This document shows, piece by piece, positions 1 to 64,000 of a stretch of 64,000 bases of DNA. The notes under the pieces were generated by a model that worked only from the letters and a program-made list of their open reading frames with translations, did no database searches and was not told the DNA's origin. Within the stretch, counting starts at the first letter, position 1. Every line of letters begins with the position of its first letter. The position numbers and the translations under genes are program-made. The stretch covers positions 256,001 to 320,000 of the forward strand of contig CAWIXE010000001.1 of assembly GCA_963840035.1 (NCBI GenBank), read 5' to 3'. This DNA is from a candidate division FCPU426 bacterium. Lineage in GTDB: Bacteria > Oederibacteriota > PGYV01 > Palsa-1178.

Positions 1-830
1 AGAGCTCTGCGTCCCTGTCTGTGTGGCTGTTTCTGTGGCGGTCTGCGTTGTTGTCTGTGTTGCGGTCTGAGTTGATGTAAGTGTCGGTGTTGCTGTCTGT
101 GTTATGGACTGTGTCGCTGTTTCTGTGACAGTCTGGGTTGTTGTTTCAGTTTGTGTCTGCGTCGCGGTCTGCGTAGCCGTCTGTGTTACGGTCTGTGTCA
201 TGGTCTGAGTAACAGTCCCGGTCATGGTCTGCGTGGCAGTTTGTGTTATCGTATGCGTTATAGTCCCGGTCGCTGTCAGAGTCACGGTTTGCGTTGCGGT
301 TTCCGTCATGGTTTCTGTGGCCGTCTGCGTGGAAGTCTGCGTCACGGTCTGCGTGATTGTTTGTGTGGCTGTCTGCGTGAAAGTCTGCGTCACCGTGGGT
401 GTTTCAAGCGGCGTATTTGTGTGTGTTTGTGTAATGGTCTGCGTCGCTGTTTGTGTCGCAGTCTGTGTTATTGTCTGCGTTACTGTCTCCGTAATGGTTC
501 GCGTCACGGTCTGCGTTATTGTTTCTGTCGCTGTCTGAGTGGAAGTCTGCGTGACCGTTTCCGTCACTGTCCGCGTGGCTGTTTCAGTGACAGTCTGCGT
601 GACCGTATGTGTGTCAAGCGGCGTGTTGGTGTGTGTCTGGGTTATGGTCTGTGTTACTGTCTGTGTCGCTGTCTGCGTAACAGTCTGCGTTGTTGTTTCT
701 GTTACTGTCAGCGTAATTGTCTGTGTGACTGTCTGCGTTACTGTTTGTGTCTGCGTGGCGGTCGGGGTTATGCTAGGTGTCGGCGATACAGTATATGTGG
801 CGGTAAACGTTGGCGTAGGCGTGGCAGGCA
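1..830 (-). repeat. Low-complexity Thr-x coding repeat (TQT/TVT/TAT/TET), mucin-like stalk
   Basis: Plus strand is GT-rich with 6-bp periodicity; the minus frame encodes Thr at alternate positions. Confidence 0.85.
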
Positions 831-3800
831 TGTAGCATCCTTTTATGACCCTCACGCGGGTATTGCCCATATCAGCGATTGCAAGATCCCCGTTTATCGG
901 GTTCCACACCACGCTTTCAGGATTGTAAAATTCCACTGAAGGGTCATTTGCAGCCAATCCTTCGCCGTCAAAACCAAGTGTTGTTCCGCTTATCGTTGTG
1001 ACCTCTCCTGTGGATAAAACCACTTTCCTTATCCTGCCGCTGTTTAAATCCGGGACGTACAGGTTGCCCGCGTTATCCAGCGCAGGGTCATTGGGATAAT
1101 CAAATTTTGCGGCCGCGCCAAAACCATCCTGCGTGCCCTGGGTTCCTCCGGCAACGGTTGTAACAGCGCCTGTGGAAAGGTCGACCCTGCGTATGGCGTT
1201 ATTACCGGAATCAGTTACCCACGCGATTCCCGAAGCGTCTATGTCAAGACCCTCCGGCGCGTTGAAGCTGGCTGCTGCCCCTGTGTTGTTGTCAAACCCG
1301 GGTGTACCGTTGCCTGCCACGGTGGTTATTATTCCCGTTCCGGTATTATATTTGCGCACGCAATGATTGCCTGCTTCAGTCCAGTATATGTTTCCGTCAG
1401 GCCCGAGTACCGCGCTTGACGGTTTGTCTATCTGCGCGGATGTTCCCTGGCCATTGTCCCCGGTATATCCGCCGGCGCCGTTTCCTGCCAGGGTGCTTAT
1501 GTTGCCTGTGGCTGCCGTTATCTTATAAAGCCTGTTCCCCACCCACGATACAAAATAAATATTCCCTGAAGCGTCTATGCTCATACGGCCGCTGGGGGCG
1601 GATATCATTGACGTAAGAGCCGGAACATTTTCGCCGCTGTAACCTTCATCCCCTGTGCCGGCTATGCTCGTTGTCATGCCTGTAATGGAATTCATCTTAA
1701 ATATCCTGCCTGCCCTTCCTAAATAAAGGTCACCCGCGCTGTCATAAGTGCCTACATTCGCGTATGCCAGGTAAAGTTCCGTGGCGTAGTAGCCTCCGGC
1801 GTTTATGTAGCCGCCGCCGGCTATTGTGTATACGTGGCACGCAAGCTGCACTGTTGTCGCGGTAGGCGTCGCAGCAGGCACGCATGTGTCAATGGGCGTC
1901 GGCGCTCCCGATGGCGGCGAGTACCAGACATCCTTATACATTCCAGTATCCTTCTGTCCGCCTGTGAGCCATATCTGGTTCCTGTATATAAGCGCGGATG
2001 AATCCATGCGCGCGCCGAGCACATCCCCTGTGTTTTCCGGCGACCAGCTTGTCCCGTCAGTTGATGACCATATGAATGCCAGATTGCAGGCTCCGCTGTC
2101 CCCTCCAATAATCCACATCTTCCCGTCATACACGGCTGCCGCGGCTGACCTGATGGTTCCAAAATTTGCCGTTCCTGCAGCCTGAAGCCATGTTGTCCCG
2201 TCTGAGGAATACCACACGTCGCTTTTTGCCAGCCCGTCATCCCCGCCTATGACCCACATCTTATTATTGTAAACGACGCACCCGAAATTTGACCTCGGAG
2301 TAAACGCGGCGCCGGCAGTTGCCATATTCCAGTTGCTGCCGTCCGATGTATACCATACGTCGTTGCGCGGATTTGTGCCGTCATGCCCGCCTATTACCCA
2401 GAGCTTGTTGTCAAATACCACTGACGCGTGGCCTGACCTTGGGGCAAAGCCTGTGGCAGGGGCCTGTATCCATGTAATTCCGTTTGTCGTATACCACGAG
2501 TCATTCAATGCGCCTCCGGAGTTGTATCCGCCGATGACCCACATTTTTCCTGCAAACACGGCTGCCGACGGCCTAAAACGGTCGGAAAATGCGGGCGCAG
2601 GAGCGCTTACCCAGTTATTTCCATCGGAAGATTTCCATACATCCCCGAGATAAGTCCCGTTTCCGCCGCCGATGACCCACATCTTTTCCCCGCTGCCGTC
2701 GTCATATACCACGGAAGCATGGCCAAACCTGTTGCCAAATCCCGCGTCGCACGCCGCGAGCGTCCAACCTGCAGCCGCTCCGGACAATGCAGTGGGCAGC
2801 AGAGTTGCTGTCTGCGTTATTGTGGCTGTTGCTGTCTGTGTTGCGGTCGGCGTTGCCGTATATGTGCCTGTCGTAGTTATTGTAGGCGAGGCTGTCGGCG
2901 TGGCAGTATACGACGGTTTCATGGTCGGAGTATCCGTCGGCGTGTTGTAAACCGTGCATCCGTCCTTGCCGCGCCATATCATGGCGTCCATGTCTCCCGC
3001 CGCGTTTTGCGAGTAACCGGCAAGCACTATCCTGTTTTGCGGGTCTATGAGCATGGCCCTTGCCTCGTCATACCCGTGAGTTGAGCTGTCCCAGCGCATG
3101 TCCCCGCTGCCGTTATTGAAGGTGGTATCAGGCGAGCCGTCAGGATTTCCGCGCCATAGCATCATATCTCTGCCTCCATAGGTCATGTTCGCGGAACCTC
3201 CGGTAATTAACACCCTGCGGTTCGCGTCAGTCCTTATGGAATACCCTTCATCATTGCCGTTTACCATGCCGTTTGTGCTGTCCACGGCTATCCAGCCATT
3301 GCCCCCGCCAAGCGAAGGGTCAAGCGTTCCGTCATCAAGTATCCGCCATACCGCCATGTCCATTCCGGTAAATGTATTTGCACCGGCCTCTATGACGCCT
3401 GTTATTAAAATTTTTCCGTCGTCGTCAAGCGTGATGCCGTTGGCGTAATCCGCGCCGCCGTGGTTGAATATCCTGAATCCTGTTCCGTTGAACGCGGGCG
3501 CGTCGAGCGTACCGTCAGGCTTAAAGCGCAGGACGACCATGTCCTTATTAGTCCCGTTAAATGTTTCTCCCGCCACCACTATCCTGCCAAGACCGTCTAT
3601 GAGCATGGCCCTGCCTATGTCCTGTCCTCCGCCCGGCCCAGCCCATGAGGCATAACCGTTTGGCGAGTTAAATGTGTAGTCAGTCGAGCCGTTGGCGTTG
3701 AGCCTGAAAACTCCTATGTTCATGTTGCCGGCCGTGAGTGTCACGCCGCAGGCAACTATCTTTCCGCCCGGGTCAAATGCCATGTCAAATAATCCGGACG

Positions 3801-4296
3801 ACTGAATGAACACGGAACCTGCCGTGCCGAAGGAACCGTCGAGGCCGCCGTCCATGAATTTTACTATCATGGAGTCATAATCCGTTCCGTTAAATCTGTA
3901 GCCTGCGGCCAGAGGCCTCTGGTCATTTCCAACTATGATTGCCTGCAGCGCCTCGTCATTAAACCCCGAGGCTGCGTCAAATCCCTGATATCCGCCGGGC
4001 CCGAAGTTTGTGTCAGCCGACCCGTTTTCATTGCAGCGCCACACAGCGGCCATGGTGTTGCCTGCCGCGTCGCTTTTTCCCGCCATGATGAGCCTGCCGG
4101 AAGAATCCCGCGCGATGTCAAAACCCATGTCCCATAACCCAAACCCGCGGTCCAGCCTTTTTTCGCCGTTGCCGTTAAAAGAAGTATCCGGCCCTATGCA
4201 CGGCGTCTGCGTCACAGTGGGTGTCTGGGTAACTGAAGGCGTAACTGTCGGCGTGAAACCCGTCACCCCGTAATCATCCGCTCCTATGTCCCATGG
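1..4296 (-). CDS. Third segment of a giant secreted multidomain protein (delta-60-like propeller repeats, Kelch-like repeats, NHL repeats, Thr-rich tract); runs off the window's left edge
   Basis: Not in the ORF track, probably because it has no stop inside the window. Minus frame checked by hand at several points reads PWDIGADDYGVTGFTPT (4296), TNKDM, MDAMIWRGKDGC, KMWVI, VQLACHVYTIAGG, IADMGNTRVRVIKGC, then T-x repeats down to base 1. Confidence 0.85.
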
Positions 4297-7200
4297 CAGG
4301 CAGCCTTGTCCCTCCGTCAATGTCTTCGTTGTATTTCGCGCCCATATCATAACCCTGGCCAATGAGCGTGGAACCGGCCTTCAGGTGCAGGTCCTCGGAA
4401 CCCTGTGTGCTGTTGACAAACTGGGGCGGGGGCGGCTGGTTTGTGAGCGAACCCGTGCCCGTGGCTGTGGAATCAGCCGAAGCATTATGCCCGCTTCCGC
4501 TGAAAATCCCCGACCCGCCTGTGCCGAAACAGCTGTAATTTATCGCGTGCACATATGAATCCGTAATATCAATATTTGAACCGAAGTTATTTGCTGCCGT
4601 GGAATCAAACCCAACTGCCGGTACCGTAGAATCGTTATTGAGGTTGTGGGCGTTAACAACCGTGTTTGATTCAAATACCGCGTGCACGCCCGTCATGTTC
4701 TCAGGTATGTAAAACGCGGCGCGCGGAATGTTATATATGAAATTGTTCACGACAAATACGTTTATCCCCGATGATATGACCCTTATGGCATCCCCTCCCG
4801 GCGCGGAACCCGTCGGGTTTGTTATCAGGCACTTGTAAATTATCACTCCGTCAGCGCCTATCCTGATCCCGGCGTTGCCGCCGCCTGCCCAGCCCGTAAA
4901 CGCGATGTTTGTAAACTGCGTGAACGGCTGCCATACGTCAACAGTTCCCATGCCGGTATACCCGGAAGTGTTTATGGTATAACCCGTGCCCGCGGTCCCG
5001 GTGTGCGCCTGGCGCGCGTTGCACTGCGTTCCGGTGTCCGTCGGCGCGAATATATTAATGTTCCTGGCCTGGTCAGTGGTGTAACCGTTAATCCCGAAAG
5101 CAACCGTATCAGTCCCGTCGTTATAACAGACAATGTTTATCCGCTTATTCATGGCAACAAGATCGGATCCGTTCAAGTGCGTTGAGTCAGAAGCGCCCGT
5201 CACCGCGTACGCCATGTTTGAGAAGGCGCGCTTGATGGAGGTGACAGGCAGGTTCGTAAAATCAGCGGCCACGCCCCCGTTTGAATTCATAGCCTCCCAT
5301 GTGGAGGTGTTTATCTTTCGCGTCAGGTAAAGTATGTACGCGCCTGAATTGATTATCACCTCGTCGCCTATGCCGGTCTTCGAGTTATCCTGAGCCGTGC
5401 TGAAATTCAGTATCCCTCCGGACACGCTCGCCAGCGGAGAGCCTGTCTTATGGTCGGTCATGTCAACGCCTACCGAGTATACTATTTCGGTCGGCACTGG
5501 AAGTGCAGTACTTGTCTGGGTGGGCGTCGGCGTGGCGCCCTGTCCCACGGGTGCGTCCATCCAACTGTCATAGCCGGGAGAATCAAAGACAATGCCAAGC
5601 ATGCTTGAAGGAGGGCAGCTTCCGACAACCTGGGCTGAAACAAAGATGAATATCCTGTCCGTCGGGGCAAATCCAAGATCAGGCCAGGTTTCCTGCCATA
5701 CGACCGGGCCCGTTGTCCCCGGGATTGGATCCGGTGACACTGACGACATCAGCAGCGTTCCCGGCTCTCCGCCTCCGCCTGCATATTTGAAAACATCCAC
5801 CCTGAAATGGTACGCGTTTGAATTGGTCGGGTCCCCTCCATACATGTTGAACTTCCATATGCCCGCTCCGGGAACATTTGAACCCAGCACCGGGGAATCC
5901 CACCCGCCAAAATGATAGACAGTCCCGGTCGAAGGGCAATTTGGCGCGGAATATGTAAGCAACATATTGGATCCGGTCGGCGGGTTTTGTGACAGCGCCG
6001 GGACTGTGTTCGGGTCGTCGGATAAATAACTGCGGAGATGCCATGAAATTGCAGGCGGTCCGGTTGTCGGGGTAACAGTCGGAGTCGGCCCGCCGGAAAC
6101 GCAAAGTTCCGCCTTTATCGCCCATCTCCAGTCGTCAAAGTGGTCGGGTAAAAATACCGCGGGGAAATTGCCGTATGTCCATACATCCCTGTACGCCGAG
6201 TCATGCGACCCTATTACATTGTCATATCCTATAAGCACTCCCGTCTCTGACTGTATGGCAAGCCAGTAATCCCCGGCAGGCAGGCTTCTGTATGGCACGA
6301 CAAAATCATTCCACCCGGCAGTTACGCTCTGGTCTGTGGATTCACATATCAGCGTTTTAGGCCCGCCTAAATTTCCGTCCAGCAGCGGGTCATTGTCATA
6401 TATGGCCACCCTGGCGTGTTTTCCGCCGCCGCCGTCATTGGCTATGTACAGCATAAGCCTGCTGACATCAGCGGCCTGCGTCAGCGTGTATCTGCTCGTG
6501 TCAATAAGGGTAATAGCGCTTGACCCGCCCTGGTCGGGTTTTCCGAACACGAAATTACAACCGGGGCCTTCGGCGAGGAACTCATAAGAGATGTCGCCGT
6601 GCGCTATGTTCCACCACGTTGATCCGCCGTTAGCCGTATAAGAGCCTTCATACGCCGTGCCGCCGTAACTCGCGTAGCCAAACTCCGCTGATCCGTCCGA
6701 TGACTGACCCGCGTTTACCGTATAATTATTTGCGCCGTCCGTTCCCGATCCGTCGGCATAGAAATGAAGCCTGTAATTTTTGCCGGGATTTAAGGTAACT
6801 TCGCCTATGTATTTTTCGACCCACGCATATGTCCCCGCTGCCTCATTGGGAAGCGCCATGATGCCATCCTTGACATCTATAGCGTCTGTCATGTTCCATA
6901 TCATATACCTGAGCGGCGCAGTCGGGTTCCCGTTTTTCATCACATACGCTTTCAGGGAAACCACTTTTGTAACGGACGTCGGGCCCGGGAAAGTCTCCGA
7001 TATGAACTGGTCGTCCCCGGTGTACGGGGAAGTTCCCGAACCGTGCACTGCAAAGTTAAAAGGCATCTCGTAAGGGTTGCCATAGTCATTTACCAGGTCC
7101 TGGTTTATGAGCACCATGACAGGCATGCCTGAGAGCCCCACCCATGAGCCGAAAGTATAAAGCATCGCCTTCGCGTACTGGTCATACCTCTGGTCTGTGG

Positions 7201-10200
7201 GCCATATGCCGTGGCCCGGATTTGTGAAGATGAAATACGCAGAACCTCCGCCGAGGTTGTTCGGCGATATAACCGCATGATAAATGGTCCCGGGATTAAG
7301 GGTCATATTCGGCATGTCTATGGTGTTCCACATAAAAGAATTAAAGGAGACATTGCTCCACGACGAATAAACCGTCGTTCCCGGAGCGTGCGCCGCGGTG
7401 CCGTCGTCGTCCCTGATCTCGACATTGAATGTCGGGCTCATGGTTATGGACGATACATATATCCTTAATTTATCAAAGGTCATGTTCTTTGAAACCGTGA
7501 ACCTGAAGCTTAATTTTTTTGACGGATCGTCCAGGGCGGTGACGGAATTCCCGTCAACCACGCTTTTATTCCCAAAAAGCATTATCGGCGTCTGTGCGGG
7601 CGTCGGGGTTATGGTCGGAGTTCCGCCGGCCGTGAACATGAGCGATGCAGGAACGCCTATTTTTGAATATTCCGGTGAACCGTTATAATCCAGATAAACC
7701 CACCTGCCCGAGCCGCAGGCATTATACGCTTTTATGGAAAAGTACAGGCTGTGGCCCGGCGTCCATGTTATGGATCCCATCGCCGATGTCCAGCTGAATA
7801 ATGTGGCTGCCCCGCCCAAAAGCGACGTGCACGACGACGAGAACAGGTATGCCCCCGGCACCGTTCCCGAGTAGTCATAAACATCCACCATGTAATTCAC
7901 GCATACCCCGCCGCCGGTCTCGTAGCCGTAGAAGTTGAATTTCCAGTCGCCCGGGTCTATGTTCGTATTATATAGAGGCCCCGTGGTCCATGCCGCAAGC
8001 TCCGACGTGCTCCATGGCCCGACCCAGTTATTGACGTTCTGTACCGGCCCGGGCGGTAATCCTGTATGCAGCATCCTGGCTGATCCAGGGTCCGGGGCAA
8101 AATCTGTCCACAGGTAAAGTTCCGTCCCTGTCCCGCCGCTTCCGGTTCCCGGCGGCTGCACCCATGAGTCATCCGTGATTGATTCGTAGTAGATATTTAT
8201 AGTGGCAGAAGGCGGCGATGCCGACGCCACAAGCGCGTAGAACTTTATATATATCCTGTCTGTTGATGCAAAGCCATAATCAGGCTGGCTGGCAGAGGCC
8301 CATGTCAGGGTTGTGGTTAAACCCGACGGTATTATAGGAGAGTCCGTGGTAAATAATGGAGTTGCCGGTATGGGCCCGCCCGCCGGGTATTTATATACCT
8401 CAGCCCTTATTTTATATCCCCAGTTGGACCCGGATGATTCCGCCGAGCGTATGGAGAAGTTCCACGGTCCCGCGCCCGGTATGTTTGTGCCGACCTGCTC
8501 GGAATCCCACTCGCGTATGAACTGCGTGTAACCGGCTGCCTGGCAGCAGTTTATGGTGGTATTCTGCACGTATGTAGACCCGCCCGTGGGCGCCGTTGTT
8601 TTCATCTCGCGCACTATGGAACAGCAAGGGTCCACGGAATAATTGTCGCGCAGATGCCACATGGTTCCTGGCCCTCCGCCTGACCCCGCGTTCGGCGCTT
8701 TTATATACCCGGCGTACAGCGCGCCTTCATATGTAAAGTCTATGGTCGTGCCGCCCGGGCATGTCCCATCCTCAACCACGCGCACTTCCACGTATATCCT
8801 GTCCGTGGCTGTAAAACCGTAATCAGGTTTGTTAACTTCCGTCCATTTTACTTCCTGCATTGATGAGGGTATTGTCCCCGGAGCTGTCGTGGTAAAAAGG
8901 AACGTTCCCGGCCAGGAACCGCCGCCGGCGTATTTATATACATTAAGTTTTAATTTATAATGTCCCGTGGCTGAAACATCCCTTACGTGCAGGGAAAATT
9001 CCCAGTCTCCAGCCGCCGGTATATGCGTGCCAACCGGGGGCGTGTCCCAGACAGAGAGCGAAAAATCAATTGCCCCCGGGCACGCCCACGGATATGTGGA
9101 GTTCGTTGTCCCGGCGCCGGTAGGTATTATCATGTCCATTTTTGAAGCAAGGCCTGACGGGTCGTCTGAAGACGCGGATTTAAAATACCACGCTGTCCCG
9201 GTTGTCGACCCTGACGCGCTGCCGGATGAAAGGTAAACCGGAAAGTCGCCGTAGCTTGAGTTAACCGAGTTCCAGGTCGCGCCTCCATTGACGGAGAACA
9301 TCGCAAAATCCGTGATGCCGTCGTAAGTCGCGTTCATGTAAGGATAGACACCGTTAGCCGGGTCAGCCGCGACTATGGTGTATGAATCCGGGAATGTTGA
9401 CAGGTTGGAATAAAGCACCACATAGTACTGGCCTGCGGAAAGCGGCACGGGCGTCATGGTTGCTTTTGCCCATGAGAATGAGGTTGTTGAATTTGTCTTT
9501 GTAAGAAGCGTTCCTGACGCCACAAGCGTGTTTGAGTTCGTCCTGATCTCCCATTTCAGGTCATCGGCTGGCATATTGCCCGTCGTCCGTCTTACATAAG
9601 CGCCTATTTCCTTTATTGACGACGCTGAAGTCAGGTTTACGGACTGGTTTATATAATTGCTCCCGTATATTTCCCACGCCATGGCTGAAGCGTAAGGGTT
9701 GCCGCTCCAGGACGACATGGTTGAATTGTAGTACATAAATATGGGCATGTATCCTGTTATGCCGTATCCCGAACCTGAATTGAACGATGTCATGAGCGAC
9801 CCGTCATAATACTGGTCATAAGGTATGAGCATGTGGTTGGGCCTTGAGCCGTCAGTTATTACGGCGTAATTGTTTGAATCAACTACAGACCCGCCGTCCC
9901 ACTCTATTACTATATGGTACTTGACTCCCTGCGTGAGCACCGGCCCGGGCGCGAGGGTCAGGGAATTCCAGCCTATGGACATGCCGGCCGTATTTATGTA
10001 GGCGTTATATCCGCCTATGGCAAACCCGTCCGGTTTTCCCGAGCCGTCGTCGTTCTGTATGGAAACTCTGTAGCCGGCTGTCCCCGTCTTGAATTCAAAA
10101 TACAGCCTTATGTCCGTGATGCTTCCTGTCTGCCTGGCCGTAAAATCAATTGACGCTTTTTTGGAAGTGCTGTCAAGCGCGGTCCCGGCGTTCCCGGATA

Positions 10201-11077
10201 CAGCCGCCCTGTTTCCGAAATACACTGCGCCGTTGGGCGTAGCGGTTGCCGCGGCCGGAAGCAGCGGCTGGCTGTCCGTCCCGAAATCAAGCGATGAGCC
10301 CCAGGCCACGCCGCGGTAATTACCCGCAGGGTAATAATCAATGGAAATACCCGGCTTGAATACCGGCCTTTTACCGGCGTGCGATATGGTCCATGAAGAA
10401 GGCGACTCCTGCTTTGCAACGCGTATGGCGCTGTCGGTGCTTGAATAATAAGCTATCATCGGGTAATTGTTCGCGCTGTTGTCAAGGCACAATGACACGC
10501 CGTTGCCGCAGTGGAAGTTGTCGAGGTATGTTTTGTGCAGGGCCCCGTCATATACCGCGTATACAAGCGTCCCGCCGGCAAGCGTATACGCAAAACGCGT
10601 ATCGCCTCCGTTTACGCATTTAATATCCACACCGTTGAAAGTAGCCCCGCTTTCGATGAGCATGTCGCCGGCGCTTTCCCATGCCATGTATATCTGGCCG
10701 GTTGCCTGGTCCCTTGCCGCCATCTGTATGGCTCCTCCGGGTTCTATGGTAATGGCTCCCCAGGAAGGCGTAAACCCGGGAAAATAACTGCCGGGCGCGT
10801 TCCATATGCCCGGTGATGATTCCCTTGTCAGGAAAAATTTTCCGTCCATTATGTAAGAAACGCACAGATACCCTGATGGGTCTATGCACAGCGAGGTATT
10901 GCCTGAAACCGAAGTTCCGGCAAAAGGCGCTTCATAGTTCCACGAACCCGGCGATGATTCCCTCGCTATGAGAAGCTTATTATTATTGCTGTCGTAATAA
11001 CTTACCCTGGCGTAACCCGTTCCCGGATCTATGGCAAGGGAAGCTCCCTGCCCGCAATTCGGCGTGGAATCAAGCAC
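4274..11077 (-). CDS. Middle segment of the giant secreted protein (propeller-like blades, repeated beta-rich domains, beta-helix ending in a choice-of-anchor-Q-like motif)
   Basis: 2267-aa ORF with no signal peptide; ends DLHLKAGSTLIGQG...DIDGGTR and the expected WDIGAD continues in another frame. Confidence 0.85.
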   Translation of the reverse strand: MLDSTPNCGQGASLAIDPGTGYARVSYYDSNNNKLLIARESSPGSWNYEAPFAGTSVSGNTSLCIDPSGYLCVSYIMDGKFFLTRESSPGIWNAPGSYFPGFTPSWGAITIEPGGAIQMAARDQATGQIYMAWESAGDMLIESGATFNGVDIKCVNGGDTRFAYTLAGGTLVYAVYDGALHKTYLDNFHCGNGVSLCLDNSANNYPMIAYYSSTDSAIRVAKQESPSSWTISHAGKRPVFKPGISIDYYPAGNYRGVAWGSSLDFGTDSQPLLPAAATATPNGAVYFGNRAAVSGNAGTALDSTSKKASIDFTARQTGSITDIRLYFEFKTGTAGYRVSIQNDDGSGKPDGFAIGGYNAYINTAGMSIGWNSLTLAPGPVLTQGVKYHIVIEWDGGSVVDSNNYAVITDGSRPNHMLIPYDQYYDGSLMTSFNSGSGYGITGYMPIFMYYNSTMSSWSGNPYASAMAWEIYGSNYINQSVNLTSASSIKEIGAYVRRTTGNMPADDLKWEIRTNSNTLVASGTLLTKTNSTTSFSWAKATMTPVPLSAGQYYVVLYSNLSTFPDSYTIVAADPANGVYPYMNATYDGITDFAMFSVNGGATWNSVNSSYGDFPVYLSSGSASGSTTGTAWYFKSASSDDPSGLASKMDMIIPTGAGTTNSTYPWACPGAIDFSLSVWDTPPVGTHIPAAGDWEFSLHVRDVSATGHYKLKLNVYKYAGGGSWPGTFLFTTTAPGTIPSSMQEVKWTEVNKPDYGFTATDRIYVEVRVVEDGTCPGGTTIDFTYEGALYAGYIKAPNAGSGGGPGTMWHLRDNYSVDPCCSIVREMKTTAPTGGSTYVQNTTINCCQAAGYTQFIREWDSEQVGTNIPGAGPWNFSIRSAESSGSNWGYKIRAEVYKYPAGGPIPATPLFTTDSPIIPSGLTTTLTWASASQPDYGFASTDRIYIKFYALVASASPPSATINIYYESITDDSWVQPPGTGSGGTGTELYLWTDFAPDPGSARMLHTGLPPGPVQNVNNWVGPWSTSELAAWTTGPLYNTNIDPGDWKFNFYGYETGGGVCVNYMVDVYDYSGTVPGAYLFSSSCTSLLGGAATLFSWTSAMGSITWTPGHSLYFSIKAYNACGSGRWVYLDYNGSPEYSKIGVPASLMFTAGGTPTITPTPAQTPIMLFGNKSVVDGNSVTALDDPSKKLSFRFTVSKNMTFDKLRIYVSSITMSPTFNVEIRDDDGTAAHAPGTTVYSSWSNVSFNSFMWNTIDMPNMTLNPGTIYHAVISPNNLGGGSAYFIFTNPGHGIWPTDQRYDQYAKAMLYTFGSWVGLSGMPVMVLINQDLVNDYGNPYEMPFNFAVHGSGTSPYTGDDQFISETFPGPTSVTKVVSLKAYVMKNGNPTAPLRYMIWNMTDAIDVKDGIMALPNEAAGTYAWVEKYIGEVTLNPGKNYRLHFYADGSGTDGANNYTVNAGQSSDGSAEFGYASYGGTAYEGSYTANGGSTWWNIAHGDISYEFLAEGPGCNFVFGKPDQGGSSAITLIDTSRYTLTQAADVSRLMLYIANDGGGGKHARVAIYDNDPLLDGNLGGPKTLICESTDQSVTAGWNDFVVPYRSLPAGDYWLAIQSETGVLIGYDNVIGSHDSAYRDVWTYGNFPAVFLPDHFDDWRWAIKAELCVSGGPTPTVTPTTGPPAISWHLRSYLSDDPNTVPALSQNPPTGSNMLLTYSAPNCPSTGTVYHFGGWDSPVLGSNVPGAGIWKFNMYGGDPTNSNAYHFRVDVFKYAGGGGEPGTLLMSSVSPDPIPGTTGPVVWQETWPDLGFAPTDRIFIFVSAQVVGSCPPSSMLGIVFDSPGYDSWMDAPVGQGATPTPTQTSTALPVPTEIVYSVGVDMTDHKTGSPLASVSGGILNFSTAQDNSKTGIGDEVIINSGAYILYLTRKINTSTWEAMNSNGGVAADFTNLPVTSIKRAFSNMAYAVTGASDSTHLNGSDLVAMNKRINIVCYNDGTDTVAFGINGYTTDQARNINIFAPTDTGTQCNARQAHTGTAGTGYTINTSGYTGMGTVDVWQPFTQFTNIAFTGWAGGGNAGIRIGADGVIIYKCLITNPTGSAPGGDAIRVISSGINVFVVNNFIYNIPRAAFYIPENMTGVHAVFESNTVVNAHNLNNDSTVPAVGFDSTAANNFGSNIDITDSYVHAINYSCFGTGGSGIFSGSGHNASADSTATGTGSLTNQPPPPQFVNSTQGSEDLHLKAGSTLIGQGYDMGAKYNEDIDGGTRLPAMGHRSG

Positions 11078-14000
11078 CCTTATCTTCCAGGAACCATCCG
11101 GCTGCCTGCTCCGCGTACTTTAGCATCAGGGAAGCCTGGTCAAAATACGCAATCCTCGCAAGCCCCGCTGAATTATATTTGATGGAAGTGTATGCCGCGT
11201 CATCCGTTGCAATCCTCTCCGACCTGTAATTTTTGTCCCCGCCCTGCGCCGGGGTCGGTATAAGAGTTACTGTCTGTGTGAATGTGGCCGAAAACATTAA
11301 TGAATTGCATTTATATATTATTCCGTCAGCCCCGTTTGACGCGCCGTTGCCCGGGCCTGCGTTAGCGCTGACAGCTCCTGTAAAACCATATGTCCCTGTA
11401 GTGCAAAGGTTTATCAATCCGCCGGACCCGCCGCCGCCGCCATTGGGCCAGCCTTTTCCGCCGTTGGCCATGACAAAACCTGTCCCGTCTATTATCTGCG
11501 CCATGACGTTTATCGCGCCGCCCGCGCCGCCGCCTGCGCCGTTTATCGGCGTGCCGCCGGTAAAATAACCGGCTCCGTTCATTTCCATATTGCCGTTTAT
11601 GGTGACCCTGCCTGCCGGGTTATATAATATGAGGGCAGCTCCTCCGTTATATCCTACTTTCGCGCTTGACCCTCCGCCTCCGGCGCCTGAGTACTGAGGA
11701 AACAGCGGATCATCATATCCCACTCCGCCGTTTGCCGCGTTCTTTCCGTTTCCGCCGTAACCCGCGTGGCCGCCGCCTCCTCCTCCCGAAGCTCCGTCCG
11801 GCGCCGCGTTATACTGCGCCAATTGTCCCATGCCGCTGGACATGGTTGCGCCCCCGGAAAATCCGAGGCTGGTGCCGCTCACGTAACCGCCCGCGTCAAT
11901 TACAAAATCGCCGCCGGTCACCGTTATGGTCACCGCGCCGGGCCCCTGTATGGAAAGCGTGCTGCCGCTGTAAATATGCACTGAGCAGAATGAATAATTC
12001 CCCGCTGTCAACGTCATGTCCGTGGCGACCTCAAGCGCGCATGAAGTCGGTGTGACCGTCGGAGTTATGGTCCATGAAGGCGTGCGCGTGGGCGTAAGGG
12101 AAAAAGATGATGTCGGTGTGCCTCCCACGCGCAGGCGGAAGGAAATATCCCCGGGCTGCGCTGTCCACGCTCCGCCGCCGTTCACGCTGGTGGACATGTA
12201 TGCTGACTGGCCGAGCCATGTTACGAGCTCGTACGGCAGCCCCGCGGTCAGGAGTTTTTCTCCCACTATCATATAGGGTGATGTTGACGCGCCTGAAGGC
12301 GATGTGAGCACTAGGCTGTACTGCTTTCCCGTTTCAAAGTATACGCCGTTTGTAAGGGGTTTTTCAACCCACACAGGCGTCTGCTGCGCCTCGGCAGCGG
12401 TCATAAAAGTGCCGCTGGTCATGGTCACGCCGTCGGTCCAGTTATATATGGAGTAGTACAGGCTGTCCGCGGGGACGTTCGCGGTCCTTGTGACATAAAG
12501 CCCCATGTTATATGCCCAGAAATTTCCGAACCCGGCGTCAGGCCCGGGAAAAGTTTCCTTTACAAAATTTCCGGTCCCTCCGGTGCCGTATACAGGCTGG
12601 TTCCCTTTTGAAGTGTACACCTTTCCCTGGTCATTTGCCGCCGTGTTGTATTCCAGTTCAAATATCGGCGACGACCCGTACCGAAGCCAGGTTGTGCCTA
12701 CGTTATTTGAAAGAAGCGTATCAGAAAAACCGTCGTATGTTGACGTTACAGGATCAAGATAAGTGTTTGTGTTCTGTCCCATCGCTATCTGCCCGTAGTT
12801 TGAGACGTTTATAGTCCCTGTATCATAACCTATCAGCAGGTGGTATTTTGTCCCGGCTGTCAGTACTATGTTGGTCAGCGCCGCGCTCCTCCACGTGCCC
12901 GCGGCCGCTGTCATGGTCCCCGAGGTCAGGGACACTCCTGTCGGAAGCCCCCCGCTGTCCGCCTTTATTGCCACCCTGTAAGTCGGGCTTGTTCCCAAAG
13001 CGCCTGACCATAGTATGTTTGCCTTGTTCACGGTATCGGTCACCTTCTGCGTGAACCTGAAATCTATCATGACGCTCGCGCTTGACATTATATTTCCCTG
13101 CAGCAGCGTGAACGTATCCCTGTTCCCCCAGTACTGGTATGACGGGCAGTACTGTATAGCGGCCGTGTAAATATATGCTTCGCTCGCGGCGCCGGTCATG
13201 GTTGCCGGGAAGGTTCCCCACGACGATGTGAGCGTGTACGCGTCGCCCGCGTTTGCTGAAGAGTAAGCGACCAGCCCTCCGCCGTTCATCATGAACGCGG
13301 CCCAGTAGGTGCCCTTGGGCAGGCTGGTGAAGGGGAATGAAAAGCTCTGAATTCCGTTTACAAGCGCCGCCGCGCCTGACTCGAAAAGTTTTGTCCCGGG
13401 TATGCCCGCGTTGTCCGCGTAAACAGCCATGCGCCCCTGGAAAGCGCCCGCAGTGTTGACTCCGAGAAGCCCGGCGAACGCGTAGCCGTCCTCGGGCATA
13501 TAAAATCTCGTTGCCTTTATGACTCCGGATACTCCCGTATAATTATTCGCTCCCATTCCTGTCTTGCCGGCGGGCATGGGCTGGCTGCATACCGTCGGGC
13601 TCGGGGTCTGGGTGTTTGTTGGGGTGAACGTTGCCGTCATTGTCCAGGTGGAAGTGCGGGTGCTTGTCGGCGATATTGATGGCGTGCTCGTGGGCGACAT
13701 TACTGCCGGGTCATAAAAACGCCATGCCGCGGCATCCTGGTATGTTGATGTAAGCGATGTTATGCCGCCCATTACGATCCTTCCCAGCGGGTCAATGCAC
13801 ATACTGTATCCTATATCCGTGTCAGATCCCGGTTGGGTAAAACCATAGTAGTAATTTGCCCCTGAATAAGTGCTGTCAACCGTTCCGTTGGAGTTCAGCC
13901 TTCCGGTAAAAGCATACCCGGAGCTGTTTCCTCCGAACAGGATCTTATTGCCCGCGTCAGTATAAACTCCATATGCAGCATCATCATTGCCGGACGGGGC

Positions 14001-15137
14001 AAGCGTAATATATCCTGTCCCGTTGAATGAAGTGTCAAGAGGGCTGCCCGAAGGGTTTAGCCTCCAGAAAGCAAGGTCCTTATTTCCGGAGGAATTATTT
14101 GCGTATCCGCCCGCGACGTATTTTCCGTTTGTATCCACAGTTACATCAAAGGCGCCTTCGGCCTTCATTGACCCGCCTGCCGCGTTTTTATGGGTGAAGA
14201 ATCCGGTTCCGTTAAAGCCCGTGTCAAAGGAGCCGTCGGGATTAAGGACCCATACGGCCATATCGTAGTTTGCTGTCGTTTCAGCGTTATAGCTGTAACC
14301 GCATATTACTATTTTGCCTGCGGCGGTTATGGTCAGCCCGTACGCGTAGTCGGCTGCTGCGGCTCCTGAACCGCCTGCCGCTCCCGCATGCGTGCGCCAT
14401 CCTACCGGGGAATTAAATGTGTTATCTATGGTGCCGTTAGGGTTGAAACGCCAGACAGCCATGTCCCATCCGTTTGTGGATGACTGGGCGGCTCCCGCCA
14501 GTACTATCTTTCCGTCAGGCTGGATGAAAATTCCATAGCCCCTGTTGTTCCCCGCGGACCCCGTGGCCGCGGTCATGGTGACATAACCTTTTGACGCGTT
14601 GAATCCTGATGTGTTGAGTGTGCCGTCTCCGTTATAGCACCAGACGGCCGCGGCATTATACCCTGATATGTCCGTCGTATAGCCTCCGACATAAAGTTTT
14701 CCGTCAGAAGAACTTACCATCACTGATTTTCCGCAGTCAGTCCCTCCTCCACCGGCGTCATTATTGCGGAACACCCAGCCGTTAGGCGCTCCGAATGTGG
14801 TGTCAAGTTTTCCGTTCGGAAGGAGTTTCCACACCACCATGTCGTCGGTTGCCGATGTGCCCAAGCTGCTTCCCGTCATGTATAAGCTTCCTCCGGGGCC
14901 GTTGCAGATGCCGTATACGTAGTCATACTGTGCCGCGCCATATCCGCCGCCTGCGGCGTTATCCTGCCTGAAATACCCGCCGGTCCCGAAATCGGCGTCT
15001 ATGGTCCATGACGCTGATATAATGGAAGGCATTAATAAACAAACGGCAATAAGGACGGGCATAAATATCCCGTTCAAAAAAACCCTGCTTTTTTCTCTTA
15101 TGCACACCTTTTTCATCTCTGCTTTTTCCACATTCAC
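11070..15137 (-). CDS. N-terminal segment of the giant secreted protein (signal peptide, delta-60-like repeats, Thr/Pro linkers, Gly-rich domain)
   Basis: 1355-aa ORF; hydrophobic signal (VLIAVCLLMPSIISA); repeated DMAVWR...G.LDTSFNGTG units; start could be 15137, 15131 or 15116. Confidence 0.85.
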   Translation of the reverse strand: MNVEKAEMKKVCIREKSRVFLNGIFMPVLIAVCLLMPSIISASWTIDADFGTGGYFRQDNAAGGGYGAAQYDYVYGICNGPGGSLYMTGSSLGTSATDDMVVWKLLPNGKLDTTFGAPNGWVFRNNDAGGGGTDCGKSVMVSSSDGKLYVGGYTTDISGYNAAAVWCYNGDGTLNTSGFNASKGYVTMTAATGSAGNNRGYGIFIQPDGKIVLAGAAQSSTNGWDMAVWRFNPNGTIDNTFNSPVGWRTHAGAAGGSGAAAADYAYGLTITAAGKIVICGYSYNAETTANYDMAVWVLNPDGSFDTGFNGTGFFTHKNAAGGSMKAEGAFDVTVDTNGKYVAGGYANNSSGNKDLAFWRLNPSGSPLDTSFNGTGYITLAPSGNDDAAYGVYTDAGNKILFGGNSSGYAFTGRLNSNGTVDSTYSGANYYYGFTQPGSDTDIGYSMCIDPLGRIVMGGITSLTSTYQDAAAWRFYDPAVMSPTSTPSISPTSTRTSTWTMTATFTPTNTQTPSPTVCSQPMPAGKTGMGANNYTGVSGVIKATRFYMPEDGYAFAGLLGVNTAGAFQGRMAVYADNAGIPGTKLFESGAAALVNGIQSFSFPFTSLPKGTYWAAFMMNGGGLVAYSSANAGDAYTLTSSWGTFPATMTGAASEAYIYTAAIQYCPSYQYWGNRDTFTLLQGNIMSSASVMIDFRFTQKVTDTVNKANILWSGALGTSPTYRVAIKADSGGLPTGVSLTSGTMTAAAGTWRSAALTNIVLTAGTKYHLLIGYDTGTINVSNYGQIAMGQNTNTYLDPVTSTYDGFSDTLLSNNVGTTWLRYGSSPIFELEYNTAANDQGKVYTSKGNQPVYGTGGTGNFVKETFPGPDAGFGNFWAYNMGLYVTRTANVPADSLYYSIYNWTDGVTMTSGTFMTAAEAQQTPVWVEKPLTNGVYFETGKQYSLVLTSPSGASTSPYMIVGEKLLTAGLPYELVTWLGQSAYMSTSVNGGGAWTAQPGDISFRLRVGGTPTSSFSLTPTRTPSWTITPTVTPTSCALEVATDMTLTAGNYSFCSVHIYSGSTLSIQGPGAVTITVTGGDFVIDAGGYVSGTSLGFSGGATMSSGMGQLAQYNAAPDGASGGGGGGHAGYGGNGKNAANGGVGYDDPLFPQYSGAGGGGSSAKVGYNGGAALILYNPAGRVTINGNMEMNGAGYFTGGTPINGAGGGAGGAINVMAQIIDGTGFVMANGGKGWPNGGGGGSGGLINLCTTGTYGFTGAVSANAGPGNGASNGADGIIYKCNSLMFSATFTQTVTLIPTPAQGGDKNYRSERIATDDAAYTSIKYNSAGLARIAYFDQASLMLKYAEQAAGWFLEDKGA

Positions 15138-15140
15138 CTT

Positions 15141-15629
15141 TTACAGCCGTAATAAAAACAATATCGTTTGAGTTTCAGAGACAAGAGACTGGAGACTGGA
15201 GAAAACAATAAGCGTTCTTGTTGTCTCTTGTCTCTTGTCTCTTGTCTCTTGTCTCCTGTCTCTAACAGTCCTGGAAACGCCGCCGTCTTCTGACTCGGCG
15301 CTAAATTTTGATTTAAGGTTGTTTTCAAGGTTTGTGAAAGAGCCGTCAGCCTCCTGCGTGAAGCGGGCCTGTATTTCCTGCCACTTGCCTGATTTGTCCT
15401 TATAGTTTATGGGGGCTGCCGAAAGTTCGGCAGTGTATGACCCGTCCGCGTTATTGAACATCCTGGAATACGGCCCGGTTATCTCGGTTTTTTTAACATA
15501 AGGTTCTTTTGATTCTTTTTTGAGTTCTTTTGGGATGGAAAACGACAAAGTTTCAGCGGACAGAAAATCCCCGCTGATTAATAAAGCCAGCAAAATTGTT
15601 GAAATTAGCTTAATGAGCCATTTCCCCAC
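15141..15629 (-). pseudogene. Truncated secreted protein resembling the N-terminal domain of large WapA/RHS-associated proteins
   Basis: GAGGAG then GTG at 15629, signal peptide, motif SRMFNNADGSYTAELSAAPINYKDKSGKWQEI; frame then runs into AGACAAG heptamer repeats (RQETRDKRQET) and stops. Confidence 0.5.
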
Positions 15630-15802
15630 TCGGGCGTTCTCCTCATTGTTATACCATTGCCCGCGCGCCGTCTTCCTGCATTCTCGTTTTAGTGCAAATT
15701 TCAATGGTATATTAGTATATCAATTTACCGCCTAATTTTCTACCAAAATATCTAACAACACTCTTTTGATATGATTACATTCTGAAAAAGTAATTTTATG
15801 CC

Positions 15803-17383
15803 TTATTTTACTATATATAGTTTTTTAGTTGTCTGGCCTGAAAGCTGTTTTACAATCACAAAATACAGGCCTTTGCCAACCTTTTTTGACTTGTCATTTG
15901 TCCCGTTCCACCAGGCTGTGTATGTACCCGGGGCCAGGTCAAAGATATAAAACTCCCTCACCAGCTCCCCGTTCAAGTTATATATTGCGATGGATGACCT
16001 CCCGCCTTTTTCTATGACATAATCTATCCTCACCTGCTCGCCTTTTGTAGGGTCAAAATAGTTCTTATCCGTCTTTACCTTTTCCTCAGGCGTTGCAGTT
16101 GGCGGGACAACCGGCGTATTTGTCGCTGTTGCCGCCGGTGTAACAGGGGTATTTGTGGCAGTTGGTAGCTGGGCTATGTTAAATATGTTTGTCTGTACCT
16201 GCGCTGATTCTATGGAAGTTGTATTCTCCGAACCCCTCGCCGACGCCGTAAAATAACCCGTGCCTGTTCCGGCAGCTTTATAAATCCACGTAAAGGTAAA
16301 CGCCCCTGTGGAGCTTATTGCCGACGCGTTGGCCGGTATCGGGCCGTATACATACTGCACACTGCCGGTTCCTGTGTACCCGGGAAGCGACTGGGGTACT
16401 ACGCTTGTTGCCCCGAGATTTCCGCTGTTTGATACCACAAGCTTTACTGTTACGTTCTGGTCGAGCAGAGCGTTTGCCGGCGCAACCGACGCCGATGCCT
16501 GCAAATTCGCGCCTGACACATTTACCGCTGCCTCCGCGCTTTCATAATAAGTGCCGCCGTACATGTAGTCGTATTTTAACGACGCTGAATTTATTTTTGA
16601 AGTGCCGTACGTGATTATTCCAGGCTGGCATTCCGCCATGATATATATATCCCCGGCTGCCAGGTAGGAAAGGTTTCCGGCGCTGAACGAAATAAAATTT
16701 CCGTTTATCAGCGGTGTTAAAAGCGGCGCTGAGTATGTTCCGACTATTGACATCCCCTGCGGTATGGTATCCCAGACCTGTACCGCGTTTGCCTGGTGAA
16801 TATTGCTTAAGTTCTGATAATTGATATGGTAAGTAACCGTGTTTTTTGCCATTACGGAAGTGACGTTGGCTGATTTCAAAATTTTTACGTTTGTGACGCG
16901 CATTGAGGGCTGGCTGTCTAAGGCCGCGTATGAGGCGCCTGTAGCTGACTCGTTTATTTTAAATACGTATTCACCCGGGTACATGGGGGTGGAAACGCCG
17001 TAGCCTGTCGCGAGGTCGCCGTAGACAATCTCCATGTAGTCATTGGTTGCCATGTCCAGTGCTGTTATTGTGACGGCGTTCCCTGACAATAAAATATTTG
17101 CCTGCGGCACGGGTTCCGCGGTGGAGCCGCTCCTGTATATGGTGGCTTTCATGACTCCCTGGGAAGACGTTATAAATGTAGGCGGGCTGGTAAACGCGTC
17201 AGGTATGACAAGCTCCAGTTTTCCCGCAGAAATGCCGTATGCAGGAGGGTAATACAGGACCTTAACTTCCACGCCGTTCCCGTTCGGGGCCGCTTCCTGC
17301 GGCGTGATGGAAGCCGTGCCTGTCATTGCGTATGATGCCGCGCTTATCAGCAATATAATTGCCGCTGTAACTGATCGTTTCAT
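15803..17383 (-). CDS. Secreted protein with DUF11-like domain, Thr/Pro linker and C-terminal FlgD-like Ig domain
   Basis: Signal peptide; KSANVTSV...VTYHINYQN...VWDTIPQG; C-terminus IYNLNGELVR...WWNGTNDKSKKVGKGLYFVIV. Confidence 0.8.
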   Translation of the reverse strand: MKRSVTAAIILLISAASYAMTGTASITPQEAAPNGNGVEVKVLYYPPAYGISAGKLELVIPDAFTSPPTFITSSQGVMKATIYRSGSTAEPVPQANILLSGNAVTITALDMATNDYMEIVYGDLATGYGVSTPMYPGEYVFKINESATGASYAALDSQPSMRVTNVKILKSANVTSVMAKNTVTYHINYQNLSNIHQANAVQVWDTIPQGMSIVGTYSAPLLTPLINGNFISFSAGNLSYLAAGDIYIMAECQPGIITYGTSKINSASLKYDYMYGGTYYESAEAAVNVSGANLQASASVAPANALLDQNVTVKLVVSNSGNLGATSVVPQSLPGYTGTGSVQYVYGPIPANASAISSTGAFTFTWIYKAAGTGTGYFTASARGSENTTSIESAQVQTNIFNIAQLPTATNTPVTPAATATNTPVVPPTATPEEKVKTDKNYFDPTKGEQVRIDYVIEKGGRSSIAIYNLNGELVREFYIFDLAPGTYTAWWNGTNDKSKKVGKGLYFVIVKQLSGQTTKKLYIVK

Positions 17384-18201
17384 TGTTCTTCGCCTCCTCT
17401 TTTGACTGCTGTCGTAAATATCCTGTTTTTAAGCGCTGAAACCGCTGCCGCGCCGTAGCCGCCTTCAATTATCTTCATTTTATCGGATAATTTTTTTGAA
17501 AGATCCGCGTACTTATCCCTGCCGAGCCCGGCCTTTACGGATTTAAACCTGAGGAAGAGCAGCCCTGTCAGGGCTTCTTCCACGGTCCTTGCGGCTTCGT
17601 CGTGCGCCATGGCGCACGCTTCAATATTCTTTGCCATTCTTTCATTGTCAATTGAGCCGTTTACCCGGAGGTTTCCGTCCGCGCTCCAGTTTGTGTTCTT
17701 AAGCACCGGGTAAGCCAGCGCTGATTTTTCAAGCGTCCGCAGCATCATATTCTCCACATTTTTTTTATCTATGACCGCCGTCAGTTCCGCGCTCATGATG
17801 CGCCTTATCTCATCAAATCCCTCAAGCACTTCAATGATATCCTTTGGCGCGGTTGCCGGGACGCCCGCCGGGGCTGCCATGTCCTGGGCCGCTTTCATTT
17901 CCTTTTCTATCTCAGCCGCCCTTTTTATCAGGTCATCCGCGGAATTATCCACGGCAGCTGGTTCCTGTTTTACTTCAGGTTTTCTTTCCCTGCTTGCCTT
18001 TTCCGCCAGTTCCATCTCCGCGAATTTATTGACCACTATTTTTGCCGCCGCCTTTTCTTCGGCCGGAGGCGCTGTTTTTTTTACTTCCACGGGCACGTCG
18101 ATTTTTTCAGGGGATTTTGCCGGCGCTTTTTTCGCCGGTTCAACTGTCCCGAATATGTCGCCAAGGTCCTCTGTGTTAATCGACATCTCGTCGCGTGTCA
18201 T
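17380..18201 (-). CDS. Hypothetical protein (disordered acidic/Ala-Pro N-half, helical C-half)
   Basis: 273-aa ORF with AGGAG upstream; ATGA overlap with the next gene. Confidence 0.75.
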   Translation of the reverse strand: MTRDEMSINTEDLGDIFGTVEPAKKAPAKSPEKIDVPVEVKKTAPPAEEKAAAKIVVNKFAEMELAEKASRERKPEVKQEPAAVDNSADDLIKRAAEIEKEMKAAQDMAAPAGVPATAPKDIIEVLEGFDEIRRIMSAELTAVIDKKNVENMMLRTLEKSALAYPVLKNTNWSADGNLRVNGSIDNERMAKNIEACAMAHDEAARTVEEALTGLLFLRFKSVKAGLGRDKYADLSKKLSDKMKIIEGGYGAAAVSALKNRIFTTAVKRGGEEQ

Positions 18202-18311
18202 GGTACGTGATCTCCTTTTATTTATAATTCCCGATTACTGCCCCTGCATTTCTGCGAAGGCCTTCTTTGGGATTTGTGATTTGGGATCTGTGATTAACTT
18301 TCTACCCGCCA

Positions 18312-18686
18312 TTACCCTTTCTTCGCCTCTAAAATCGCCTCTATAATCGCGCCTTCGACCTTCCACGCGGCGTACTGGCTGAAATCTTCCGGTTCCGAAT
18401 GGCTGTAATTTCCGACCGCCTGTACCAGGGCCTTGTTTCCGGCGGCAATAAGCCATGCCAGCGTCAATCCTGCACCCCTGTAATTATTGGCTATATGTAC
18501 GACATTTTTCAGCTGGGACTGCACAAGGTGCATCCTCGCGTCGTCCTTTTCCTCTTTTGTTTTGGCCTTATCAAGTTTTTTGACAAGAACCTCCACCTGC
18601 TGAGCGCTAAAGTCCTTTGTTTTTCCTATTTGCACGAGGTAGATTTTCAGTTCCCTTTCGTCAATGCTGATCAGTTTTAATTTCAT
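18312..18686 (-). CDS. Stand-alone divergent sigma-70 region 1.2/region 2 protein (no regions 3/4)
   Basis: LKIYLVQIG...ARMHLVQSQLKNVVHIANNYRGAGL..WLIAAGNKALVQAV...FSQYAAWKVEGAI aligns by eye to the RpoD/RpoS consensus; only 124 aa. Confidence 0.8.
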   Translation of the reverse strand: MKLKLISIDERELKIYLVQIGKTKDFSAQQVEVLVKKLDKAKTKEEKDDARMHLVQSQLKNVVHIANNYRGAGLTLAWLIAAGNKALVQAVGNYSHSEPEDFSQYAAWKVEGAIIEAILEAKKG

Positions 18687-18690
18687 AAGT

Positions 18691-18867
18691 TCACTCCCCT
18701 GCTCCGCCGGACAATCCGGCCTGATTTTCTATCCATTTTTTTATTATTTTTAAGTTAACAAACTCGTTGCTGACCGCCTCAGGATGTTCCTTGAGGAATT
18801 TGTTTAATACATACTTTGAAACCCTCATATACTGCGCAGCTTCATTTTTAGTCGCCATAGTTTCCAT
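18691..18867 (-). CDS. Small 58-aa helix-turn-helix protein (HTH_17/excisionase-like)
   Basis: Manual translation METMATKNEAAQYMRVSKYVLNKFLKEHPEAVSNEFVNLKIIKKWIENQAGLSGGAGE; AAGGAGG RBS; stop 4 bp before the sigma-like gene. Confidence 0.7.
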   Translation of the reverse strand: METMATKNEAAQYMRVSKYVLNKFLKEHPEAVSNEFVNLKIIKKWIENQAGLSGGAGE

Positions 18868-18909
18868 ATGCTGCCTCCTTAGATTTCCTCACCGTTCCTC
18901 TATATTATA

Positions 18910-18925
18910 AGCATTACCCGTGCCA
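18910..18925 (-). promoter_or_regulatory. Putative sigma-54 (-24/-12) promoter
   Basis: Minus strand TGGCACGGGTAATGCT: GG-N10-GC spacing, one mismatch to TGGCACG-N4-TTGCW, ~30 bp upstream of the RBS. Confidence 0.65.
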
Positions 18926-19114
18926 ATAAAGGTCCAATGGAATATGGGGTTTTAGGGCTTTGTTTCATAATGCGGAAAAATAGTGTAAAGATTCTTTACA
19001 GGAGGGTTTGTTTTTGGACGGTTAAAACACTATTGTCTATTGACGATTGTCGATTGACTATTAGCTCTTCAACCTATCTGTACTATTAACATGTTCTGTT
19101 TGCAGTCTTTAGCC

Positions 19115-19229
19115 TGTCATTGCGAGGAGGCGTTTTTGTTACTTGCCGACGAAGCAATCTCGCTGTTTCAGAAGGAAAAAACGAGATTGCTTCGTCGCCA
19201 TAAACCAACAGCGGCTCCTCGCAATGACA
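19115..19229. repeat. TGTCATTGCGAG...GAAGCAATCTC-type palindromic element
   Basis: Arms tgtcattgcgaggag/ctcctcgcaatgaca and cgacgaagcaatctc/gagattgcttcgtcg; flanked by heptamer repeats. Confidence 0.75.
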
Positions 19230-19287
19230 AATTGTAAATACATCGTCTGAACAGTACAACCTATCGTCAATTGACAATAGATAATTG

Positions 19288-20016
19288 TCAATTATTTTCA
19301 ATTCTTTTAATGCTTTCCGATAACTTCCTGTTCTTCAAAACCAGTTCTTTTATTTCCCTGTCCACATCCAGGGTCATATTATCCGGTATATTTATGCCTG
19401 AGTTTTTTACCAGATTGAGTATTTGTTTTTCTTCCTTCATCATGTATATCCTCTCATCCAGCTGGACGAGCTTCCTTTTCATGAATTCAATGAGGTCTTT
19501 TTTTGCCTCCTGCGTCATATTATCCGCGAGCATTTCAGGGGCAGCTTCAAGCTTATAAAAACTTTCAAAGGCGCCGGTCGCCTTAACCCAGCCTTCCCTG
19601 GCGTCAAATATAGCCTTAAGCTCAGGGCACCCTGCCGCGGCGCAGTCCTTTACCTTTTTTGTGTATTCATCTATGACAAGCATGGAAAAAGTAAAATAGT
19701 CGTCCTTTAAGGCTGTCAGTTCCCTGTTTAAGGTATAGGATTCATAGCCGAGCTTGTTGCCGGCTTTCAGGAGATAATTTAATTTGAGTGTGTTTATAAA
19801 CGGGATAAAAAATCCGGATGTTTTTTCATTTTTTATGGAATCAATTTTCCTTGATACAGCCTCATATTTAATCCTGGCCCTGTCATAAGCCGCCTGTTTT
19901 ATCTTAATAGATTTATCCGCCGCATTGGCCTTCGCCATAAAGTCATCAAGCGCCCCGGCCCCGAAAAGGCTGGTTGCGAGTAAAACGGCGGCGAGGAGCG
20001 TGGTAATTTTTTTCAT
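19288..20016 (-). CDS. Hypothetical exported helical/coiled-coil protein
   Basis: 242 aa, signal peptide MKKITTLLAAVLLATSLFG, GGAG RBS. Confidence 0.75.
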   Translation of the reverse strand: MKKITTLLAAVLLATSLFGAGALDDFMAKANAADKSIKIKQAAYDRARIKYEAVSRKIDSIKNEKTSGFFIPFINTLKLNYLLKAGNKLGYESYTLNRELTALKDDYFTFSMLVIDEYTKKVKDCAAAGCPELKAIFDAREGWVKATGAFESFYKLEAAPEMLADNMTQEAKKDLIEFMKRKLVQLDERIYMMKEEKQILNLVKNSGINIPDNMTLDVDREIKELVLKNRKLSESIKRIENN

Positions 20017-20186
20017 TTTTTTGTTCTCCGTTTTTATTTCTTATTTATTATTTCTAATTTCTAATTAAAACCTGCGGCATGCGATGCAATCCTGATTTTT
20101 TTATGGCCTGCGCTATCCGCCTTCGCCAAGGCTTCGGCGGACTGGCTGCCAACATAATAAACAGCAGTAAACTGAAGTTTTCACCA

Positions 20187-20264
20187 GTGGCCGCTGCAGG
20201 ACGGTTTTATTTATGGCCTGCGCTACTGCGCAATCCATAAATAAAACCGTCCTGCGGCGGCCAC
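20187..20264. repeat. 78-bp palindromic element, copy 1 (copy 2 at 45873-45950)
   Basis: Long inverted arms around the loop gcctgcgctactgcgcaatc. Confidence 0.8.
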
Positions 20265-20284
20265 AACCATTCACGCGCCAGCTC

Positions 20285-21613
20285 CTACAACCCGTATTTC
20301 TTGATCTTAGCCAGCAGCGTCACGCGGTTGAGCTTTAAAAGTTCGGCCGCCTTTGCCCTGTTCCCTTTTGTCTCCGCAAGCGCCTGAGCTATCATATTCT
20401 TTTCCAGATCTTCCACTTTTCCGTTTAAACCCTCTCCGCTTCCTGATAAAACAGCCGCCTTTGAATGTATTTCATAGGGTATATCCTCTTCCGTTATCGT
20501 GTCTCCCGCGGCCATTACCATGACGCGCTGTATTATATTCTCAAGTTCCCTTATGTTCCCGGGAAAATCATACTGCGTAAGGAGTTTTACCGCCTCGTCG
20601 GATATGGACTTGACCTTATAATTATTATAGCCCGCGTATTTTGTTATGAAGTATTCGCAGAGTTCCTTTATGTCCTCTTTCCTTTCGCGCAGCGGCGGCA
20701 TGGCGATTTCCACCACGTTAAGCCTGTAATAAAGTTCCTGCCTGAACCTGCCGGAGGCCACTTCTTCCTTTAAATCCCTGTTGGTCGCGGTGATCACCCT
20801 TACGTCGACCTTGATGGTCTTTTCCCCGCCAACCCTTTCAAACTCCCGCTCCTGTATGACGCGCAGCAGCTTTACCTGCAGTTCCTGGGGTATTTCTCCT
20901 ATCTCATCCAGAAATATCGTGCCTTTGTCAGCGAGTTCAAACCTTCCCTTTTTAAGGGCCACCGCGTCGGTAAAGGAGCCTTTTTCATGTCCGAAAAGTT
21001 CAGACTCGAGTATTCCCGGGGCAAGCGCCGCGCAGTTTACCTTGACAAGCGCGTGCTCCCTGCGGGGGCTTTTGTCATGTATCTCTTCGGCTATTAATTC
21101 CTTGCCTGTTCCTGATTCGCCCGTAATCAGCACTGTCGCGTCTTTTGGCCCTATCTTCGCGGCCATTTCAATGATGGCGCGGAACTTCGCGCCTGAGCCT
21201 ATTATTTTCCTGTTCCCGGATGATTTAAGGTAGGCGTTTTCTTCCTTTATTTTTTTTGCCCTGAGGATTTTTGCGGCCTGCAGCCTGACATGGTCTATGG
21301 AAAAAGGTTTTGTAATGAAATCCGCCGCCCCTTTTTTCATGGCGTCCACGGCCTTATCCACTGTCCCGTGGGCGGTTATAACTATGACTTCAGCGTCTGA
21401 ACCGGATTTTTTTACGGCCTCAAGCACCGACATTCCGTCGGCTTCGGGCAGTTTCAGGTCGGTAATGACGATATCAAAATCGCCTGCTTTGAATTTTTGT
21501 ATGCCTTCCTCGGCCGAACCCGCCTCGGTTACGGCGTATCCCTCGGTGGTTAATGCCTCTTTGAGCACTTCCCTTAAGCTCTCATTGTCTTCCACAACAA
21601 GTATTTCGTACAT
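20285..21613 (-). CDS. Sigma-54-dependent response regulator (NtrC/AtoC/ZraR family)
   Basis: Receiver domain (VVEDN, TDLKLP), GESGTGKE, ESELFGHEKGSFTDA, Fis-type HTH. Confidence 0.95.
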   Translation of the reverse strand: MYEILVVEDNESLREVLKEALTTEGYAVTEAGSAEEGIQKFKAGDFDIVITDLKLPEADGMSVLEAVKKSGSDAEVIVITAHGTVDKAVDAMKKGAADFITKPFSIDHVRLQAAKILRAKKIKEENAYLKSSGNRKIIGSGAKFRAIIEMAAKIGPKDATVLITGESGTGKELIAEEIHDKSPRREHALVKVNCAALAPGILESELFGHEKGSFTDAVALKKGRFELADKGTIFLDEIGEIPQELQVKLLRVIQEREFERVGGEKTIKVDVRVITATNRDLKEEVASGRFRQELYYRLNVVEIAMPPLRERKEDIKELCEYFITKYAGYNNYKVKSISDEAVKLLTQYDFPGNIRELENIIQRVMVMAAGDTITEEDIPYEIHSKAAVLSGSGEGLNGKVEDLEKNMIAQALAETKGNRAKAAELLKLNRVTLLAKIKKYGL

Positions 21614-21700
21614 GTTCCCTCCGGTAATTCTTTTTTACCTACCCTATTATACAACAAAAAATAGCCGCGCGCCCCAAGAACTTTTTGGGCTTCAGTTTTT

Positions 21701-22452
21701 CCTTAACCCTTATCCCTCACCCTTATCCTCAGCCCGTAGACTTGCTTTAGTTCCAAAGGCTAATGGTAAGAATTAAGGATAAGGGTTAAGTAGCACCTTA
21801 ACCCTTATCCCTCACCCTTATCCTCAGCCCGTAGACTTGCTTTAGTTCCAAAGGCTAAGGGTAAGAATTAAGGATAAGGGTTAAGTAGCACCTTAACCCT
21901 CACCGTCACCCTTATCCTTAGCCCGTAGACTTGCTTTAGTTCCAAAGGCTAAGGGTAAGAATTAAGGATAAGGGTTAAGGTGCACCTTAACCCTTAACCC
22001 TCACCCTTATCCTTAGCCCGTAGACTTGCTTTAGTTCCAAAGGCTAAGGGTAAGAATTAAGGATAAGGGTTAAGTAGCACCTTATCCCTCACCCTCACCC
22101 TTATCCTTAGCCCGTAGACTTGCTTTAGTTCTAAAGGCTAAGGGTAAGAATTAAGGATAAGGGTTAAGGTGCACCTTAACCCTTATCCCTCACCCTTATC
22201 CTCAGCCCGTAGACTTGCTTTAGTTCCAAAGGCTAAGGGTAAGAATTAAGGATAAGGGTTAAGTAGCACCTTATCCCTCACCCTCACCCTTATCCTTAGC
22301 CCGTAGACTTGCTTTAGTTCCAAAGGCTAAGGGTAAGAATTAAGGATAAGGGTTAAGTAGCACCTTATCCCTCACCCTCACCCTTATCCTTAGCCCGTAG
22401 ACTTGCTTTAGTTCCAAAGGCTAAGGGTAAGAATTAAGGATAAGGGTTAAGG
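21701..22452. repeat. Tandem array of 8 near-identical 94/95-bp hairpin units
   Basis: Core gcccgtagac recurs at 21732, 21827, 21921, 22016, 22110, 22205, 22299 and 22393; each unit has 33-bp imperfect inverted arms. Confidence 0.95.
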
Positions 22453-22481
22453 TGCGCCAGGGTATTTCGCAATTTATAAAT

Positions 22482-22510
22482 TTGACTTCCCGCCCGATTG
22501 GAGTTATAAT
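22482..22510 (+). promoter_or_regulatory. Sigma-70-type promoter, probably giving a leaderless mRNA
   Basis: TTGACT-17 bp-TATAAT, ATG 7 nt later, no Shine-Dalgarno. Confidence 0.7.
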
Positions 22511-22517
22511 TTCACCT

Positions 22518-22865
22518 ATGAAAAATTTAACCATTACAGTAGACGAGCTGGGCAGCGTGTCTGTATTCCGGTGCGCCGGGGAGATTGACACCGACACACA
22601 TGACTTCTTAAGGCACGAACTCGACAGGATCATGAAAACAGGCGCTAAAAAACTGGTCCTGGACATGTCAGGTGTTGAGTACGTAAGCAGCGCCGGCTGG
22701 TCCGATTTTGTCTCCCACGGCAACACCTTAAAAGCGGCCGGAGGCGACCTGCGCCTGGCAGCCATGCAGATACAGATAAATGACATGTTTGAGATCGTGG
22801 GTTTTAACGACCTGTTAAACGCCTATCCAACCGTGGAAGAGGCTGTAAGGTCTTTTTCTGCTTAA
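22518..22865 (+). CDS. STAS-domain anti-sigma-factor antagonist
   Basis: GEIDT...LVLDMSGVEYVSSAG...GGDLRL; start reassigned to ATG 22518. Confidence 0.9.
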   Translation: MKNLTITVDELGSVSVFRCAGEIDTDTHDFLRHELDRIMKTGAKKLVLDMSGVEYVSSAGWSDFVSHGNTLKAAGGDLRLAAMQIQINDMFEIVGFNDLLNAYPTVEEAVRSFSA

Positions 22866-22881
22866 ATTATTTCTTGGTCTT

Positions 22882-23069
22882 CCTTAACCCTTAACACTCA
22901 CCCTTATCCTTAACCGTTAGAACTTTTTTTACTGCTAAAGTCCAAAGGCTAAGGGTAAGAATTAAGGATAAGGGTTAAGCAGCGCCTTAACCCTCACCCT
23001 TATCCTTAGCACTTGAATCCTGCGTTAGTTCCAAAGGCTAAGGGTAAGAATTAAGTATAAGGGTTAAGG
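22882..23069. repeat. Two diverged copies of the 94-bp hairpin unit
   Basis: ccttaaccct...tccaaaggctaagggtaagaattaag(g/t)ataagggttaag twice, with different loops. Confidence 0.85.
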
Positions 23070-23086
23070 TTAATACAATTTTAGGA

Positions 23087-25177
23087 TTACTTCTTCTCCA
23101 CCACTATTTCCTCACCCTTATATATTACCTGCCTGTCAGGCATTCCCGGTTCCAGTCCTTTGCCGTGTTTTTTATCCGTAAAGTATACGCTTATCATACG
23201 CTCTTTTTTCATTCCTTCCCATTCTCCGTTCCTTTTGCCTATTATCAGAACATCAGCTTTTTGTTTCCACGTCACCGGAATTTCCGCGCATTTTTCCCCT
23301 TCATAATCAAATACTGAAAAACGCGCGTCTTTGCCGGTATATACCCTCAGTTCCAGTATTTCCTCTCCTGTCTTTTTTTGCTTTGAAGCCAGCGGGATTA
23401 TCGAACCCTCCGGTACAAAAAGCGGTATCTTATCCAGTGCCGGCGTTAAAGAAAGAGTCTTTCCTCCGGACATTTTTTCCCCTGTCCAGAAATCATACCA
23501 GCTGCTTACTGACGGAAGGTAAACCTTGAACCCCTTCTGCGCCTTTTCCATGTCCTTAGGCTTAACCCACTGCATGGCAAATACGCCTTTCCCCGGAGTG
23601 TTGTGGCTGTATTCGGCCTTAAGCCCGTATACCTTATCCTTTTTAAATTTGGCGCGGGCCTTGAACCTGCTGAGCTTATTGTTTTGCCTGCCGTCGATGA
23701 GCACAGTGCCGTCGATTGAAAGCTTCACATGCCCGTCTGACACAACCAAAATTTCATAATTTCCGGTCTCCGCCGCGTTAAAAGAACCGGTGAAATTTAT
23801 TGTGTAATTTGAATCCTCCGGTGGCATTGTCCAATAGGGGCCGTCAATGGTGAGCTCGTGCCCTTTTGCGTCAGTTCCTTCCGGGAACACCATAAGCCTG
23901 ATGCCTTTCCTGCCGCTTTCCGGGTCATAGAACATTGAAGGCCTTATGAAATCGGCACGGTTTGACGAAAAATCAAACATCTCCATTGTTACCGGGCTTA
24001 CCATGATATTGTTTCCGGACATATACTGCCCTTCCGCTTTGAGCGCCTTATCATCCCCAAAGAAATCAGCCGCAAGCGGCCTTATATACGGCGCGCCTCC
24101 CTTAGCTGTCAGCCATGCGTTTGACCTTATGTATGGCTCCAGCATATTGCGCAGTTCCGCTGTTTTTACAAGCGCATTCCTGTTCTTGTCGTCCTTTATT
24201 TCCTCCGGCAAAACACCCGCCGTAAAAGTTACCGGGCATAATGCCAGAAACTGATTAAACCTCGTGTATAGTTCCCTGTAAGCCGGGTCCGCAAAACCCT
24301 CCGGGTAATTTACCCTTATGTCGTTGGTCTCTGTCCCATTTTCTATCGGCACGCCTGACATGGACAGGCTTACGGCATCCGCGATATATCCGCGCAGCAT
24401 GTCCCATCCCGCGCATTCATCCGGCGCGGCCTTCCATGCAGGGGATCTTTTTCCCGTAATTTTCGCGCATAAGCCGGCTGCCTTATTCATGGAACCGCCG
24501 TAAATGAAGAAATAATCTATGCCGGCCGCGTTATCCGCCGATATGTAGGAATCATCCGCCTTCCCTGAAAAGCTGAACGGCCCGCCTTCAGCCCAGAGAA
24601 TGCCGTAACCCGTCGTTGAAAAAAGCGCAGGATGCTCACTAAAAGGCTTTACCGGAAATTCTTCCGCGCCGTTAAGGTTTAATGCTCCGTTAAAGGATTT
24701 CCCCATCCCGTAAAGCGCCTCCCACGGCCTGAATATAAATTCCTGTTTAACCGAATATGAGTCCCCTTTTTCCTCCACAAACCGTCCTTTTTCAGCAAGG
24801 AGCATATTTCCCCGGCTGTCGGAGTATGATGTTGCGCCGGATGCCATATCCACGCGCGCCTTAAGCAGGTATGATGAAATTTCCAGCCCTTCCTCCGACT
24901 CAGTCACGGTAATTTTCGGCCTTTCAGGCTTCATCAAATCTGAAACACCCGTGTTTTTTTGTCCCGCGTTTTTTTTGCTCCAGGAAACATATATAATTGA
25001 AGGGTCCATAAACTCCACGGACATCATTGCCGTATCAGATGTGATAATAACCCCGCTGTCCGTCTCCGCGTATTTCAGGTTTCCTTTGCCTGAAACAAGG
25101 TTCTTCCCCGCCGACGCGCACCCCGAGGCAATTAATATCAATACAACAAATACGGCTGCAATTTTTTTTAATTTCAT
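23087..25177 (-). CDS. GH31 (alpha-xylosidase-like) lipoprotein with PA14 insert; much of the catalytic barrel apparently deleted
   Basis: Lipobox ASGC; EALYGMG, IDYFFIYG, YRELYTRFNQF, QYMSG..IMVSPV, VYLP...WYDFWTG, LDKIPLFV..GSIIP. Confidence 0.8.
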   Translation of the reverse strand: MKLKKIAAVFVVLILIASGCASAGKNLVSGKGNLKYAETDSGVIITSDTAMMSVEFMDPSIIYVSWSKKNAGQKNTGVSDLMKPERPKITVTESEEGLEISSYLLKARVDMASGATSYSDSRGNMLLAEKGRFVEEKGDSYSVKQEFIFRPWEALYGMGKSFNGALNLNGAEEFPVKPFSEHPALFSTTGYGILWAEGGPFSFSGKADDSYISADNAAGIDYFFIYGGSMNKAAGLCAKITGKRSPAWKAAPDECAGWDMLRGYIADAVSLSMSGVPIENGTETNDIRVNYPEGFADPAYRELYTRFNQFLALCPVTFTAGVLPEEIKDDKNRNALVKTAELRNMLEPYIRSNAWLTAKGGAPYIRPLAADFFGDDKALKAEGQYMSGNNIMVSPVTMEMFDFSSNRADFIRPSMFYDPESGRKGIRLMVFPEGTDAKGHELTIDGPYWTMPPEDSNYTINFTGSFNAAETGNYEILVVSDGHVKLSIDGTVLIDGRQNNKLSRFKARAKFKKDKVYGLKAEYSHNTPGKGVFAMQWVKPKDMEKAQKGFKVYLPSVSSWYDFWTGEKMSGGKTLSLTPALDKIPLFVPEGSIIPLASKQKKTGEEILELRVYTGKDARFSVFDYEGEKCAEIPVTWKQKADVLIIGKRNGEWEGMKKERMISVYFTDKKHGKGLEPGMPDRQVIYKGEEIVVEKK

Positions 25178-25253
25178 GGTTTTACTCCCGTTTTTATTAT
25201 AATAAATCCGCGAAGCCCGCCTTTATCAGTAATTATTAATTAGTAATTTGTAA

Positions 25254-26648
25254 TTAAAGTATTATCTTAATTTCCGTCCCCTGCCCTTCGGCGCTTTCCA
25301 CGGTTATGTCTCCGCCGTGTATCTCCTTTATTATCCTGTACGCTATCGCCAGCCCCAGGCCCGTGCCTTCTTTCCTGCCGGTAAAAAACGGTTGGAATAT
25401 TTTTTCCTTTACGCCGGCGGGTATGCCCCTGCCGTTATCCTTTATAATCACGATGTTTTTTCCTTTATCCTTAAGTATGTTAACTTCCACATATCCGTCC
25501 GGCTTATCAAGCGCCTGCCAGGCGTTTATTATTATATTGTAAAATGCTTTTTTCATCAGGTACGCGTCGGCTTTAATAATCCCCGCGGACGGCCCGTAGC
25601 TCTTTTTCACGGCCTGCCTGGCTTTTTCAGGCAGTTCCCCTATTGTGTCATCGGCTATTTTGCTTAAATGCGTTTCCTGCAGGTCTGGCGTGAATTCCTT
25701 GGTGTACGCCAGGAAGTTGTTTAAGAACTCGCTCATCTTAAGGGCGTTCCTTACTATGTCGTCGGCGTATTTCTTTATTTTCTCATCCGGGGTTTTTTCC
25801 CTTATGAGTTCGGCATACCCGGAGAGCGCCCCGAGGGAGTTGCGTATCTCATGCGCCACGCCGGCCGAAAATTCGCCCACAGTGGCCATCTTTTCCCTGT
25901 TTTCTATGTAGTCCTTAAGCTCGTTCTTCATGGAGTCAAGGGTTCCCGCTAAAAGCCTTATCTCCTCCTCCCCTGTCACCTTTATATCCTCCCCGAAGTT
26001 CCTTTTTGCTATCTGCTCGGCTTTCCTCTTTAGCGCGTCTATTTTCCCTGATATGCCGCCGGATATCATGAGGGAAAGTATGATGGCTATGGCAAAACTC
26101 ACAAGCCCTATTATGGCGAGGAATTGCCTGTATTGTTTTATGTAGCCTATATATTCCGCCGACGCTTCCACAGCCACTACAGCCGGCACTTCTCCCCCGG
26201 AATCAAGGGGCACATAGCCCGTCTTGAAATAAAGCCCCTCCGCCCCCTTATAAAGCGGCGATGACGCGGCCTCTCCTTCAAAGGCTTTTTTTATCTCAAA
26301 CCTGTCCAGGTTCAGAAAAAATTTTTCATTCTCATTAAGGGTTGATAAAAGTATGTTCCTGTTCTCGTCAATAATAAGGATATCCCTGACTTCCGTTATT
26401 TCCCTGAGCTTGGTGAGCTTGTCCCTGTATGTTTCGAATATTTTTCCCTTGAGTTTTAAAAGAGGGATGTCCTTCGGGTTCACGGCGTCGGCTATGATCT
26501 CCCCCGCGGTGGTCAGCCTGTTCTCCATCTCAGCCTCGAGGTTGTTCCTGATCAGGTTATAAGTTATGAATCCATATATGCCGATGACTATCGCGGAGGC
26601 AAAAAGGAAATATAACAACACTTTGTTTCTGATAGTGTTTAATACCAT
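25254..26648 (-). CDS. Membrane sensor histidine kinase (HAMP, HisKA, HATPase)
   Basis: Two TM segments; GVAHEIRNSL; NIIINA; DNGRGI; FFTG..GTGLGL. Confidence 0.95.
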   Translation of the reverse strand: MVLNTIRNKVLLYFLFASAIVIGIYGFITYNLIRNNLEAEMENRLTTAGEIIADAVNPKDIPLLKLKGKIFETYRDKLTKLREITEVRDILIIDENRNILLSTLNENEKFFLNLDRFEIKKAFEGEAASSPLYKGAEGLYFKTGYVPLDSGGEVPAVVAVEASAEYIGYIKQYRQFLAIIGLVSFAIAIILSLMISGGISGKIDALKRKAEQIAKRNFGEDIKVTGEEEIRLLAGTLDSMKNELKDYIENREKMATVGEFSAGVAHEIRNSLGALSGYAELIREKTPDEKIKKYADDIVRNALKMSEFLNNFLAYTKEFTPDLQETHLSKIADDTIGELPEKARQAVKKSYGPSAGIIKADAYLMKKAFYNIIINAWQALDKPDGYVEVNILKDKGKNIVIIKDNGRGIPAGVKEKIFQPFFTGRKEGTGLGLAIAYRIIKEIHGGDITVESAEGQGTEIKIIL

Positions 26649-26675
26649 TAGCCCTCCCCGTTTTTTTCTAATTTT

Positions 26676-27239
26676 TTATTGTTCTTCGTGTCCAAAGTAC
26701 AGGACAACAACACTCAACCAGGTTTTAATTATTACAAAGTGCCGGACGGCTTGCCGTATTTTTCCCAACAATTCCACGGCATTCCGGACCTGAAACTAGC
26801 CCCCGGTTACTGCCATTTAGTACTCCGCCGGCATCCAGTCTCCCGGCTCCCTGCGAAGCCCCTCCAAGTATCTTATATTATCCACTGTTTCCGTTTCTCA
26901 GCCCGTTAATTTTGGGAAAAATTCGGCAAGCCGTCCGGCATCCCGCACTCTTCCTTTTTTTGCTCTTAATATTATTGTTCTTCGTGCCCAAAGTACAGGA
27001 CAACAACACACCCAGGTTTTAATTATTACAAAGTGCCGGATGGCTTGCCGTATTTTTCCCAACAATTCCACGGCATTCCGGACCTGAAACTAGCCCCCGG
27101 TTACTGCCATTTAGTACCCCGCCGGCATCCAGTCTCCCGGCTCCCTGCGAAGCCCCTCCAAGTATCTTATATTATCCACTGTTTCCGTTTATCAACCCGT
27201 TAATTTTGGGAAAAATACGGTAAGCCGTCCGGCATCCCG
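26676..27239. repeat. Two tandem ~270-bp copies (26676-26945, 26972-27239) of a non-coding element closed by ~29-bp inverted repeats; candidate ncRNA or MITE
   Basis: Copies nearly identical; tgccggacggcttgccgtatttttcccaa ... ttgggaaaaa(tt/ta)cgg(c/t)aagccgtccggca. Confidence 0.85.
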
Positions 27240-27257
27240 GCGCTTTTATGTATTATA

Positions 27258-29033
27258 TCACTTTTTAAAATGCTTTAAAACATTCTCACGCTGTTTTTTA
27301 TTGAGAAACTCAGCGCGAACTTCGTTGCCCTCTATGGCCTTAACCAGCTCGTCAAAGTCCTTAAACTCGTTGTAAATCCTGTACTTGGTCTTTTCCCCTA
27401 TCCCGGGTATCTCGTCAAACTCGGATTGCTTTAATTTTTTTGTCGCCAGGGTGGTACGGTGCGAATTCGCGAACCTGTGGGCCTCGTCGCGCACCCTCAT
27501 AAGCAGAAACCTTGCTTTTTCTTTTAAAGGAACCGGCTTGTTTTCATTGGGCCTGAAGACTTCCTCCTCGCGTTTTGCCAGGCCTATCACGGCGATGTCC
27601 ACGCCGACCCTGTCCAAAGCCTGCTTTGCCGCGTTAACCTGCCCCATTCCGCCGTCAATAAGTATAAGGTCGGGAAAATACTCCCCTTCCTGCTTTAACC
27701 TTGAGTACCTGCGCTCCACCACCTCGGCTACGGACGCGTAATCATCCACCTGCCCGACCGTCTTTATGTTGAAATGCCTGTATTCCTTTTTGTCCGGCTC
27801 GCCGTTTCTAAATACCACAAGCGACCCGACCATGTTATCCCCTGAGGAGTGCGATATGTCTATGCCTTCTATTGATTCCGGCATATACCCTATGCCAAGG
27901 GACTGCATTAATTCCTCCATCTGTATCAGGTTTTCCCTTTTGACATTTGTCTTTTTTTCCTCGAACTTTTCCTCGGCATTGGCTTTCTCGGAAAGGTTCT
28001 CGTCCACCATGTTCAGCAGCTGCGACGCCTTTTCAAACCTTATTTTTATATCTTTGCCTTTAAACACATAATTGATTATCTCCGGGCTGACGCTTCCCTC
28101 AGGCAGTATTATTTCGCCGGCCAGGGTTATGTTCCTGCCGTAATACTGCGCCAGGTATATCTCAAGCGGGCTTTCGTTCTCGGCCATGTTTTTAAATATG
28201 TTTATGGTCTTGCCCGTGAGCCTGCCGCGCCTGATGTTAAATACCCCGAAGTAGTAGGCATTGTTCTTAAAGATATAGCTTATGACGTCTATGTCCTTTT
28301 CCTCCGTCATTACAACTTTTTGTTCCTTCATTATCTCTTCCACTGCCTTTATGGCGTCGCGCGCCTCCGCAGCCTTCTCATATTTCTGCTCTTCGGCGTA
28401 CTTGTCCATAAGGCCTTTGAGTGTTTCCGTTACAGGTTCGTAATCCCCTTTAAGGAATTCCTTAACTTTTTCGATTGATGCCAGGTAATCCGCATCCTTT
28501 ATGAACCGCACGCACGGCGCCGTACAAAGGCCCGTGTCATAATATATGCACGGCCTGGATAGCGGCTTGCCTGAAAGGTCTATGGTGCACTGCCGCACTT
28601 TAAATATTCTGTATATGAGGTTCACAACCTTCTTCGCGTCAGCGGAAAAATAGGGGCCGAAGTATGTGTTTTTTTTGTTTTTTGTGTCGCGGGTAATATA
28701 CACGCCCGGATATTTATCCCCTGAAGTGACCATGATATACGGATATGATTTGTCGTCTTTGAGCAGGATGTTATACTTGGGTTTATGTTCTTTTATGAGG
28801 GTGTTTTCCAGGATGAAAGCTTCGAGTTCGTTGGTCGTGACTATGAAATCTATGTCCGCTATCTTTTCCGCGAGCTGCTCGGTCTTTATGTCCTTTTTGC
28901 CTTCGTTAAAGTAGGACCGCACCCTGTTGCGCAGCACCTTTGCCTTGCCAATGTAAATGACAGTGCCGCCCTTGTCCCTGTATATGTAAACTCCGGGTTT
29001 CTCCGGAAGTGAAGAAAGCTTGTCTTTGTCCAT
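27258..29033 (-). CDS. uvrC: Excinuclease ABC subunit C
   Basis: PGVY...IYIGKAKVLRNRVRSYF, KYNILLKDDKSYPY, DISH, PDLILIDGG, RDEAHRFA, IPGIG. Confidence 0.97.
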   Translation of the reverse strand: MDKDKLSSLPEKPGVYIYRDKGGTVIYIGKAKVLRNRVRSYFNEGKKDIKTEQLAEKIADIDFIVTTNELEAFILENTLIKEHKPKYNILLKDDKSYPYIMVTSGDKYPGVYITRDTKNKKNTYFGPYFSADAKKVVNLIYRIFKVRQCTIDLSGKPLSRPCIYYDTGLCTAPCVRFIKDADYLASIEKVKEFLKGDYEPVTETLKGLMDKYAEEQKYEKAAEARDAIKAVEEIMKEQKVVMTEEKDIDVISYIFKNNAYYFGVFNIRRGRLTGKTINIFKNMAENESPLEIYLAQYYGRNITLAGEIILPEGSVSPEIINYVFKGKDIKIRFEKASQLLNMVDENLSEKANAEEKFEEKKTNVKRENLIQMEELMQSLGIGYMPESIEGIDISHSSGDNMVGSLVVFRNGEPDKKEYRHFNIKTVGQVDDYASVAEVVERRYSRLKQEGEYFPDLILIDGGMGQVNAAKQALDRVGVDIAVIGLAKREEEVFRPNENKPVPLKEKARFLLMRVRDEAHRFANSHRTTLATKKLKQSEFDEIPGIGEKTKYRIYNEFKDFDELVKAIEGNEVRAEFLNKKQRENVLKHFKK

Positions 29034-29138
29034 GTTTGCTCCAAAAACGTGATACGTGATATGTGCTAAGTGGTATGTGCTCCGATTTTGATCATATCTG
29101 ATTCCGTATCACTTGCCACATATCACGTATCACGTTTT

Positions 29139-29432
29139 TTACGCGAAGTACTGCTCCATCTCCTTCATGACTTCCTCTGCCGCGTGCTGGTTTTCGGCGT
29201 CAGTCGCGGAGCTCGTTACCTGTATTTTTAAATTAAACATGGCCTGCACGTTGGTTAAATCCACCATGAGCCCCATGGCGCCTTTTGAGGTCTCAATGCC
29301 GTTAAAAAACACCTTAACCTGCTGCCTGTTCTTCTCATGTTTCTGCACGACGCCTGTTAAACCGTTGCAGAAGCTCATTTTATTCTTTAAAGCGACATTC
29401 CTTTCAACTCCGGTTTCCCCGTGTGAGCTCAT
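29139..29432 (-). CDS. Hypothetical protein
   Basis: 97 aa with GGAGG RBS. Confidence 0.65.
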   Translation of the reverse strand: MSSHGETGVERNVALKNKMSFCNGLTGVVQKHEKNRQQVKVFFNGIETSKGAMGLMVDLTNVQAMFNLKIQVTSSATDAENQHAAEEVMKEMEQYFA

Positions 29433-29532
29433 CTTAACCTCCGATACGCTTGTGATAAGTGGTAAGTGGCGCGTGCTAAGTGGCTGTTTTTGAATTCACA
29501 TACCACATATCACATACCACTTATCACTCTAT

Positions 29533-30117
29533 TCATTCGTTTTCAAAGCACCTTCCCGGCATGTACTTCCTTAACTCCATCATTATATAATCAATCTCCT
29601 CTTTTTTCCACACCAAAGCGAACCTGTTGACCCGGCCCTCGTACTGAAAGGATATTGAGCCGACGCCGGTTAAACCTATCTTTCCGCTCTTTTCAGAGGG
29701 TGATATGTTTGTCTTATTCCTGCCAAGCTGAGTTATCGCGTTTACGTTATAAATCCTCGTCCATGCTATGCCAAGTATGTCGTTTTTTATTGTAAGATTG
29801 CCCTGCGATTTTATCACTATTTCCCTGCCAAAGAGCACCCATAAAACCACATAAAGCGCCCCTGCTTCCCCGAAAAACCAGCCTGTCAGCCAGACCATGA
29901 GGAAAATAACCGGGAGAACCGCGATTGGCCCGTCTTTGCCAAATCTTCCCAGCATCCCAAAAAGGGCGTGTAAAGCCGTATATCCGCCAGCGGTCCAGCC
30001 CGAGAGCCAGATGCAAAGGAATATTACCACGGGTAATAACGCCATGGAAAATGTCTTTGGCCTTATTATCATCTGATACCCGTTTACGTCTATTGTTGAG
30101 TTAAATGGCGCTTCCAT
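29533..30117 (-). CDS. Hypothetical membrane protein (2 TM)
   Basis: 194 aa, GGAGG RBS, repeated WL.GW motifs in hydrophobic segments. Confidence 0.75.
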   Translation of the reverse strand: MEAPFNSTIDVNGYQMIIRPKTFSMALLPVVIFLCIWLSGWTAGGYTALHALFGMLGRFGKDGPIAVLPVIFLMVWLTGWFFGEAGALYVVLWVLFGREIVIKSQGNLTIKNDILGIAWTRIYNVNAITQLGRNKTNISPSEKSGKIGLTGVGSISFQYEGRVNRFALVWKKEEIDYIMMELRKYMPGRCFENE

Positions 30118-30204
30118 GCATCCTCCCGCAGATATATGTCAATTATACCCTATTTTTCCCGCCAATAAAACGCCTTTGTCTAAACCAAAAACCCTGCAGA
30201 AATG

Positions 30205-30277
30205 CCGGGCGGATGGTATCCGCCCGCTACAAATACAAAAACAAAGCACTTGTAGCGGGCGCATATCATGCGCCCGG
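30205..30277. repeat. GTAG-type REP doublet
   Basis: gggcggatggtatccgcccgctac ... gtagcgggcgcatatcatgcgccc. Confidence 0.65.
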
Positions 30278-30394
30278 GTTTTGTCTTTTAAGTAGAATCC
30301 TGCCGTAAGACCGGGTTAACGGTAATTTTTGAATTGTTTTTTTATCTATGTGTAGTATAATATAACTATCCAAATGAATGAAAGGCGGTGTATC

Positions 30395-30574
30395 ATGGCT
30401 GAAGAAGCAAAAAAAGTTGCAAAAGCGGAAGAGAAAATAGAAGTTGTGCCTGTCGAAGAAAAAAAGGTTTTCAAACAGGAAAAACCATGGGAAAAGTTCA
30501 AAAATAAGCAGAACGGCAAGAATTTCAAATCCCACGGTACCGCGCACATGAACAGAAGGACTGGCGGCGGATAG
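30395..30574 (+). CDS. Small charged hypothetical protein (59 aa)
   Basis: TATAAT upstream, AAAGGCGG RBS, MAEEAKK...HMNRRTGGG, terminator directly after. Confidence 0.65.
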   Translation: MAEEAKKVAKAEEKIEVVPVEEKKVFKQEKPWEKFKNKQNGKNFKSHGTAHMNRRTGGG

Positions 30575-30590
30575 TACTTACGCTAATATT

Positions 30591-30623
30591 AAAAAAGCCG
30601 CGGGCAAAACCCGCGGCTTTTTT
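30591..30623. terminator. Bidirectional intrinsic terminator
   Basis: A6-gccgcggg-caaaa-cccgcggc-T6 between convergent genes. Confidence 0.85.
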
Positions 30624-30672
30624 AATTGTAAATGGAAAGTTTGAATGTGTCAGTCTGACACCTTATTATTTC

Positions 30673-32673
30673 TCAGTTAAACTTAACCAAATTATAGAAT
30701 AATATCTTTTCATCCTCATTTAACGTTTTGTTAGTCTCTAGATCACGCACAAAAGATTCAATCTCGTCGATCAAAGGTTTTAATTCAACATGGTTATATG
30801 GCGGCTTGAATTCCATGTAAGTTTCACGTGCAAGATCTACATATCCATGAATATATTTTTTCTTAATATCATTGTTTTTTTCTCGCAGTATAGCTTCCCT
30901 TCCTAATTTAAAATATTCTTTGATGTGTCGTGTTTTGTCAAAACCTTGTACGGTACTTGTATCATGAGCTTGATAGGATTTCCAAGCATACGTTTCAGCA
31001 ATTTTTTTACGGACTATTTCAGAGTCATCAAACATATCACGCCGCATCAAATCCAAAAAAGTTTGATTATCACAAATAATATCCGAATTAGCATATGTGT
31101 ATTCTTTTGTGTTTGATTCTCTCCTTCCTTTTTCAATTATCTCATCAAGCTGTTTATTGTATTTCTTTTCTATCTCATGGTCAACAGGTTCACAACACCC
31201 GTTATGACTTCTTATCAACGACGCAGCTTTAATCATCATTTTCTGCTTATTTTGACTGCCTTTACCATACTCTTCAAGCAAAAACATTATCGAATGTTCC
31301 CTGTCGCGGTCAATTAATTCCGGTATTATCTCTGTACATACGTTTGAACTCTCTAAATAATTAAATAATACTTTTGCTGTTGTTGTATTTCCATAACCCA
31401 TATTCGTTAATACTGCGGCTGAAACTAATTCAGTAGCTTTGTCCCCGCTATACCAGGACATAAGTATCTTAGGAGATAGTTTTTGAGTCTTCCGTACTGA
31501 CGAAACGTAATTCAACAGATCACGAAACGACTTGCAATCACTCATATCAAAAACAGCACTGTATTCTTCTAACGGATCCTGTTTGTTTAAGATTCCCATA
31601 ATTTGCTTACATCTTTTTATTTCACTAATTAGTTGTTCTTTATTCATTTTTTCAATTTCCTCCACGCAACATCCACGATATATTGCGAGTAATGCCTTAA
31701 GAAACGTTATTTGATTATATTGGCCATAACTATTTTCTCCATAAAGGACTCGTTGAGTTTTTTCCAGAGCATCCGCGACAATAAATGAATTTGGGTTTGG
31801 AATATTCTCCCCAAATCGAGGCGGAAAACCACTGGTCTCTTTGCTTTTTAGTAATACGTAATCAATGACACGACTATAAAAGCTGGAAAGTTCGTTATGC
31901 TTGTTTTTTTTGAGATAAATTTCATCTTTTTGATTGATATAATCAGAATACCAGACAGCCTCAAAATAAATTTCTGCAAACGTCAAATCTACTACCAGGT
32001 CATTCTTTGGTTCAAAATTATCTATTTCCCAGGTGATTTGATAATCTCCTATTTTAGCATTGCCGGGATAGATAACCGCATCGTCCGGCAGATACGATGT
32101 AGTTTCAAGATTTGCGCGAAATTTTTTAATCGGGCCCTTCCATAAGGATCCAGTTTTTAGAATAAAACTAAACCAACAATGCCCGCCTTCTCCCGGCCCA
32201 CAATTAATGCCCATTTTGAACCTGTGTCTGACTTCTACTGTTTCATTTTCTTTAAAAAATACATCAAATGAATAAAAACGAAGATAATTGCCTCCAATTT
32301 TTCTATATTCTTCATAAAACAATTCATCTTTTGGATTGTCGGCAAATTGATCTTGATTTTCAAGTTTTTCGGAATTAATAAGTTTACCATTTATCCATGT
32401 CTGAAACTTGCTTATTTCATTAACCTGTCCCCAAGATTCAGGAAATCCCATCTTAACAATTTGTTTCTTTCCATTATTTTTAAACCTATAAAGTACATCT
32501 ATATCCCATCCGCTATTTTCTTTTATTTGTAAATCTTCAAGTTCCATTGATATATTATCGTTCCTAATAGGAATAATGTTCCCACCAACATGAGATATCT
32601 GAGCATCATCTGCCAATAGAGTATTTGATATAAACAGCAGAGTAATCAAGATAAAAATTAATTTAAAGCGCAT
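30673..32673 (-). CDS. AT-rich exported protein with DUF4424-like N-terminal domain
   Basis: Signal peptide; ISMELEDLQI...YRFKN...MGFP...FILKTGSLWKGPI; visibly lower GC than neighbours. Confidence 0.7.
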   Translation of the reverse strand: MRFKLIFILITLLFISNTLLADDAQISHVGGNIIPIRNDNISMELEDLQIKENSGWDIDVLYRFKNNGKKQIVKMGFPESWGQVNEISKFQTWINGKLINSEKLENQDQFADNPKDELFYEEYRKIGGNYLRFYSFDVFFKENETVEVRHRFKMGINCGPGEGGHCWFSFILKTGSLWKGPIKKFRANLETTSYLPDDAVIYPGNAKIGDYQITWEIDNFEPKNDLVVDLTFAEIYFEAVWYSDYINQKDEIYLKKNKHNELSSFYSRVIDYVLLKSKETSGFPPRFGENIPNPNSFIVADALEKTQRVLYGENSYGQYNQITFLKALLAIYRGCCVEEIEKMNKEQLISEIKRCKQIMGILNKQDPLEEYSAVFDMSDCKSFRDLLNYVSSVRKTQKLSPKILMSWYSGDKATELVSAAVLTNMGYGNTTTAKVLFNYLESSNVCTEIIPELIDRDREHSIMFLLEEYGKGSQNKQKMMIKAASLIRSHNGCCEPVDHEIEKKYNKQLDEIIEKGRRESNTKEYTYANSDIICDNQTFLDLMRRDMFDDSEIVRKKIAETYAWKSYQAHDTSTVQGFDKTRHIKEYFKLGREAILREKNNDIKKKYIHGYVDLARETYMEFKPPYNHVELKPLIDEIESFVRDLETNKTLNEDEKILFYNLVKFN

Positions 32674-32998
32674 ATAGACCCCCCCCCGAACTAAAATTTT
32701 TCAATTATTTTACCTGCATCATGATGAAAACTTATTCTCAATTGTCCCAAAATGTTCTAAAGACATCTCCTATAAAGTTCTATATTTTTACCCTATTACG
32801 ATTTAGTGTATAGTGATCCCCTTTTAGCTTTCCATAACAAAACCCTACATCGTGCCTGACTCTAGTCATTATAACAAAATCCTCTTGTTTTATTCATATT
32901 TTGTTTAAAAACTCTAAAGTAAAAGTATATTTTCTGTTTTAACTATTTTTCTTTTATAGCCCATATTTGTTTCTGAGCAACATAGCAACCATATAAAC

Positions 32999-33031
32999 AA
33001 AAAACCGCGGGCTTTCACCCGCGACTTTTTT
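32999..33031 (-). terminator. Intrinsic terminator after the DEAD-box helicase gene
   Basis: A-tract, cgcggg/cccgcg stem, T-tract. Confidence 0.75.
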
Positions 33032-33069
33032 GATATCAATTGTAAATCGTAAATTGCAAATAGTAAATT

Positions 33070-34731
33070 CTACCTGCCTTTAAAATTCTCCTTGGATTTC
33101 TCCGCAAAAACCTGCACTCCTTTGATTTTCTTACCTTTCAGCGACTGGACCACCTCGTCAACAACTGAAGAGTCAATCTGCACGAAAGTGTACTTGTCAA
33201 AAAGGTCTATGCGGCCTATCTTTTCTCCCCTGACTCCGCTTTCCCCGGTTATGGCGCCCAAAATATCCCTTACCATTATGCCCCTTGCCTTGCCGACGTT
33301 AAAGAAAACCTTTACCATGTTGCCCGAGGGTTCGCGCCTTCCCGGCCTGCGTCCTCCGCCTTCAGAGCCGTACTCTTCGCGCTCGTGCCTTGCCGGAGCG
33401 TTTAAGTCGTTATCAAGCCCTATCTGGGTATCTTCCTCTTCCTTCATCATCATCTTAATAAGCGCGGCCGCTATGTCCATGGAGGACATATCCTCTTCCA
33501 TGAGCTTCTCTATTACCTTTATCTGCGTTTCCAGCCCGCCCGCTTCCACCTGTGACTTTACCTTTTCCATGAATATTTTTATTCTTTTTTCCTCTATGTC
33601 GTCCCTGGAAGGTATTGTGCCCGGCTTGATCTTTATCTTGGCGTACCTCTGTATGTCGCGCAGCTTGTGCATTTCATTTCCGTAAACAAATGTGTATGCC
33701 ATGCCCGATTTTCCGGCCCTGCCTGTCCTTCCTATCCTGTGGACGTAGTATTCTTCGTCGGATGGCACGTCGTAATTTACCACGGCGTCTATGTTGTCCA
33801 CGTCTATGCCGCGGGCGGCCACGTCAGTGGCGATTAATATGTCGCACTTCGCGGCGCGGAATTTCTCCATGACCTTGTCGCGCTGCTGCTGCGTCTTGTC
33901 CCCGTGCAGGCACTCTGAGAGGTATCCGCGCGAGCGCATCTGGTCAGCGAGTTCGTCCACCATCTTTTTGGTATTGCAGAATATCAGGACGGCCTTATAA
34001 TCGTTGGAATCGAGCACGCGTGTCAGAGCCTCAATCTTTTTTCCGTGCTTTATCTCAAAATATACCTGCTCTATGTTCGGCGCTGTCAGCACTTCGTGCG
34101 TTATTTTGACGTACTTCGGGTTCTTCTGGTAGTGCTTTGTCAGGTCCAAAATCGGCTTGGGCATGGTCGCCGAAAAAAGCACTGTCTGCCTGTCCGCCGG
34201 CGCTGATTTTAAAATAAGCTGGATGTCCTCGATAAAACCCATGTTTAACATCTCATCAGCCTCGTCTAGCACCACTATCTTGCATGTGTCGAGTTTGATG
34301 GTGCGCCTTTCTATGTGGTCGATGAGCCTTCCCGGGGTTCCGATTATTATCTGCACTCCCGCCCTCAAGGCGCGGATCTGCCTGTCTATGGGCTGGCCGC
34401 CGTATACAGCCAGGCAGTTAAAGCCCTTTATGTGTTTTCCCAGCTGCCTTATTTCCTCAGCCACCTGAACCGCGAGCTCCCTCGTCGGGCACATTACAAG
34501 CGCCTGAATAAGTTTGGACTTTGAATCCACCATTTCCAGCATTGGTATTCCGAAAGCGGCTGTTTTTCCTGTCCCTGTCTGAGCCTGGCCGATTAAGTCC
34601 ACGCCGGTCTTCATCAAGGGAATTGTCGCTGTCTGTATGTGGGTCGCTTCTTCAAACCCCATGTCAGCTACGGCTTTTAAGATCTCGGGCGATAGGTCTA
34701 AATCTGTAAATTTAAGCTTGGTCATTGTCAT
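33070..34731 (-). CDS. deaD: DEAD-box RNA helicase with C-terminal DbpA-type RNA-binding domain
   Basis: AQTGTGKT, PTRELA, DEAD, SAT, HRIGRTGRAG; start placed at ATG 34731 after GAGG. Confidence 0.92.
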   Translation of the reverse strand: MTMTKLKFTDLDLSPEILKAVADMGFEEATHIQTATIPLMKTGVDLIGQAQTGTGKTAAFGIPMLEMVDSKSKLIQALVMCPTRELAVQVAEEIRQLGKHIKGFNCLAVYGGQPIDRQIRALRAGVQIIIGTPGRLIDHIERRTIKLDTCKIVVLDEADEMLNMGFIEDIQLILKSAPADRQTVLFSATMPKPILDLTKHYQKNPKYVKITHEVLTAPNIEQVYFEIKHGKKIEALTRVLDSNDYKAVLIFCNTKKMVDELADQMRSRGYLSECLHGDKTQQQRDKVMEKFRAAKCDILIATDVAARGIDVDNIDAVVNYDVPSDEEYYVHRIGRTGRAGKSGMAYTFVYGNEMHKLRDIQRYAKIKIKPGTIPSRDDIEEKRIKIFMEKVKSQVEAGGLETQIKVIEKLMEEDMSSMDIAAALIKMMMKEEEDTQIGLDNDLNAPARHEREEYGSEGGGRRPGRREPSGNMVKVFFNVGKARGIMVRDILGAITGESGVRGEKIGRIDLFDKYTFVQIDSSVVDEVVQSLKGKKIKGVQVFAEKSKENFKGR

Positions 34732-34974
34732 GGTTGCCTTACCTCGTTTGTATGGGCATATAAATATGTCCAAAAGTTTTTGTGATTTGTTTTTGCGGTA
34801 ATTGCTTTTGCAGGGTATTTCTCACCTGTTTTAAAGTAACTCACCGGGCGCTTATAATGCCGCCCACACCTAAATCACACGGCCGGGGGGTACCCGGCAG
34901 AATTTCTCACAAGGGTATTATTGCATTATGGAGGGCTATTTGCAAGGGGTATCTAAGGTTTTAATGTACTTTTC

Positions 34975-35066
34975 CCTTAACCCTAAACCCTTACCCTTAT
35001 CCTTAGTTATTGGAACTGGCTCAAGGTCCAAAGGCTGAGGATAAGGGTAAGGGTTTAGGGTTAAGG
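34975..35066. repeat. Solo relative of the 94-bp hairpin unit
   Basis: ccttaaccctaaacccttacccttatccttag...tccaaaggctgaggataagggtaagggtttagggttaagg. Confidence 0.8.
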
Positions 35067-35073
35067 AAATCCG

Positions 35074-35955
35074 CTACGCCGAATCCCTCTTTATCAGTTT
35101 TGCCTCAAGTATTCTTCCGCATATTTTTACGCTTTTCTCATTGATCAGATTATTAAGTATGCTTACCGCTTCCCTTCCCATGCCTTCAATTGGCTGGCTT
35201 ATGGTCGTAAGCGCCGGCGTTACCGCGTCAGCCATTTCCACATCGTCAAACCCGATTATGGCAATGTCCTCAGGTACGCGCACCCCGTGGGATTTTGCCT
35301 CTATCATAAACCCTATTGCTGCCATATCGCCGGCCACGCTGAATATAGAGTCAATTTTTTTCATTTTATTCTCATATTTATCCGCGCATTCCCTTCCGTT
35401 TTCTATTGTATGGACTTTTACCCTGCCGACAAGCGCCGGGTCTGGCTTAATGGAATATTTTTTCAGGGCGTCAAGGAATCCGCACAGCCTCTTATGCGAG
35501 GCTGAATTCACGTCATCCGCCTGCATGTCCGATATTATTCCCGGTTTTTTATACCCCTGCCCCGCCAGGTACTCGCCCGCAAGGAATCCGCCCGCGTAAT
35601 TGTCAACCGTTACGGAACACAGCCCTTTTGCCTCGCGTTCGATAAGCACAACGGGGATTTTGCGTTTGAGGATTTTTTTAATATGCGTTTCAGGAAGGGA
35701 CATACTGGCCATTATTATTCCGTGCATCCTGTTGTTGCGCATGACAGAATCAACTTCATCAAGGATATCCTCCGGGTTCATGGAACGCGGGGATGTGTAT
35801 ATGATGGAATTTTTTTTCCAGCCCAGCTCACAAGCGCGCGCATCCACCCCGCGCGCCACAGTGGACATAAAAATAGACCCCACCCTCGCGCTTATAAACG
35901 CGATGACAGGGTTTTCGCAGGTTTTTCCTCTTTTGTTTTGGCCCGTTGATTTCAT
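35074..35955 (-). CDS. LacI/GalR-type ligand-binding domain protein lacking the N-terminal HTH
   Basis: IPVVLIER, VDNYAGG, DMAAIG, VPEDIAIIGFDD, PALTTISQP, LIKRDS; only ~15 aa precede the core. Confidence 0.85.
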   Translation of the reverse strand: MKSTGQNKRGKTCENPVIAFISARVGSIFMSTVARGVDARACELGWKKNSIIYTSPRSMNPEDILDEVDSVMRNNRMHGIIMASMSLPETHIKKILKRKIPVVLIEREAKGLCSVTVDNYAGGFLAGEYLAGQGYKKPGIISDMQADDVNSASHKRLCGFLDALKKYSIKPDPALVGRVKVHTIENGRECADKYENKMKKIDSIFSVAGDMAAIGFMIEAKSHGVRVPEDIAIIGFDDVEMADAVTPALTTISQPIEGMGREAVSILNNLINEKSVKICGRILEAKLIKRDSA

Positions 35956-36067
35956 TATGTATCCCTTTTAGTCATACACTAATTATACCATATAACCGAA
36001 GATAATCAATTTTGATGCTACCTTTATTTTAAATTATATAGTGTAAATAATATACCGAACTTTTATT

Positions 36068-36156
36068 CCCTCTCCCCTTGGGAGAGGGGTAGGGGTGAGG
36101 GGAACAAAACAAAGCTCATTACCCCTCATCCTGACCTTCTCCCAAGGGGAGAAGGA
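36068..36156. repeat. CCCTCTCCC...GGGAGAGGG...GGGGTGAGGG-type palindromic element (relative at 49644-49702)
   Basis: Two hairpin halves in inverted orientation. Confidence 0.7.
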
Positions 36157-36183
36157 AATAATCGTATTAATTTACAGCGCACT

Positions 36184-38187
36184 TCAGAACTTGTATTTTT
36201 TCTTCTTCATCTTCCTTACCCCGCCGTCCTTTATATCCTCTATCTTGTCGCGGAGTTTCGCGGCTTCCTCAAAGTTCAAAGCCTTGGCGTGCTTTATCAT
36301 GTCGCCTTCCATCTGCCTGATCAAGTCTTCCGTGTCCTTATAGCGGTATTCCGAGTCTTCTTCAAGGAGCGGCACGGTAAAATAATCCATCTCATAAACG
36401 CTTCCCATTATCTTTTTTATTTCCTTTTTGATTGAAACCGGCGTTATGTTGTTCTCCTTGTTGTACGCGGTCTGCTTTTCCCTTCTGCGGTTCGTCTCCC
36501 CTATGGCTTTTTCCATGGAGTCCGTGATTTTATCCGCGTACATTATTACCTTTCCCTCCACGTTCCTAGCGGCCCTTCCCGTGGTCTGGATGAGCGCCGT
36601 TGCGGAGCGCAGGAACCCTTCCTTGTCGGCGTCTAAAATAGCCACAAGCGATACTTCAGGGATGTCGAGGCCTTCCCTCAAAAGGTTAATGCCGATTAAA
36701 GCCGTGAATTTGCCTTCGCGCAGCTCCCTTATTATCTGGATCCTTTCCAGCGTGTCTATATCCGAATGTAGGTAACGGCATTTCACGTTCCTGTCCTTTA
36801 AAAAAGCCGCAAGGCTCTCCGCCATCTTTTTGGTCAGCACCGTGACCAGCACGCGCTCATTTTTTTCCGCGCGGATTTTTATCTCGGCGGTTATGTCGTC
36901 CACCTGGCCTTTGACAGGCTTTACGATAATGACAGGATCCACAAGACCGGTTGGCCTGACTATCTGCTCCGCTATGTTCTTTTTTCCGGACAGGTTCGTC
37001 TCATATTCGTTGGGCGTAGCCGATACAAAAACCACCTGGTTGAGTTTTTTCTCAAATTCGTCATACTTCAGCGGCCTGTTGTCGTACGCTGCCGGAAGCC
37101 TGAACCCGTAATCCACCAGGTTTTTCTTCCTGGAAAAATCGCCGGCGTACATGCCATGGAACTGCGGCAGGGTCACGTGCGATTCGTCTATGAACATCAG
37201 GTAGTCTTTCGGGAAATAGTCCAGAAGGGTGTAAGGCGCTGTTCCCGCTTTCCTTCCTTCAAGTATCCTTGAATAATTCTCTATGCCTTTGCAGTAACCC
37301 ATCTCTTCAAGCATTTCTATGTCATAGTTTGTGCGGGCTTTAAGCCTTTCATATTCCACGGGCCTTCCCTCGAGTTCCTTCAGCCTCACATCAAGCTCCG
37401 CCTGTATCTGTTTTATCCCCTTTTTAAGCATGTCCTCGGGCATGACATAGTGAGTGGCCGGGTAAATAGCTGTTTTATTCATCCCTGCTATGGTGTTTTT
37501 GCTTATGGGGTCTATCTCCGTTATTTTTTCCAGCGTGTCGCCAAAAAATTCAAGCCGTATGGCCGTGACCGAGTACGCGGGGAATATTTCCACTATGTCG
37601 CCTTTAACCCTGAATATACCCTGTGAGAACTCGAACTCATTGCGCTTATACTGCAGGGCCACAAGCCTTGTGGCTATCTCGTTTATGGATATTTTATCGC
37701 CTGCCTCCAGGTACAGCCTCAGCTGGCGCGTGTATTCGGGCGAGCCCACGCCGTATATGCACGAGACGCTGGCCACTATGATGACATCTTTTCTCGTTAA
37801 AAGCTTATGAGTGGCGGAAAGCCTCAATCTCTCAAGTTCGTCATTTATAGCGGAGTCTTTCTCTATGTACATGTCCCTGTGGGGTATGTATGCCTCAGGC
37901 TGGTAATAATCGTAGTAGGAGACAAAATATTCCACGGCGTTCTCGGGAAAAAATTCCTTAAACTCCATATAAAGCTGCGCCGCGAGGGTCTTGTTGTGGG
38001 ATATGACTATGGAAGGCCTGTTTATCTTTTCAATTATTTTTGCCATGGTAAAAGTCTTGCCGGAGCCTGTAACACCGAGCAGGGTCTGAAATTTTTGGTT
38101 ATCCTCTATGCCGCGCGCAAGCTGCGCAATGGCTGCAGGCTGGTCCCCCGCGGGCTGGTATTTGGTGTTTATTTTGAATTTATCCAT
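36184..38187 (-). CDS. uvrB: Excinuclease ABC subunit B
   Basis: [43 protein letters not shown]-terminal UVR domain. Confidence 0.98.
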
Positions 38188-38266
38188 AGGTTGTCCTTTG
38201 AAGTCCGTAATATAATAGAAAGCGCACCGCGAACCTTTATTAGTAATTGGTAATTAGAAGTTATTT

Positions 38267-39928
38267 TTACCCCTGCCGTTTAGAAATCTCCGTGGCTATG
38301 TTCTTTACTTCCCCGTTGTTGGGGTATTTTTCCGCCAGCGCGTTGTATATCTTCATCGCGTCCTTGTAAGCGCCCTGGTTTATGTAAATGAACGACATTG
38401 TAATGAGCGAATCCAGAGTGTCTTCATTGACCAGTATTTTTTCTTCCTTTTCCTGGTGCCTTTCCACGGGCCTTTCAGCCTCGCCTATGTCATCCAATAT
38501 TTCCTCTGTTTTGGGTTCCGGCAAGTACTCCGCCTTGGGCGCCGGCTGCGCTTTTGCCGCGCTTAAGTCCGGAAAAACAGGCGGCGCCTCCCGCTTTATT
38601 TCCTGCGGCCCGGCAGCTTTGTGCGTCTGTGCCGCTGCCTGGGCAGCCTGCACGGATTTTATTTCCTTTGAAGTGTCATCAAACATTTTTTCCATGGCTT
38701 CCCTGCCGTTTTCCTCGGAGGGGCCGACTTTGGGGGTTTCATAGGCTTTTTTCAAAGTGTCCATCAGGTTTGCCGTGGAAGCCGGCTTCCTGTCAAAAAA
38801 ATCAGACGCCGGTTCCGGCTCTGCCGGTTTTGGCTGTGAGAGCTGCTGCTTTTGCTGCATGGCGAGTTTTGTCTGCTCCACTATCGAATCTTTCTGCTTT
38901 TTGAATTTATCTATGGCTTCCCTTTTTAACTTTTCAAGCAGTTCCCTTTTCTTTTCTTCCTGTTCCTTCATTATGCGCTGGACTTCGTCTTCCTTGAGCT
39001 TCTCGTTTTTCTGCGCCTCGTCGAGTTTTGCCTTAAGCTCCACTGCCGCTGCCTGTATGATGGCCATTTCCTTTTCCTCATATTCCTTCTGTATCTTTTC
39101 GTCCTCGTCTAGCATGAGCCTGGCGCGGTCTTCCTCTTCCTTCATTATCTGCGCCTGCCGCTCTTCAAGTGCCTTTCTTTTGGCCTCTTCAAGCTTGCCC
39201 GCCGGGTTTTTATCGACTTTATTCCAGACTTTCTCGCCGGCATTGCCTCCGGCTATCCTGACATATACGGCGTGCAGTTTTGCCCTTAACTCTTCGTTTC
39301 CCGGCGCGAGCTTAAGCGCCGTGATGTAAGTTTCGACCGCCCCGTCAAAATCCCCGTTGTTCATATAGTTCTGCGCCATCTTGTCGAATTTATTTATGAG
39401 GTCTTTTTGCGTGTCCTGCGGCTCGCTGGATTTTTTCATCTCTTCCTGCTTGCGGGTGCGGTTTACGAACGCGGACTCATCGTCGTTTAGTTCCTTTATT
39501 TTTATGTTAACCGGGTGTTCGTCGCTGTTGAATTCCTGGATGGACTCATATATGGCGCGCGCGTCGGCGTACTCATGGTTTGCCGCTTTTCTTTCAGCTT
39601 CCTTCATGAGGCTGCGCAGCGAATTTTTCAGGCGTGTCTTTATCCGCTGGTCATCGGGAAAATTCTTAAGTATTTTTTTGGCGAGGCGGAGGATCTTTTC
39701 GTAATGCCCTTTCTTTTCCAGCAGCATGAGGGTATCCGCGTAGGCTTCGAGCGCCTTGTCCTTTAAGTCCGCTTTAAAGTACGTGTCCGAGAGCATATTA
39801 AGGACATTAAAATCCTCAGTGTCGTCCTTATATATTTTTTCATAAAGGCCGATGGCTTTCCTGTACTCTTTGTTCTGGTAATACCCGTAAGCCAGTTTTA
39901 TGTGGAGTTTCTTTTCCTCTGCGTCCAT
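38267..39928 (-). CDS. TPR-repeat and coiled-coil protein
   Basis: TPR-like motifs (YRKAIGLYEKI; FDGAVETYITALKLAPGN; YKDAMKIYNAL..KYPNN) around an E/K/Q-rich region. Confidence 0.8.
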   Translation of the reverse strand: MDAEEKKLHIKLAYGYYQNKEYRKAIGLYEKIYKDDTEDFNVLNMLSDTYFKADLKDKALEAYADTLMLLEKKGHYEKILRLAKKILKNFPDDQRIKTRLKNSLRSLMKEAERKAANHEYADARAIYESIQEFNSDEHPVNIKIKELNDDESAFVNRTRKQEEMKKSSEPQDTQKDLINKFDKMAQNYMNNGDFDGAVETYITALKLAPGNEELRAKLHAVYVRIAGGNAGEKVWNKVDKNPAGKLEEAKRKALEERQAQIMKEEEDRARLMLDEDEKIQKEYEEKEMAIIQAAAVELKAKLDEAQKNEKLKEDEVQRIMKEQEEKKRELLEKLKREAIDKFKKQKDSIVEQTKLAMQQKQQLSQPKPAEPEPASDFFDRKPASTANLMDTLKKAYETPKVGPSEENGREAMEKMFDDTSKEIKSVQAAQAAAQTHKAAGPQEIKREAPPVFPDLSAAKAQPAPKAEYLPEPKTEEILDDIGEAERPVERHQEKEEKILVNEDTLDSLITMSFIYINQGAYKDAMKIYNALAEKYPNNGEVKNIATEISKRQG

Positions 39929-40088
39929 TATTGCTCCTGAAATGCCGATATTTATGCGATTTAATTATAATATCCGCTGTTGATAAAAGCAACGGTTTTT
40001 TGTAATTGAAGATTGTTGATTGAAGATTAAGGATCTTGGACCATTAATCCGCAATCTTCAATCAACAATCTTCAATCCAACCTGCATC

Positions 40089-42413
40089 CTACTTTGTAAG
40101 CAGCTCCACTTCCACCCTTCTGCCCGACTTTTCTATCTCATCCCTTGCGGCCTGGTCGGCGTATTCGCCGTCGCCGTAGCCTATTATATAAATATTATCT
40201 TCAGAGACGCCCTGGGCGGTAAACAGGTAGTCCTTTACAGCCTCCGCCCTTTCTATGGAAAGCTTCAGGTTCTCTTCGGGGCTTCCCGCGTCCGTCGCGT
40301 AACCTTTAATGAAGAGGAAATAGTCCTTCGCGAATTTTTTTACCGCTTCAGACGCCTGGTTTAAATATCCGTATTCGGAAACCGGCAATGACTTGCTGTT
40401 TTTATCGAAATCTATGGCAGCCAGTGTGAGTTCAATTCCGGCGTCCTTGAATTCAGGCAGCGCCGACTGTACTAAACCGTCTTTTTCGCTTGTTATCTCG
40501 TTTTTCTGGTACGCGGTTATTGCGTACCTGTAAGTGGACCCTGCCCTTACATAAACGCTCTTTTCATCCGTACCGTCCCATGTAAGGCTTTTTACCGTGA
40601 CCGGCCTGTTCCTGTAACTTTTAATCACCCTGTTATTCTTTCCGTATATCTCCAGGTCCCAGTACTTCACCCTTTCAGGCGAATTAAATGACGGACTGAA
40701 AACAACGGATTCTTTTCCTGCCTTGAAAATTATATTGGCCACCTTTACCCCGACTTTTGTAATTGCGGTATCGATTGTAAAGGCTTCAGCCATGGCGTAA
40801 ACGTTCCCCGCGTAATCTTCCATGGAAATATACGCGTCGTACGCCCCGTCCTTAACGGCGTTATCCAGGGCGTCCTTTCCTCCCCATGAAAGCTTTCCCG
40901 TATACCCGTCGCCGGACATTTTTCTCAATGCCCGCCCTTCGGCGTCGCGGATGGTCAGCGTCCATGATTTTATATCGGAAGCCCTTGTTTTTATATCCAT
41001 GGTCAGTTCATTTATCCTGCTTGTTTTGACAGGCGCGAAAACCTTGGGGTAAAGCACCACGTCAAATGAAGGCGGTGTCGCGTCCACGGTGATAACCTTG
41101 GCTTTCCTCCACGCTGTTTTTCCGTTTATATTTACAGCCAGCTGCGCTATATAATCCCCGTCTTTTGCCGTGACTCCCGGGGATGTTTCCCCGTTCCACG
41201 TAAATGACTGCGCGAGCACTGATGCTCCCTTTTCCTGTTTTACCTGGTTGCCGGCGGCGTCAAGTATGTCAAATACCCATTCTATGCCCTGCGGGTCAGC
41301 CGGTTTATTCTTCAGGTTAAATACCGCTTCCTTATACCTGCTTTCCTTGGACGTTGAGAGGTATTTCTGTGACGGTATGAGATCCATGTTTTTATAAATT
41401 TCAGAAACTGTTTCGAGTTCCCCGGGTTTTACGGCGATTATCTTTTTCTCTTCCTCAATTATCACAGGCGGCCTGTACCCTGTCTTATCCCTGTTTCCGA
41501 AGAAATATGATATATCAAGTTTATGCGTGTCTCCCAGGCTGTTTACTCCCGGCATATAAACATAATCCAGGACAAAGTCTTCCCTGCCGTACGATATTCC
41601 CGCTGTGAATTTATGGTTAGGGTTAAGCGCTTCCCTCCAGAAAAAACCGGCCCTGAAACCGAAATTGCCTATGGCCCTGCTTAAGAACCATTTTTCCCCG
41701 CCAATGTGAACCCCTGCCCTGCTGTGGTTCATTCCTTCGTTTGCCTGCAGAAGGTCAATATCCATGTCAATGACCGCTGTTTTATCAAAGGCATATGACG
41801 CTCCCATCTTAAAAAGCAGCGGCACCCTCTGCCTGACTCCGTTGTCCCACGCGATCACAGCTTCAAGGTCCTGCGCGAGAAACCCGAATTTAATTTTTTT
41901 CTCCAGGAAATCGGGGAAGACCATTACCCCGATGTCGAGGCTGCTGCCGCGGCCGGAAGCCAGGCCGTTGCTTAGTCCCGTGTTTATGAATTTAATATTC
42001 GCGCCCAGGGCGTACGTTCTGGAATCTTCCAGATACCCGGCGGCTGTCAGATACAGGATATCATCGGAGTATTTGGAGGATGAGTACATGCCCTTAAAAT
42101 ACGTGGCTGAAACCGTCATGGAATCAAAAAGCGGGTGGGTGTAGTTTATTCCGAAATCATATTCTTTGCCCTTAAATACGGAATCATAGGAAACGTTTAC
42201 GTTCATCCTGTCCACAAGCACAAGCCCGGCAGGATTCCAAAAATACGCGGAATAATCGTCGGCAACGGCAGTAAAAGCGCCGCCCATTCCGGCTGCCCTG
42301 GCCCCGGCGCCCTTTGAAATATCATCCTTAATGACGCCGCCGAAAATGGCATATGGAAGTAATAAAACCAGTATGAGTATTGCAAACTGTTTTCCCTTTA
42401 ATTTGGTTGTCAT
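40089..42413 (-). CDS. PorV/FadL-like outer-membrane barrel fused to FlgD-like Ig repeats and an OmpA-like C-terminal domain
   Basis: GARAAGMGGAFTAVADDYSAYFWNPAGL; three W(N/G/D)G...G.Y units; IKGYA...NLKLSIERAEAVKDYL...GYG...RRVEV. Confidence 0.8.
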   Translation of the reverse strand: MTTKLKGKQFAILILVLLLPYAIFGGVIKDDISKGAGARAAGMGGAFTAVADDYSAYFWNPAGLVLVDRMNVNVSYDSVFKGKEYDFGINYTHPLFDSMTVSATYFKGMYSSSKYSDDILYLTAAGYLEDSRTYALGANIKFINTGLSNGLASGRGSSLDIGVMVFPDFLEKKIKFGFLAQDLEAVIAWDNGVRQRVPLLFKMGASYAFDKTAVIDMDIDLLQANEGMNHSRAGVHIGGEKWFLSRAIGNFGFRAGFFWREALNPNHKFTAGISYGREDFVLDYVYMPGVNSLGDTHKLDISYFFGNRDKTGYRPPVIIEEEKKIIAVKPGELETVSEIYKNMDLIPSQKYLSTSKESRYKEAVFNLKNKPADPQGIEWVFDILDAAGNQVKQEKGASVLAQSFTWNGETSPGVTAKDGDYIAQLAVNINGKTAWRKAKVITVDATPPSFDVVLYPKVFAPVKTSRINELTMDIKTRASDIKSWTLTIRDAEGRALRKMSGDGYTGKLSWGGKDALDNAVKDGAYDAYISMEDYAGNVYAMAEAFTIDTAITKVGVKVANIIFKAGKESVVFSPSFNSPERVKYWDLEIYGKNNRVIKSYRNRPVTVKSLTWDGTDEKSVYVRAGSTYRYAITAYQKNEITSEKDGLVQSALPEFKDAGIELTLAAIDFDKNSKSLPVSEYGYLNQASEAVKKFAKDYFLFIKGYATDAGSPEENLKLSIERAEAVKDYLFTAQGVSEDNIYIIGYGDGEYADQAARDEIEKSGRRVEVELLTK

Positions 42414-42420
42414 AAGGATA

Positions 42421-42449
42421 ATTATAGGCTAAAACATGGTGAAAAACAA
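42421..42449 (-). promoter_or_regulatory. Sigma-70-type promoter, probably giving a leaderless mRNA
   Basis: TTGTTT-17 bp-TATAAT, then 7 nt to ATG 42413; no SD. Confidence 0.55.
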
Positions 42450-42554
42450 GGGGGGAGAGGTGGGAAAGAGAAAGAGGAAGGAGATAAGAGATAGGAGTAG
42501 ATCAAATACAAAGCAAGCAACACTCCTGTCTCCTTTCTCCTTCCTTTTGTCTCC

Positions 42555-42600
42555 ATTAAACAAAAAAGCCCGGGCTACTGCCCGGGCTTTTTTGTTTAAT
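42555..42600 (-). terminator. Intrinsic terminator after HU
   Basis: aaaaaagcccgggc-tact-gcccgggctttttt with extended arms. Confidence 0.85.
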
Positions 42601-42608
42601 GCTATTGT

Positions 42609-42881
42609 TTAGAGAACGGCTGACTTAAGGTCTTTCGCTATCCTCATTTTTACGACTTTTTTCGCAGGTATGTTGATGGCTTCGCCCGTCATCGGGTTCC
42701 TGCCTACGCGCGCCTTACGGTGTTTTACAGCCAGGATTCCGATTCCCGGAAGTTTAACCTTTTTCTCTTTCTTAAGTGTGGCAACCAGTACTTCTGTGAA
42801 AGCTTCCATCGTCTTCTTTACATCCTTTTTTGCTACGCCTGCTTTGTCCGCGATCGCTGTTACCATTTCTGATTTCGTCAT
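42609..42881 (-). CDS. hup: DNA-binding protein HU
   Basis: MTKSEMV...KARVGRNPMTGEAINIPAK; start reassigned to ATG 42881 after GGAGG. Confidence 0.92.
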   Translation of the reverse strand: MTKSEMVTAIADKAGVAKKDVKKTMEAFTEVLVATLKKEKKVKLPGIGILAVKHRKARVGRNPMTGEAINIPAKKVVKMRIAKDLKSAVL

Positions 42882-42927
42882 GCTTTTGCCTCCTGTTTTA
42901 TGATGTAAAAGCTTTTTTGATACCTTA

Positions 42928-43521
42928 TTAAAATGCCCATCCGATTTCGTAATCAACTGTCGGTGAAATGCTGTTAAATAACTTGAGGTCTCCTGAAGCC
43001 TGTTCTGCCCCTGATTTTACGCTGTAGGACGAACTTACGTTTGTCCATGCTCCAAAGCCGATGCCCATTTCAAATCCGCCTTCCCATACCCACCTGTAAC
43101 CTGCGGAACCGCCGGCCATCATGATTGTCCAGGTGCCTTCGTTTCCTCCGCTTTTGGCGGTAAGGAAGAACGCGTCATACCTTGGCCCTACGAACCAGCC
43201 CGTGCAAGCCTTGCCCATCGGATAGAAAAATAAGTCCCCGCCGAAACCAAAGAAATTTCCCGAGCCGTTTGAAATCGCGTTTACCAGCGGCCAGTACATG
43301 CCCCTGACCCTTAAGCTTAAATTGTCAATTATTTTTCTTTCATAACTGACGTTAAAAAAACCTACCAGATAAGACAGGGCGTTAATGGCTACAATATTCT
43401 CAGCCTTTGGCCCCGGCCCCGCAGGCGTTCCGTCGTCTATCTCCACCATTTTCTTTACGGCAAATGCGCTTACTGAAAAAGCAAGTACCAACACCATTGC
43501 AAAAGCTAAAACTTTTTTCAT
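42928..43521 (-). CDS. Small outer-membrane beta-barrel protein (DUF3575-like)
   Basis: Signal peptide, NVSYER, GWFVGP, AGYRW, C-terminal IGWAF. Confidence 0.7.
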   Translation of the reverse strand: MKKVLAFAMVLVLAFSVSAFAVKKMVEIDDGTPAGPGPKAENIVAINALSYLVGFFNVSYERKIIDNLSLRVRGMYWPLVNAISNGSGNFFGFGGDLFFYPMGKACTGWFVGPRYDAFFLTAKSGGNEGTWTIMMAGGSAGYRWVWEGGFEMGIGFGAWTNVSSSYSVKSGAEQASGDLKLFNSISPTVDYEIGWAF

Positions 43522-43828
43522 TTTGTCCTCCTGAGAATATTTGATTTAAACCCCAAAATCCATACCATATATTGTGTTTTGCATACTTATAGCATACAAT
43601 TAATTTACGGTCAACAAAAAAATGTATTTTTAATGGGTTTTAAGCTGTTTTTTTACAAAAAATGCTTAATTTTAAAGAAATAAACGCTTTTTTGCGTTTT
43701 CCGCGTTATTTGTGGACTTTTATCACTTTTTTTCGTCTGTACAACGTCGTAAGTGGTGGGTAGTGGGTGGTGTGTAGTGTGTAGCAAACCGTATTGTTCC
43801 TAAAGCACTACCCACTACTCACTACCCA

Positions 43829-44491
43829 TTATTTCTTTTCGTTTAAAACCGCCACTTCTTTTATCATTATTTTTTCCTGAGGCTCCCTGTGTATGAGGAA
43901 TATGGCCTCTTCCGCGAATATATTTTCCAGCCCTAACCCCGTCCTGACCATTTTTTGCTTTCCCACGAGGTACACTTCCCTGCTGAATTTAATGCTGTTA
44001 TTCTTGCAGAAGCTTTTAAAGTCCTTTATTGTCAGCAGGTGGATGTTCGGCGTGTTATACCATTCAAACGGAAGTATCTCTGACTTGGGCATCCGTCCTG
44101 TCAGAAAATATTTTAACCGCAGCTTATAATATGCGAAATTCGGGAATGTCACTATGACCTTTTTTCCCACCCTCATTATCTGGTGCATGACATAGTCCGG
44201 CCTTTTGATCGCCTGAAGCGTCTCCGATAATATGACGTAGTCAAAAGACTGGTCCTTGTACTTATGTATGCCGGCTTCTATGTCTTCCTGAATGACGGAA
44301 ACCCCGCGTTTTATGCACTTCAAAACTTCTTCGGTATTGATATCCACGCCCAGGCCGTATACATTTTTACGCGTATACAGCATCTCAAGAAGTTCCCCGT
44401 CTCCGCACCCGAGGTCAAGTACGCGTGAGTTCTCCTCTATCATTCCGGCAATTTCTTCGTATGTGTGCTTTAGGTAGATTTCTTTGTACAT
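43829..44491 (-). CDS. metW: Methionine biosynthesis protein MetW
   Basis: RVLDLGCGDGELL, FDYVILSETLQ, FPNF, WYNTPNIH; follows metX. Confidence 0.93.
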   Translation of the reverse strand: MYKEIYLKHTYEEIAGMIEENSRVLDLGCGDGELLEMLYTRKNVYGLGVDINTEEVLKCIKRGVSVIQEDIEAGIHKYKDQSFDYVILSETLQAIKRPDYVMHQIMRVGKKVIVTFPNFAYYKLRLKYFLTGRMPKSEILPFEWYNTPNIHLLTIKDFKSFCKNNSIKFSREVYLVGKQKMVRTGLGLENIFAEEAIFLIHREPQEKIMIKEVAVLNEKK

Positions 44492-44568
44492 GTTGCTCCT
44501 TAAGGCAGATTTAACTTCAGTTCCGTATGCACTATCTTAAAACTTAAAACCGGCCATCATCATATAAC

Positions 44569-45747
44569 TCATTTCACGTTCAAAAGGAAGTTCTTAAAAG
44601 CCTGCCCCATTATTTTGTTCTCCGCTATTGTCTTTTTTTCAAGCAGGAACGCGTCATGCCCGTGTATGGACTGTATCTCTATGTATGAAACGTCCTTGTT
44701 GTTCATGGTCAGCGCCTGCACTATTTCCTTTGCCTGCGCCGGCGAGAAAAGCCAGTCTGAAGTAAAGGAAACCATGAGTACTTCGGCTTTTATCCTCTTT
44801 AAGGCCTTTGTAAGCGACCCGCCGCCGTACCTGTTGTCCACGTCAAAATAATCCATGGCTTTTGTCACATAAAGGTATGAGTTCGCGTCAAAACGCTCGA
44901 CGAATTTCTTTCCCTGGTGGGCGAGGTAGCCTTCCACGGCAAAACCGTTCTCAAATTGTTTTTCAAAAGGCGTCATTGAAGCGGCCATTGCCGGGTCTTC
45001 AGGCCTGCGGCCGAATTTTTTTTCCATTCCCTCTTCGCTTAAGTATGATATGTGGCCTATCATCCTGGCCACAGCGAGGCCTTTTAACGGCTGGTTCTTC
45101 GCGTAGTTACCGGCCTGCCAGTCAGGATCCATCTTTATGGCGTTCCTGCCGACCGCGTCCAAAGCAATTTCCTGAGCTGAAAGCGCGGCTGAGGCGGCTA
45201 TTACTATGACTGATTTCGGGATATCGGGGAACTGCAGAGCCCAGTCAAGCGCCTGCATGCCGCCCATGGAGCCTCCGATGACTGTAACCAGCTTTTCAAT
45301 GCCCATAGAATCTAAAAGTATCTTCTGGGCTTTTACCATGTCCGGTATGGTCACTTCAGGAAATGTCATACCGAATTCCTTGCCTGTCGCCGGGTTTATG
45401 GATGTCGGTCCGGTTGAACCGTAGCAGCTTCCTATGATGCTGGAGCATATGACGAAGTATTTGTTTGTATCCATAGGCTTGCCCGGGCCTATCATTAAGT
45501 CCCACCAGCCGGTTTTTTTCTTCGGGCCTTTTATGTCGTCGTCGGTATAGTAACCGGCGGCATGAGCCCCTCCGGAGAGGGCATGGCATACCAGTAACGC
45601 GTTTGATTTGTCCTTATTGAGTGTGCCGTAAGTTTCATAGGCTATGGTGACAGGGGCGAGCTTTCCGCCTTTTTCAAGGCTGAGTTCCGCGAACGTGTAG
45701 TACTGCGTCTTAACAATACCCACTGAGTCGCCGGGAGGTTTTTCCAT
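44569..45747 (-). CDS. metX: Homoserine O-acyltransferase
   Basis: CHALSG, GGSMGG, FDANSY, SDWLF, HGHDAFL; start uncertain. Confidence 0.93.
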   Translation of the reverse strand: MEKPPGDSVGIVKTQYYTFAELSLEKGGKLAPVTIAYETYGTLNKDKSNALLVCHALSGGAHAAGYYTDDDIKGPKKKTGWWDLMIGPGKPMDTNKYFVICSSIIGSCYGSTGPTSINPATGKEFGMTFPEVTIPDMVKAQKILLDSMGIEKLVTVIGGSMGGMQALDWALQFPDIPKSVIVIAASAALSAQEIALDAVGRNAIKMDPDWQAGNYAKNQPLKGLAVARMIGHISYLSEEGMEKKFGRRPEDPAMAASMTPFEKQFENGFAVEGYLAHQGKKFVERFDANSYLYVTKAMDYFDVDNRYGGGSLTKALKRIKAEVLMVSFTSDWLFSPAQAKEIVQALTMNNKDVSYIEIQSIHGHDAFLLEKKTIAENKIMGQAFKNFLLNVK

Positions 45748-45872
45748 TTCTTCTCGTATTCTCCTTGATTTTTTATTTGTTGAAAAAATTATAACATAAT
45801 CACAAAAAAATGCATTCATTTTTTGCAATTATGTTTATACCGGAAAACCTCTCTGTCGCGCATGCCTTCTTT

Positions 45873-45950
45873 GTGTCCGCTGCAGGCCGGTTTTCTTTAT
45901 GGCCTGCGCTACTGCGCAATCCATAAAGAAAACCGGCCTGTGGCGGACAC
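45873..45950. repeat. 78-bp palindromic element, copy 2
   Basis: Same loop as 20187-20264 with compensated stem changes. Confidence 0.8.
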
Positions 45951-45985
45951 AACCTTACATAAATTATTACGCGGTAACTTTGTCT

Positions 45986-46921
45986 TCACCCGATGATGTC
46001 CTTAAACAGCCACGTGGAAAGGTATCTCTCCCCGGAATCAGGCAGCAGCACCACTATTGTCTTTCCCTTATTCTCAGCCCTTTTTGCCGCTTCTATCGCC
46101 GCCCACGCCGCTGCGCCGCTTGATATGCCCACAAGCACGCCTTCCTGCCTTGCCAGCTGCCTTGCTGTTTCTCCGGCGTCAGCGTCTTTTACCCTTATTA
46201 TTTCATCTATGATTTCCCTGTTTAATACCTTTGGCACAAAATTGGCGCCGATGCCCTGCAGTTTGTGCGGGCCTGCCGTGCCTGTGGATAAAAGCGGCGA
46301 AGCGTCAGGCTCAACCGCGATTATTTTTATATCCTTGTTTTTCTTTTTGAGAGCCTCGCCGACTCCCGTGATGGTCCCTCCAGTGCCTATGCCCGCCACA
46401 AATATGTCCACTTTTCCGTCCGTATCCTTCCATATTTCCTCAGCCGTGGTTTTTCTGTGTATCTCGGGGTTCGCCGGATTATCAAACTGGCCCATGATGA
46501 TCGACCCCTTTATTTCGTCGGCAAGCTGTTCTGCTTTCGCAACAGCGCCTTTCATCCCTTCAGAACCCGGCGTTAACACAAGCTGCGCCCCGAGTATTGC
46601 GAGCAGCTGCCTGCGCTCTATTGACATGGTGTCAGGCATGGTGAGGATGAGTTTGTATCCCTTTGCTGCGGCTGTAAAAGCAAGCCCGACGCCGGTATTG
46701 CCGCTGGTTGGTTCTATCAGGGTATCTCCCGGTTTGATCTTTCCGCGTTTTTCAGCGTCTTCTATCATGGCCACGCCTATCCTGTCCTTAACGCTTGAGA
46801 GCGGATTAAAAGACTCCATCTTCGCGAGCACCTGCGCTGCCTCTGTACCTTTTGTAAGCCTGTTAATCCTTACAAGGGGGGTGTTGCCTACTGTTTCTGT
46901 GATGTCGTTGTAGATCTTCAT
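45986..46921 (-). CDS. cysK: Cysteine synthase A
   Basis: [31 protein letters not shown]. Confidence 0.97.
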
Positions 46922-47005
46922 AAGTCACCTCGTTTGAAAGCCATAGCCCAAAGCCCAAAGCCCAAGGGAGTGCGTTTCCCTGGGCTATGGGCTCTGGAAC
47001 TTGAG

Positions 47006-48280
47006 CTATATTTTATTAAGAGCCTGGTCTATATCCGTGATAATATCATCCGCGTTCTCAATTCCCACTGACAGCCTTATAAAATCTTCCGTAATTCCCG
47101 CTGCTTTTTTCTCCGCGTCCGAAAGCTGCTGGTGTGTGGTTGTCCACGGATGAATGACAAGAGTCTTTGCGTCGCCTATGTTCGCGAGATGTGAAAGAAG
47201 CTTCACGCTGTTTATAAACTTTACCCCGGCTTGTACTCCGCCTTTTATTCCGAAAGCGATCATTCCTGAAGCGCCTCCCGGAAGGTATTTCTGTGCCAGC
47301 GCGTAAGACGGTGAACTTTTAAGCCCGGGATAATTTACCCAGCTTATCTTCTGGTTTGAGCTGAGCCACTGCGCCACCTTCAGGGCGTTTTCACAGTGCC
47401 TTGCGACGCGCAGCGACAGTGTTTCCACGCCGAGCAGTATCAGGAACGCGTTAAACGGGCTTAAGGCCGCTCCTGTATCCCTGAGGGTTGATACCCTGAG
47501 CTTCAGTATGTAAGCCAGCCCCTTGAAAGCCTCGTAAAATTTCATGCCGTGATATGAAGGGTCCGGGTTAACAAGGTCAGGAAAGTTCCCGTTTGCCCAG
47601 TCAAATTTTCCTGAATCAACCACTATCCCGCCCAGCGATGTGCCGTGGCCTCCAAGATATTTTGTGAGTGAATGCACCACTATGTCAGCGCCGTGCTCCA
47701 AAGGCCTTAGAATTGAAGGAGGAGTCATCGTTGAGTCCACTATGAGCGGTATTTTTGCTTCCCTGGCTATTTTTCCCACCGCTTCAATGTCCAGTATGTT
47801 CAGTTCGGGGTTTCCAAGGGTCTCCGCGTATAGAGCCTTTGTTTTTGCGGTAATGGCTTTTTTAAAGTTTTCCGGATTTTTTGCGTCAACAAAGATAACC
47901 TTTATCCCGAGCTTTGGCAGCGTGTGGCCAAAAAGGGTCACTGTTCCGCCGTAAAGGTTTGATGCCGCCACAATCTCGTCGCCCGCAGACGCCAGCCCGA
48001 GTATCGCGGCTGTTATGGCGCCCATTCCTGAAGCAAAGGCAAGCGCCGCAGCCCCTCCTTCAAGCGCCGCTACCCTTTTTTCAAGGACATCGGTCGTTGG
48101 GTTCATCAGCCTGGTGTATATATTCCCGAATTTTTTCAGCGCGAAAAGGTCTGCTGCGTCGTTCGTGTCTTCAAAAGTATATGATGTTGTCTGGTATATC
48201 GGCACCGCCCTTGAATGCGTCTCCTTATCAGGCACGTGCCCCGCGTGAAGCTGTAAAGTTTCAAATTTATATTCTCCCAT
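47006..48280 (-). CDS. metY: O-acetylhomoserine sulfhydrylase
   Basis: [38 protein letters not shown]. Confidence 0.93.
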
Positions 48281-48322
48281 TTTATTTCTCCTTTTACGCC
48301 GAAGCGTTTTTGTTTTTATTGC

Positions 48323-48421
48323 TCATTTTTCATTGCTAATTATTATTTGCCTTCCGTTGCTTTGCATGAAGTAACTCTCCACCCAGATCTTGTACTTTTT
48401 CGCTTTTATCGTATCGGTCAT
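48323..48421 (-). CDS. Putative 32-aa peptide
   Basis: AAGGAG RBS; MTDTIKAKKYKIWVESYFMQSNGRQIIISNEK. Confidence 0.35.
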   Translation of the reverse strand: MTDTIKAKKYKIWVESYFMQSNGRQIIISNEK

Positions 48422-48518
48422 TTTGTTCTCCTTTTTTAACTTCGGGCGATTCGTGAATCGCCCCTACAATTTCACGCCAGTTCTTTTACTCCTGTTTCTT
48501 GTCTCCTATCTCCTGTCT

Positions 48519-48989
48519 CTATATATTATAAACAAACTCCTCAATTGCCCTCTTCTTTACTTCCGTTTCCATCTCCACCAGCTGCCTGAAGTCTATGTTG
48601 TCCACTATCCCGCTTATCGCGTCATTTACCCTGGCCCAGATGGGTTTTAATACGCACCTTTTTTCAAAATCACAGTGCTGGTAAGCTGACCTTGACACGC
48701 AGGCAATCGGCGCCAGCGGCCCGTCCATCAGTCTTATTATTTCCCCGAGCTTTATTGTCTCGGGCTCTTTTGCTATGGCATAACCGCCGTTCTTGCCGCG
48801 CTGGCTTCTTACATAACCCGCGTTTTTTAAACTAAGGAGTATCTGCTCAAGAAATTTCTCCGGAATATCCTGGTCTTTTGATATTTCCTGTATCTGGCTT
48901 AAAGCTTCCTGCCCGTTTTGCCTGATATACTTACCGGCAAGAAATACCAGCGACTTAATCGCGTAATCACCTTTATAAGATATCTTCAT
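48519..48989 (-). CDS. Rrf2-family transcriptional regulator (IscR/CymR-like, three Cys)
   Basis: FLEQIL..LK.AG.VRSQRG..GGY; CVS...C....C. Confidence 0.93.
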   Translation of the reverse strand: MKISYKGDYAIKSLVFLAGKYIRQNGQEALSQIQEISKDQDIPEKFLEQILLSLKNAGYVRSQRGKNGGYAIAKEPETIKLGEIIRLMDGPLAPIACVSRSAYQHCDFEKRCVLKPIWARVNDAISGIVDNIDFRQLVEMETEVKKRAIEEFVYNI

Positions 48990-49011
48990 ATTATAGCTCC
49001 TTTTAGTTTCT

Positions 49012-49077
49012 TATCTCGACTTTGTCTATTGCTTTTGTCGACATAACAAATATAACAAAGTTGATAGACAAAGTCAA
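49012..49077 (-). promoter_or_regulatory. Rrf2 operon promoter with candidate operator
   Basis: TTGACT-17 bp-TATATT (49077-49049) overlapped by the perfect inverted 12-mer gactttgtctat (49018-29)/atagacaaagtc (49064-75). Confidence 0.65.
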
Positions 49078-49102
49078 GTTAATAATATATCATTTTTTAT
49101 GT

Positions 49103-49241
49103 TGGTAGCCGCAGCCTTCGAGATGCTATCGCGAGCTTAGCGAAAGAACATTAAATCAGTATAATACCGCTCATCTTGTCGTGTTACTCACGACTGGTCT
49201 GACAGCACCGGCCTTTCGCAACCTAAAGGTTGCGGCTACCA
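49103..49241. repeat. GTAG-type REP doublet
   Basis: tggtagccgcagcctt ... cgcaacctaaaggttgcggctacca. Confidence 0.6.
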
Positions 49242-49258
49242 GACCCCTTATATTAATG

Positions 49259-49385
49259 AAAAAGGCAGGCGTTCTTTGCCTGCCGCATATATAACAACCG
49301 CTTGTCTTTGAGGGAAAGCGAGCGGAGTTGGCACCATTTCTGGTAACTACCGGCTTTCCCTTAGCCTCTGTACTGCGAGAGGTTC
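49259..49385 (-). ncRNA. Candidate structured RNA/attenuator ending in an intrinsic terminator
   Basis: Promoter-like TTGACT and TG-rich -10 upstream; hairpins CCUCU/AGAGG and AGGGAAAGC/GCUUUCCCU capped by ACCA-GAAA-UGGU; terminator GGCAGGC/GCCUGCC-U5. Confidence 0.4.
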
Positions 49386-49576
49386 TACTATAGATATAGC
49401 ACAGGAAAGTCAAAAGTCAAATTATTAATCACAAATCCCAAATCACATATCACATATAAAACCGCGTAATCTAAATAACTGTTTATCACACGGATTATTT
49501 ATTATACAATGCTTTAATTGATTTTGATCCCTTTGGGATTTGTGATTTGGGATCTGTGATTAAACCAAGGAGACTT

Positions 49577-49711
49577 ATGACCAGGATACTTCTCAACGCT
49601 TGCTGCGCACCCGACGCCTATCATAAAGCTTTATCTACCTCGACCCCTCTCCCCTCGAGGGAGAGGGTGATTTTTAGCTCCGCTAAAAATCGGGTGAGGG
49701 GGACGGAATGA
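49577..49711 (+). CDS. 44-aa upstream ORF duplicating the QueH N-terminus
   Basis: AAGGAG RBS; MTRILLNACCAPDAYHK...; TGA overlaps the queH ATGs. Confidence 0.5.
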   Translation: MTRILLNACCAPDAYHKALSTSTPLPSRERVIFSSAKNRVRGTE

Positions 49712-50280
49712 TGCCCAGGATTCTCCTGAACGTTTGCTGCGCGCCTGACGCCACCCATACAATAAACGCTTTAAGGGCCGCCGGCTTCGAACCCGTTACT
49801 TTTTTCTACAACCCCAACATCCACCCCCGCGACGAGTATTTTAAGCGCGTGGAGGACATGAAAAAACTGGCAAAAGAAACAAATACGGAAAACATCGAAG
49901 ACGTACCTTATGATATAGAGGAATGGTTTAAACTGTGCAGGCCTTTTGCAAAAGAGCCTGAGCGCGGCAAACGGTGCGAATTGTGCTTCCGCATGAGAAT
50001 GGACAAAACCGCTCAGAAAGCAAAGGAACTCGGGATTGAAATATTCGCCACCACCCTCACCATATCCCCGCACAAGGACACCGCCCTGATCAACCGCCTG
50101 GGCAGCGAAGCAGCCGCAAAGTACGGCGTCAAATACTATGAGTCCAATTTCAAGAAACAGGACGGCTTTAAAAAATCACTGGTCTTAAGCAAACAGCATG
50201 GCCTGTACCGCCAGGATTACTGCGGCTGTTCGTACTCATTATTGGACAGGTTAAAACACAAGCGCGGTAATTGTTGTTAA
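49708..50280 (+). CDS. queH: Epoxyqueuosine reductase QueH
   Basis: CCAPD, FYNPNIHP, PERGKRC..CF, TTLTISPHK, YRQDYCGC.YS. Confidence 0.93.
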   Translation: MMPRILLNVCCAPDATHTINALRAAGFEPVTFFYNPNIHPRDEYFKRVEDMKKLAKETNTENIEDVPYDIEEWFKLCRPFAKEPERGKRCELCFRMRMDKTAQKAKELGIEIFATTLTISPHKDTALINRLGSEAAAKYGVKYYESNFKKQDGFKKSLVLSKQHGLYRQDYCGCSYSLLDRLKHKRGNCC

Positions 50281-50417
50281 AAGTTTGGGTAGAAATCCGC
50301 CATCCCGGCCTTATTAATAATCCTTAAACCCGACCCAAAGTCAGTTTTTGAGCCTTAATCATTTGCTTTTCATCCCTTTCTTTTATATAATTACTTATCA
50401 ATAAGGGGAGGTTTTAA

Positions 50418-51122
50418 ATGAAAAAAAATCTTGTCGTTTTATTTTTGGTTGTCCTCGTTTTAGCCTTATCAGCATGCCAGTCCAAAAACCCGTCTGACCC
50501 GGCACCGGAGGTTCCTGTTTCCCTCGAGCAGGGCGCAGCACTTGATGATTTCAATGACGGGGATTTAAACGCGGCTTTTTCCGGGGTAACAGGCACTTGG
50601 TCGGGAGGAAATGACTCGGCTTTCCCGGGCGGGACTTCCACAATACAGCCTTTGGGCTCTTCCACCGGTATGCTGGGTGTGACATTTACCGCTAGTGCTT
50701 CGCTTCTTGTTTCAGCAGGAGAGTATACCGCTGCTTCAGTTTCGACTTACTATTACGGATATGTCACGGTTGAACTCCAGTTAAGCAAAGCCGTGGACAT
50801 TGTCGCCAACAATAATTCCATTTCATACTGGATTAAGTGCGTAAATGCGGCAAACACATACTACAAAATATACATCTACAACAGCAGCGGTAATTTCTGC
50901 AAATCCACTTCATGGTACGGGATAACCACATCGGGATATCTTACGGTTATGTCCCTTCCGGCATACTTTGATGTCCCTTCAGGAGCCGTGTACACTGAAG
51001 AATCAGTCTTCTCAGCAGTTAAAAAAATTGTTTTTGTCTTCAAATACTCAAGCACGACACAATACAGCACAGAGACGTCGGAGATATACCTGGACGACCT
51101 GACGTTCCAGAGTGTTATCTGA
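50418..51122 (+). CDS. Hypothetical lipoprotein, possibly a carbohydrate-binding beta-sandwich
   Basis: Lipobox LSAC; LDDFND...IYLDDLTF. Confidence 0.7.
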   Translation: MKKNLVVLFLVVLVLALSACQSKNPSDPAPEVPVSLEQGAALDDFNDGDLNAAFSGVTGTWSGGNDSAFPGGTSTIQPLGSSTGMLGVTFTASASLLVSAGEYTAASVSTYYYGYVTVELQLSKAVDIVANNNSISYWIKCVNAANTYYKIYIYNSSGNFCKSTSWYGITTSGYLTVMSLPAYFDVPSGAVYTEESVFSAVKKIVFVFKYSSTTQYSTETSEIYLDDLTFQSVI

Positions 51123-51131
51123 ACCGTTTTT

Positions 51132-51175
51132 AATGCAAAACCCGGAAAGGCATAAGCCTTTCCGGGTTTTGCATT
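51132..51175. terminator. Bidirectional terminator-like hairpin
   Basis: 20-bp perfect inverted repeat between convergent genes. Confidence 0.8.
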
Positions 51176-51226
51176 TCATGCCATAAACGAAAGGCCGCGC
51201 GCCTTAAAAATGTGATAAGAAATTAT

Positions 51227-52969
51227 TTACGCCGGCAGCGTAAACTTGAAAGTACTTCCTTTGCCCATGCCCTCGGACTCCACCCATATCCTGCCGCCGT
51301 GGGATTCTACTATTTTTCTGCATATGGCAAGACCCATGCCCGTGCCTTCATATTCTTCCCTTGAGTTTAAGCGCTGGAATATCTGGAATATCTTTTCCTT
51401 ATACTGCATCTCCATGCCTATGCCGTTGTCCCGGCACATAAATGTATATTGCTCCCCGGATTTTTCAGCGCTTATGATAACAACCGGCGGCCTTCCGTCG
51501 GTAAATTTCAGGGCGTTGCCTATGAGGTTCTGAAAAAGCTGCTCAATATGTGTTTTCTCCGCCTTTATCACGGGCAGTTTTCCCTCCACGGTTACCGAGG
51601 CGTGCCTGTCCTGAATCTTGAATTTCATCATGCTGATGACATTATTTACCTCTTCCCCGGTATCCACGTCGTTTATGTCTTTTTGCGCCTTTCTAACCCT
51701 TGAGTACTCTAAAAGCCCCTCTATGAGCCCGGACATCCTGATGGCCCCGTCAGAGGCGAAGTTTATGTAGTCATTCCCGTCAGCGCCAAGCTTGTCCATG
51801 AATTTTTTCCGTATCAGCTGCACGTAGCTTGTGACCATGCGCAGCGGTTCCTTGAGGTCATGGGAAGCCACATAGGCAAAATCCTCAAGCTCCTCATTTG
51901 ACCTTTTTAATTCCCTTACAGTGTCTACTAAGTCCAGGTCCGCCTTCCTCTTTCCTGTTATGTCCCTGACGGAAAATATCCTGCCCGAAGCGTTCTGGTC
52001 CTTTATTACCTGCCTGCTTGATATGAGGACTGTTTTTCTTTTTCCCAGGAAATCAATGAATGTGGTCTCGACATTGGTGGCTTCGGTCCCGGAAGCGGCT
52101 ACTCCCGCGTTTTTTATCTGGTTTTCAATGAACCCCGCGATGCTTTCACTTACCTGGCCTTCATGAAACCCGAATATTTCCATGGCCGCGCGGTTCGCGG
52201 AAGTCAGCGCCCCGTAATTGTCAAGGAGCATAACCCCCTCGTCTATGAGTTCCATTATCCTGTCCGCGTTCCTTGTGGAGGAAAGGTTGAATGTCTCATA
52301 CTTTTCCGCGCTGTATATGAAACCTCCGACAAATATCAGGAACACCACGTTAACATCCACCGGATTATATACCCCGATATAATTCATGATTACGCTGCCT
52401 ACCGTGCCTATGGTAAAAACAGCCCCCGCGCTTATTATCATTACTTCCGCTACGTGTTTCTCGCTTTTCACCCTGGTTGTATTTCTGTGCCTAACAAGCA
52501 GAAACGTGCCCCAAAAAAACAGAATTATATAGTAAGCAAAATAAGCATAAGCCCAGAAGCCGTTTTTCCATGTTCCGCCTATGCCATACCCCATGTTTTT
52601 GCAGCAAACGAGCACCTCTCCGCTGTAATTCTGAAACACAAAAATTAAAGGCAGCAGCACCAGCCCAAGATGCAGAAACGGGTTTGAAAGCATTTTTTTA
52701 TTGTTTGTCATGAAAAGCATGAAAAGAAAGTAATACGCGATGAAGCTTGCCCAGCCCACGCTCTGGACCTTCATTACAACTGCGGCAGTCGCCATGTCCA
52801 CTAAGCTGTTGTCAAGTATGGTGCTGCAGGCGCTCCACAGCGCGAAATAAAAGAACAGCACGGAAAGCACCCAGTTAATGATGGCAAACGGATTTTTAGT
52901 GATTACATAGAATATGGCAAATGTATAAACGCAGAAACTCAGGAAGTGAACCAGTGTCCAAAAATTCAA
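51227..52969 (-). CDS. Sensor histidine kinase with N-terminal 7TM region and PAS domain
   Basis: ~7 hydrophobic segments; FAYVASHDLKEPLR; NLIGNALKF; DNGIG; GTGMGLAIC. Confidence 0.93.
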   Translation of the reverse strand: MNFWTLVHFLSFCVYTFAIFYVITKNPFAIINWVLSVLFFYFALWSACSTILDNSLVDMATAAVVMKVQSVGWASFIAYYFLFMLFMTNNKKMLSNPFLHLGLVLLPLIFVFQNYSGEVLVCCKNMGYGIGGTWKNGFWAYAYFAYYIILFFWGTFLLVRHRNTTRVKSEKHVAEVMIISAGAVFTIGTVGSVIMNYIGVYNPVDVNVVFLIFVGGFIYSAEKYETFNLSSTRNADRIMELIDEGVMLLDNYGALTSANRAAMEIFGFHEGQVSESIAGFIENQIKNAGVAASGTEATNVETTFIDFLGKRKTVLISSRQVIKDQNASGRIFSVRDITGKRKADLDLVDTVRELKRSNEELEDFAYVASHDLKEPLRMVTSYVQLIRKKFMDKLGADGNDYINFASDGAIRMSGLIEGLLEYSRVRKAQKDINDVDTGEEVNNVISMMKFKIQDRHASVTVEGKLPVIKAEKTHIEQLFQNLIGNALKFTDGRPPVVIISAEKSGEQYTFMCRDNGIGMEMQYKEKIFQIFQRLNSREEYEGTGMGLAICRKIVESHGGRIWVESEGMGKGSTFKFTLPA

Positions 52970-53051
52970 TTTGTCCCCGCCCTTTTTTAATGTTTATGAA
53001 ACTTCATTTAATGCCATATGTATTATATCATAAACATTAAAGAAAATTGAT

Positions 53052-56000
53052 TTATTTGGATCTATTAGGATTTTTAGCCCTCTTTGGGATATGTGATTTG
53101 GGATTTGTGGCTGCCTTCCGCCCCTCCACCCAGTCATATACCACGGGTATGACAATAAGGGTAAGGAATGTCGAAGTAATAAGCCCGCCTATTACGGCGA
53201 TAGGCATTGTCTTTGCCATGATGACCGATTCGCCGAAACCTAAAGCCAGCGGCATCATTCCGAATATCATGGAAAAAGTGGTCATTAATATTGGCCGGAG
53301 GCGTATGGGGCCGGCGTGGGTGAGGGCGTCCCTCGCGCTCATTCCTTCCGCCTTTTTCTGGTTCGTAAAATCAATCAGCAGGATGCCGTTCTTTGCCACA
53401 AGCCCGAGCACCATCAGGATGCCTATCATTGCCATGATATCAAGCTGCTGTCCGGTTATAAGCAGGGCCAAAAACGCGCCGATGATGGCCAGCGGCACAG
53501 ATATCATTAATATAAGCGGCTGTATGAGTGAGTTATAAAGCGACGCAAGTATCATGTACATGAAAAGAAGCGCCAGCAGCATTGCCGTGCCCATCTGCAC
53601 GATGGTCTCCTTTAACTGCGTGGCCTGCCCTCCGAAAGAATACTCGTAGCCGTACGGTATTATTACCTGCTGTTTTATCCTTGTTTCCACGGCCTTAACC
53701 ACGTCGCCTATGGCAAAACCCTCCTTTAAGCTTCCCGTTACCTTCACTATCTTCTTCTTGTTCTCCCTTTTTATCTCGACCGGACCGGAGCCGTACTCGA
53801 AATGGGCCACTGCGGAGAGCGGCACTTTCTGGCCTGAAGGCGCGGTAAGCATTATGTCCCTTACCGAGCCGATGGACTGCTTTTCACTGCGCGGCAGTTC
53901 CATTATTACCGGGTATTCCTTCTCGCCCTTTTTAAACTTCGATATTTCCCTTCCGTTTATCATGATGTTTAATACCGCGCCGATATCGTAAGTGGAAAGC
54001 CCCATTCTGGCGGCTTTGATCCTGTCTGTGACTATTGTAATCTCCGGCTTGCCAGGCCTGTACGATGTATTCGTAGTTGCCACGCCAGGAGTTTCATCTG
54101 CCGCCTTTTTTATCTTCCTTGCCAGGTCCTCTATTACTTTTATATCCTCTCCCGTTATATTGATGGTAATAGGATAACTGTCTCCGCCTCCGGAGAGCAC
54201 CTGCCCCGCGCCGGAATCCTGCATGATGAGCAGCACATCGTTGCCCAGCACCTGCTCGATTTTTTTATACTCCTGCAGCGCGGCAGGCGTTGACTTCCTG
54301 CCGCCTTTTTTTATCTTCGCGTAAATTGAACCTATGTTTTTCTCGGATGTGCCGCGCGAACCCTCGCCGCCAGCCACAACGTAATATTTTTCTATGTCAG
54401 GCACTGTCTTTAAGTACGCCTCAACCTTTTTAAGTTTTGCGTCCACCACGTCTATGGTCGCGTCAGGCCTGCATTCCACAGAATATTCTATGTCGCCGTA
54501 GTCAGAATCCGGCATGAAGGCAAACCCCAAAAACATTACGGCGAAAAATGACGCCAGCAGAAGTCCCAGGGTCCCGAATACAACTGTTTTTTTATGGTCA
54601 AGGCTCCAGTCAAGCAGGCCCACATATACTTCCTTAATGCTTTCATAGAACTTTTCCCAGTTCGTGTGTACATCATGGAAGAACCCTGTTTTCTTCTTTT
54701 CAGTATCTTCCTTTTTCCACCAGTAGGCGGAAAGCATGGGCGCCGTGGTAAATGCGTCAAGCAGCGATATCATAAGCGCGAAAGCTATAGTAAGTCCGAA
54801 TTGCTTGAAAAACTGGCCGACAATACCGTTTAAAAACGATATGGGGATGAAGACTGCCATGATGGACGCGGTCGTGGCAATGACCGCCAGCGCCACCTCG
54901 TTTGTCCCTTTTACAGCGGCTTCTTTCGGGCTCATGCCTTTTTCTATGTATCTGAAAATATTTTCGCGCACGACTATGGAATCGTCTATTAAAAGCCCTA
55001 TGGAAAGGGACAGGGCGAGCAGCACCATCATGTTAATTGTAAAGCCCGCGTTATGAATGAAAAAGAACGCGCCTAAAAGCGAATTTGGCAGCGCAATCGC
55101 CGTTATCATGGTGGAGCGGAATGACCCTAAAAAGAGCCAGACTATTACGATGGCGCATAGCGCGCCGAGTATAATATCCGTCTGCAGCCCCTCTATGGAT
55201 TTTTCCACGTGAATGGTCGGGTCCCTGAATATCTCGAATTTTACCCCCTGAGGCAGCTTCTCGCTTAATTTTTTAACCTTTTGTTTTACTGTCCTGGCGA
55301 TTTCAACGCTGTTCTCGCCGGACTGTTTGTAAACGCCGAATATGATTGCGTTCTCGCCGTTTATGCGGGCGCGCCTTTTTTCATCGTCAAGGCCGAAGCT
55401 CACTTTTGCGATATCCTTTACCCTGACAGTGCCCCCGGCGTATGTCTTAATCACCGTGTTTTCAATCTCGGATGTGCTGGCGTACCTTCCCTTTACCCTG
55501 ACGTCTATGGAGCGCTCTTTTTTTTCAATGGCGCCGGCGGGTATGTTCATGTTTTCCTTTTTTATCGCCTCTATGACCTGGCTGAAGGATACAAGCCTGG
55601 CAGAGAGCGCGGCCTTATCCACTGTTATTTTCACGGCCCTGCTGCGGCCGCCCCATATATCGACCCTTCCGACTCCTTTTACTTTTTCTATCTCGGGTTT
55701 TAAAGAATCATCTATTATCTCGGTCAAAGTGGCCATGTCTTTCTGGCCCCTGACCGACATGGCCACTACAGGTATCCACTCAGCCGCGGAAAAGCGCTGG
55801 ATGGAAGGGTCTTCCGCGTCTTCAGGGAGTTTCCACTTTGCCTTGTTTACCGCGTCGCGTACCTTTGTCTCGGCGTACTTTACATCAGCGCCGAGGCTGA
55901 AACGCGCGGTTATTATGGATACTGACTCGGCAGATGTTGAAGACAGGGTGTCTAGCCCCTCCACGACTGCGAGCGCGTCTTCCATGGGTTTTGTCACAAG

Positions 56001-56183
56001 GTTTTCTATTTCTTCGGCTGAAGCGCCGGCATAGACGGTAGTTACGGAAATTGTGGGGTATTCAATGTCAGGAAGCATGTCCACTCCCATCGAGTTGTAT
56101 CCTATGAAGCCGAGGGTAAGTATGGATACGACTATCATGATGACAAATATGGGGCGCTTTATTGCTAACTCTGCTATATTCAT
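53052..56183 (-). CDS. RND efflux permease (AcrB family)
   Basis: GLLIDDSIVVREN, KNGILL, RLRPILMTT. Confidence 0.96.
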   Translation of the reverse strand: MNIAELAIKRPIFVIMIVVSILTLGFIGYNSMGVDMLPDIEYPTISVTTVYAGASAEEIENLVTKPMEDALAVVEGLDTLSSTSAESVSIITARFSLGADVKYAETKVRDAVNKAKWKLPEDAEDPSIQRFSAAEWIPVVAMSVRGQKDMATLTEIIDDSLKPEIEKVKGVGRVDIWGGRSRAVKITVDKAALSARLVSFSQVIEAIKKENMNIPAGAIEKKERSIDVRVKGRYASTSEIENTVIKTYAGGTVRVKDIAKVSFGLDDEKRRARINGENAIIFGVYKQSGENSVEIARTVKQKVKKLSEKLPQGVKFEIFRDPTIHVEKSIEGLQTDIILGALCAIVIVWLFLGSFRSTMITAIALPNSLLGAFFFIHNAGFTINMMVLLALSLSIGLLIDDSIVVRENIFRYIEKGMSPKEAAVKGTNEVALAVIATTASIMAVFIPISFLNGIVGQFFKQFGLTIAFALMISLLDAFTTAPMLSAYWWKKEDTEKKKTGFFHDVHTNWEKFYESIKEVYVGLLDWSLDHKKTVVFGTLGLLLASFFAVMFLGFAFMPDSDYGDIEYSVECRPDATIDVVDAKLKKVEAYLKTVPDIEKYYVVAGGEGSRGTSEKNIGSIYAKIKKGGRKSTPAALQEYKKIEQVLGNDVLLIMQDSGAGQVLSGGGDSYPITINITGEDIKVIEDLARKIKKAADETPGVATTNTSYRPGKPEITIVTDRIKAARMGLSTYDIGAVLNIMINGREISKFKKGEKEYPVIMELPRSEKQSIGSVRDIMLTAPSGQKVPLSAVAHFEYGSGPVEIKRENKKKIVKVTGSLKEGFAIGDVVKAVETRIKQQVIIPYGYEYSFGGQATQLKETIVQMGTAMLLALLFMYMILASLYNSLIQPLILMISVPLAIIGAFLALLITGQQLDIMAMIGILMVLGLVAKNGILLIDFTNQKKAEGMSARDALTHAGPIRLRPILMTTFSMIFGMMPLALGFGESVIMAKTMPIAVIGGLITSTFLTLIVIPVVYDWVEGRKAATNPKSHIPKRAKNPNRSK

Positions 56184-56294
56184 GAAACTCTCCTTGGTTT
56201 AATCACATGTCCCAAATCACAAATAAGACATGATAAATCACAAAACTCAAATCACTATCCGCCTTTCTTTGGGATTGTGATTTGGGAGATGTGA

Positions 56295-57191
56295 TTATCT
56301 TACTTCGATCTTTGTCCCGTCACTCAGTTTAAAATTCCCTTCCGTTATAACCTGCGCGCCTTCTGTTACCCCGCTTTTTGCCTCTATCTCGGCGCCGGAC
56401 ATGAAACCGGTCTCTATATCAGCCCTTTTTGCCTTGCCTGCTTCATTTATATATACATATGTTTTCCCGTCGCCCATCAAAACCGCGCTTTCCGGCAGCA
56501 TGACAGCTTTTCTTTTGCCTATAAGAACCCGGACATCCACGGACATACCGGGCTTTATCAGCATGCCTGCGTTTTTTCCTTTTACTATTATGGTGCCTGA
56601 CATGGTGTCTGAATCAATAAAAGGCGTGGATGAATATACCGTGGCCTTTATGGCCTTATCCGCGTCATAGACTGATTTTATCTCCGCTTCCATGCCATTT
56701 TTGACCTTTACCATTTCTTCCTCGCCCACGCTTAACACTACTTTTATGTTTTCCGGGTCAGCCACTTCCGCTATGGGGTAGTCTGAGGAAACCGATGCCC
56801 CCCTGTCGGAAAAATATATTTTTGTGACGATTCCGTTTATCGGTGATTTTACCGGCGCGAGCTGGTAATCCATGCCGCCGACCATGTCGCGGTTTATGTA
56901 AATTATTGCCTGATCCTTTCTCACGCGGTCGCCTTCGGTTACAAGGGCGCGCTCAAACTTGCCCTTGACTATCGGGTAAACCTTTACCTGAGGGTCGCCC
57001 TGGGCCACTCCCTGTATGGCCACATCTTCAATGATTTCCTTGGCCTGAGCCGCGACAAAAGAAACTTTTACGGACTGTTCCGCCTCTTTTTTATTAACCC
57101 TGATGAGTTTTATAGCTATCTGAACGACAATTATAAGCACCAGCGCCGCTACGGTTATCAGCGCCCATTTCTGAACTTTTTTTCTGTCCAT
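56295..57191 (-). CDS. RND periplasmic adaptor (MFP), short form
   Basis: TM anchor, lipoyl halves EGDRVRK / VKSPINGIV, KPGMSV; start at ATG 57191 after AGGAG. Confidence 0.88.
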   Translation of the reverse strand: MDRKKVQKWALITVAALVLIIVVQIAIKLIRVNKKEAEQSVKVSFVAAQAKEIIEDVAIQGVAQGDPQVKVYPIVKGKFERALVTEGDRVRKDQAIIYINRDMVGGMDYQLAPVKSPINGIVTKIYFSDRGASVSSDYPIAEVADPENIKVVLSVGEEEMVKVKNGMEAEIKSVYDADKAIKATVYSSTPFIDSDTMSGTIIVKGKNAGMLIKPGMSVDVRVLIGKRKAVMLPESAVLMGDGKTYVYINEAGKAKRADIETGFMSGAEIEAKSGVTEGAQVITEGNFKLSDGTKIEVR

Positions 57192-57286
57192 GTTATCTCC
57201 TTTAAATACAGTCTCAATAATCTCAAAACAACTCTTAAGAAAACCATTCATTCGTTGCCGCTTAAATGCGCCTGTTCTTTTGCCTT

Positions 57287-57377
57287 CGTAGGTGCGAGCC
57301 GGTGGCTCGCCCGAAACACAGGCAGTCTAAACCGATTTTAAGACAAAAGCCGGGCGAGTCAGCGCCTCGCCCCTACG
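57287..57377. repeat. GTAG-type REP doublet
   Basis: cgtaggtgcgagcc..ggctcgccc ... gggcgag....ctcgcccctacg. Confidence 0.65.
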
Positions 57378-57414
57378 AAAACCAAATCAATAATACCAGC
57401 TGCCCAATAAATAC

Positions 57415-57867
57415 TTATTTCTCAAACCGCTTCGTCAATATCTCCTTAGTCCTTTTCACAAAAACATTCACTATCTTTCTTTCCACATGGTTGAGCTTTG
57501 AGAGGTATTTATCTATGTACTCAATCCCGATGTTCCTGTTAAAATCCACCAGTTCTTTGCCCTTTTTCGTTATGGTCATGATGACTTTCCTTCTGTCCTT
57601 ATCCGAGTGCTTCCTCGCGGCGTAGCCCATGGCCACAAGCTTTGACATGATGTCTGTCATGGTGGGCATCTGCACTCGTGCCAGCGCGGCAAGCTCGCCC
57701 ATGGTTAACCCTTCGCTGTCGTAAAGGAAGTAAAGGGCGGTTATCTGCGCGAAGTTAAGCTTTTCCATGCCGCCCTGAAAGATTTCTATGTTTTTATTGG
57801 ACCGCACGGCGCGCACTATGTCCACGATGTGGTTAAAAAGCTCTGCCGCGTCCTGTTTTTCCTTCAT
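57415..57867 (-). CDS. MarR-family transcriptional regulator
   Basis: LTMGELA...KLV..GY..R...DRRKV...T.KG. Confidence 0.92.
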   Translation of the reverse strand: MKEKQDAAELFNHIVDIVRAVRSNKNIEIFQGGMEKLNFAQITALYFLYDSEGLTMGELAALARVQMPTMTDIMSKLVAMGYAARKHSDKDRRKVIMTITKKGKELVDFNRNIGIEYIDKYLSKLNHVERKIVNVFVKRTKEILTKRFEK

Positions 57868-57947
57868 TAACTGCTCCCTCGTCCGCCGAAGCCGGTTCTA
57901 TCGGCGAAGGCGGATCCTTAGTAAAACATAATATTTAGGTAAGGCTA

Positions 57948-57976
57948 AGTATATATTATTTAAACCTTAAAGTCAA
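57948..57976 (-). promoter_or_regulatory. Sigma-70-type promoter of the marR-MFP-RND operon
   Basis: TTGACT-17 bp-TATACT; an imperfect inverted repeat (ataatat...atattat, 57928-57959) overlaps it. Confidence 0.65.
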
Positions 57977-58080
57977 TTAGCAATTGTCAATTCCATACCA
58001 CAAATGTTTACAACCACGTAGGGGACGCATATATGCGTCCCCTGCAATACAAACCCGTGCTATTTCAGGACCGTCATACG

Positions 58081-58118
58081 AAACAAAAAAGGCGCGGTTT
58101 CCCGCGCCTTTTTTGTTT
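58081..58118 (-). terminator. Intrinsic terminator
   Basis: aaacaaaaaaggcgcgg-tttc-ccgcgccttttttgttt. Confidence 0.85.
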
Positions 58119-58130
58119 ACCACAGTTATC

Positions 58131-61100
58131 TTATTTTGCCTTTTTTAATTTGAGTTTCTTTAATGCCTTCAGCTTTTCCTCTTTTTTCCTCATCGCCCTT
58201 GTCTCAAAGTGCTCATATACAACAGGCACGACTACCAGCGTTAAGAACGTGGATGTAAGCAGGCCTCCTATTACAACCGTGGCGAGGCCTTCCCTTCCTT
58301 TGGAACCTTCTCCGAGCGACATGGCTATCGGCAGCATTCCGAAAATCATGGCGAATGTCGTCATCAAAATCGGCCTTAACCGGATGGGGGCCGCGTGAAG
58401 TATGGCTTCCCTCATTTTCATGCCCTGGTCGCGCATCTTGTTCGTAAAATCAAGGAGCAATATGCCGTTTTTCGCCACGAGCCCTATGACCATGAGCATT
58501 CCGATGAACCCGAAGAGGTCCAGGTCATAACCCGTAAGCAGCAGCGCCAAAAACGCGCCAATGATGGCAAGCGGCACGGCGACCATTATATAGAGAGGCT
58601 GGACATACGAGTTATAAAGCGATGCCAGAATCATGTACATGAAAAGTATGGCCAAAAGCATGGCCTTTCCCATCTCGAGCCCGAGCGATGCAAATTCCTT
58701 TGACTGGCCGCCCGCGGTGTATGCGTAGCCCTTCGGGAAAATTACGCTTTTTTCTATTGCGGCCTTTATCTTCTGGTTCACAAGCCCTATGTTTCCTCCC
58801 GGCGCGATATTGGCCGTAACCTTAACCACCCTGACCTTGTTTTCCCTGCGTATTTCGGAAGGGCCTGAAGTATAGTTGAAATCCACAACCGATGTCAGAG
58901 GAACCTTTTTGCCCATCCTGGTGGTTATGACTATACTTTTTAGATCGTCAACTTTTCTCCTGTTTGCCTTGTCCATCTGCATGGTTATGTCATACTGCTT
59001 TTCGCCTTTTTTAAAGTTGGTAATCTTAGTGCCCTGCATTAAGGTGCGCAGGAGCCCGCCTATCTCTGCCGTGGATATCCCGAGCTTTTCCGACTTTATC
59101 GGGTCAACTTTCAGCACGATTTCCGGAAGGCCGGGTTTTAACGAGACATCCGCGTCAGCGGCACCCGGCGTTTCCTGTACTATTTTCTTTATCTGCGACG
59201 AGAGGTTCTCAAGCACTTTCAGGTCATCGCCTGAGAGGCTGATTAATACAGGCAGGTATGAATCATCGCCTCCGCCCATGCCGCTTGTTATATTTAAATT
59301 GATGTATTTATCAAGTTTGCTTTCCTTCATAAAATTCCTGACCCTTTCGGCCTGCTTGTCAGTGGAAAGTTTCCTTTTGCCAAGCGGCTTCATGGAAACC
59401 AGGAGCGACCCTCTGTTAGTCCCCACGTTGCCGGACATGTCCGTACCTGCCATGACAAAGTATGATTCTATGTCCTTTTCTTTTGAAATAAAGTCCTCGA
59501 TCATGGATACGTACTGCGATGTTTTTTCAAGCGGCGCGCCTGAGTATGTTTCCATGCTCGCCATGAACATGCCGCGGTCGGAGTTCATGAAGCTTTTGCC
59601 TATGAAAGGCACAAGGAAGAAACTTCCTATGAAAAGCCCCACTGCCCACCCTATGACTGTTTTTTTATGATTAAGCGACCACTCAAGTATTTCGCCGTAC
59701 CAGACAGCCGCATCTTCATAAAATTCATTCCATTTGTCGGAAATTTCATACGCGGCCTTTATAAACCCGGTCTTCTTTGTCCTGTCTTCTTTTTTGTACC
59801 AGTATGCCGAGAGCATGGGCGCCGTGGTAAATGCGTCCAGCAGCGAGATGCCAAGCGCGAAAGCCACTGTCAGCCCGAACTGCTTAAAAAACTGGCCTAT
59901 GACCCCGGATAAAAATGATATCGGAAGGAATACGGCCATGATTGAAAGAGTTGTTGATATTACGGCAAGCGCTACTTCGTTCGTGCCGAACTCAGCCGCT
60001 TTTTTCGGCTCCATGCCCGCTTCTATGTGCCTGAATATGTTCTCGCGCACGACTATGGAGTCGTCAATTAAAAGCCCGACCGCAAGTGACAGCGAGAGCA
60101 GTGTGATGGTATTTATGGAAAAACCCGCTATCATCATAAGGAAGAACGAGCCTATGATGGAATTCGGCAGGGCCACTGCGGTGATTATGGCTGACCTGAA
60201 ATTGCCCAAAAAGAGCCAGACTATAAGTATGGCAAGTATGGCGCCTATTAAAATATTCTCAAGTATGCCCTCGACGCTTCTTTTTATTCCGGTGGTGGTA
60301 TCCCCGGCTGAGGCGAGCTTTACGTCTGACGGGAGGGTCTTTTGTATTTCCTTTATCTGTTTTAAGACATTATTGGCCACTTCGACGGAATTCGCGCCGC
60401 TTTGTTTTAACACCGAGAACATGACAGCAGGGGACTTGTTTACCCTGACCTTTACGGTTTCGTCCTCAAGCGTAAAGTTTACTTTGGCCACATCCTTTAT
60501 CCTTACTATTTTTCCCGTATTGGATGTCAGCGGCAGGTTTCCTATGTCTTCCACATTCTGGAACTCGCCCAATATCCTGACCGTAATATTTTTTTCAGTT
60601 CCCTCGACCACGCCTACGGGGAAGTTAAGGTTCCTGCCGTTTATCGCGCCTGTTATCATCCCTGTGGTGATGCCCCTGGCTAAAAGCAGCGCCTTGTTAA
60701 CCTCTATCTTTACCATCTTTTTCTGGCCGCCGAAAATATTAATCGACGCCACGCCCGGGATCCTTTCAAGCTGCGGTTTTATGTCGTCCTCAAGCAGCTC
60801 GCGCAGGTCCGCCGACGTCCTTTTCCCGGATACTGACATGAACTGTATGGGAATGTCGGAAAAACTGAATTTCTGTATGATGGGCTCCTGTATGTCGTCA
60901 GGCAAAATAGTCTTTGTGGCGGCTACCTTGTCCCTTACCTTTATCTCGGCGAATTTGACATCCGTGCCGAGCGTAAAGGAAACGCCAATCATTGCGACAC
61001 CTTCCCTGCACGAAGTGGTCACCTTATCTAGCCCTTCAAGGGTGGAAAAGGAATCTTCAAGCGGCTTTGCCACTATGGTTTCCATTTCCTCAGCTGACGC

Positions 61101-61259
61101 CCCGGGGTATATTACCGTGACCGAGACAGTCGGAAAGTCCACGTTAGGCATTAAGTCCCACGGAAGGCTGGTATACCCGAGCCAGCCCAGGGTAATGATG
61201 GATAAAACTATCATTACGATGAATACCGGTCTCTTTATAGCTAATGCTGCTATGTTCAT
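58131..61259 (-). CDS. RND efflux permease (AcrB family), paralog of 53052-56183
   Basis: Same motifs (GLLIDDSIVVREN, RLRPILMTT). Confidence 0.96.
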   Translation of the reverse strand: MNIAALAIKRPVFIVMIVLSIITLGWLGYTSLPWDLMPNVDFPTVSVTVIYPGASAEEMETIVAKPLEDSFSTLEGLDKVTTSCREGVAMIGVSFTLGTDVKFAEIKVRDKVAATKTILPDDIQEPIIQKFSFSDIPIQFMSVSGKRTSADLRELLEDDIKPQLERIPGVASINIFGGQKKMVKIEVNKALLLARGITTGMITGAINGRNLNFPVGVVEGTEKNITVRILGEFQNVEDIGNLPLTSNTGKIVRIKDVAKVNFTLEDETVKVRVNKSPAVMFSVLKQSGANSVEVANNVLKQIKEIQKTLPSDVKLASAGDTTTGIKRSVEGILENILIGAILAILIVWLFLGNFRSAIITAVALPNSIIGSFFLMMIAGFSINTITLLSLSLAVGLLIDDSIVVRENIFRHIEAGMEPKKAAEFGTNEVALAVISTTLSIMAVFLPISFLSGVIGQFFKQFGLTVAFALGISLLDAFTTAPMLSAYWYKKEDRTKKTGFIKAAYEISDKWNEFYEDAAVWYGEILEWSLNHKKTVIGWAVGLFIGSFFLVPFIGKSFMNSDRGMFMASMETYSGAPLEKTSQYVSMIEDFISKEKDIESYFVMAGTDMSGNVGTNRGSLLVSMKPLGKRKLSTDKQAERVRNFMKESKLDKYINLNITSGMGGGDDSYLPVLISLSGDDLKVLENLSSQIKKIVQETPGAADADVSLKPGLPEIVLKVDPIKSEKLGISTAEIGGLLRTLMQGTKITNFKKGEKQYDITMQMDKANRRKVDDLKSIVITTRMGKKVPLTSVVDFNYTSGPSEIRRENKVRVVKVTANIAPGGNIGLVNQKIKAAIEKSVIFPKGYAYTAGGQSKEFASLGLEMGKAMLLAILFMYMILASLYNSYVQPLYIMVAVPLAIIGAFLALLLTGYDLDLFGFIGMLMVIGLVAKNGILLLDFTNKMRDQGMKMREAILHAAPIRLRPILMTTFAMIFGMLPIAMSLGEGSKGREGLATVVIGGLLTSTFLTLVVVPVVYEHFETRAMRKKEEKLKALKKLKLKKAK

Positions 61260-61315
61260 GTTGAACTCCTTGTTAATAAGTTATAAGTAATAGGTAATAA
61301 GTCAGAAGTGACGCT

Positions 61316-62245
61316 TTACTTTTTTCCTTTTGCCTTTGCATTGAGTGTGAGCGTGCCGTTATCCACCGACGCGCCTTCAAAAAGCCTGAAGTTTCCGTCA
61401 GTTACTACGGTGTCGCCTTCAGAAAGCGGCCCGTCAATTTCTATCATGTCATTAATCCTGAATCCTGTATTTACTTTTACCTGCGATACTTTTCCGCCCT
61501 TGTTCACATATACATAAGCCCCGGATTCACCCAGGAGCACTGCTTTTTCGGGAACAACGAAACCCTCTTTTTCCTCGGTCAAAACATCCACGTTCACAGA
61601 CATGCCAATTTTCATGGTTTTTCCCTTGTTTGCCGCCTTTACCACCACGGTACCAGCCATGATATCCTTGTCCACCACCGGCGGCACTGACGCCACTGTG
61701 GCGGTTACTGAGATGGCGCTGTCATTGACAAAAAATATCTGCGCGCTCTGGCCCTTATGCACCTTTAAAAGGTCGTCCTGGCCGAGGTTGAAAACGACTT
61801 TTATATTATCCTCATTTGCCACTTCAGCCACGGGCATCTGCGGCGATACTGAATCGCCCTTGTCCATGTAATAAAGTTTAGTTATCATGCCGGTAACCGG
61901 CGCCTTTACAGGGGCGAGCTCAAACGTGGCGCCCACTATGTCGCGGTCTATGAATGAAATAATGTCCCCGCGGTTTACCATCTGGCCTTCAACCACGTTG
62001 TTCCTTGAAAATTTTCCCGGCACCTGCGGGTAAACTTTAACCTGCGGGTCGCCTTCCAATATGCCCTGCACCGATAGTATGTGCGGCACTTTCTGCTTTG
62101 CCAGCTTTACGTCCGATATGTTAAAAATTACATCCTTCTGTTTCTTCGCGCCGTTTGCGATCGAAATCACAACGCGGATTAGGATAAACGCCACGAGCGC
62201 TATCCCCGCCCACTTTAATATTGTTTTTGCAAGTTCCCTGTTCAT
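61316..62245 (-). CDS. RND periplasmic adaptor (MFP), short form
   Basis: GDPQVKVYP, VKAPVTGMI, KIGMSV. Confidence 0.88.
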   Translation of the reverse strand: MNRELAKTILKWAGIALVAFILIRVVISIANGAKKQKDVIFNISDVKLAKQKVPHILSVQGILEGDPQVKVYPQVPGKFSRNNVVEGQMVNRGDIISFIDRDIVGATFELAPVKAPVTGMITKLYYMDKGDSVSPQMPVAEVANEDNIKVVFNLGQDDLLKVHKGQSAQIFFVNDSAISVTATVASVPPVVDKDIMAGTVVVKAANKGKTMKIGMSVNVDVLTEEKEGFVVPEKAVLLGESGAYVYVNKGGKVSQVKVNTGFRINDMIEIDGPLSEGDTVVTDGNFRLFEGASVDNGTLTLNAKAKGKK

Positions 62246-62288
62246 TTCAAACCTCCGTGTTTAGTTAATTTTTACAGCGGCTACCAAC

Positions 62289-63776
62289 CTAATTTATAAA
62301 GTCCTTAAGCTTCTGCGCCGTTGTTATGTAGTTATACATCGCGTTTAAGTAATTCATCTTCGCGCGAAGCATGCCTGTCTCGGCGTTTAAAAGGTCCACT
62401 GACTGTATGAGCCCGTTCCTGTAGGACTCTTTCGCTATCCTGTAGCCTTCCTCCGCCGTCTTTATAAGGTCGTCCGCCGCCTCTATTATCTTGGCGTTCT
62501 GCTCGAGCGAGGTGTACAACTGGTCCATCTGTATGGTCAGCATGTTGTCCACGTTTTCCTTATTAAGCTCGGCTTTTTCGGCGTTAGCGCACGCTTCTTT
62601 TACTGAAGCCACGTTCTTAAAGGAGTCAAATATGGTCCACTGCAGCCCTATTGTTATGTCCCACGCGGTATTCCAGTAACCCGCCTCGCTGTGGAACGCT
62701 GAGGAAGTATCGTTATAGTAGCTGTAGTTAGCCGAAAGGGCTATATTCGGCAGCAGCATGGCAGCCTGCAGGTTCCTGTTGTATTTCGCTATGTTGGCCA
62801 CGGCCTCTATCTGCTCGCTGTCGTCATTTTGTTCCGCAAATTTTTTCTTAATCTCGTCATATGTCATGTCCAGCTTCTGGTACTCGGGCGTGCCTGAAAG
62901 GGCCACTGGCTGGTCAAGAGGGACTCCTATGGTGTTTTTCAGCATCTGCATGGCGAGTTTTGCGCCGTCAACGGCTTTTTGCGCGTCCGGTATGGAGTTC
63001 GCGTACTGTACCTGCGCCTGAAGCACGTCAAAGTTTGATGCCTGCCCGTTGGCGTATTTGGTCTTTGTTATCCTTAAGTATTCCTCGTTTGCCTTCATGG
63101 TCTCGGTCATGGTCTTTGCCATTTCCTGTGCTATCAGGGCGTAGTAAAAAGAGTTCATCACGTCAAGTTTGAGCTTTTCGTTCGCCTTCTTGAAATTTAT
63201 CTTGGCTATCTTGTACCCTTCCTCCGCCATCTTAAAGCCGAAGAAAGTCTTTCCAAAGGTGAATAAAGGCTGGGAAAGCGAAACGCGCGCCGAATAATAA
63301 TTCTGGGGCATTATGGATACCGGCGTGTCATTTGGCGGGAAGCCTGGCCCGAGCATGTCTTTCGGGAATATTGAGGTCGACAGTTTAGTAAAAGGCTCAT
63401 AACCGCCCATTATTGATATAGTCGGACCAAATGAAGCCGCTCCCTTTGCAAGCTGCGCCTCAGCCGCCGTCATGTCCAGTTTGGCTATCTTAAAATCCCT
63501 GTTCTTATCAGACGCCATTTTATAGCAGTCGTCAAAAGAAAGCACCGGGCTGTTTTCCACCGATACCGAAGGGTTTAATGTGGCCACCGCGACCACAACC
63601 GCTGTTTCAGCCGCCGTTGCCTCCGCTTGCGGCACAGCCGCAGCCCTGGCTTTGGACTTGACCGGCTTTACCGCCGCTGTATTTTCCGCCGCCATCACAG
63701 GCGCCGCCAGTAAAAGCGCCGCCATTACCGTGCTTATAATTGAAAATTTAAAATTGACAATTGAGAATGTTTTCAT
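62289..63776 (-). CDS. TolC-family outer-membrane efflux protein
   Basis: Signal peptide, SLSQPLFTFG, YANG...FDVLQAQ, YRNG...VDLLNAE. Confidence 0.93.
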   Translation of the reverse strand: MKTFSIVNFKFSIISTVMAALLLAAPVMAAENTAAVKPVKSKARAAAVPQAEATAAETAVVVAVATLNPSVSVENSPVLSFDDCYKMASDKNRDFKIAKLDMTAAEAQLAKGAASFGPTISIMGGYEPFTKLSTSIFPKDMLGPGFPPNDTPVSIMPQNYYSARVSLSQPLFTFGKTFFGFKMAEEGYKIAKINFKKANEKLKLDVMNSFYYALIAQEMAKTMTETMKANEEYLRITKTKYANGQASNFDVLQAQVQYANSIPDAQKAVDGAKLAMQMLKNTIGVPLDQPVALSGTPEYQKLDMTYDEIKKKFAEQNDDSEQIEAVANIAKYNRNLQAAMLLPNIALSANYSYYNDTSSAFHSEAGYWNTAWDITIGLQWTIFDSFKNVASVKEACANAEKAELNKENVDNMLTIQMDQLYTSLEQNAKIIEAADDLIKTAEEGYRIAKESYRNGLIQSVDLLNAETGMLRAKMNYLNAMYNYITTAQKLKDFIN

Positions 63777-63788
63777 CTTTTCCTCCGT

Positions 63789-64000
63789 TTAGTAATATAT
63801 TTGCCATGCGAGCCCTGCTTTAAATACCTGTATCTCGCCCTGGCCTTTTACTGTGCTTATGTTTGAATATGACGGCCTTTCTATCCTTAAGGAAAGCACC
63901 GCTATGTCCTCGACGTTCCAGTTGACTGAAAACCCGAAGTTATAATAATCTGCAACCCACGAGCTATCCCTGTCAAAGAGAGCGGTATTGGGCCCGTATA
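63789..64000 (-). CDS. 3' end of a probable outer-membrane beta-barrel protein (partial)
   Basis: Open frame ...YNFGFSVNW...VFKAGLAWQIYY-stop, ending 12 bp before the TolC-family gene. Confidence 0.6.
   Translation of the reverse strand, partial: YGPNTALFDRDSSWVADYYNFGFSVNWNVEDIAVLSLRIERPSYSNISTVKGQGEIQVFKAGLAWQIYY

Follow-up and report, generated by a model that had tools for sequence, protein, structure and literature searches.

A stand-alone sigma region 1.2-2 protein behind a predicted sigma-54 promoter in "Ca. Goldbacteria" as a possible regulatory decoy

The established cases of sigma mimicry mainly concern PhyR, which is of the ECF type, and those of sigma factors consisting of domain 2 only mainly concern phages. 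A cascade from sigma-54 to an alternative sigma factor operates in Borrelia (Rrp2-RpoN-RpoS) where, as at the locus described here, a two-component enhancer-binding protein and a sigma-54 box lie upstream of a surface-protein-linked sigma-70-family gene. PhyR of Alphaproteobacteria, in the part of PMC8103513 concerned with it, uses a degenerate sigma fold as a titrating decoy. The present locus, from a genome of the order "Ca. Goldbacteria", encodes a free-standing protein of sigma-70 regions 1.2 and 2 (half-sigma, or pseudo-sigma), a family of which no description was found in the open-access literature. Within the 64,000-nucleotide stretch of DNA analysed (the window), the layout of the original prediction was confirmed, with the box, the 58-aa and 124-aa open reading frames (4 nt apart), the 273-aa protein and the FlgD-Ig-tailed protein all on the minus strand:

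4274..15137, minus strand: two very large predicted surface proteins of 1355 and 2267 aa, co-oriented (open reading frames)
15803..17383, minus strand: 526-aa predicted secreted protein with DUF11 repeat and FlgD-Ig/T9SS-like tail (open reading frame and domain matches)
17380..18201, minus strand: 273-aa cytoplasmic-looking protein (open reading frame and fold model)
18312..18686, minus strand: 124-aa stand-alone sigma region 1.2+2 protein, the half-sigma (open reading frame, clean stop)
18691..18867, minus strand: 58-aa HTH_17/AlpA/excisionase-like small protein, an optional operon member (open reading frame and family comparison)
18925-18910, minus strand: predicted sigma-54 (-24/-12) promoter, TGGCACGGGTAATGCT (box motif; start predicted near 18899)
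18963..18978, minus strand: imperfect palindrome TTTC-N7-GAAA, candidate activator site, ~54 nt upstream of the -24/-12 box
19288..20016, minus strand: 242-aa predicted exported helical protein, just upstream (conserved in 12/17 loci)
20285..21613, minus strand: NtrC/AtoC-type sigma-54 activator, REC-AAA-HTH8 (domain matches)
22452-22865: STAS protein gene
25254..26648, minus strand: HAMP-HisKA-HATPase sensor kinase (domain matches; 10/17 loci)

The half-sigma is almost certainly a real gene. RpoD, RpoH and RpoS models match the 124-aa protein over regions 1.2-2 only (best E, 1.5e-14), and its Sigma70_r2 match (21.7 bits) falls below the cut-off of 24. The clean stop and missing region 3/4 remnant, both claimed originally, held up, as tblastn against 17 loci, with the C-terminal half of RpoD and that of the 361-aa sigma from this genome as queries, gave a best E of 0.74. 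In the window's genome (G000, 98% complete), all 14 region-4 matches adjoin one of the 15 region-2 matches, and no orphan region 3 or 4 was found. The proposed search for short region-2-only homologs showed the short form to be present in 17 of the order's 24 genomes and in none of 75 others of the phylum (99 genomes in total), with a length of 120-134 aa in 42 family members. In 48 distinct tails, 54-74 aa follow Y394, a tally made with a loose motif pattern that mis-registered some rows and used for tail lengths only. No relative was found in a contig scan with the single 124-aa protein as query or among the viral contigs scanned. Two other short sigma-like proteins (P0144 and P0168) were seen. 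The half-sigma was not found in seven genomes of the order (G004, G008, G016, G017, G019, G021, and G022); contigs of G022, G019, and G021 end close to the activator locus, the 273-aa ortholog of G022 being cut at the contig end, and G004, G008, and G016 also lack the activator ortholog. The dN/dS ratio, suggested originally as a check for a pseudogene, was 0.11 and 0.25 in two congeneric pairs (a third was dS-saturated, with dN of 0.10), and pN was below pS in 120/120 pairs, indicating purifying selection.

The original -24/-12 promoter was confirmed as a predicted box, GG[CT]A-N7-TGC, lying 49-83 nt ahead of the first gene at all 16 loci with enough upstream sequence; shuffled 160-nt windows gave a mean of 0.1 and a maximum of 2 of 16 loci. 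The pattern occurs twice in the window (shuffle mean, 0.11), and taking its GC as -13/-12 places the predicted start at ~18899. A GG-N10-GC box with conserved spacing is combined with an enhancer-binding protein and rpoN, which is present in the window's genome and matched in 23/24 genomes of the order, and the operon promoter is very likely sigma-54 dependent, as predicted from sequence. The palindrome reaches at least seven of eight matches in 11/16 loci against a shuffle mean of 0.3, a comparison affected by the pattern having been picked from the same loci. This candidate activator site is kept in loci without the HTH gene and is therefore probably not the operator of the HTH protein. It was rejected as a regulon marker, since only 7 of 862 box-like genome sites carry it and no regulon emerged; the only other plausible site with box and palindrome precedes hsp20.

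The sigma-54 activator and STAS genes were located where the original prediction placed them, and its upstream cascade was supported for the activator, which adjoins in 11/17 loci, and rejected for the STAS protein, present in 1/17. Full-length activator orthologs (59-71% identity) occur in 19 of the 23 other genomes of the order, with a partial one in a further genome and none found in three. Domain content and position suggest that this protein is likely the cognate activator of the operon and that the sensor kinase is likely its partner. No conserved anti-sigma or cognate sigma was recognised at the 17 loci.

The AlphaFold model of the half-sigma (pLDDT, 88) resembles sigma domain 2 (TM, ~0.73). 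The fold of regions 1.2 and 2 of a functional group 1/2 sigma-70 is present, but the chain does not go on into regions 3 and 4, and it lacks most of the -10 melting residues and the acidic region 2.2 set. The window motifs WLIAAG, YAAWK, and EGAI replace DLIQEG, YATWW, and RQAI, as originally described. Residues were compared between 40 family members (2 of the 42 were dropped by the cutting pattern) and 15 full-length sigmas. Among Y425, Y430, W433, W434, R436, Q437, T440, and R441, only Y/F430 (34/40) and W433 (39/40) are kept: R436 is E in 40/40 members; Y425, W434, T440, and R441 are kept in none, with hydrophobic residues throughout at 440 and D/N at 441 in 35; and Q437 is kept in one, with G in 34. 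PMC10911233 and 10.1101/2020.09.07.285775 name these changed positions as melting/backbone residues. The median net charge of residues 414-445 is -3 in half-sigmas (n = 25) versus +5 in full-length sigmas (n = 15). The protein is, with good confidence, not a -10-melting sigma.

Core-facing residues are also changed. The net charge of the 2.2 helix is +1 in half-sigmas versus -3 in full-length sigmas, the core-binding set D403, Q/E406, E407, and N409 reads W/A/A/N in the window, and 26/42 members have no acid at 403, 406, or 407. Two or three acids on this helix are retained by 13/42 members, mostly of one subclade, and all three by 1/42. The single beta-prime of the genome keeps the basic clamp-helix groove. 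Other positions contacting RNAP or single-stranded DNA are kept (L384, 38/40; V387, 33/40; N409 and K/R385, 40/40; N383, 29/40), as is the L-K-x-Y of region 1.2 (28/28, 28/28, and 27/28). Core-binding substitutions of this kind merely weaken clamp binding (10.1101/2020.09.07.285775).

With the residues for opening DNA and docking on polymerase mostly replaced, the half-sigma likely serves as a decoy or adaptor that binds a protein, rather than as half of a functioning sigma. Such a regulatory decoy or adaptor, binding a protein partner and not acting through core RNAP, is the preferred reading, held tentatively at a little under an even chance. The kinase would phosphorylate the activator, which would open the -24/-12 promoter, and the operon would yield the pseudo-sigma together with the surface proteins. 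Unable to start transcription, the pseudo-sigma would grip a protein through its remodelled, hydrophobic and acidic former -10-reading helix (W433-E436-G437-I/L440-D/N441-I444). From known sigma structures, the 433-444 stripe is presumably surface exposed. The gripped protein would most likely be a regulator of transcription whose usual target is sigma domain 2 or DNA, and the grip would feed the sigma-54 signal into gene control.

The half-sigma likely descends from a ~290-aa alternative sigma. Its best full-length profile matches are RpoS/SigB-like alternative sigmas of ~290-320 aa (70-82 bits), compared with 55-58 bits for RpoD and the 361-aa sigma encoded in the window's genome. These ~290-320-aa sigmas carry YR(G/N)(A/R)G...SYAVWWIRQ (e.g., L082, L086, L105, and L111-L126) and, unlike the half-sigma, are full length with all functional residues intact; in the loci examined they have neither a sigma-54 box nor neighbours in common with it. 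E381 and R395 are common to both groups, some members sharing the whole YRGAG motif, and were consequently dropped as new half-sigma invariants. In a FastTree analysis of ~78 columns, in which L082, L086, L093, L102, L105, and L110 had been chosen by shared motif, all 25 half-sigma rows grouped together (support, 0.70) and were placed next to the ~290-aa clade with support of only 0.35, after two long-branch rows. As tree support is low, the origin rests on profile scores and the shared motif. No full-length copy of the ~290-aa clade was found in the 24 genomes of the order, so that a PhyR-like release of a cognate sigma has no obvious cognate; what it targets would need to regulate RpoD or the 330-380-aa sigma.

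Among the alternatives, docking on the beta-prime clamp helices is unlikely. The half-sigma would there compete with sigma-70-family factors or NusG, or ride elongating polymerase holding the non-template strand, helping or gating the long surface-protein operon. The conserved L384, V387, N409, K/R385, and region 1.2 motif, an F401-like residue, and the acids of the one subclade favour docking, as does the place of the half-sigma, which comes first or second in a series of co-oriented genes spanning at least 14.5 kb of the window. The part of PMC5101437 covering the -7T pocket lists N383 and R385, and the sections of PMC7892883 on clamp binding make the clamp helices common to NusG and gp55. 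However, those sections also require three acids of gp55, whereas helix 2.2 is net basic in most half-sigmas, facing a basic groove, and position 410 is K/R in 30/40. The original decoy for core RNAP is weakened, the acidic clamp-binding residues being lost in most members and kept in one subclade; a decoy or adaptor for a protein partner is preferred.

Slightly less probable still is reuse of the sigma fold outside sigma control: the half-sigma might, for instance, partner or chaperone the 273-aa protein, or self-associate as a module linked to surface-protein production. Nucleic-acid and core faces have both changed; the 273-aa gene adjoins the half-sigma in 13/17 loci (in two, split into two frames), and a member of a loose secreted-protein cluster comes next in 17/17. 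Against this, the four loci without the 273-aa gene keep the half-sigma and its invariants, which persist in genus g4 where the HTH gene is also absent, and 273-aa paralogs occur across the phylum without a half-sigma. A paralog pair also lies elsewhere in the window's genome. The 273-aa model comprises a short N-terminal helix, a disordered linker, and a helical C-terminal domain with no clear known fold: Foldseek gave no match at E of ≤0.001, and the best VIA-align match, the spidroin N-domain (Z, 6.5; rmsd, 3.7; 120 aligned), scored within the range of common helical bundles. The best ESM Atlas score for the domain (0.86) is a lead only. The N-terminus of the 526-aa protein is signal-like, and its C-terminus has a FlgD_ig/CHU_C match (E, 5e-5) below cut-off; orthologs of its N-terminal part occupy the same position in 11/17 loci, the window included. 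The 1355- and 2267-aa surface-protein genes may be co-transcribed with the operon, given gaps of 98, 3, and -8 nt.

It is improbable that the former DNA face, now acidic, acts as a DNA mimic that binds the small HTH protein, the two forming an anti-repressor or co-regulator pair and no sigma. All 12 strong HTH matches in the 99 genomes stand beside a half-sigma, translationally coupled to it (gap, -26 to +4 nt), and the HTH gene is under selection (dN/dS, 0.33). Nevertheless, it is missing from 5/17 loci, was not found elsewhere in those genomes, and is also missing in lineage L097-L101, with about four separate losses and E436 unchanged; this neighbour, whose conservation was asked about originally, is not an obligate companion. 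The window protein alone matched no HTH family, and its original description as HTH is sustained by relatives, of which 5/12 match HTH_17 at E of ≤1 (best, 6e-4). PDB sequence searches with HTH and 273-aa profiles returned nothing under E of 0.1, and neither protein matched a known anti-sigma.

A shade more improbable is the split sigma of the original prediction, in which the HTH protein recognises upstream DNA in trans while the half-sigma binds core and melts the -10 element, as in SigO-RsoA or gp55-gp33; in a variant, the half-sigma acts on its own as a gp55-like -10-only sigma with new specificity. Adjacent, coupled genes, the intact sigma-2 fold, and W433, F427, and Y/F430 are in keeping with this reading. 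The HTH protein as a missing region 4 is, however, not supported, in view of its HTH_17/AlpA-like character (the profile match to RpoD region 4 had a probability of 1.3%, and a separate HMM test was weak for both classes), its dispensability, the loss of W434, R436, Q437, T440, and R441, and the lack of an orphan region 3 or 4. A decaying pseudogene, or an N-terminal half rejoined by sigK/skin-type DNA rearrangement, has next to no probability: the nearest full-length relatives are ordinary ~290-aa sigmas, as it would have it, but fixed length, purifying selection, the lack of a remnant or orphan C-terminal half and, more weakly, of a longer family member among 7,989 longer candidates scored largely refute it.

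In a fuller and rather doubtful scenario, a whole alternative sigma was cut to domain 1.2-2 in the ancestor of the order, both faces were charge-flipped, and the remainder was reused under sigma-54 control as a free decoy linking sigma-54 to sigma-70-family control or as a clamp-riding processivity factor, in an RfaH-like role, for the giant surface-protein operon. If true, this would be a second, independent way in which a sigma becomes a regulator that does not transcribe, and it would give the two sigma families a path for cross-talk; the pseudo-sigma would be lineage-wide, free-standing, derived from group 1/2, and tied to a sigma-54 two-component circuit. The half-sigma is directly testable in vitro: it is small, looks soluble, has a good model, and comes in natural variants that differ in clamp residues and HTH presence.

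The half-sigma differs from the product of the Borrelia cascade in being truncated and degenerate. Sigma parts encoded by neighbouring genes recall SigO-RsoA of Bacillus subtilis, whose other subunit carries sigma4 in the relevant part of PMC8103513 (the table in PMC10141391 assigns the two in reverse), whereas the neighbour here is not sigma4-like and co-occurs in only 12/17 loci. Phage T4 gp55 (with gp33 and gp45) is likewise sigma domain 2 only with a small separate partner but, in the account excerpted from PMC7892883, keeps three acids on its clamp-binding helix and reads a -10-like element, of which most half-sigmas do neither; gp55 is phage borne and the half-sigma cellular. PhyR, of the PhyR/NepR/EcfG system, shares a sigma fold whose promoter- and core-binding regions have degenerated, placed downstream of a histidine kinase signal, and, as far as the PhyR portion of PMC8103513 goes, is ECF derived, combines sigma2 and sigma4 parts with a fused receiver, has phosphorylation as its switch, and lies beside its anti-sigma and sigma. 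The half-sigma, in which the fused receiver and sigma4-like part are absent, consists of group 1/2-type regions 1.2 and 2, is free-standing, and would be switched by predicted sigma-54 transcription.

The proposed operon lies on the minus strand, and each element that the original prediction listed for it was found in the sequence:

18925-18910, minus strand: -24/-12 box (sequence pattern)
18867-18691, minus strand: 58-aa ORF, the small HTH protein
18686-18312, minus strand: 124-aa ORF, the half-sigma, 4 nt after the 58-aa ORF
18201-17380, minus strand: 273-aa ORF
17383-15803, minus strand: 526-aa ORF with a signal-like start and FlgD_ig, CHU_C and T9SS-tail matches slightly below the cut-off

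Matches of the 124-aa protein to RpoD, RpoH and RpoS models are confined to regions 1.2-2 (best E, 1.5e-14), and the reported lack of a region 3/4 remnant is upheld across the 17 loci carrying the half-sigma (best E, 0.74). Within the co-oriented run, a 187-aa ORF (15141-15704) looks like a broken secreted-protein gene and terminates in a 7-bp tandem repeat (15221-15263).

Homologues of the half-sigma carry the source labels Candidatus Goldiibacteriota or Goldbacteria, rare-biosphere cellulose degraders according to excerpts of PMC7031533, which contain nothing on this locus. The short form, restricted to sigma regions 1.2 and 2, recurs: a matching open frame of 107 to 149 aa, stop to stop, occurs in 17 of 24 genomes of this order, the window genome counted, and in none of 75 genomes of other orders, where matches are full-length sigmas and the single 129-aa frame is cut by a contig end. 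Of the seven genomes of the order that lack it, contigs stop close to the locus in three, and in another three an ortholog of the neighboring activator is missing too. Additional library members have 120 to 134 aa. A motif scan gave 20 metagenome loci (17 short, 3 full-length), several being duplicates of order genomes already counted, and a search of longer proteins for relatives found ordinary sigmas only, which is weak evidence. The half-sigma is real, order-wide and odd. Two other short sigma region 1.2-2 proteins, P0144 (122 aa) and P0168 (130 aa), fall outside the family, retain DLIEHGN and DLIEEAN, and could be fragments or independent truncations.

The structure model of the half-sigma (pLDDT 88) has a TM of about 0.73 to sigma domain 2. 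Residues were compared between 40 members and 15 full-length sigmas, 2 of 42 members being lost to the cutting pattern. Numbering is that of E. coli sigma-70, anchored on N383, and the letters of the window genome's RpoD agree with residue numbers in the cited papers. Structural positions L404, I405, G408, N409, F427 and I435 are retained, as are W433 (39/40) and Y/F430 (34/40). W434 is lost throughout (0/40). E replaces R436 in 40/40 and G replaces Q437 in 34/40, T440 gives way to hydrophobic residues in 40/40, R441 to D/N in 35/40 and Y425 to D/E in 28/40. According to excerpts of PMC10911233, R436 and R441 contact the backbone, F427, Y430, W433 and W434 form the -11A pocket and wedge, and Q437 and T440 read position -12. 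Median net charge over 414-445 is -3, versus +5 in full-length sigmas, and that of helix 2.2 is +1 versus -3 (25 versus 15 rows in both cases). Charge is flipped on both faces, and the protein is degenerate in a patterned way.

Core contacts are made by 384, 387 and most of 402-413 (PMC8716302, in excerpt); D403, Q406, E407 and N409 bind core, and substitutions there weaken binding without abolishing it (bioRxiv 10.1101/2020.09.07.285775, in excerpt). Acids at 403/406/407 are missing altogether in 26/42 members, with two or three present in 13/42. The tentatively preferred reading is a non-melting pseudo-sigma of a sigma-54 operon, mostly a poor core binder, that holds a regulator via its former -10 helix. 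The kinase (25254-26648, minus strand) and activator would turn on the operon, with the pseudo-sigma as its first or second product. It would be unable to melt promoters and, in most members, would bind core poorly; the former -10 helix would have become an acidic-hydrophobic surface with a new invariant glutamate, and this surface would hold the putative regulator. A decoy role, also raised originally, is plausible.

A clamp-bound competitor or elongation factor, the strongest of the alternatives, is unlikely. The window genome has a single beta-prime with basic clamp helices retained, and L384, V387, N409, K/R385 (40/40), N383 (29/40) and the region 1.2 L-K-x-Y, kept despite degeneration, speak against clean loss; the missing acids stand on the other side, and gp55 requires three for binding the beta-prime clamp groove (PMC7892883, in part). 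N383 and R385 line the -7T pocket (PMC5101437, in part). Slightly less likely again is a role outside sigma control.

The sigma-54 box foreseen beside the half-sigma is conserved: GG[CT]A-N7-TGC lies 49-83 nt 5' of the first gene in 16/16 loci with enough upstream sequence (L008, cut upstream, was left out), versus a mean of 0.1 and a maximum of 2/16 in shuffled upstream sequence. It directly precedes the half-sigma at HTH-less loci, and rpoN is matched in 23/24 order genomes. A TTTC-N7-GAAA palindrome, picked post hoc, lies ~54 nt further up (at least 7/8 matches in 11/16 loci), and GTCAA repeats occur near -97/-77 in some loci; both are candidate activator sites. Across the 17 loci, adjacency holds for the NtrC/AtoC-type activator (20285-21613, minus strand) in 11 and the kinase in 10; the gene for a 242-aa exported protein is there in 12, that for the 273-aa protein in 13 and a downstream secreted-protein gene in 17. 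For the suggested upstream cascade, the activator is a likely member, and the STAS gene (1/17) is rejected. Since the window genome has at least seven sigma-54 activators, assigning the neighboring one to this operon rests on synteny.

The STAS and glycoside-hydrolase genes near the activator are insertions specific to the window genome in the 17-locus comparison. A 94-bp repeat (x7.9, with internal inverted symmetry) fills 21701-22451 between the activator and STAS genes, with related pieces near 22900-23080; a 294-bp unit (x1.9) lies at 26676-27239 between uvrC and the kinase gene. Elsewhere in the window genome (G000), a second good palindrome copy (TTTCCACAATGTGAAA) at C1:1139610+ lies 5' of a MerR-type HTH gene, close to a TTGACAA-N-TTGTCAA inverted repeat. 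Strong sigma-54-type boxes occur at C1:1042538+, C1:378148+, C1:641166+, C2:700971-, C2:819571- and C1:141637-, and the genes that follow look, on our reading of their sequences, like dnaK-groES, hsp20, gatC, type III glnA, PilZ together with another HTH_17 protein, and a lone receiver domain. Heat-shock genes in this genome may be sigma-54 driven.

The HTH protein is not region 4: profile comparison with RpoD region 4 gave a probability of 1.3%. HTH_17 is matched by 5 of 12 members (best E, 6e-4, below the cut-off), ESM Atlas neighbors at 0.92-0.94 comprise small phage proteins, AlpA, DUF3853 and HTH_17 clusters, and our HMM test placed HTH_17/MerR proteins above region 4, every score being weak. 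Selection acts on the HTH gene (dN/dS, 0.33). Its predicted association with the half-sigma holds in one direction: all 12 strong matches in 99 genomes adjoin a half-sigma, and the gene is missing from 5/17 loci (G002, with a deletion remnant, three genomes of one genus, g4, and G014) and from a further lineage (L097-L101), suggesting about four separate losses. These losses, with E436 unchanged, make a DNA-mimic partner of the HTH protein improbable. Marginally less probable still is a split or gp55-like working sigma. The split form, in which the HTH protein supplies region 4 in trans, is unlikely: that protein is not region 4-like and was repeatedly lost, and the window genome has no free region 3/4, all 14 region-4 matches adjoining one of 15 region-2 matches and all 4 region-3 matches lying within full sigmas. 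A pseudogene or rearrangement half is very unlikely: dN/dS is 0.11 in one congeneric pair and 0.25 in another (in a third, dS is saturated and dN is 0.10), and pN is below pS in 120/120 pairs, the signature of a maintained gene.

The best-scoring full-length matches of the half-sigma are RpoS/SigB-like sigmas of ~290-320 aa (70-82 bits), above the window genome's own RpoD and 361-aa sigma (55-58 bits). They share E381 and R395 with it, and some, on Acidobacteriota-labelled and other contigs, have the whole YRGAG motif. Queried with such a sigma, order genomes return RpoD and a 330-380-aa sigma only (33-40% identity). Scores, shared motif and this absence together indicate that the half-sigma is likely what remains of that clade's gene in the order; tree placement near the clade is weak (support, 0.35). 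L041 (G000:C3:1-20000), likely a contaminant or chimeric join with a GC of 0.70 versus 0.47 for the remaining genome, contains a FliA/WhiG-like sigma whose coding sequence is divided between two frames.

The 273-aa protein, with a short N-terminal helix, disordered linker and helical domain, has no family match or clear fold match. Its occurrence is not tied to that of the half-sigma: paralogs occur in 61/99 phylum genomes, all matches counted. Those of the window genome form a tandem pair (L073, G000:C1:501566-503816; 327 and 420 aa) 5' of a gene that we read as dGTPase-like; with no Pfam match, they belong to an unnamed family widespread in the phylum. Two genomes have the ortholog of the 273-aa protein divided between two frames (L012/L056 in G011; L018/L061 in G009).

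No description of a cellular half-sigma family was found in open-access texts without supplements, and PMC10141391, in excerpt, and the reference list of PMC4598750 offered nothing further for comparison. The half-sigma does not belong with gp55 or PhyR, nor its pairing with the HTH protein with SigO-RsoA. A Bacillus phage sigma has sigma2 as its sole Pfam domain (PMC7826278, in part), and the half-sigma is loosely like the sigma-like domain of PhyR, both being degenerate sigma folds (PMC8103513, in part).
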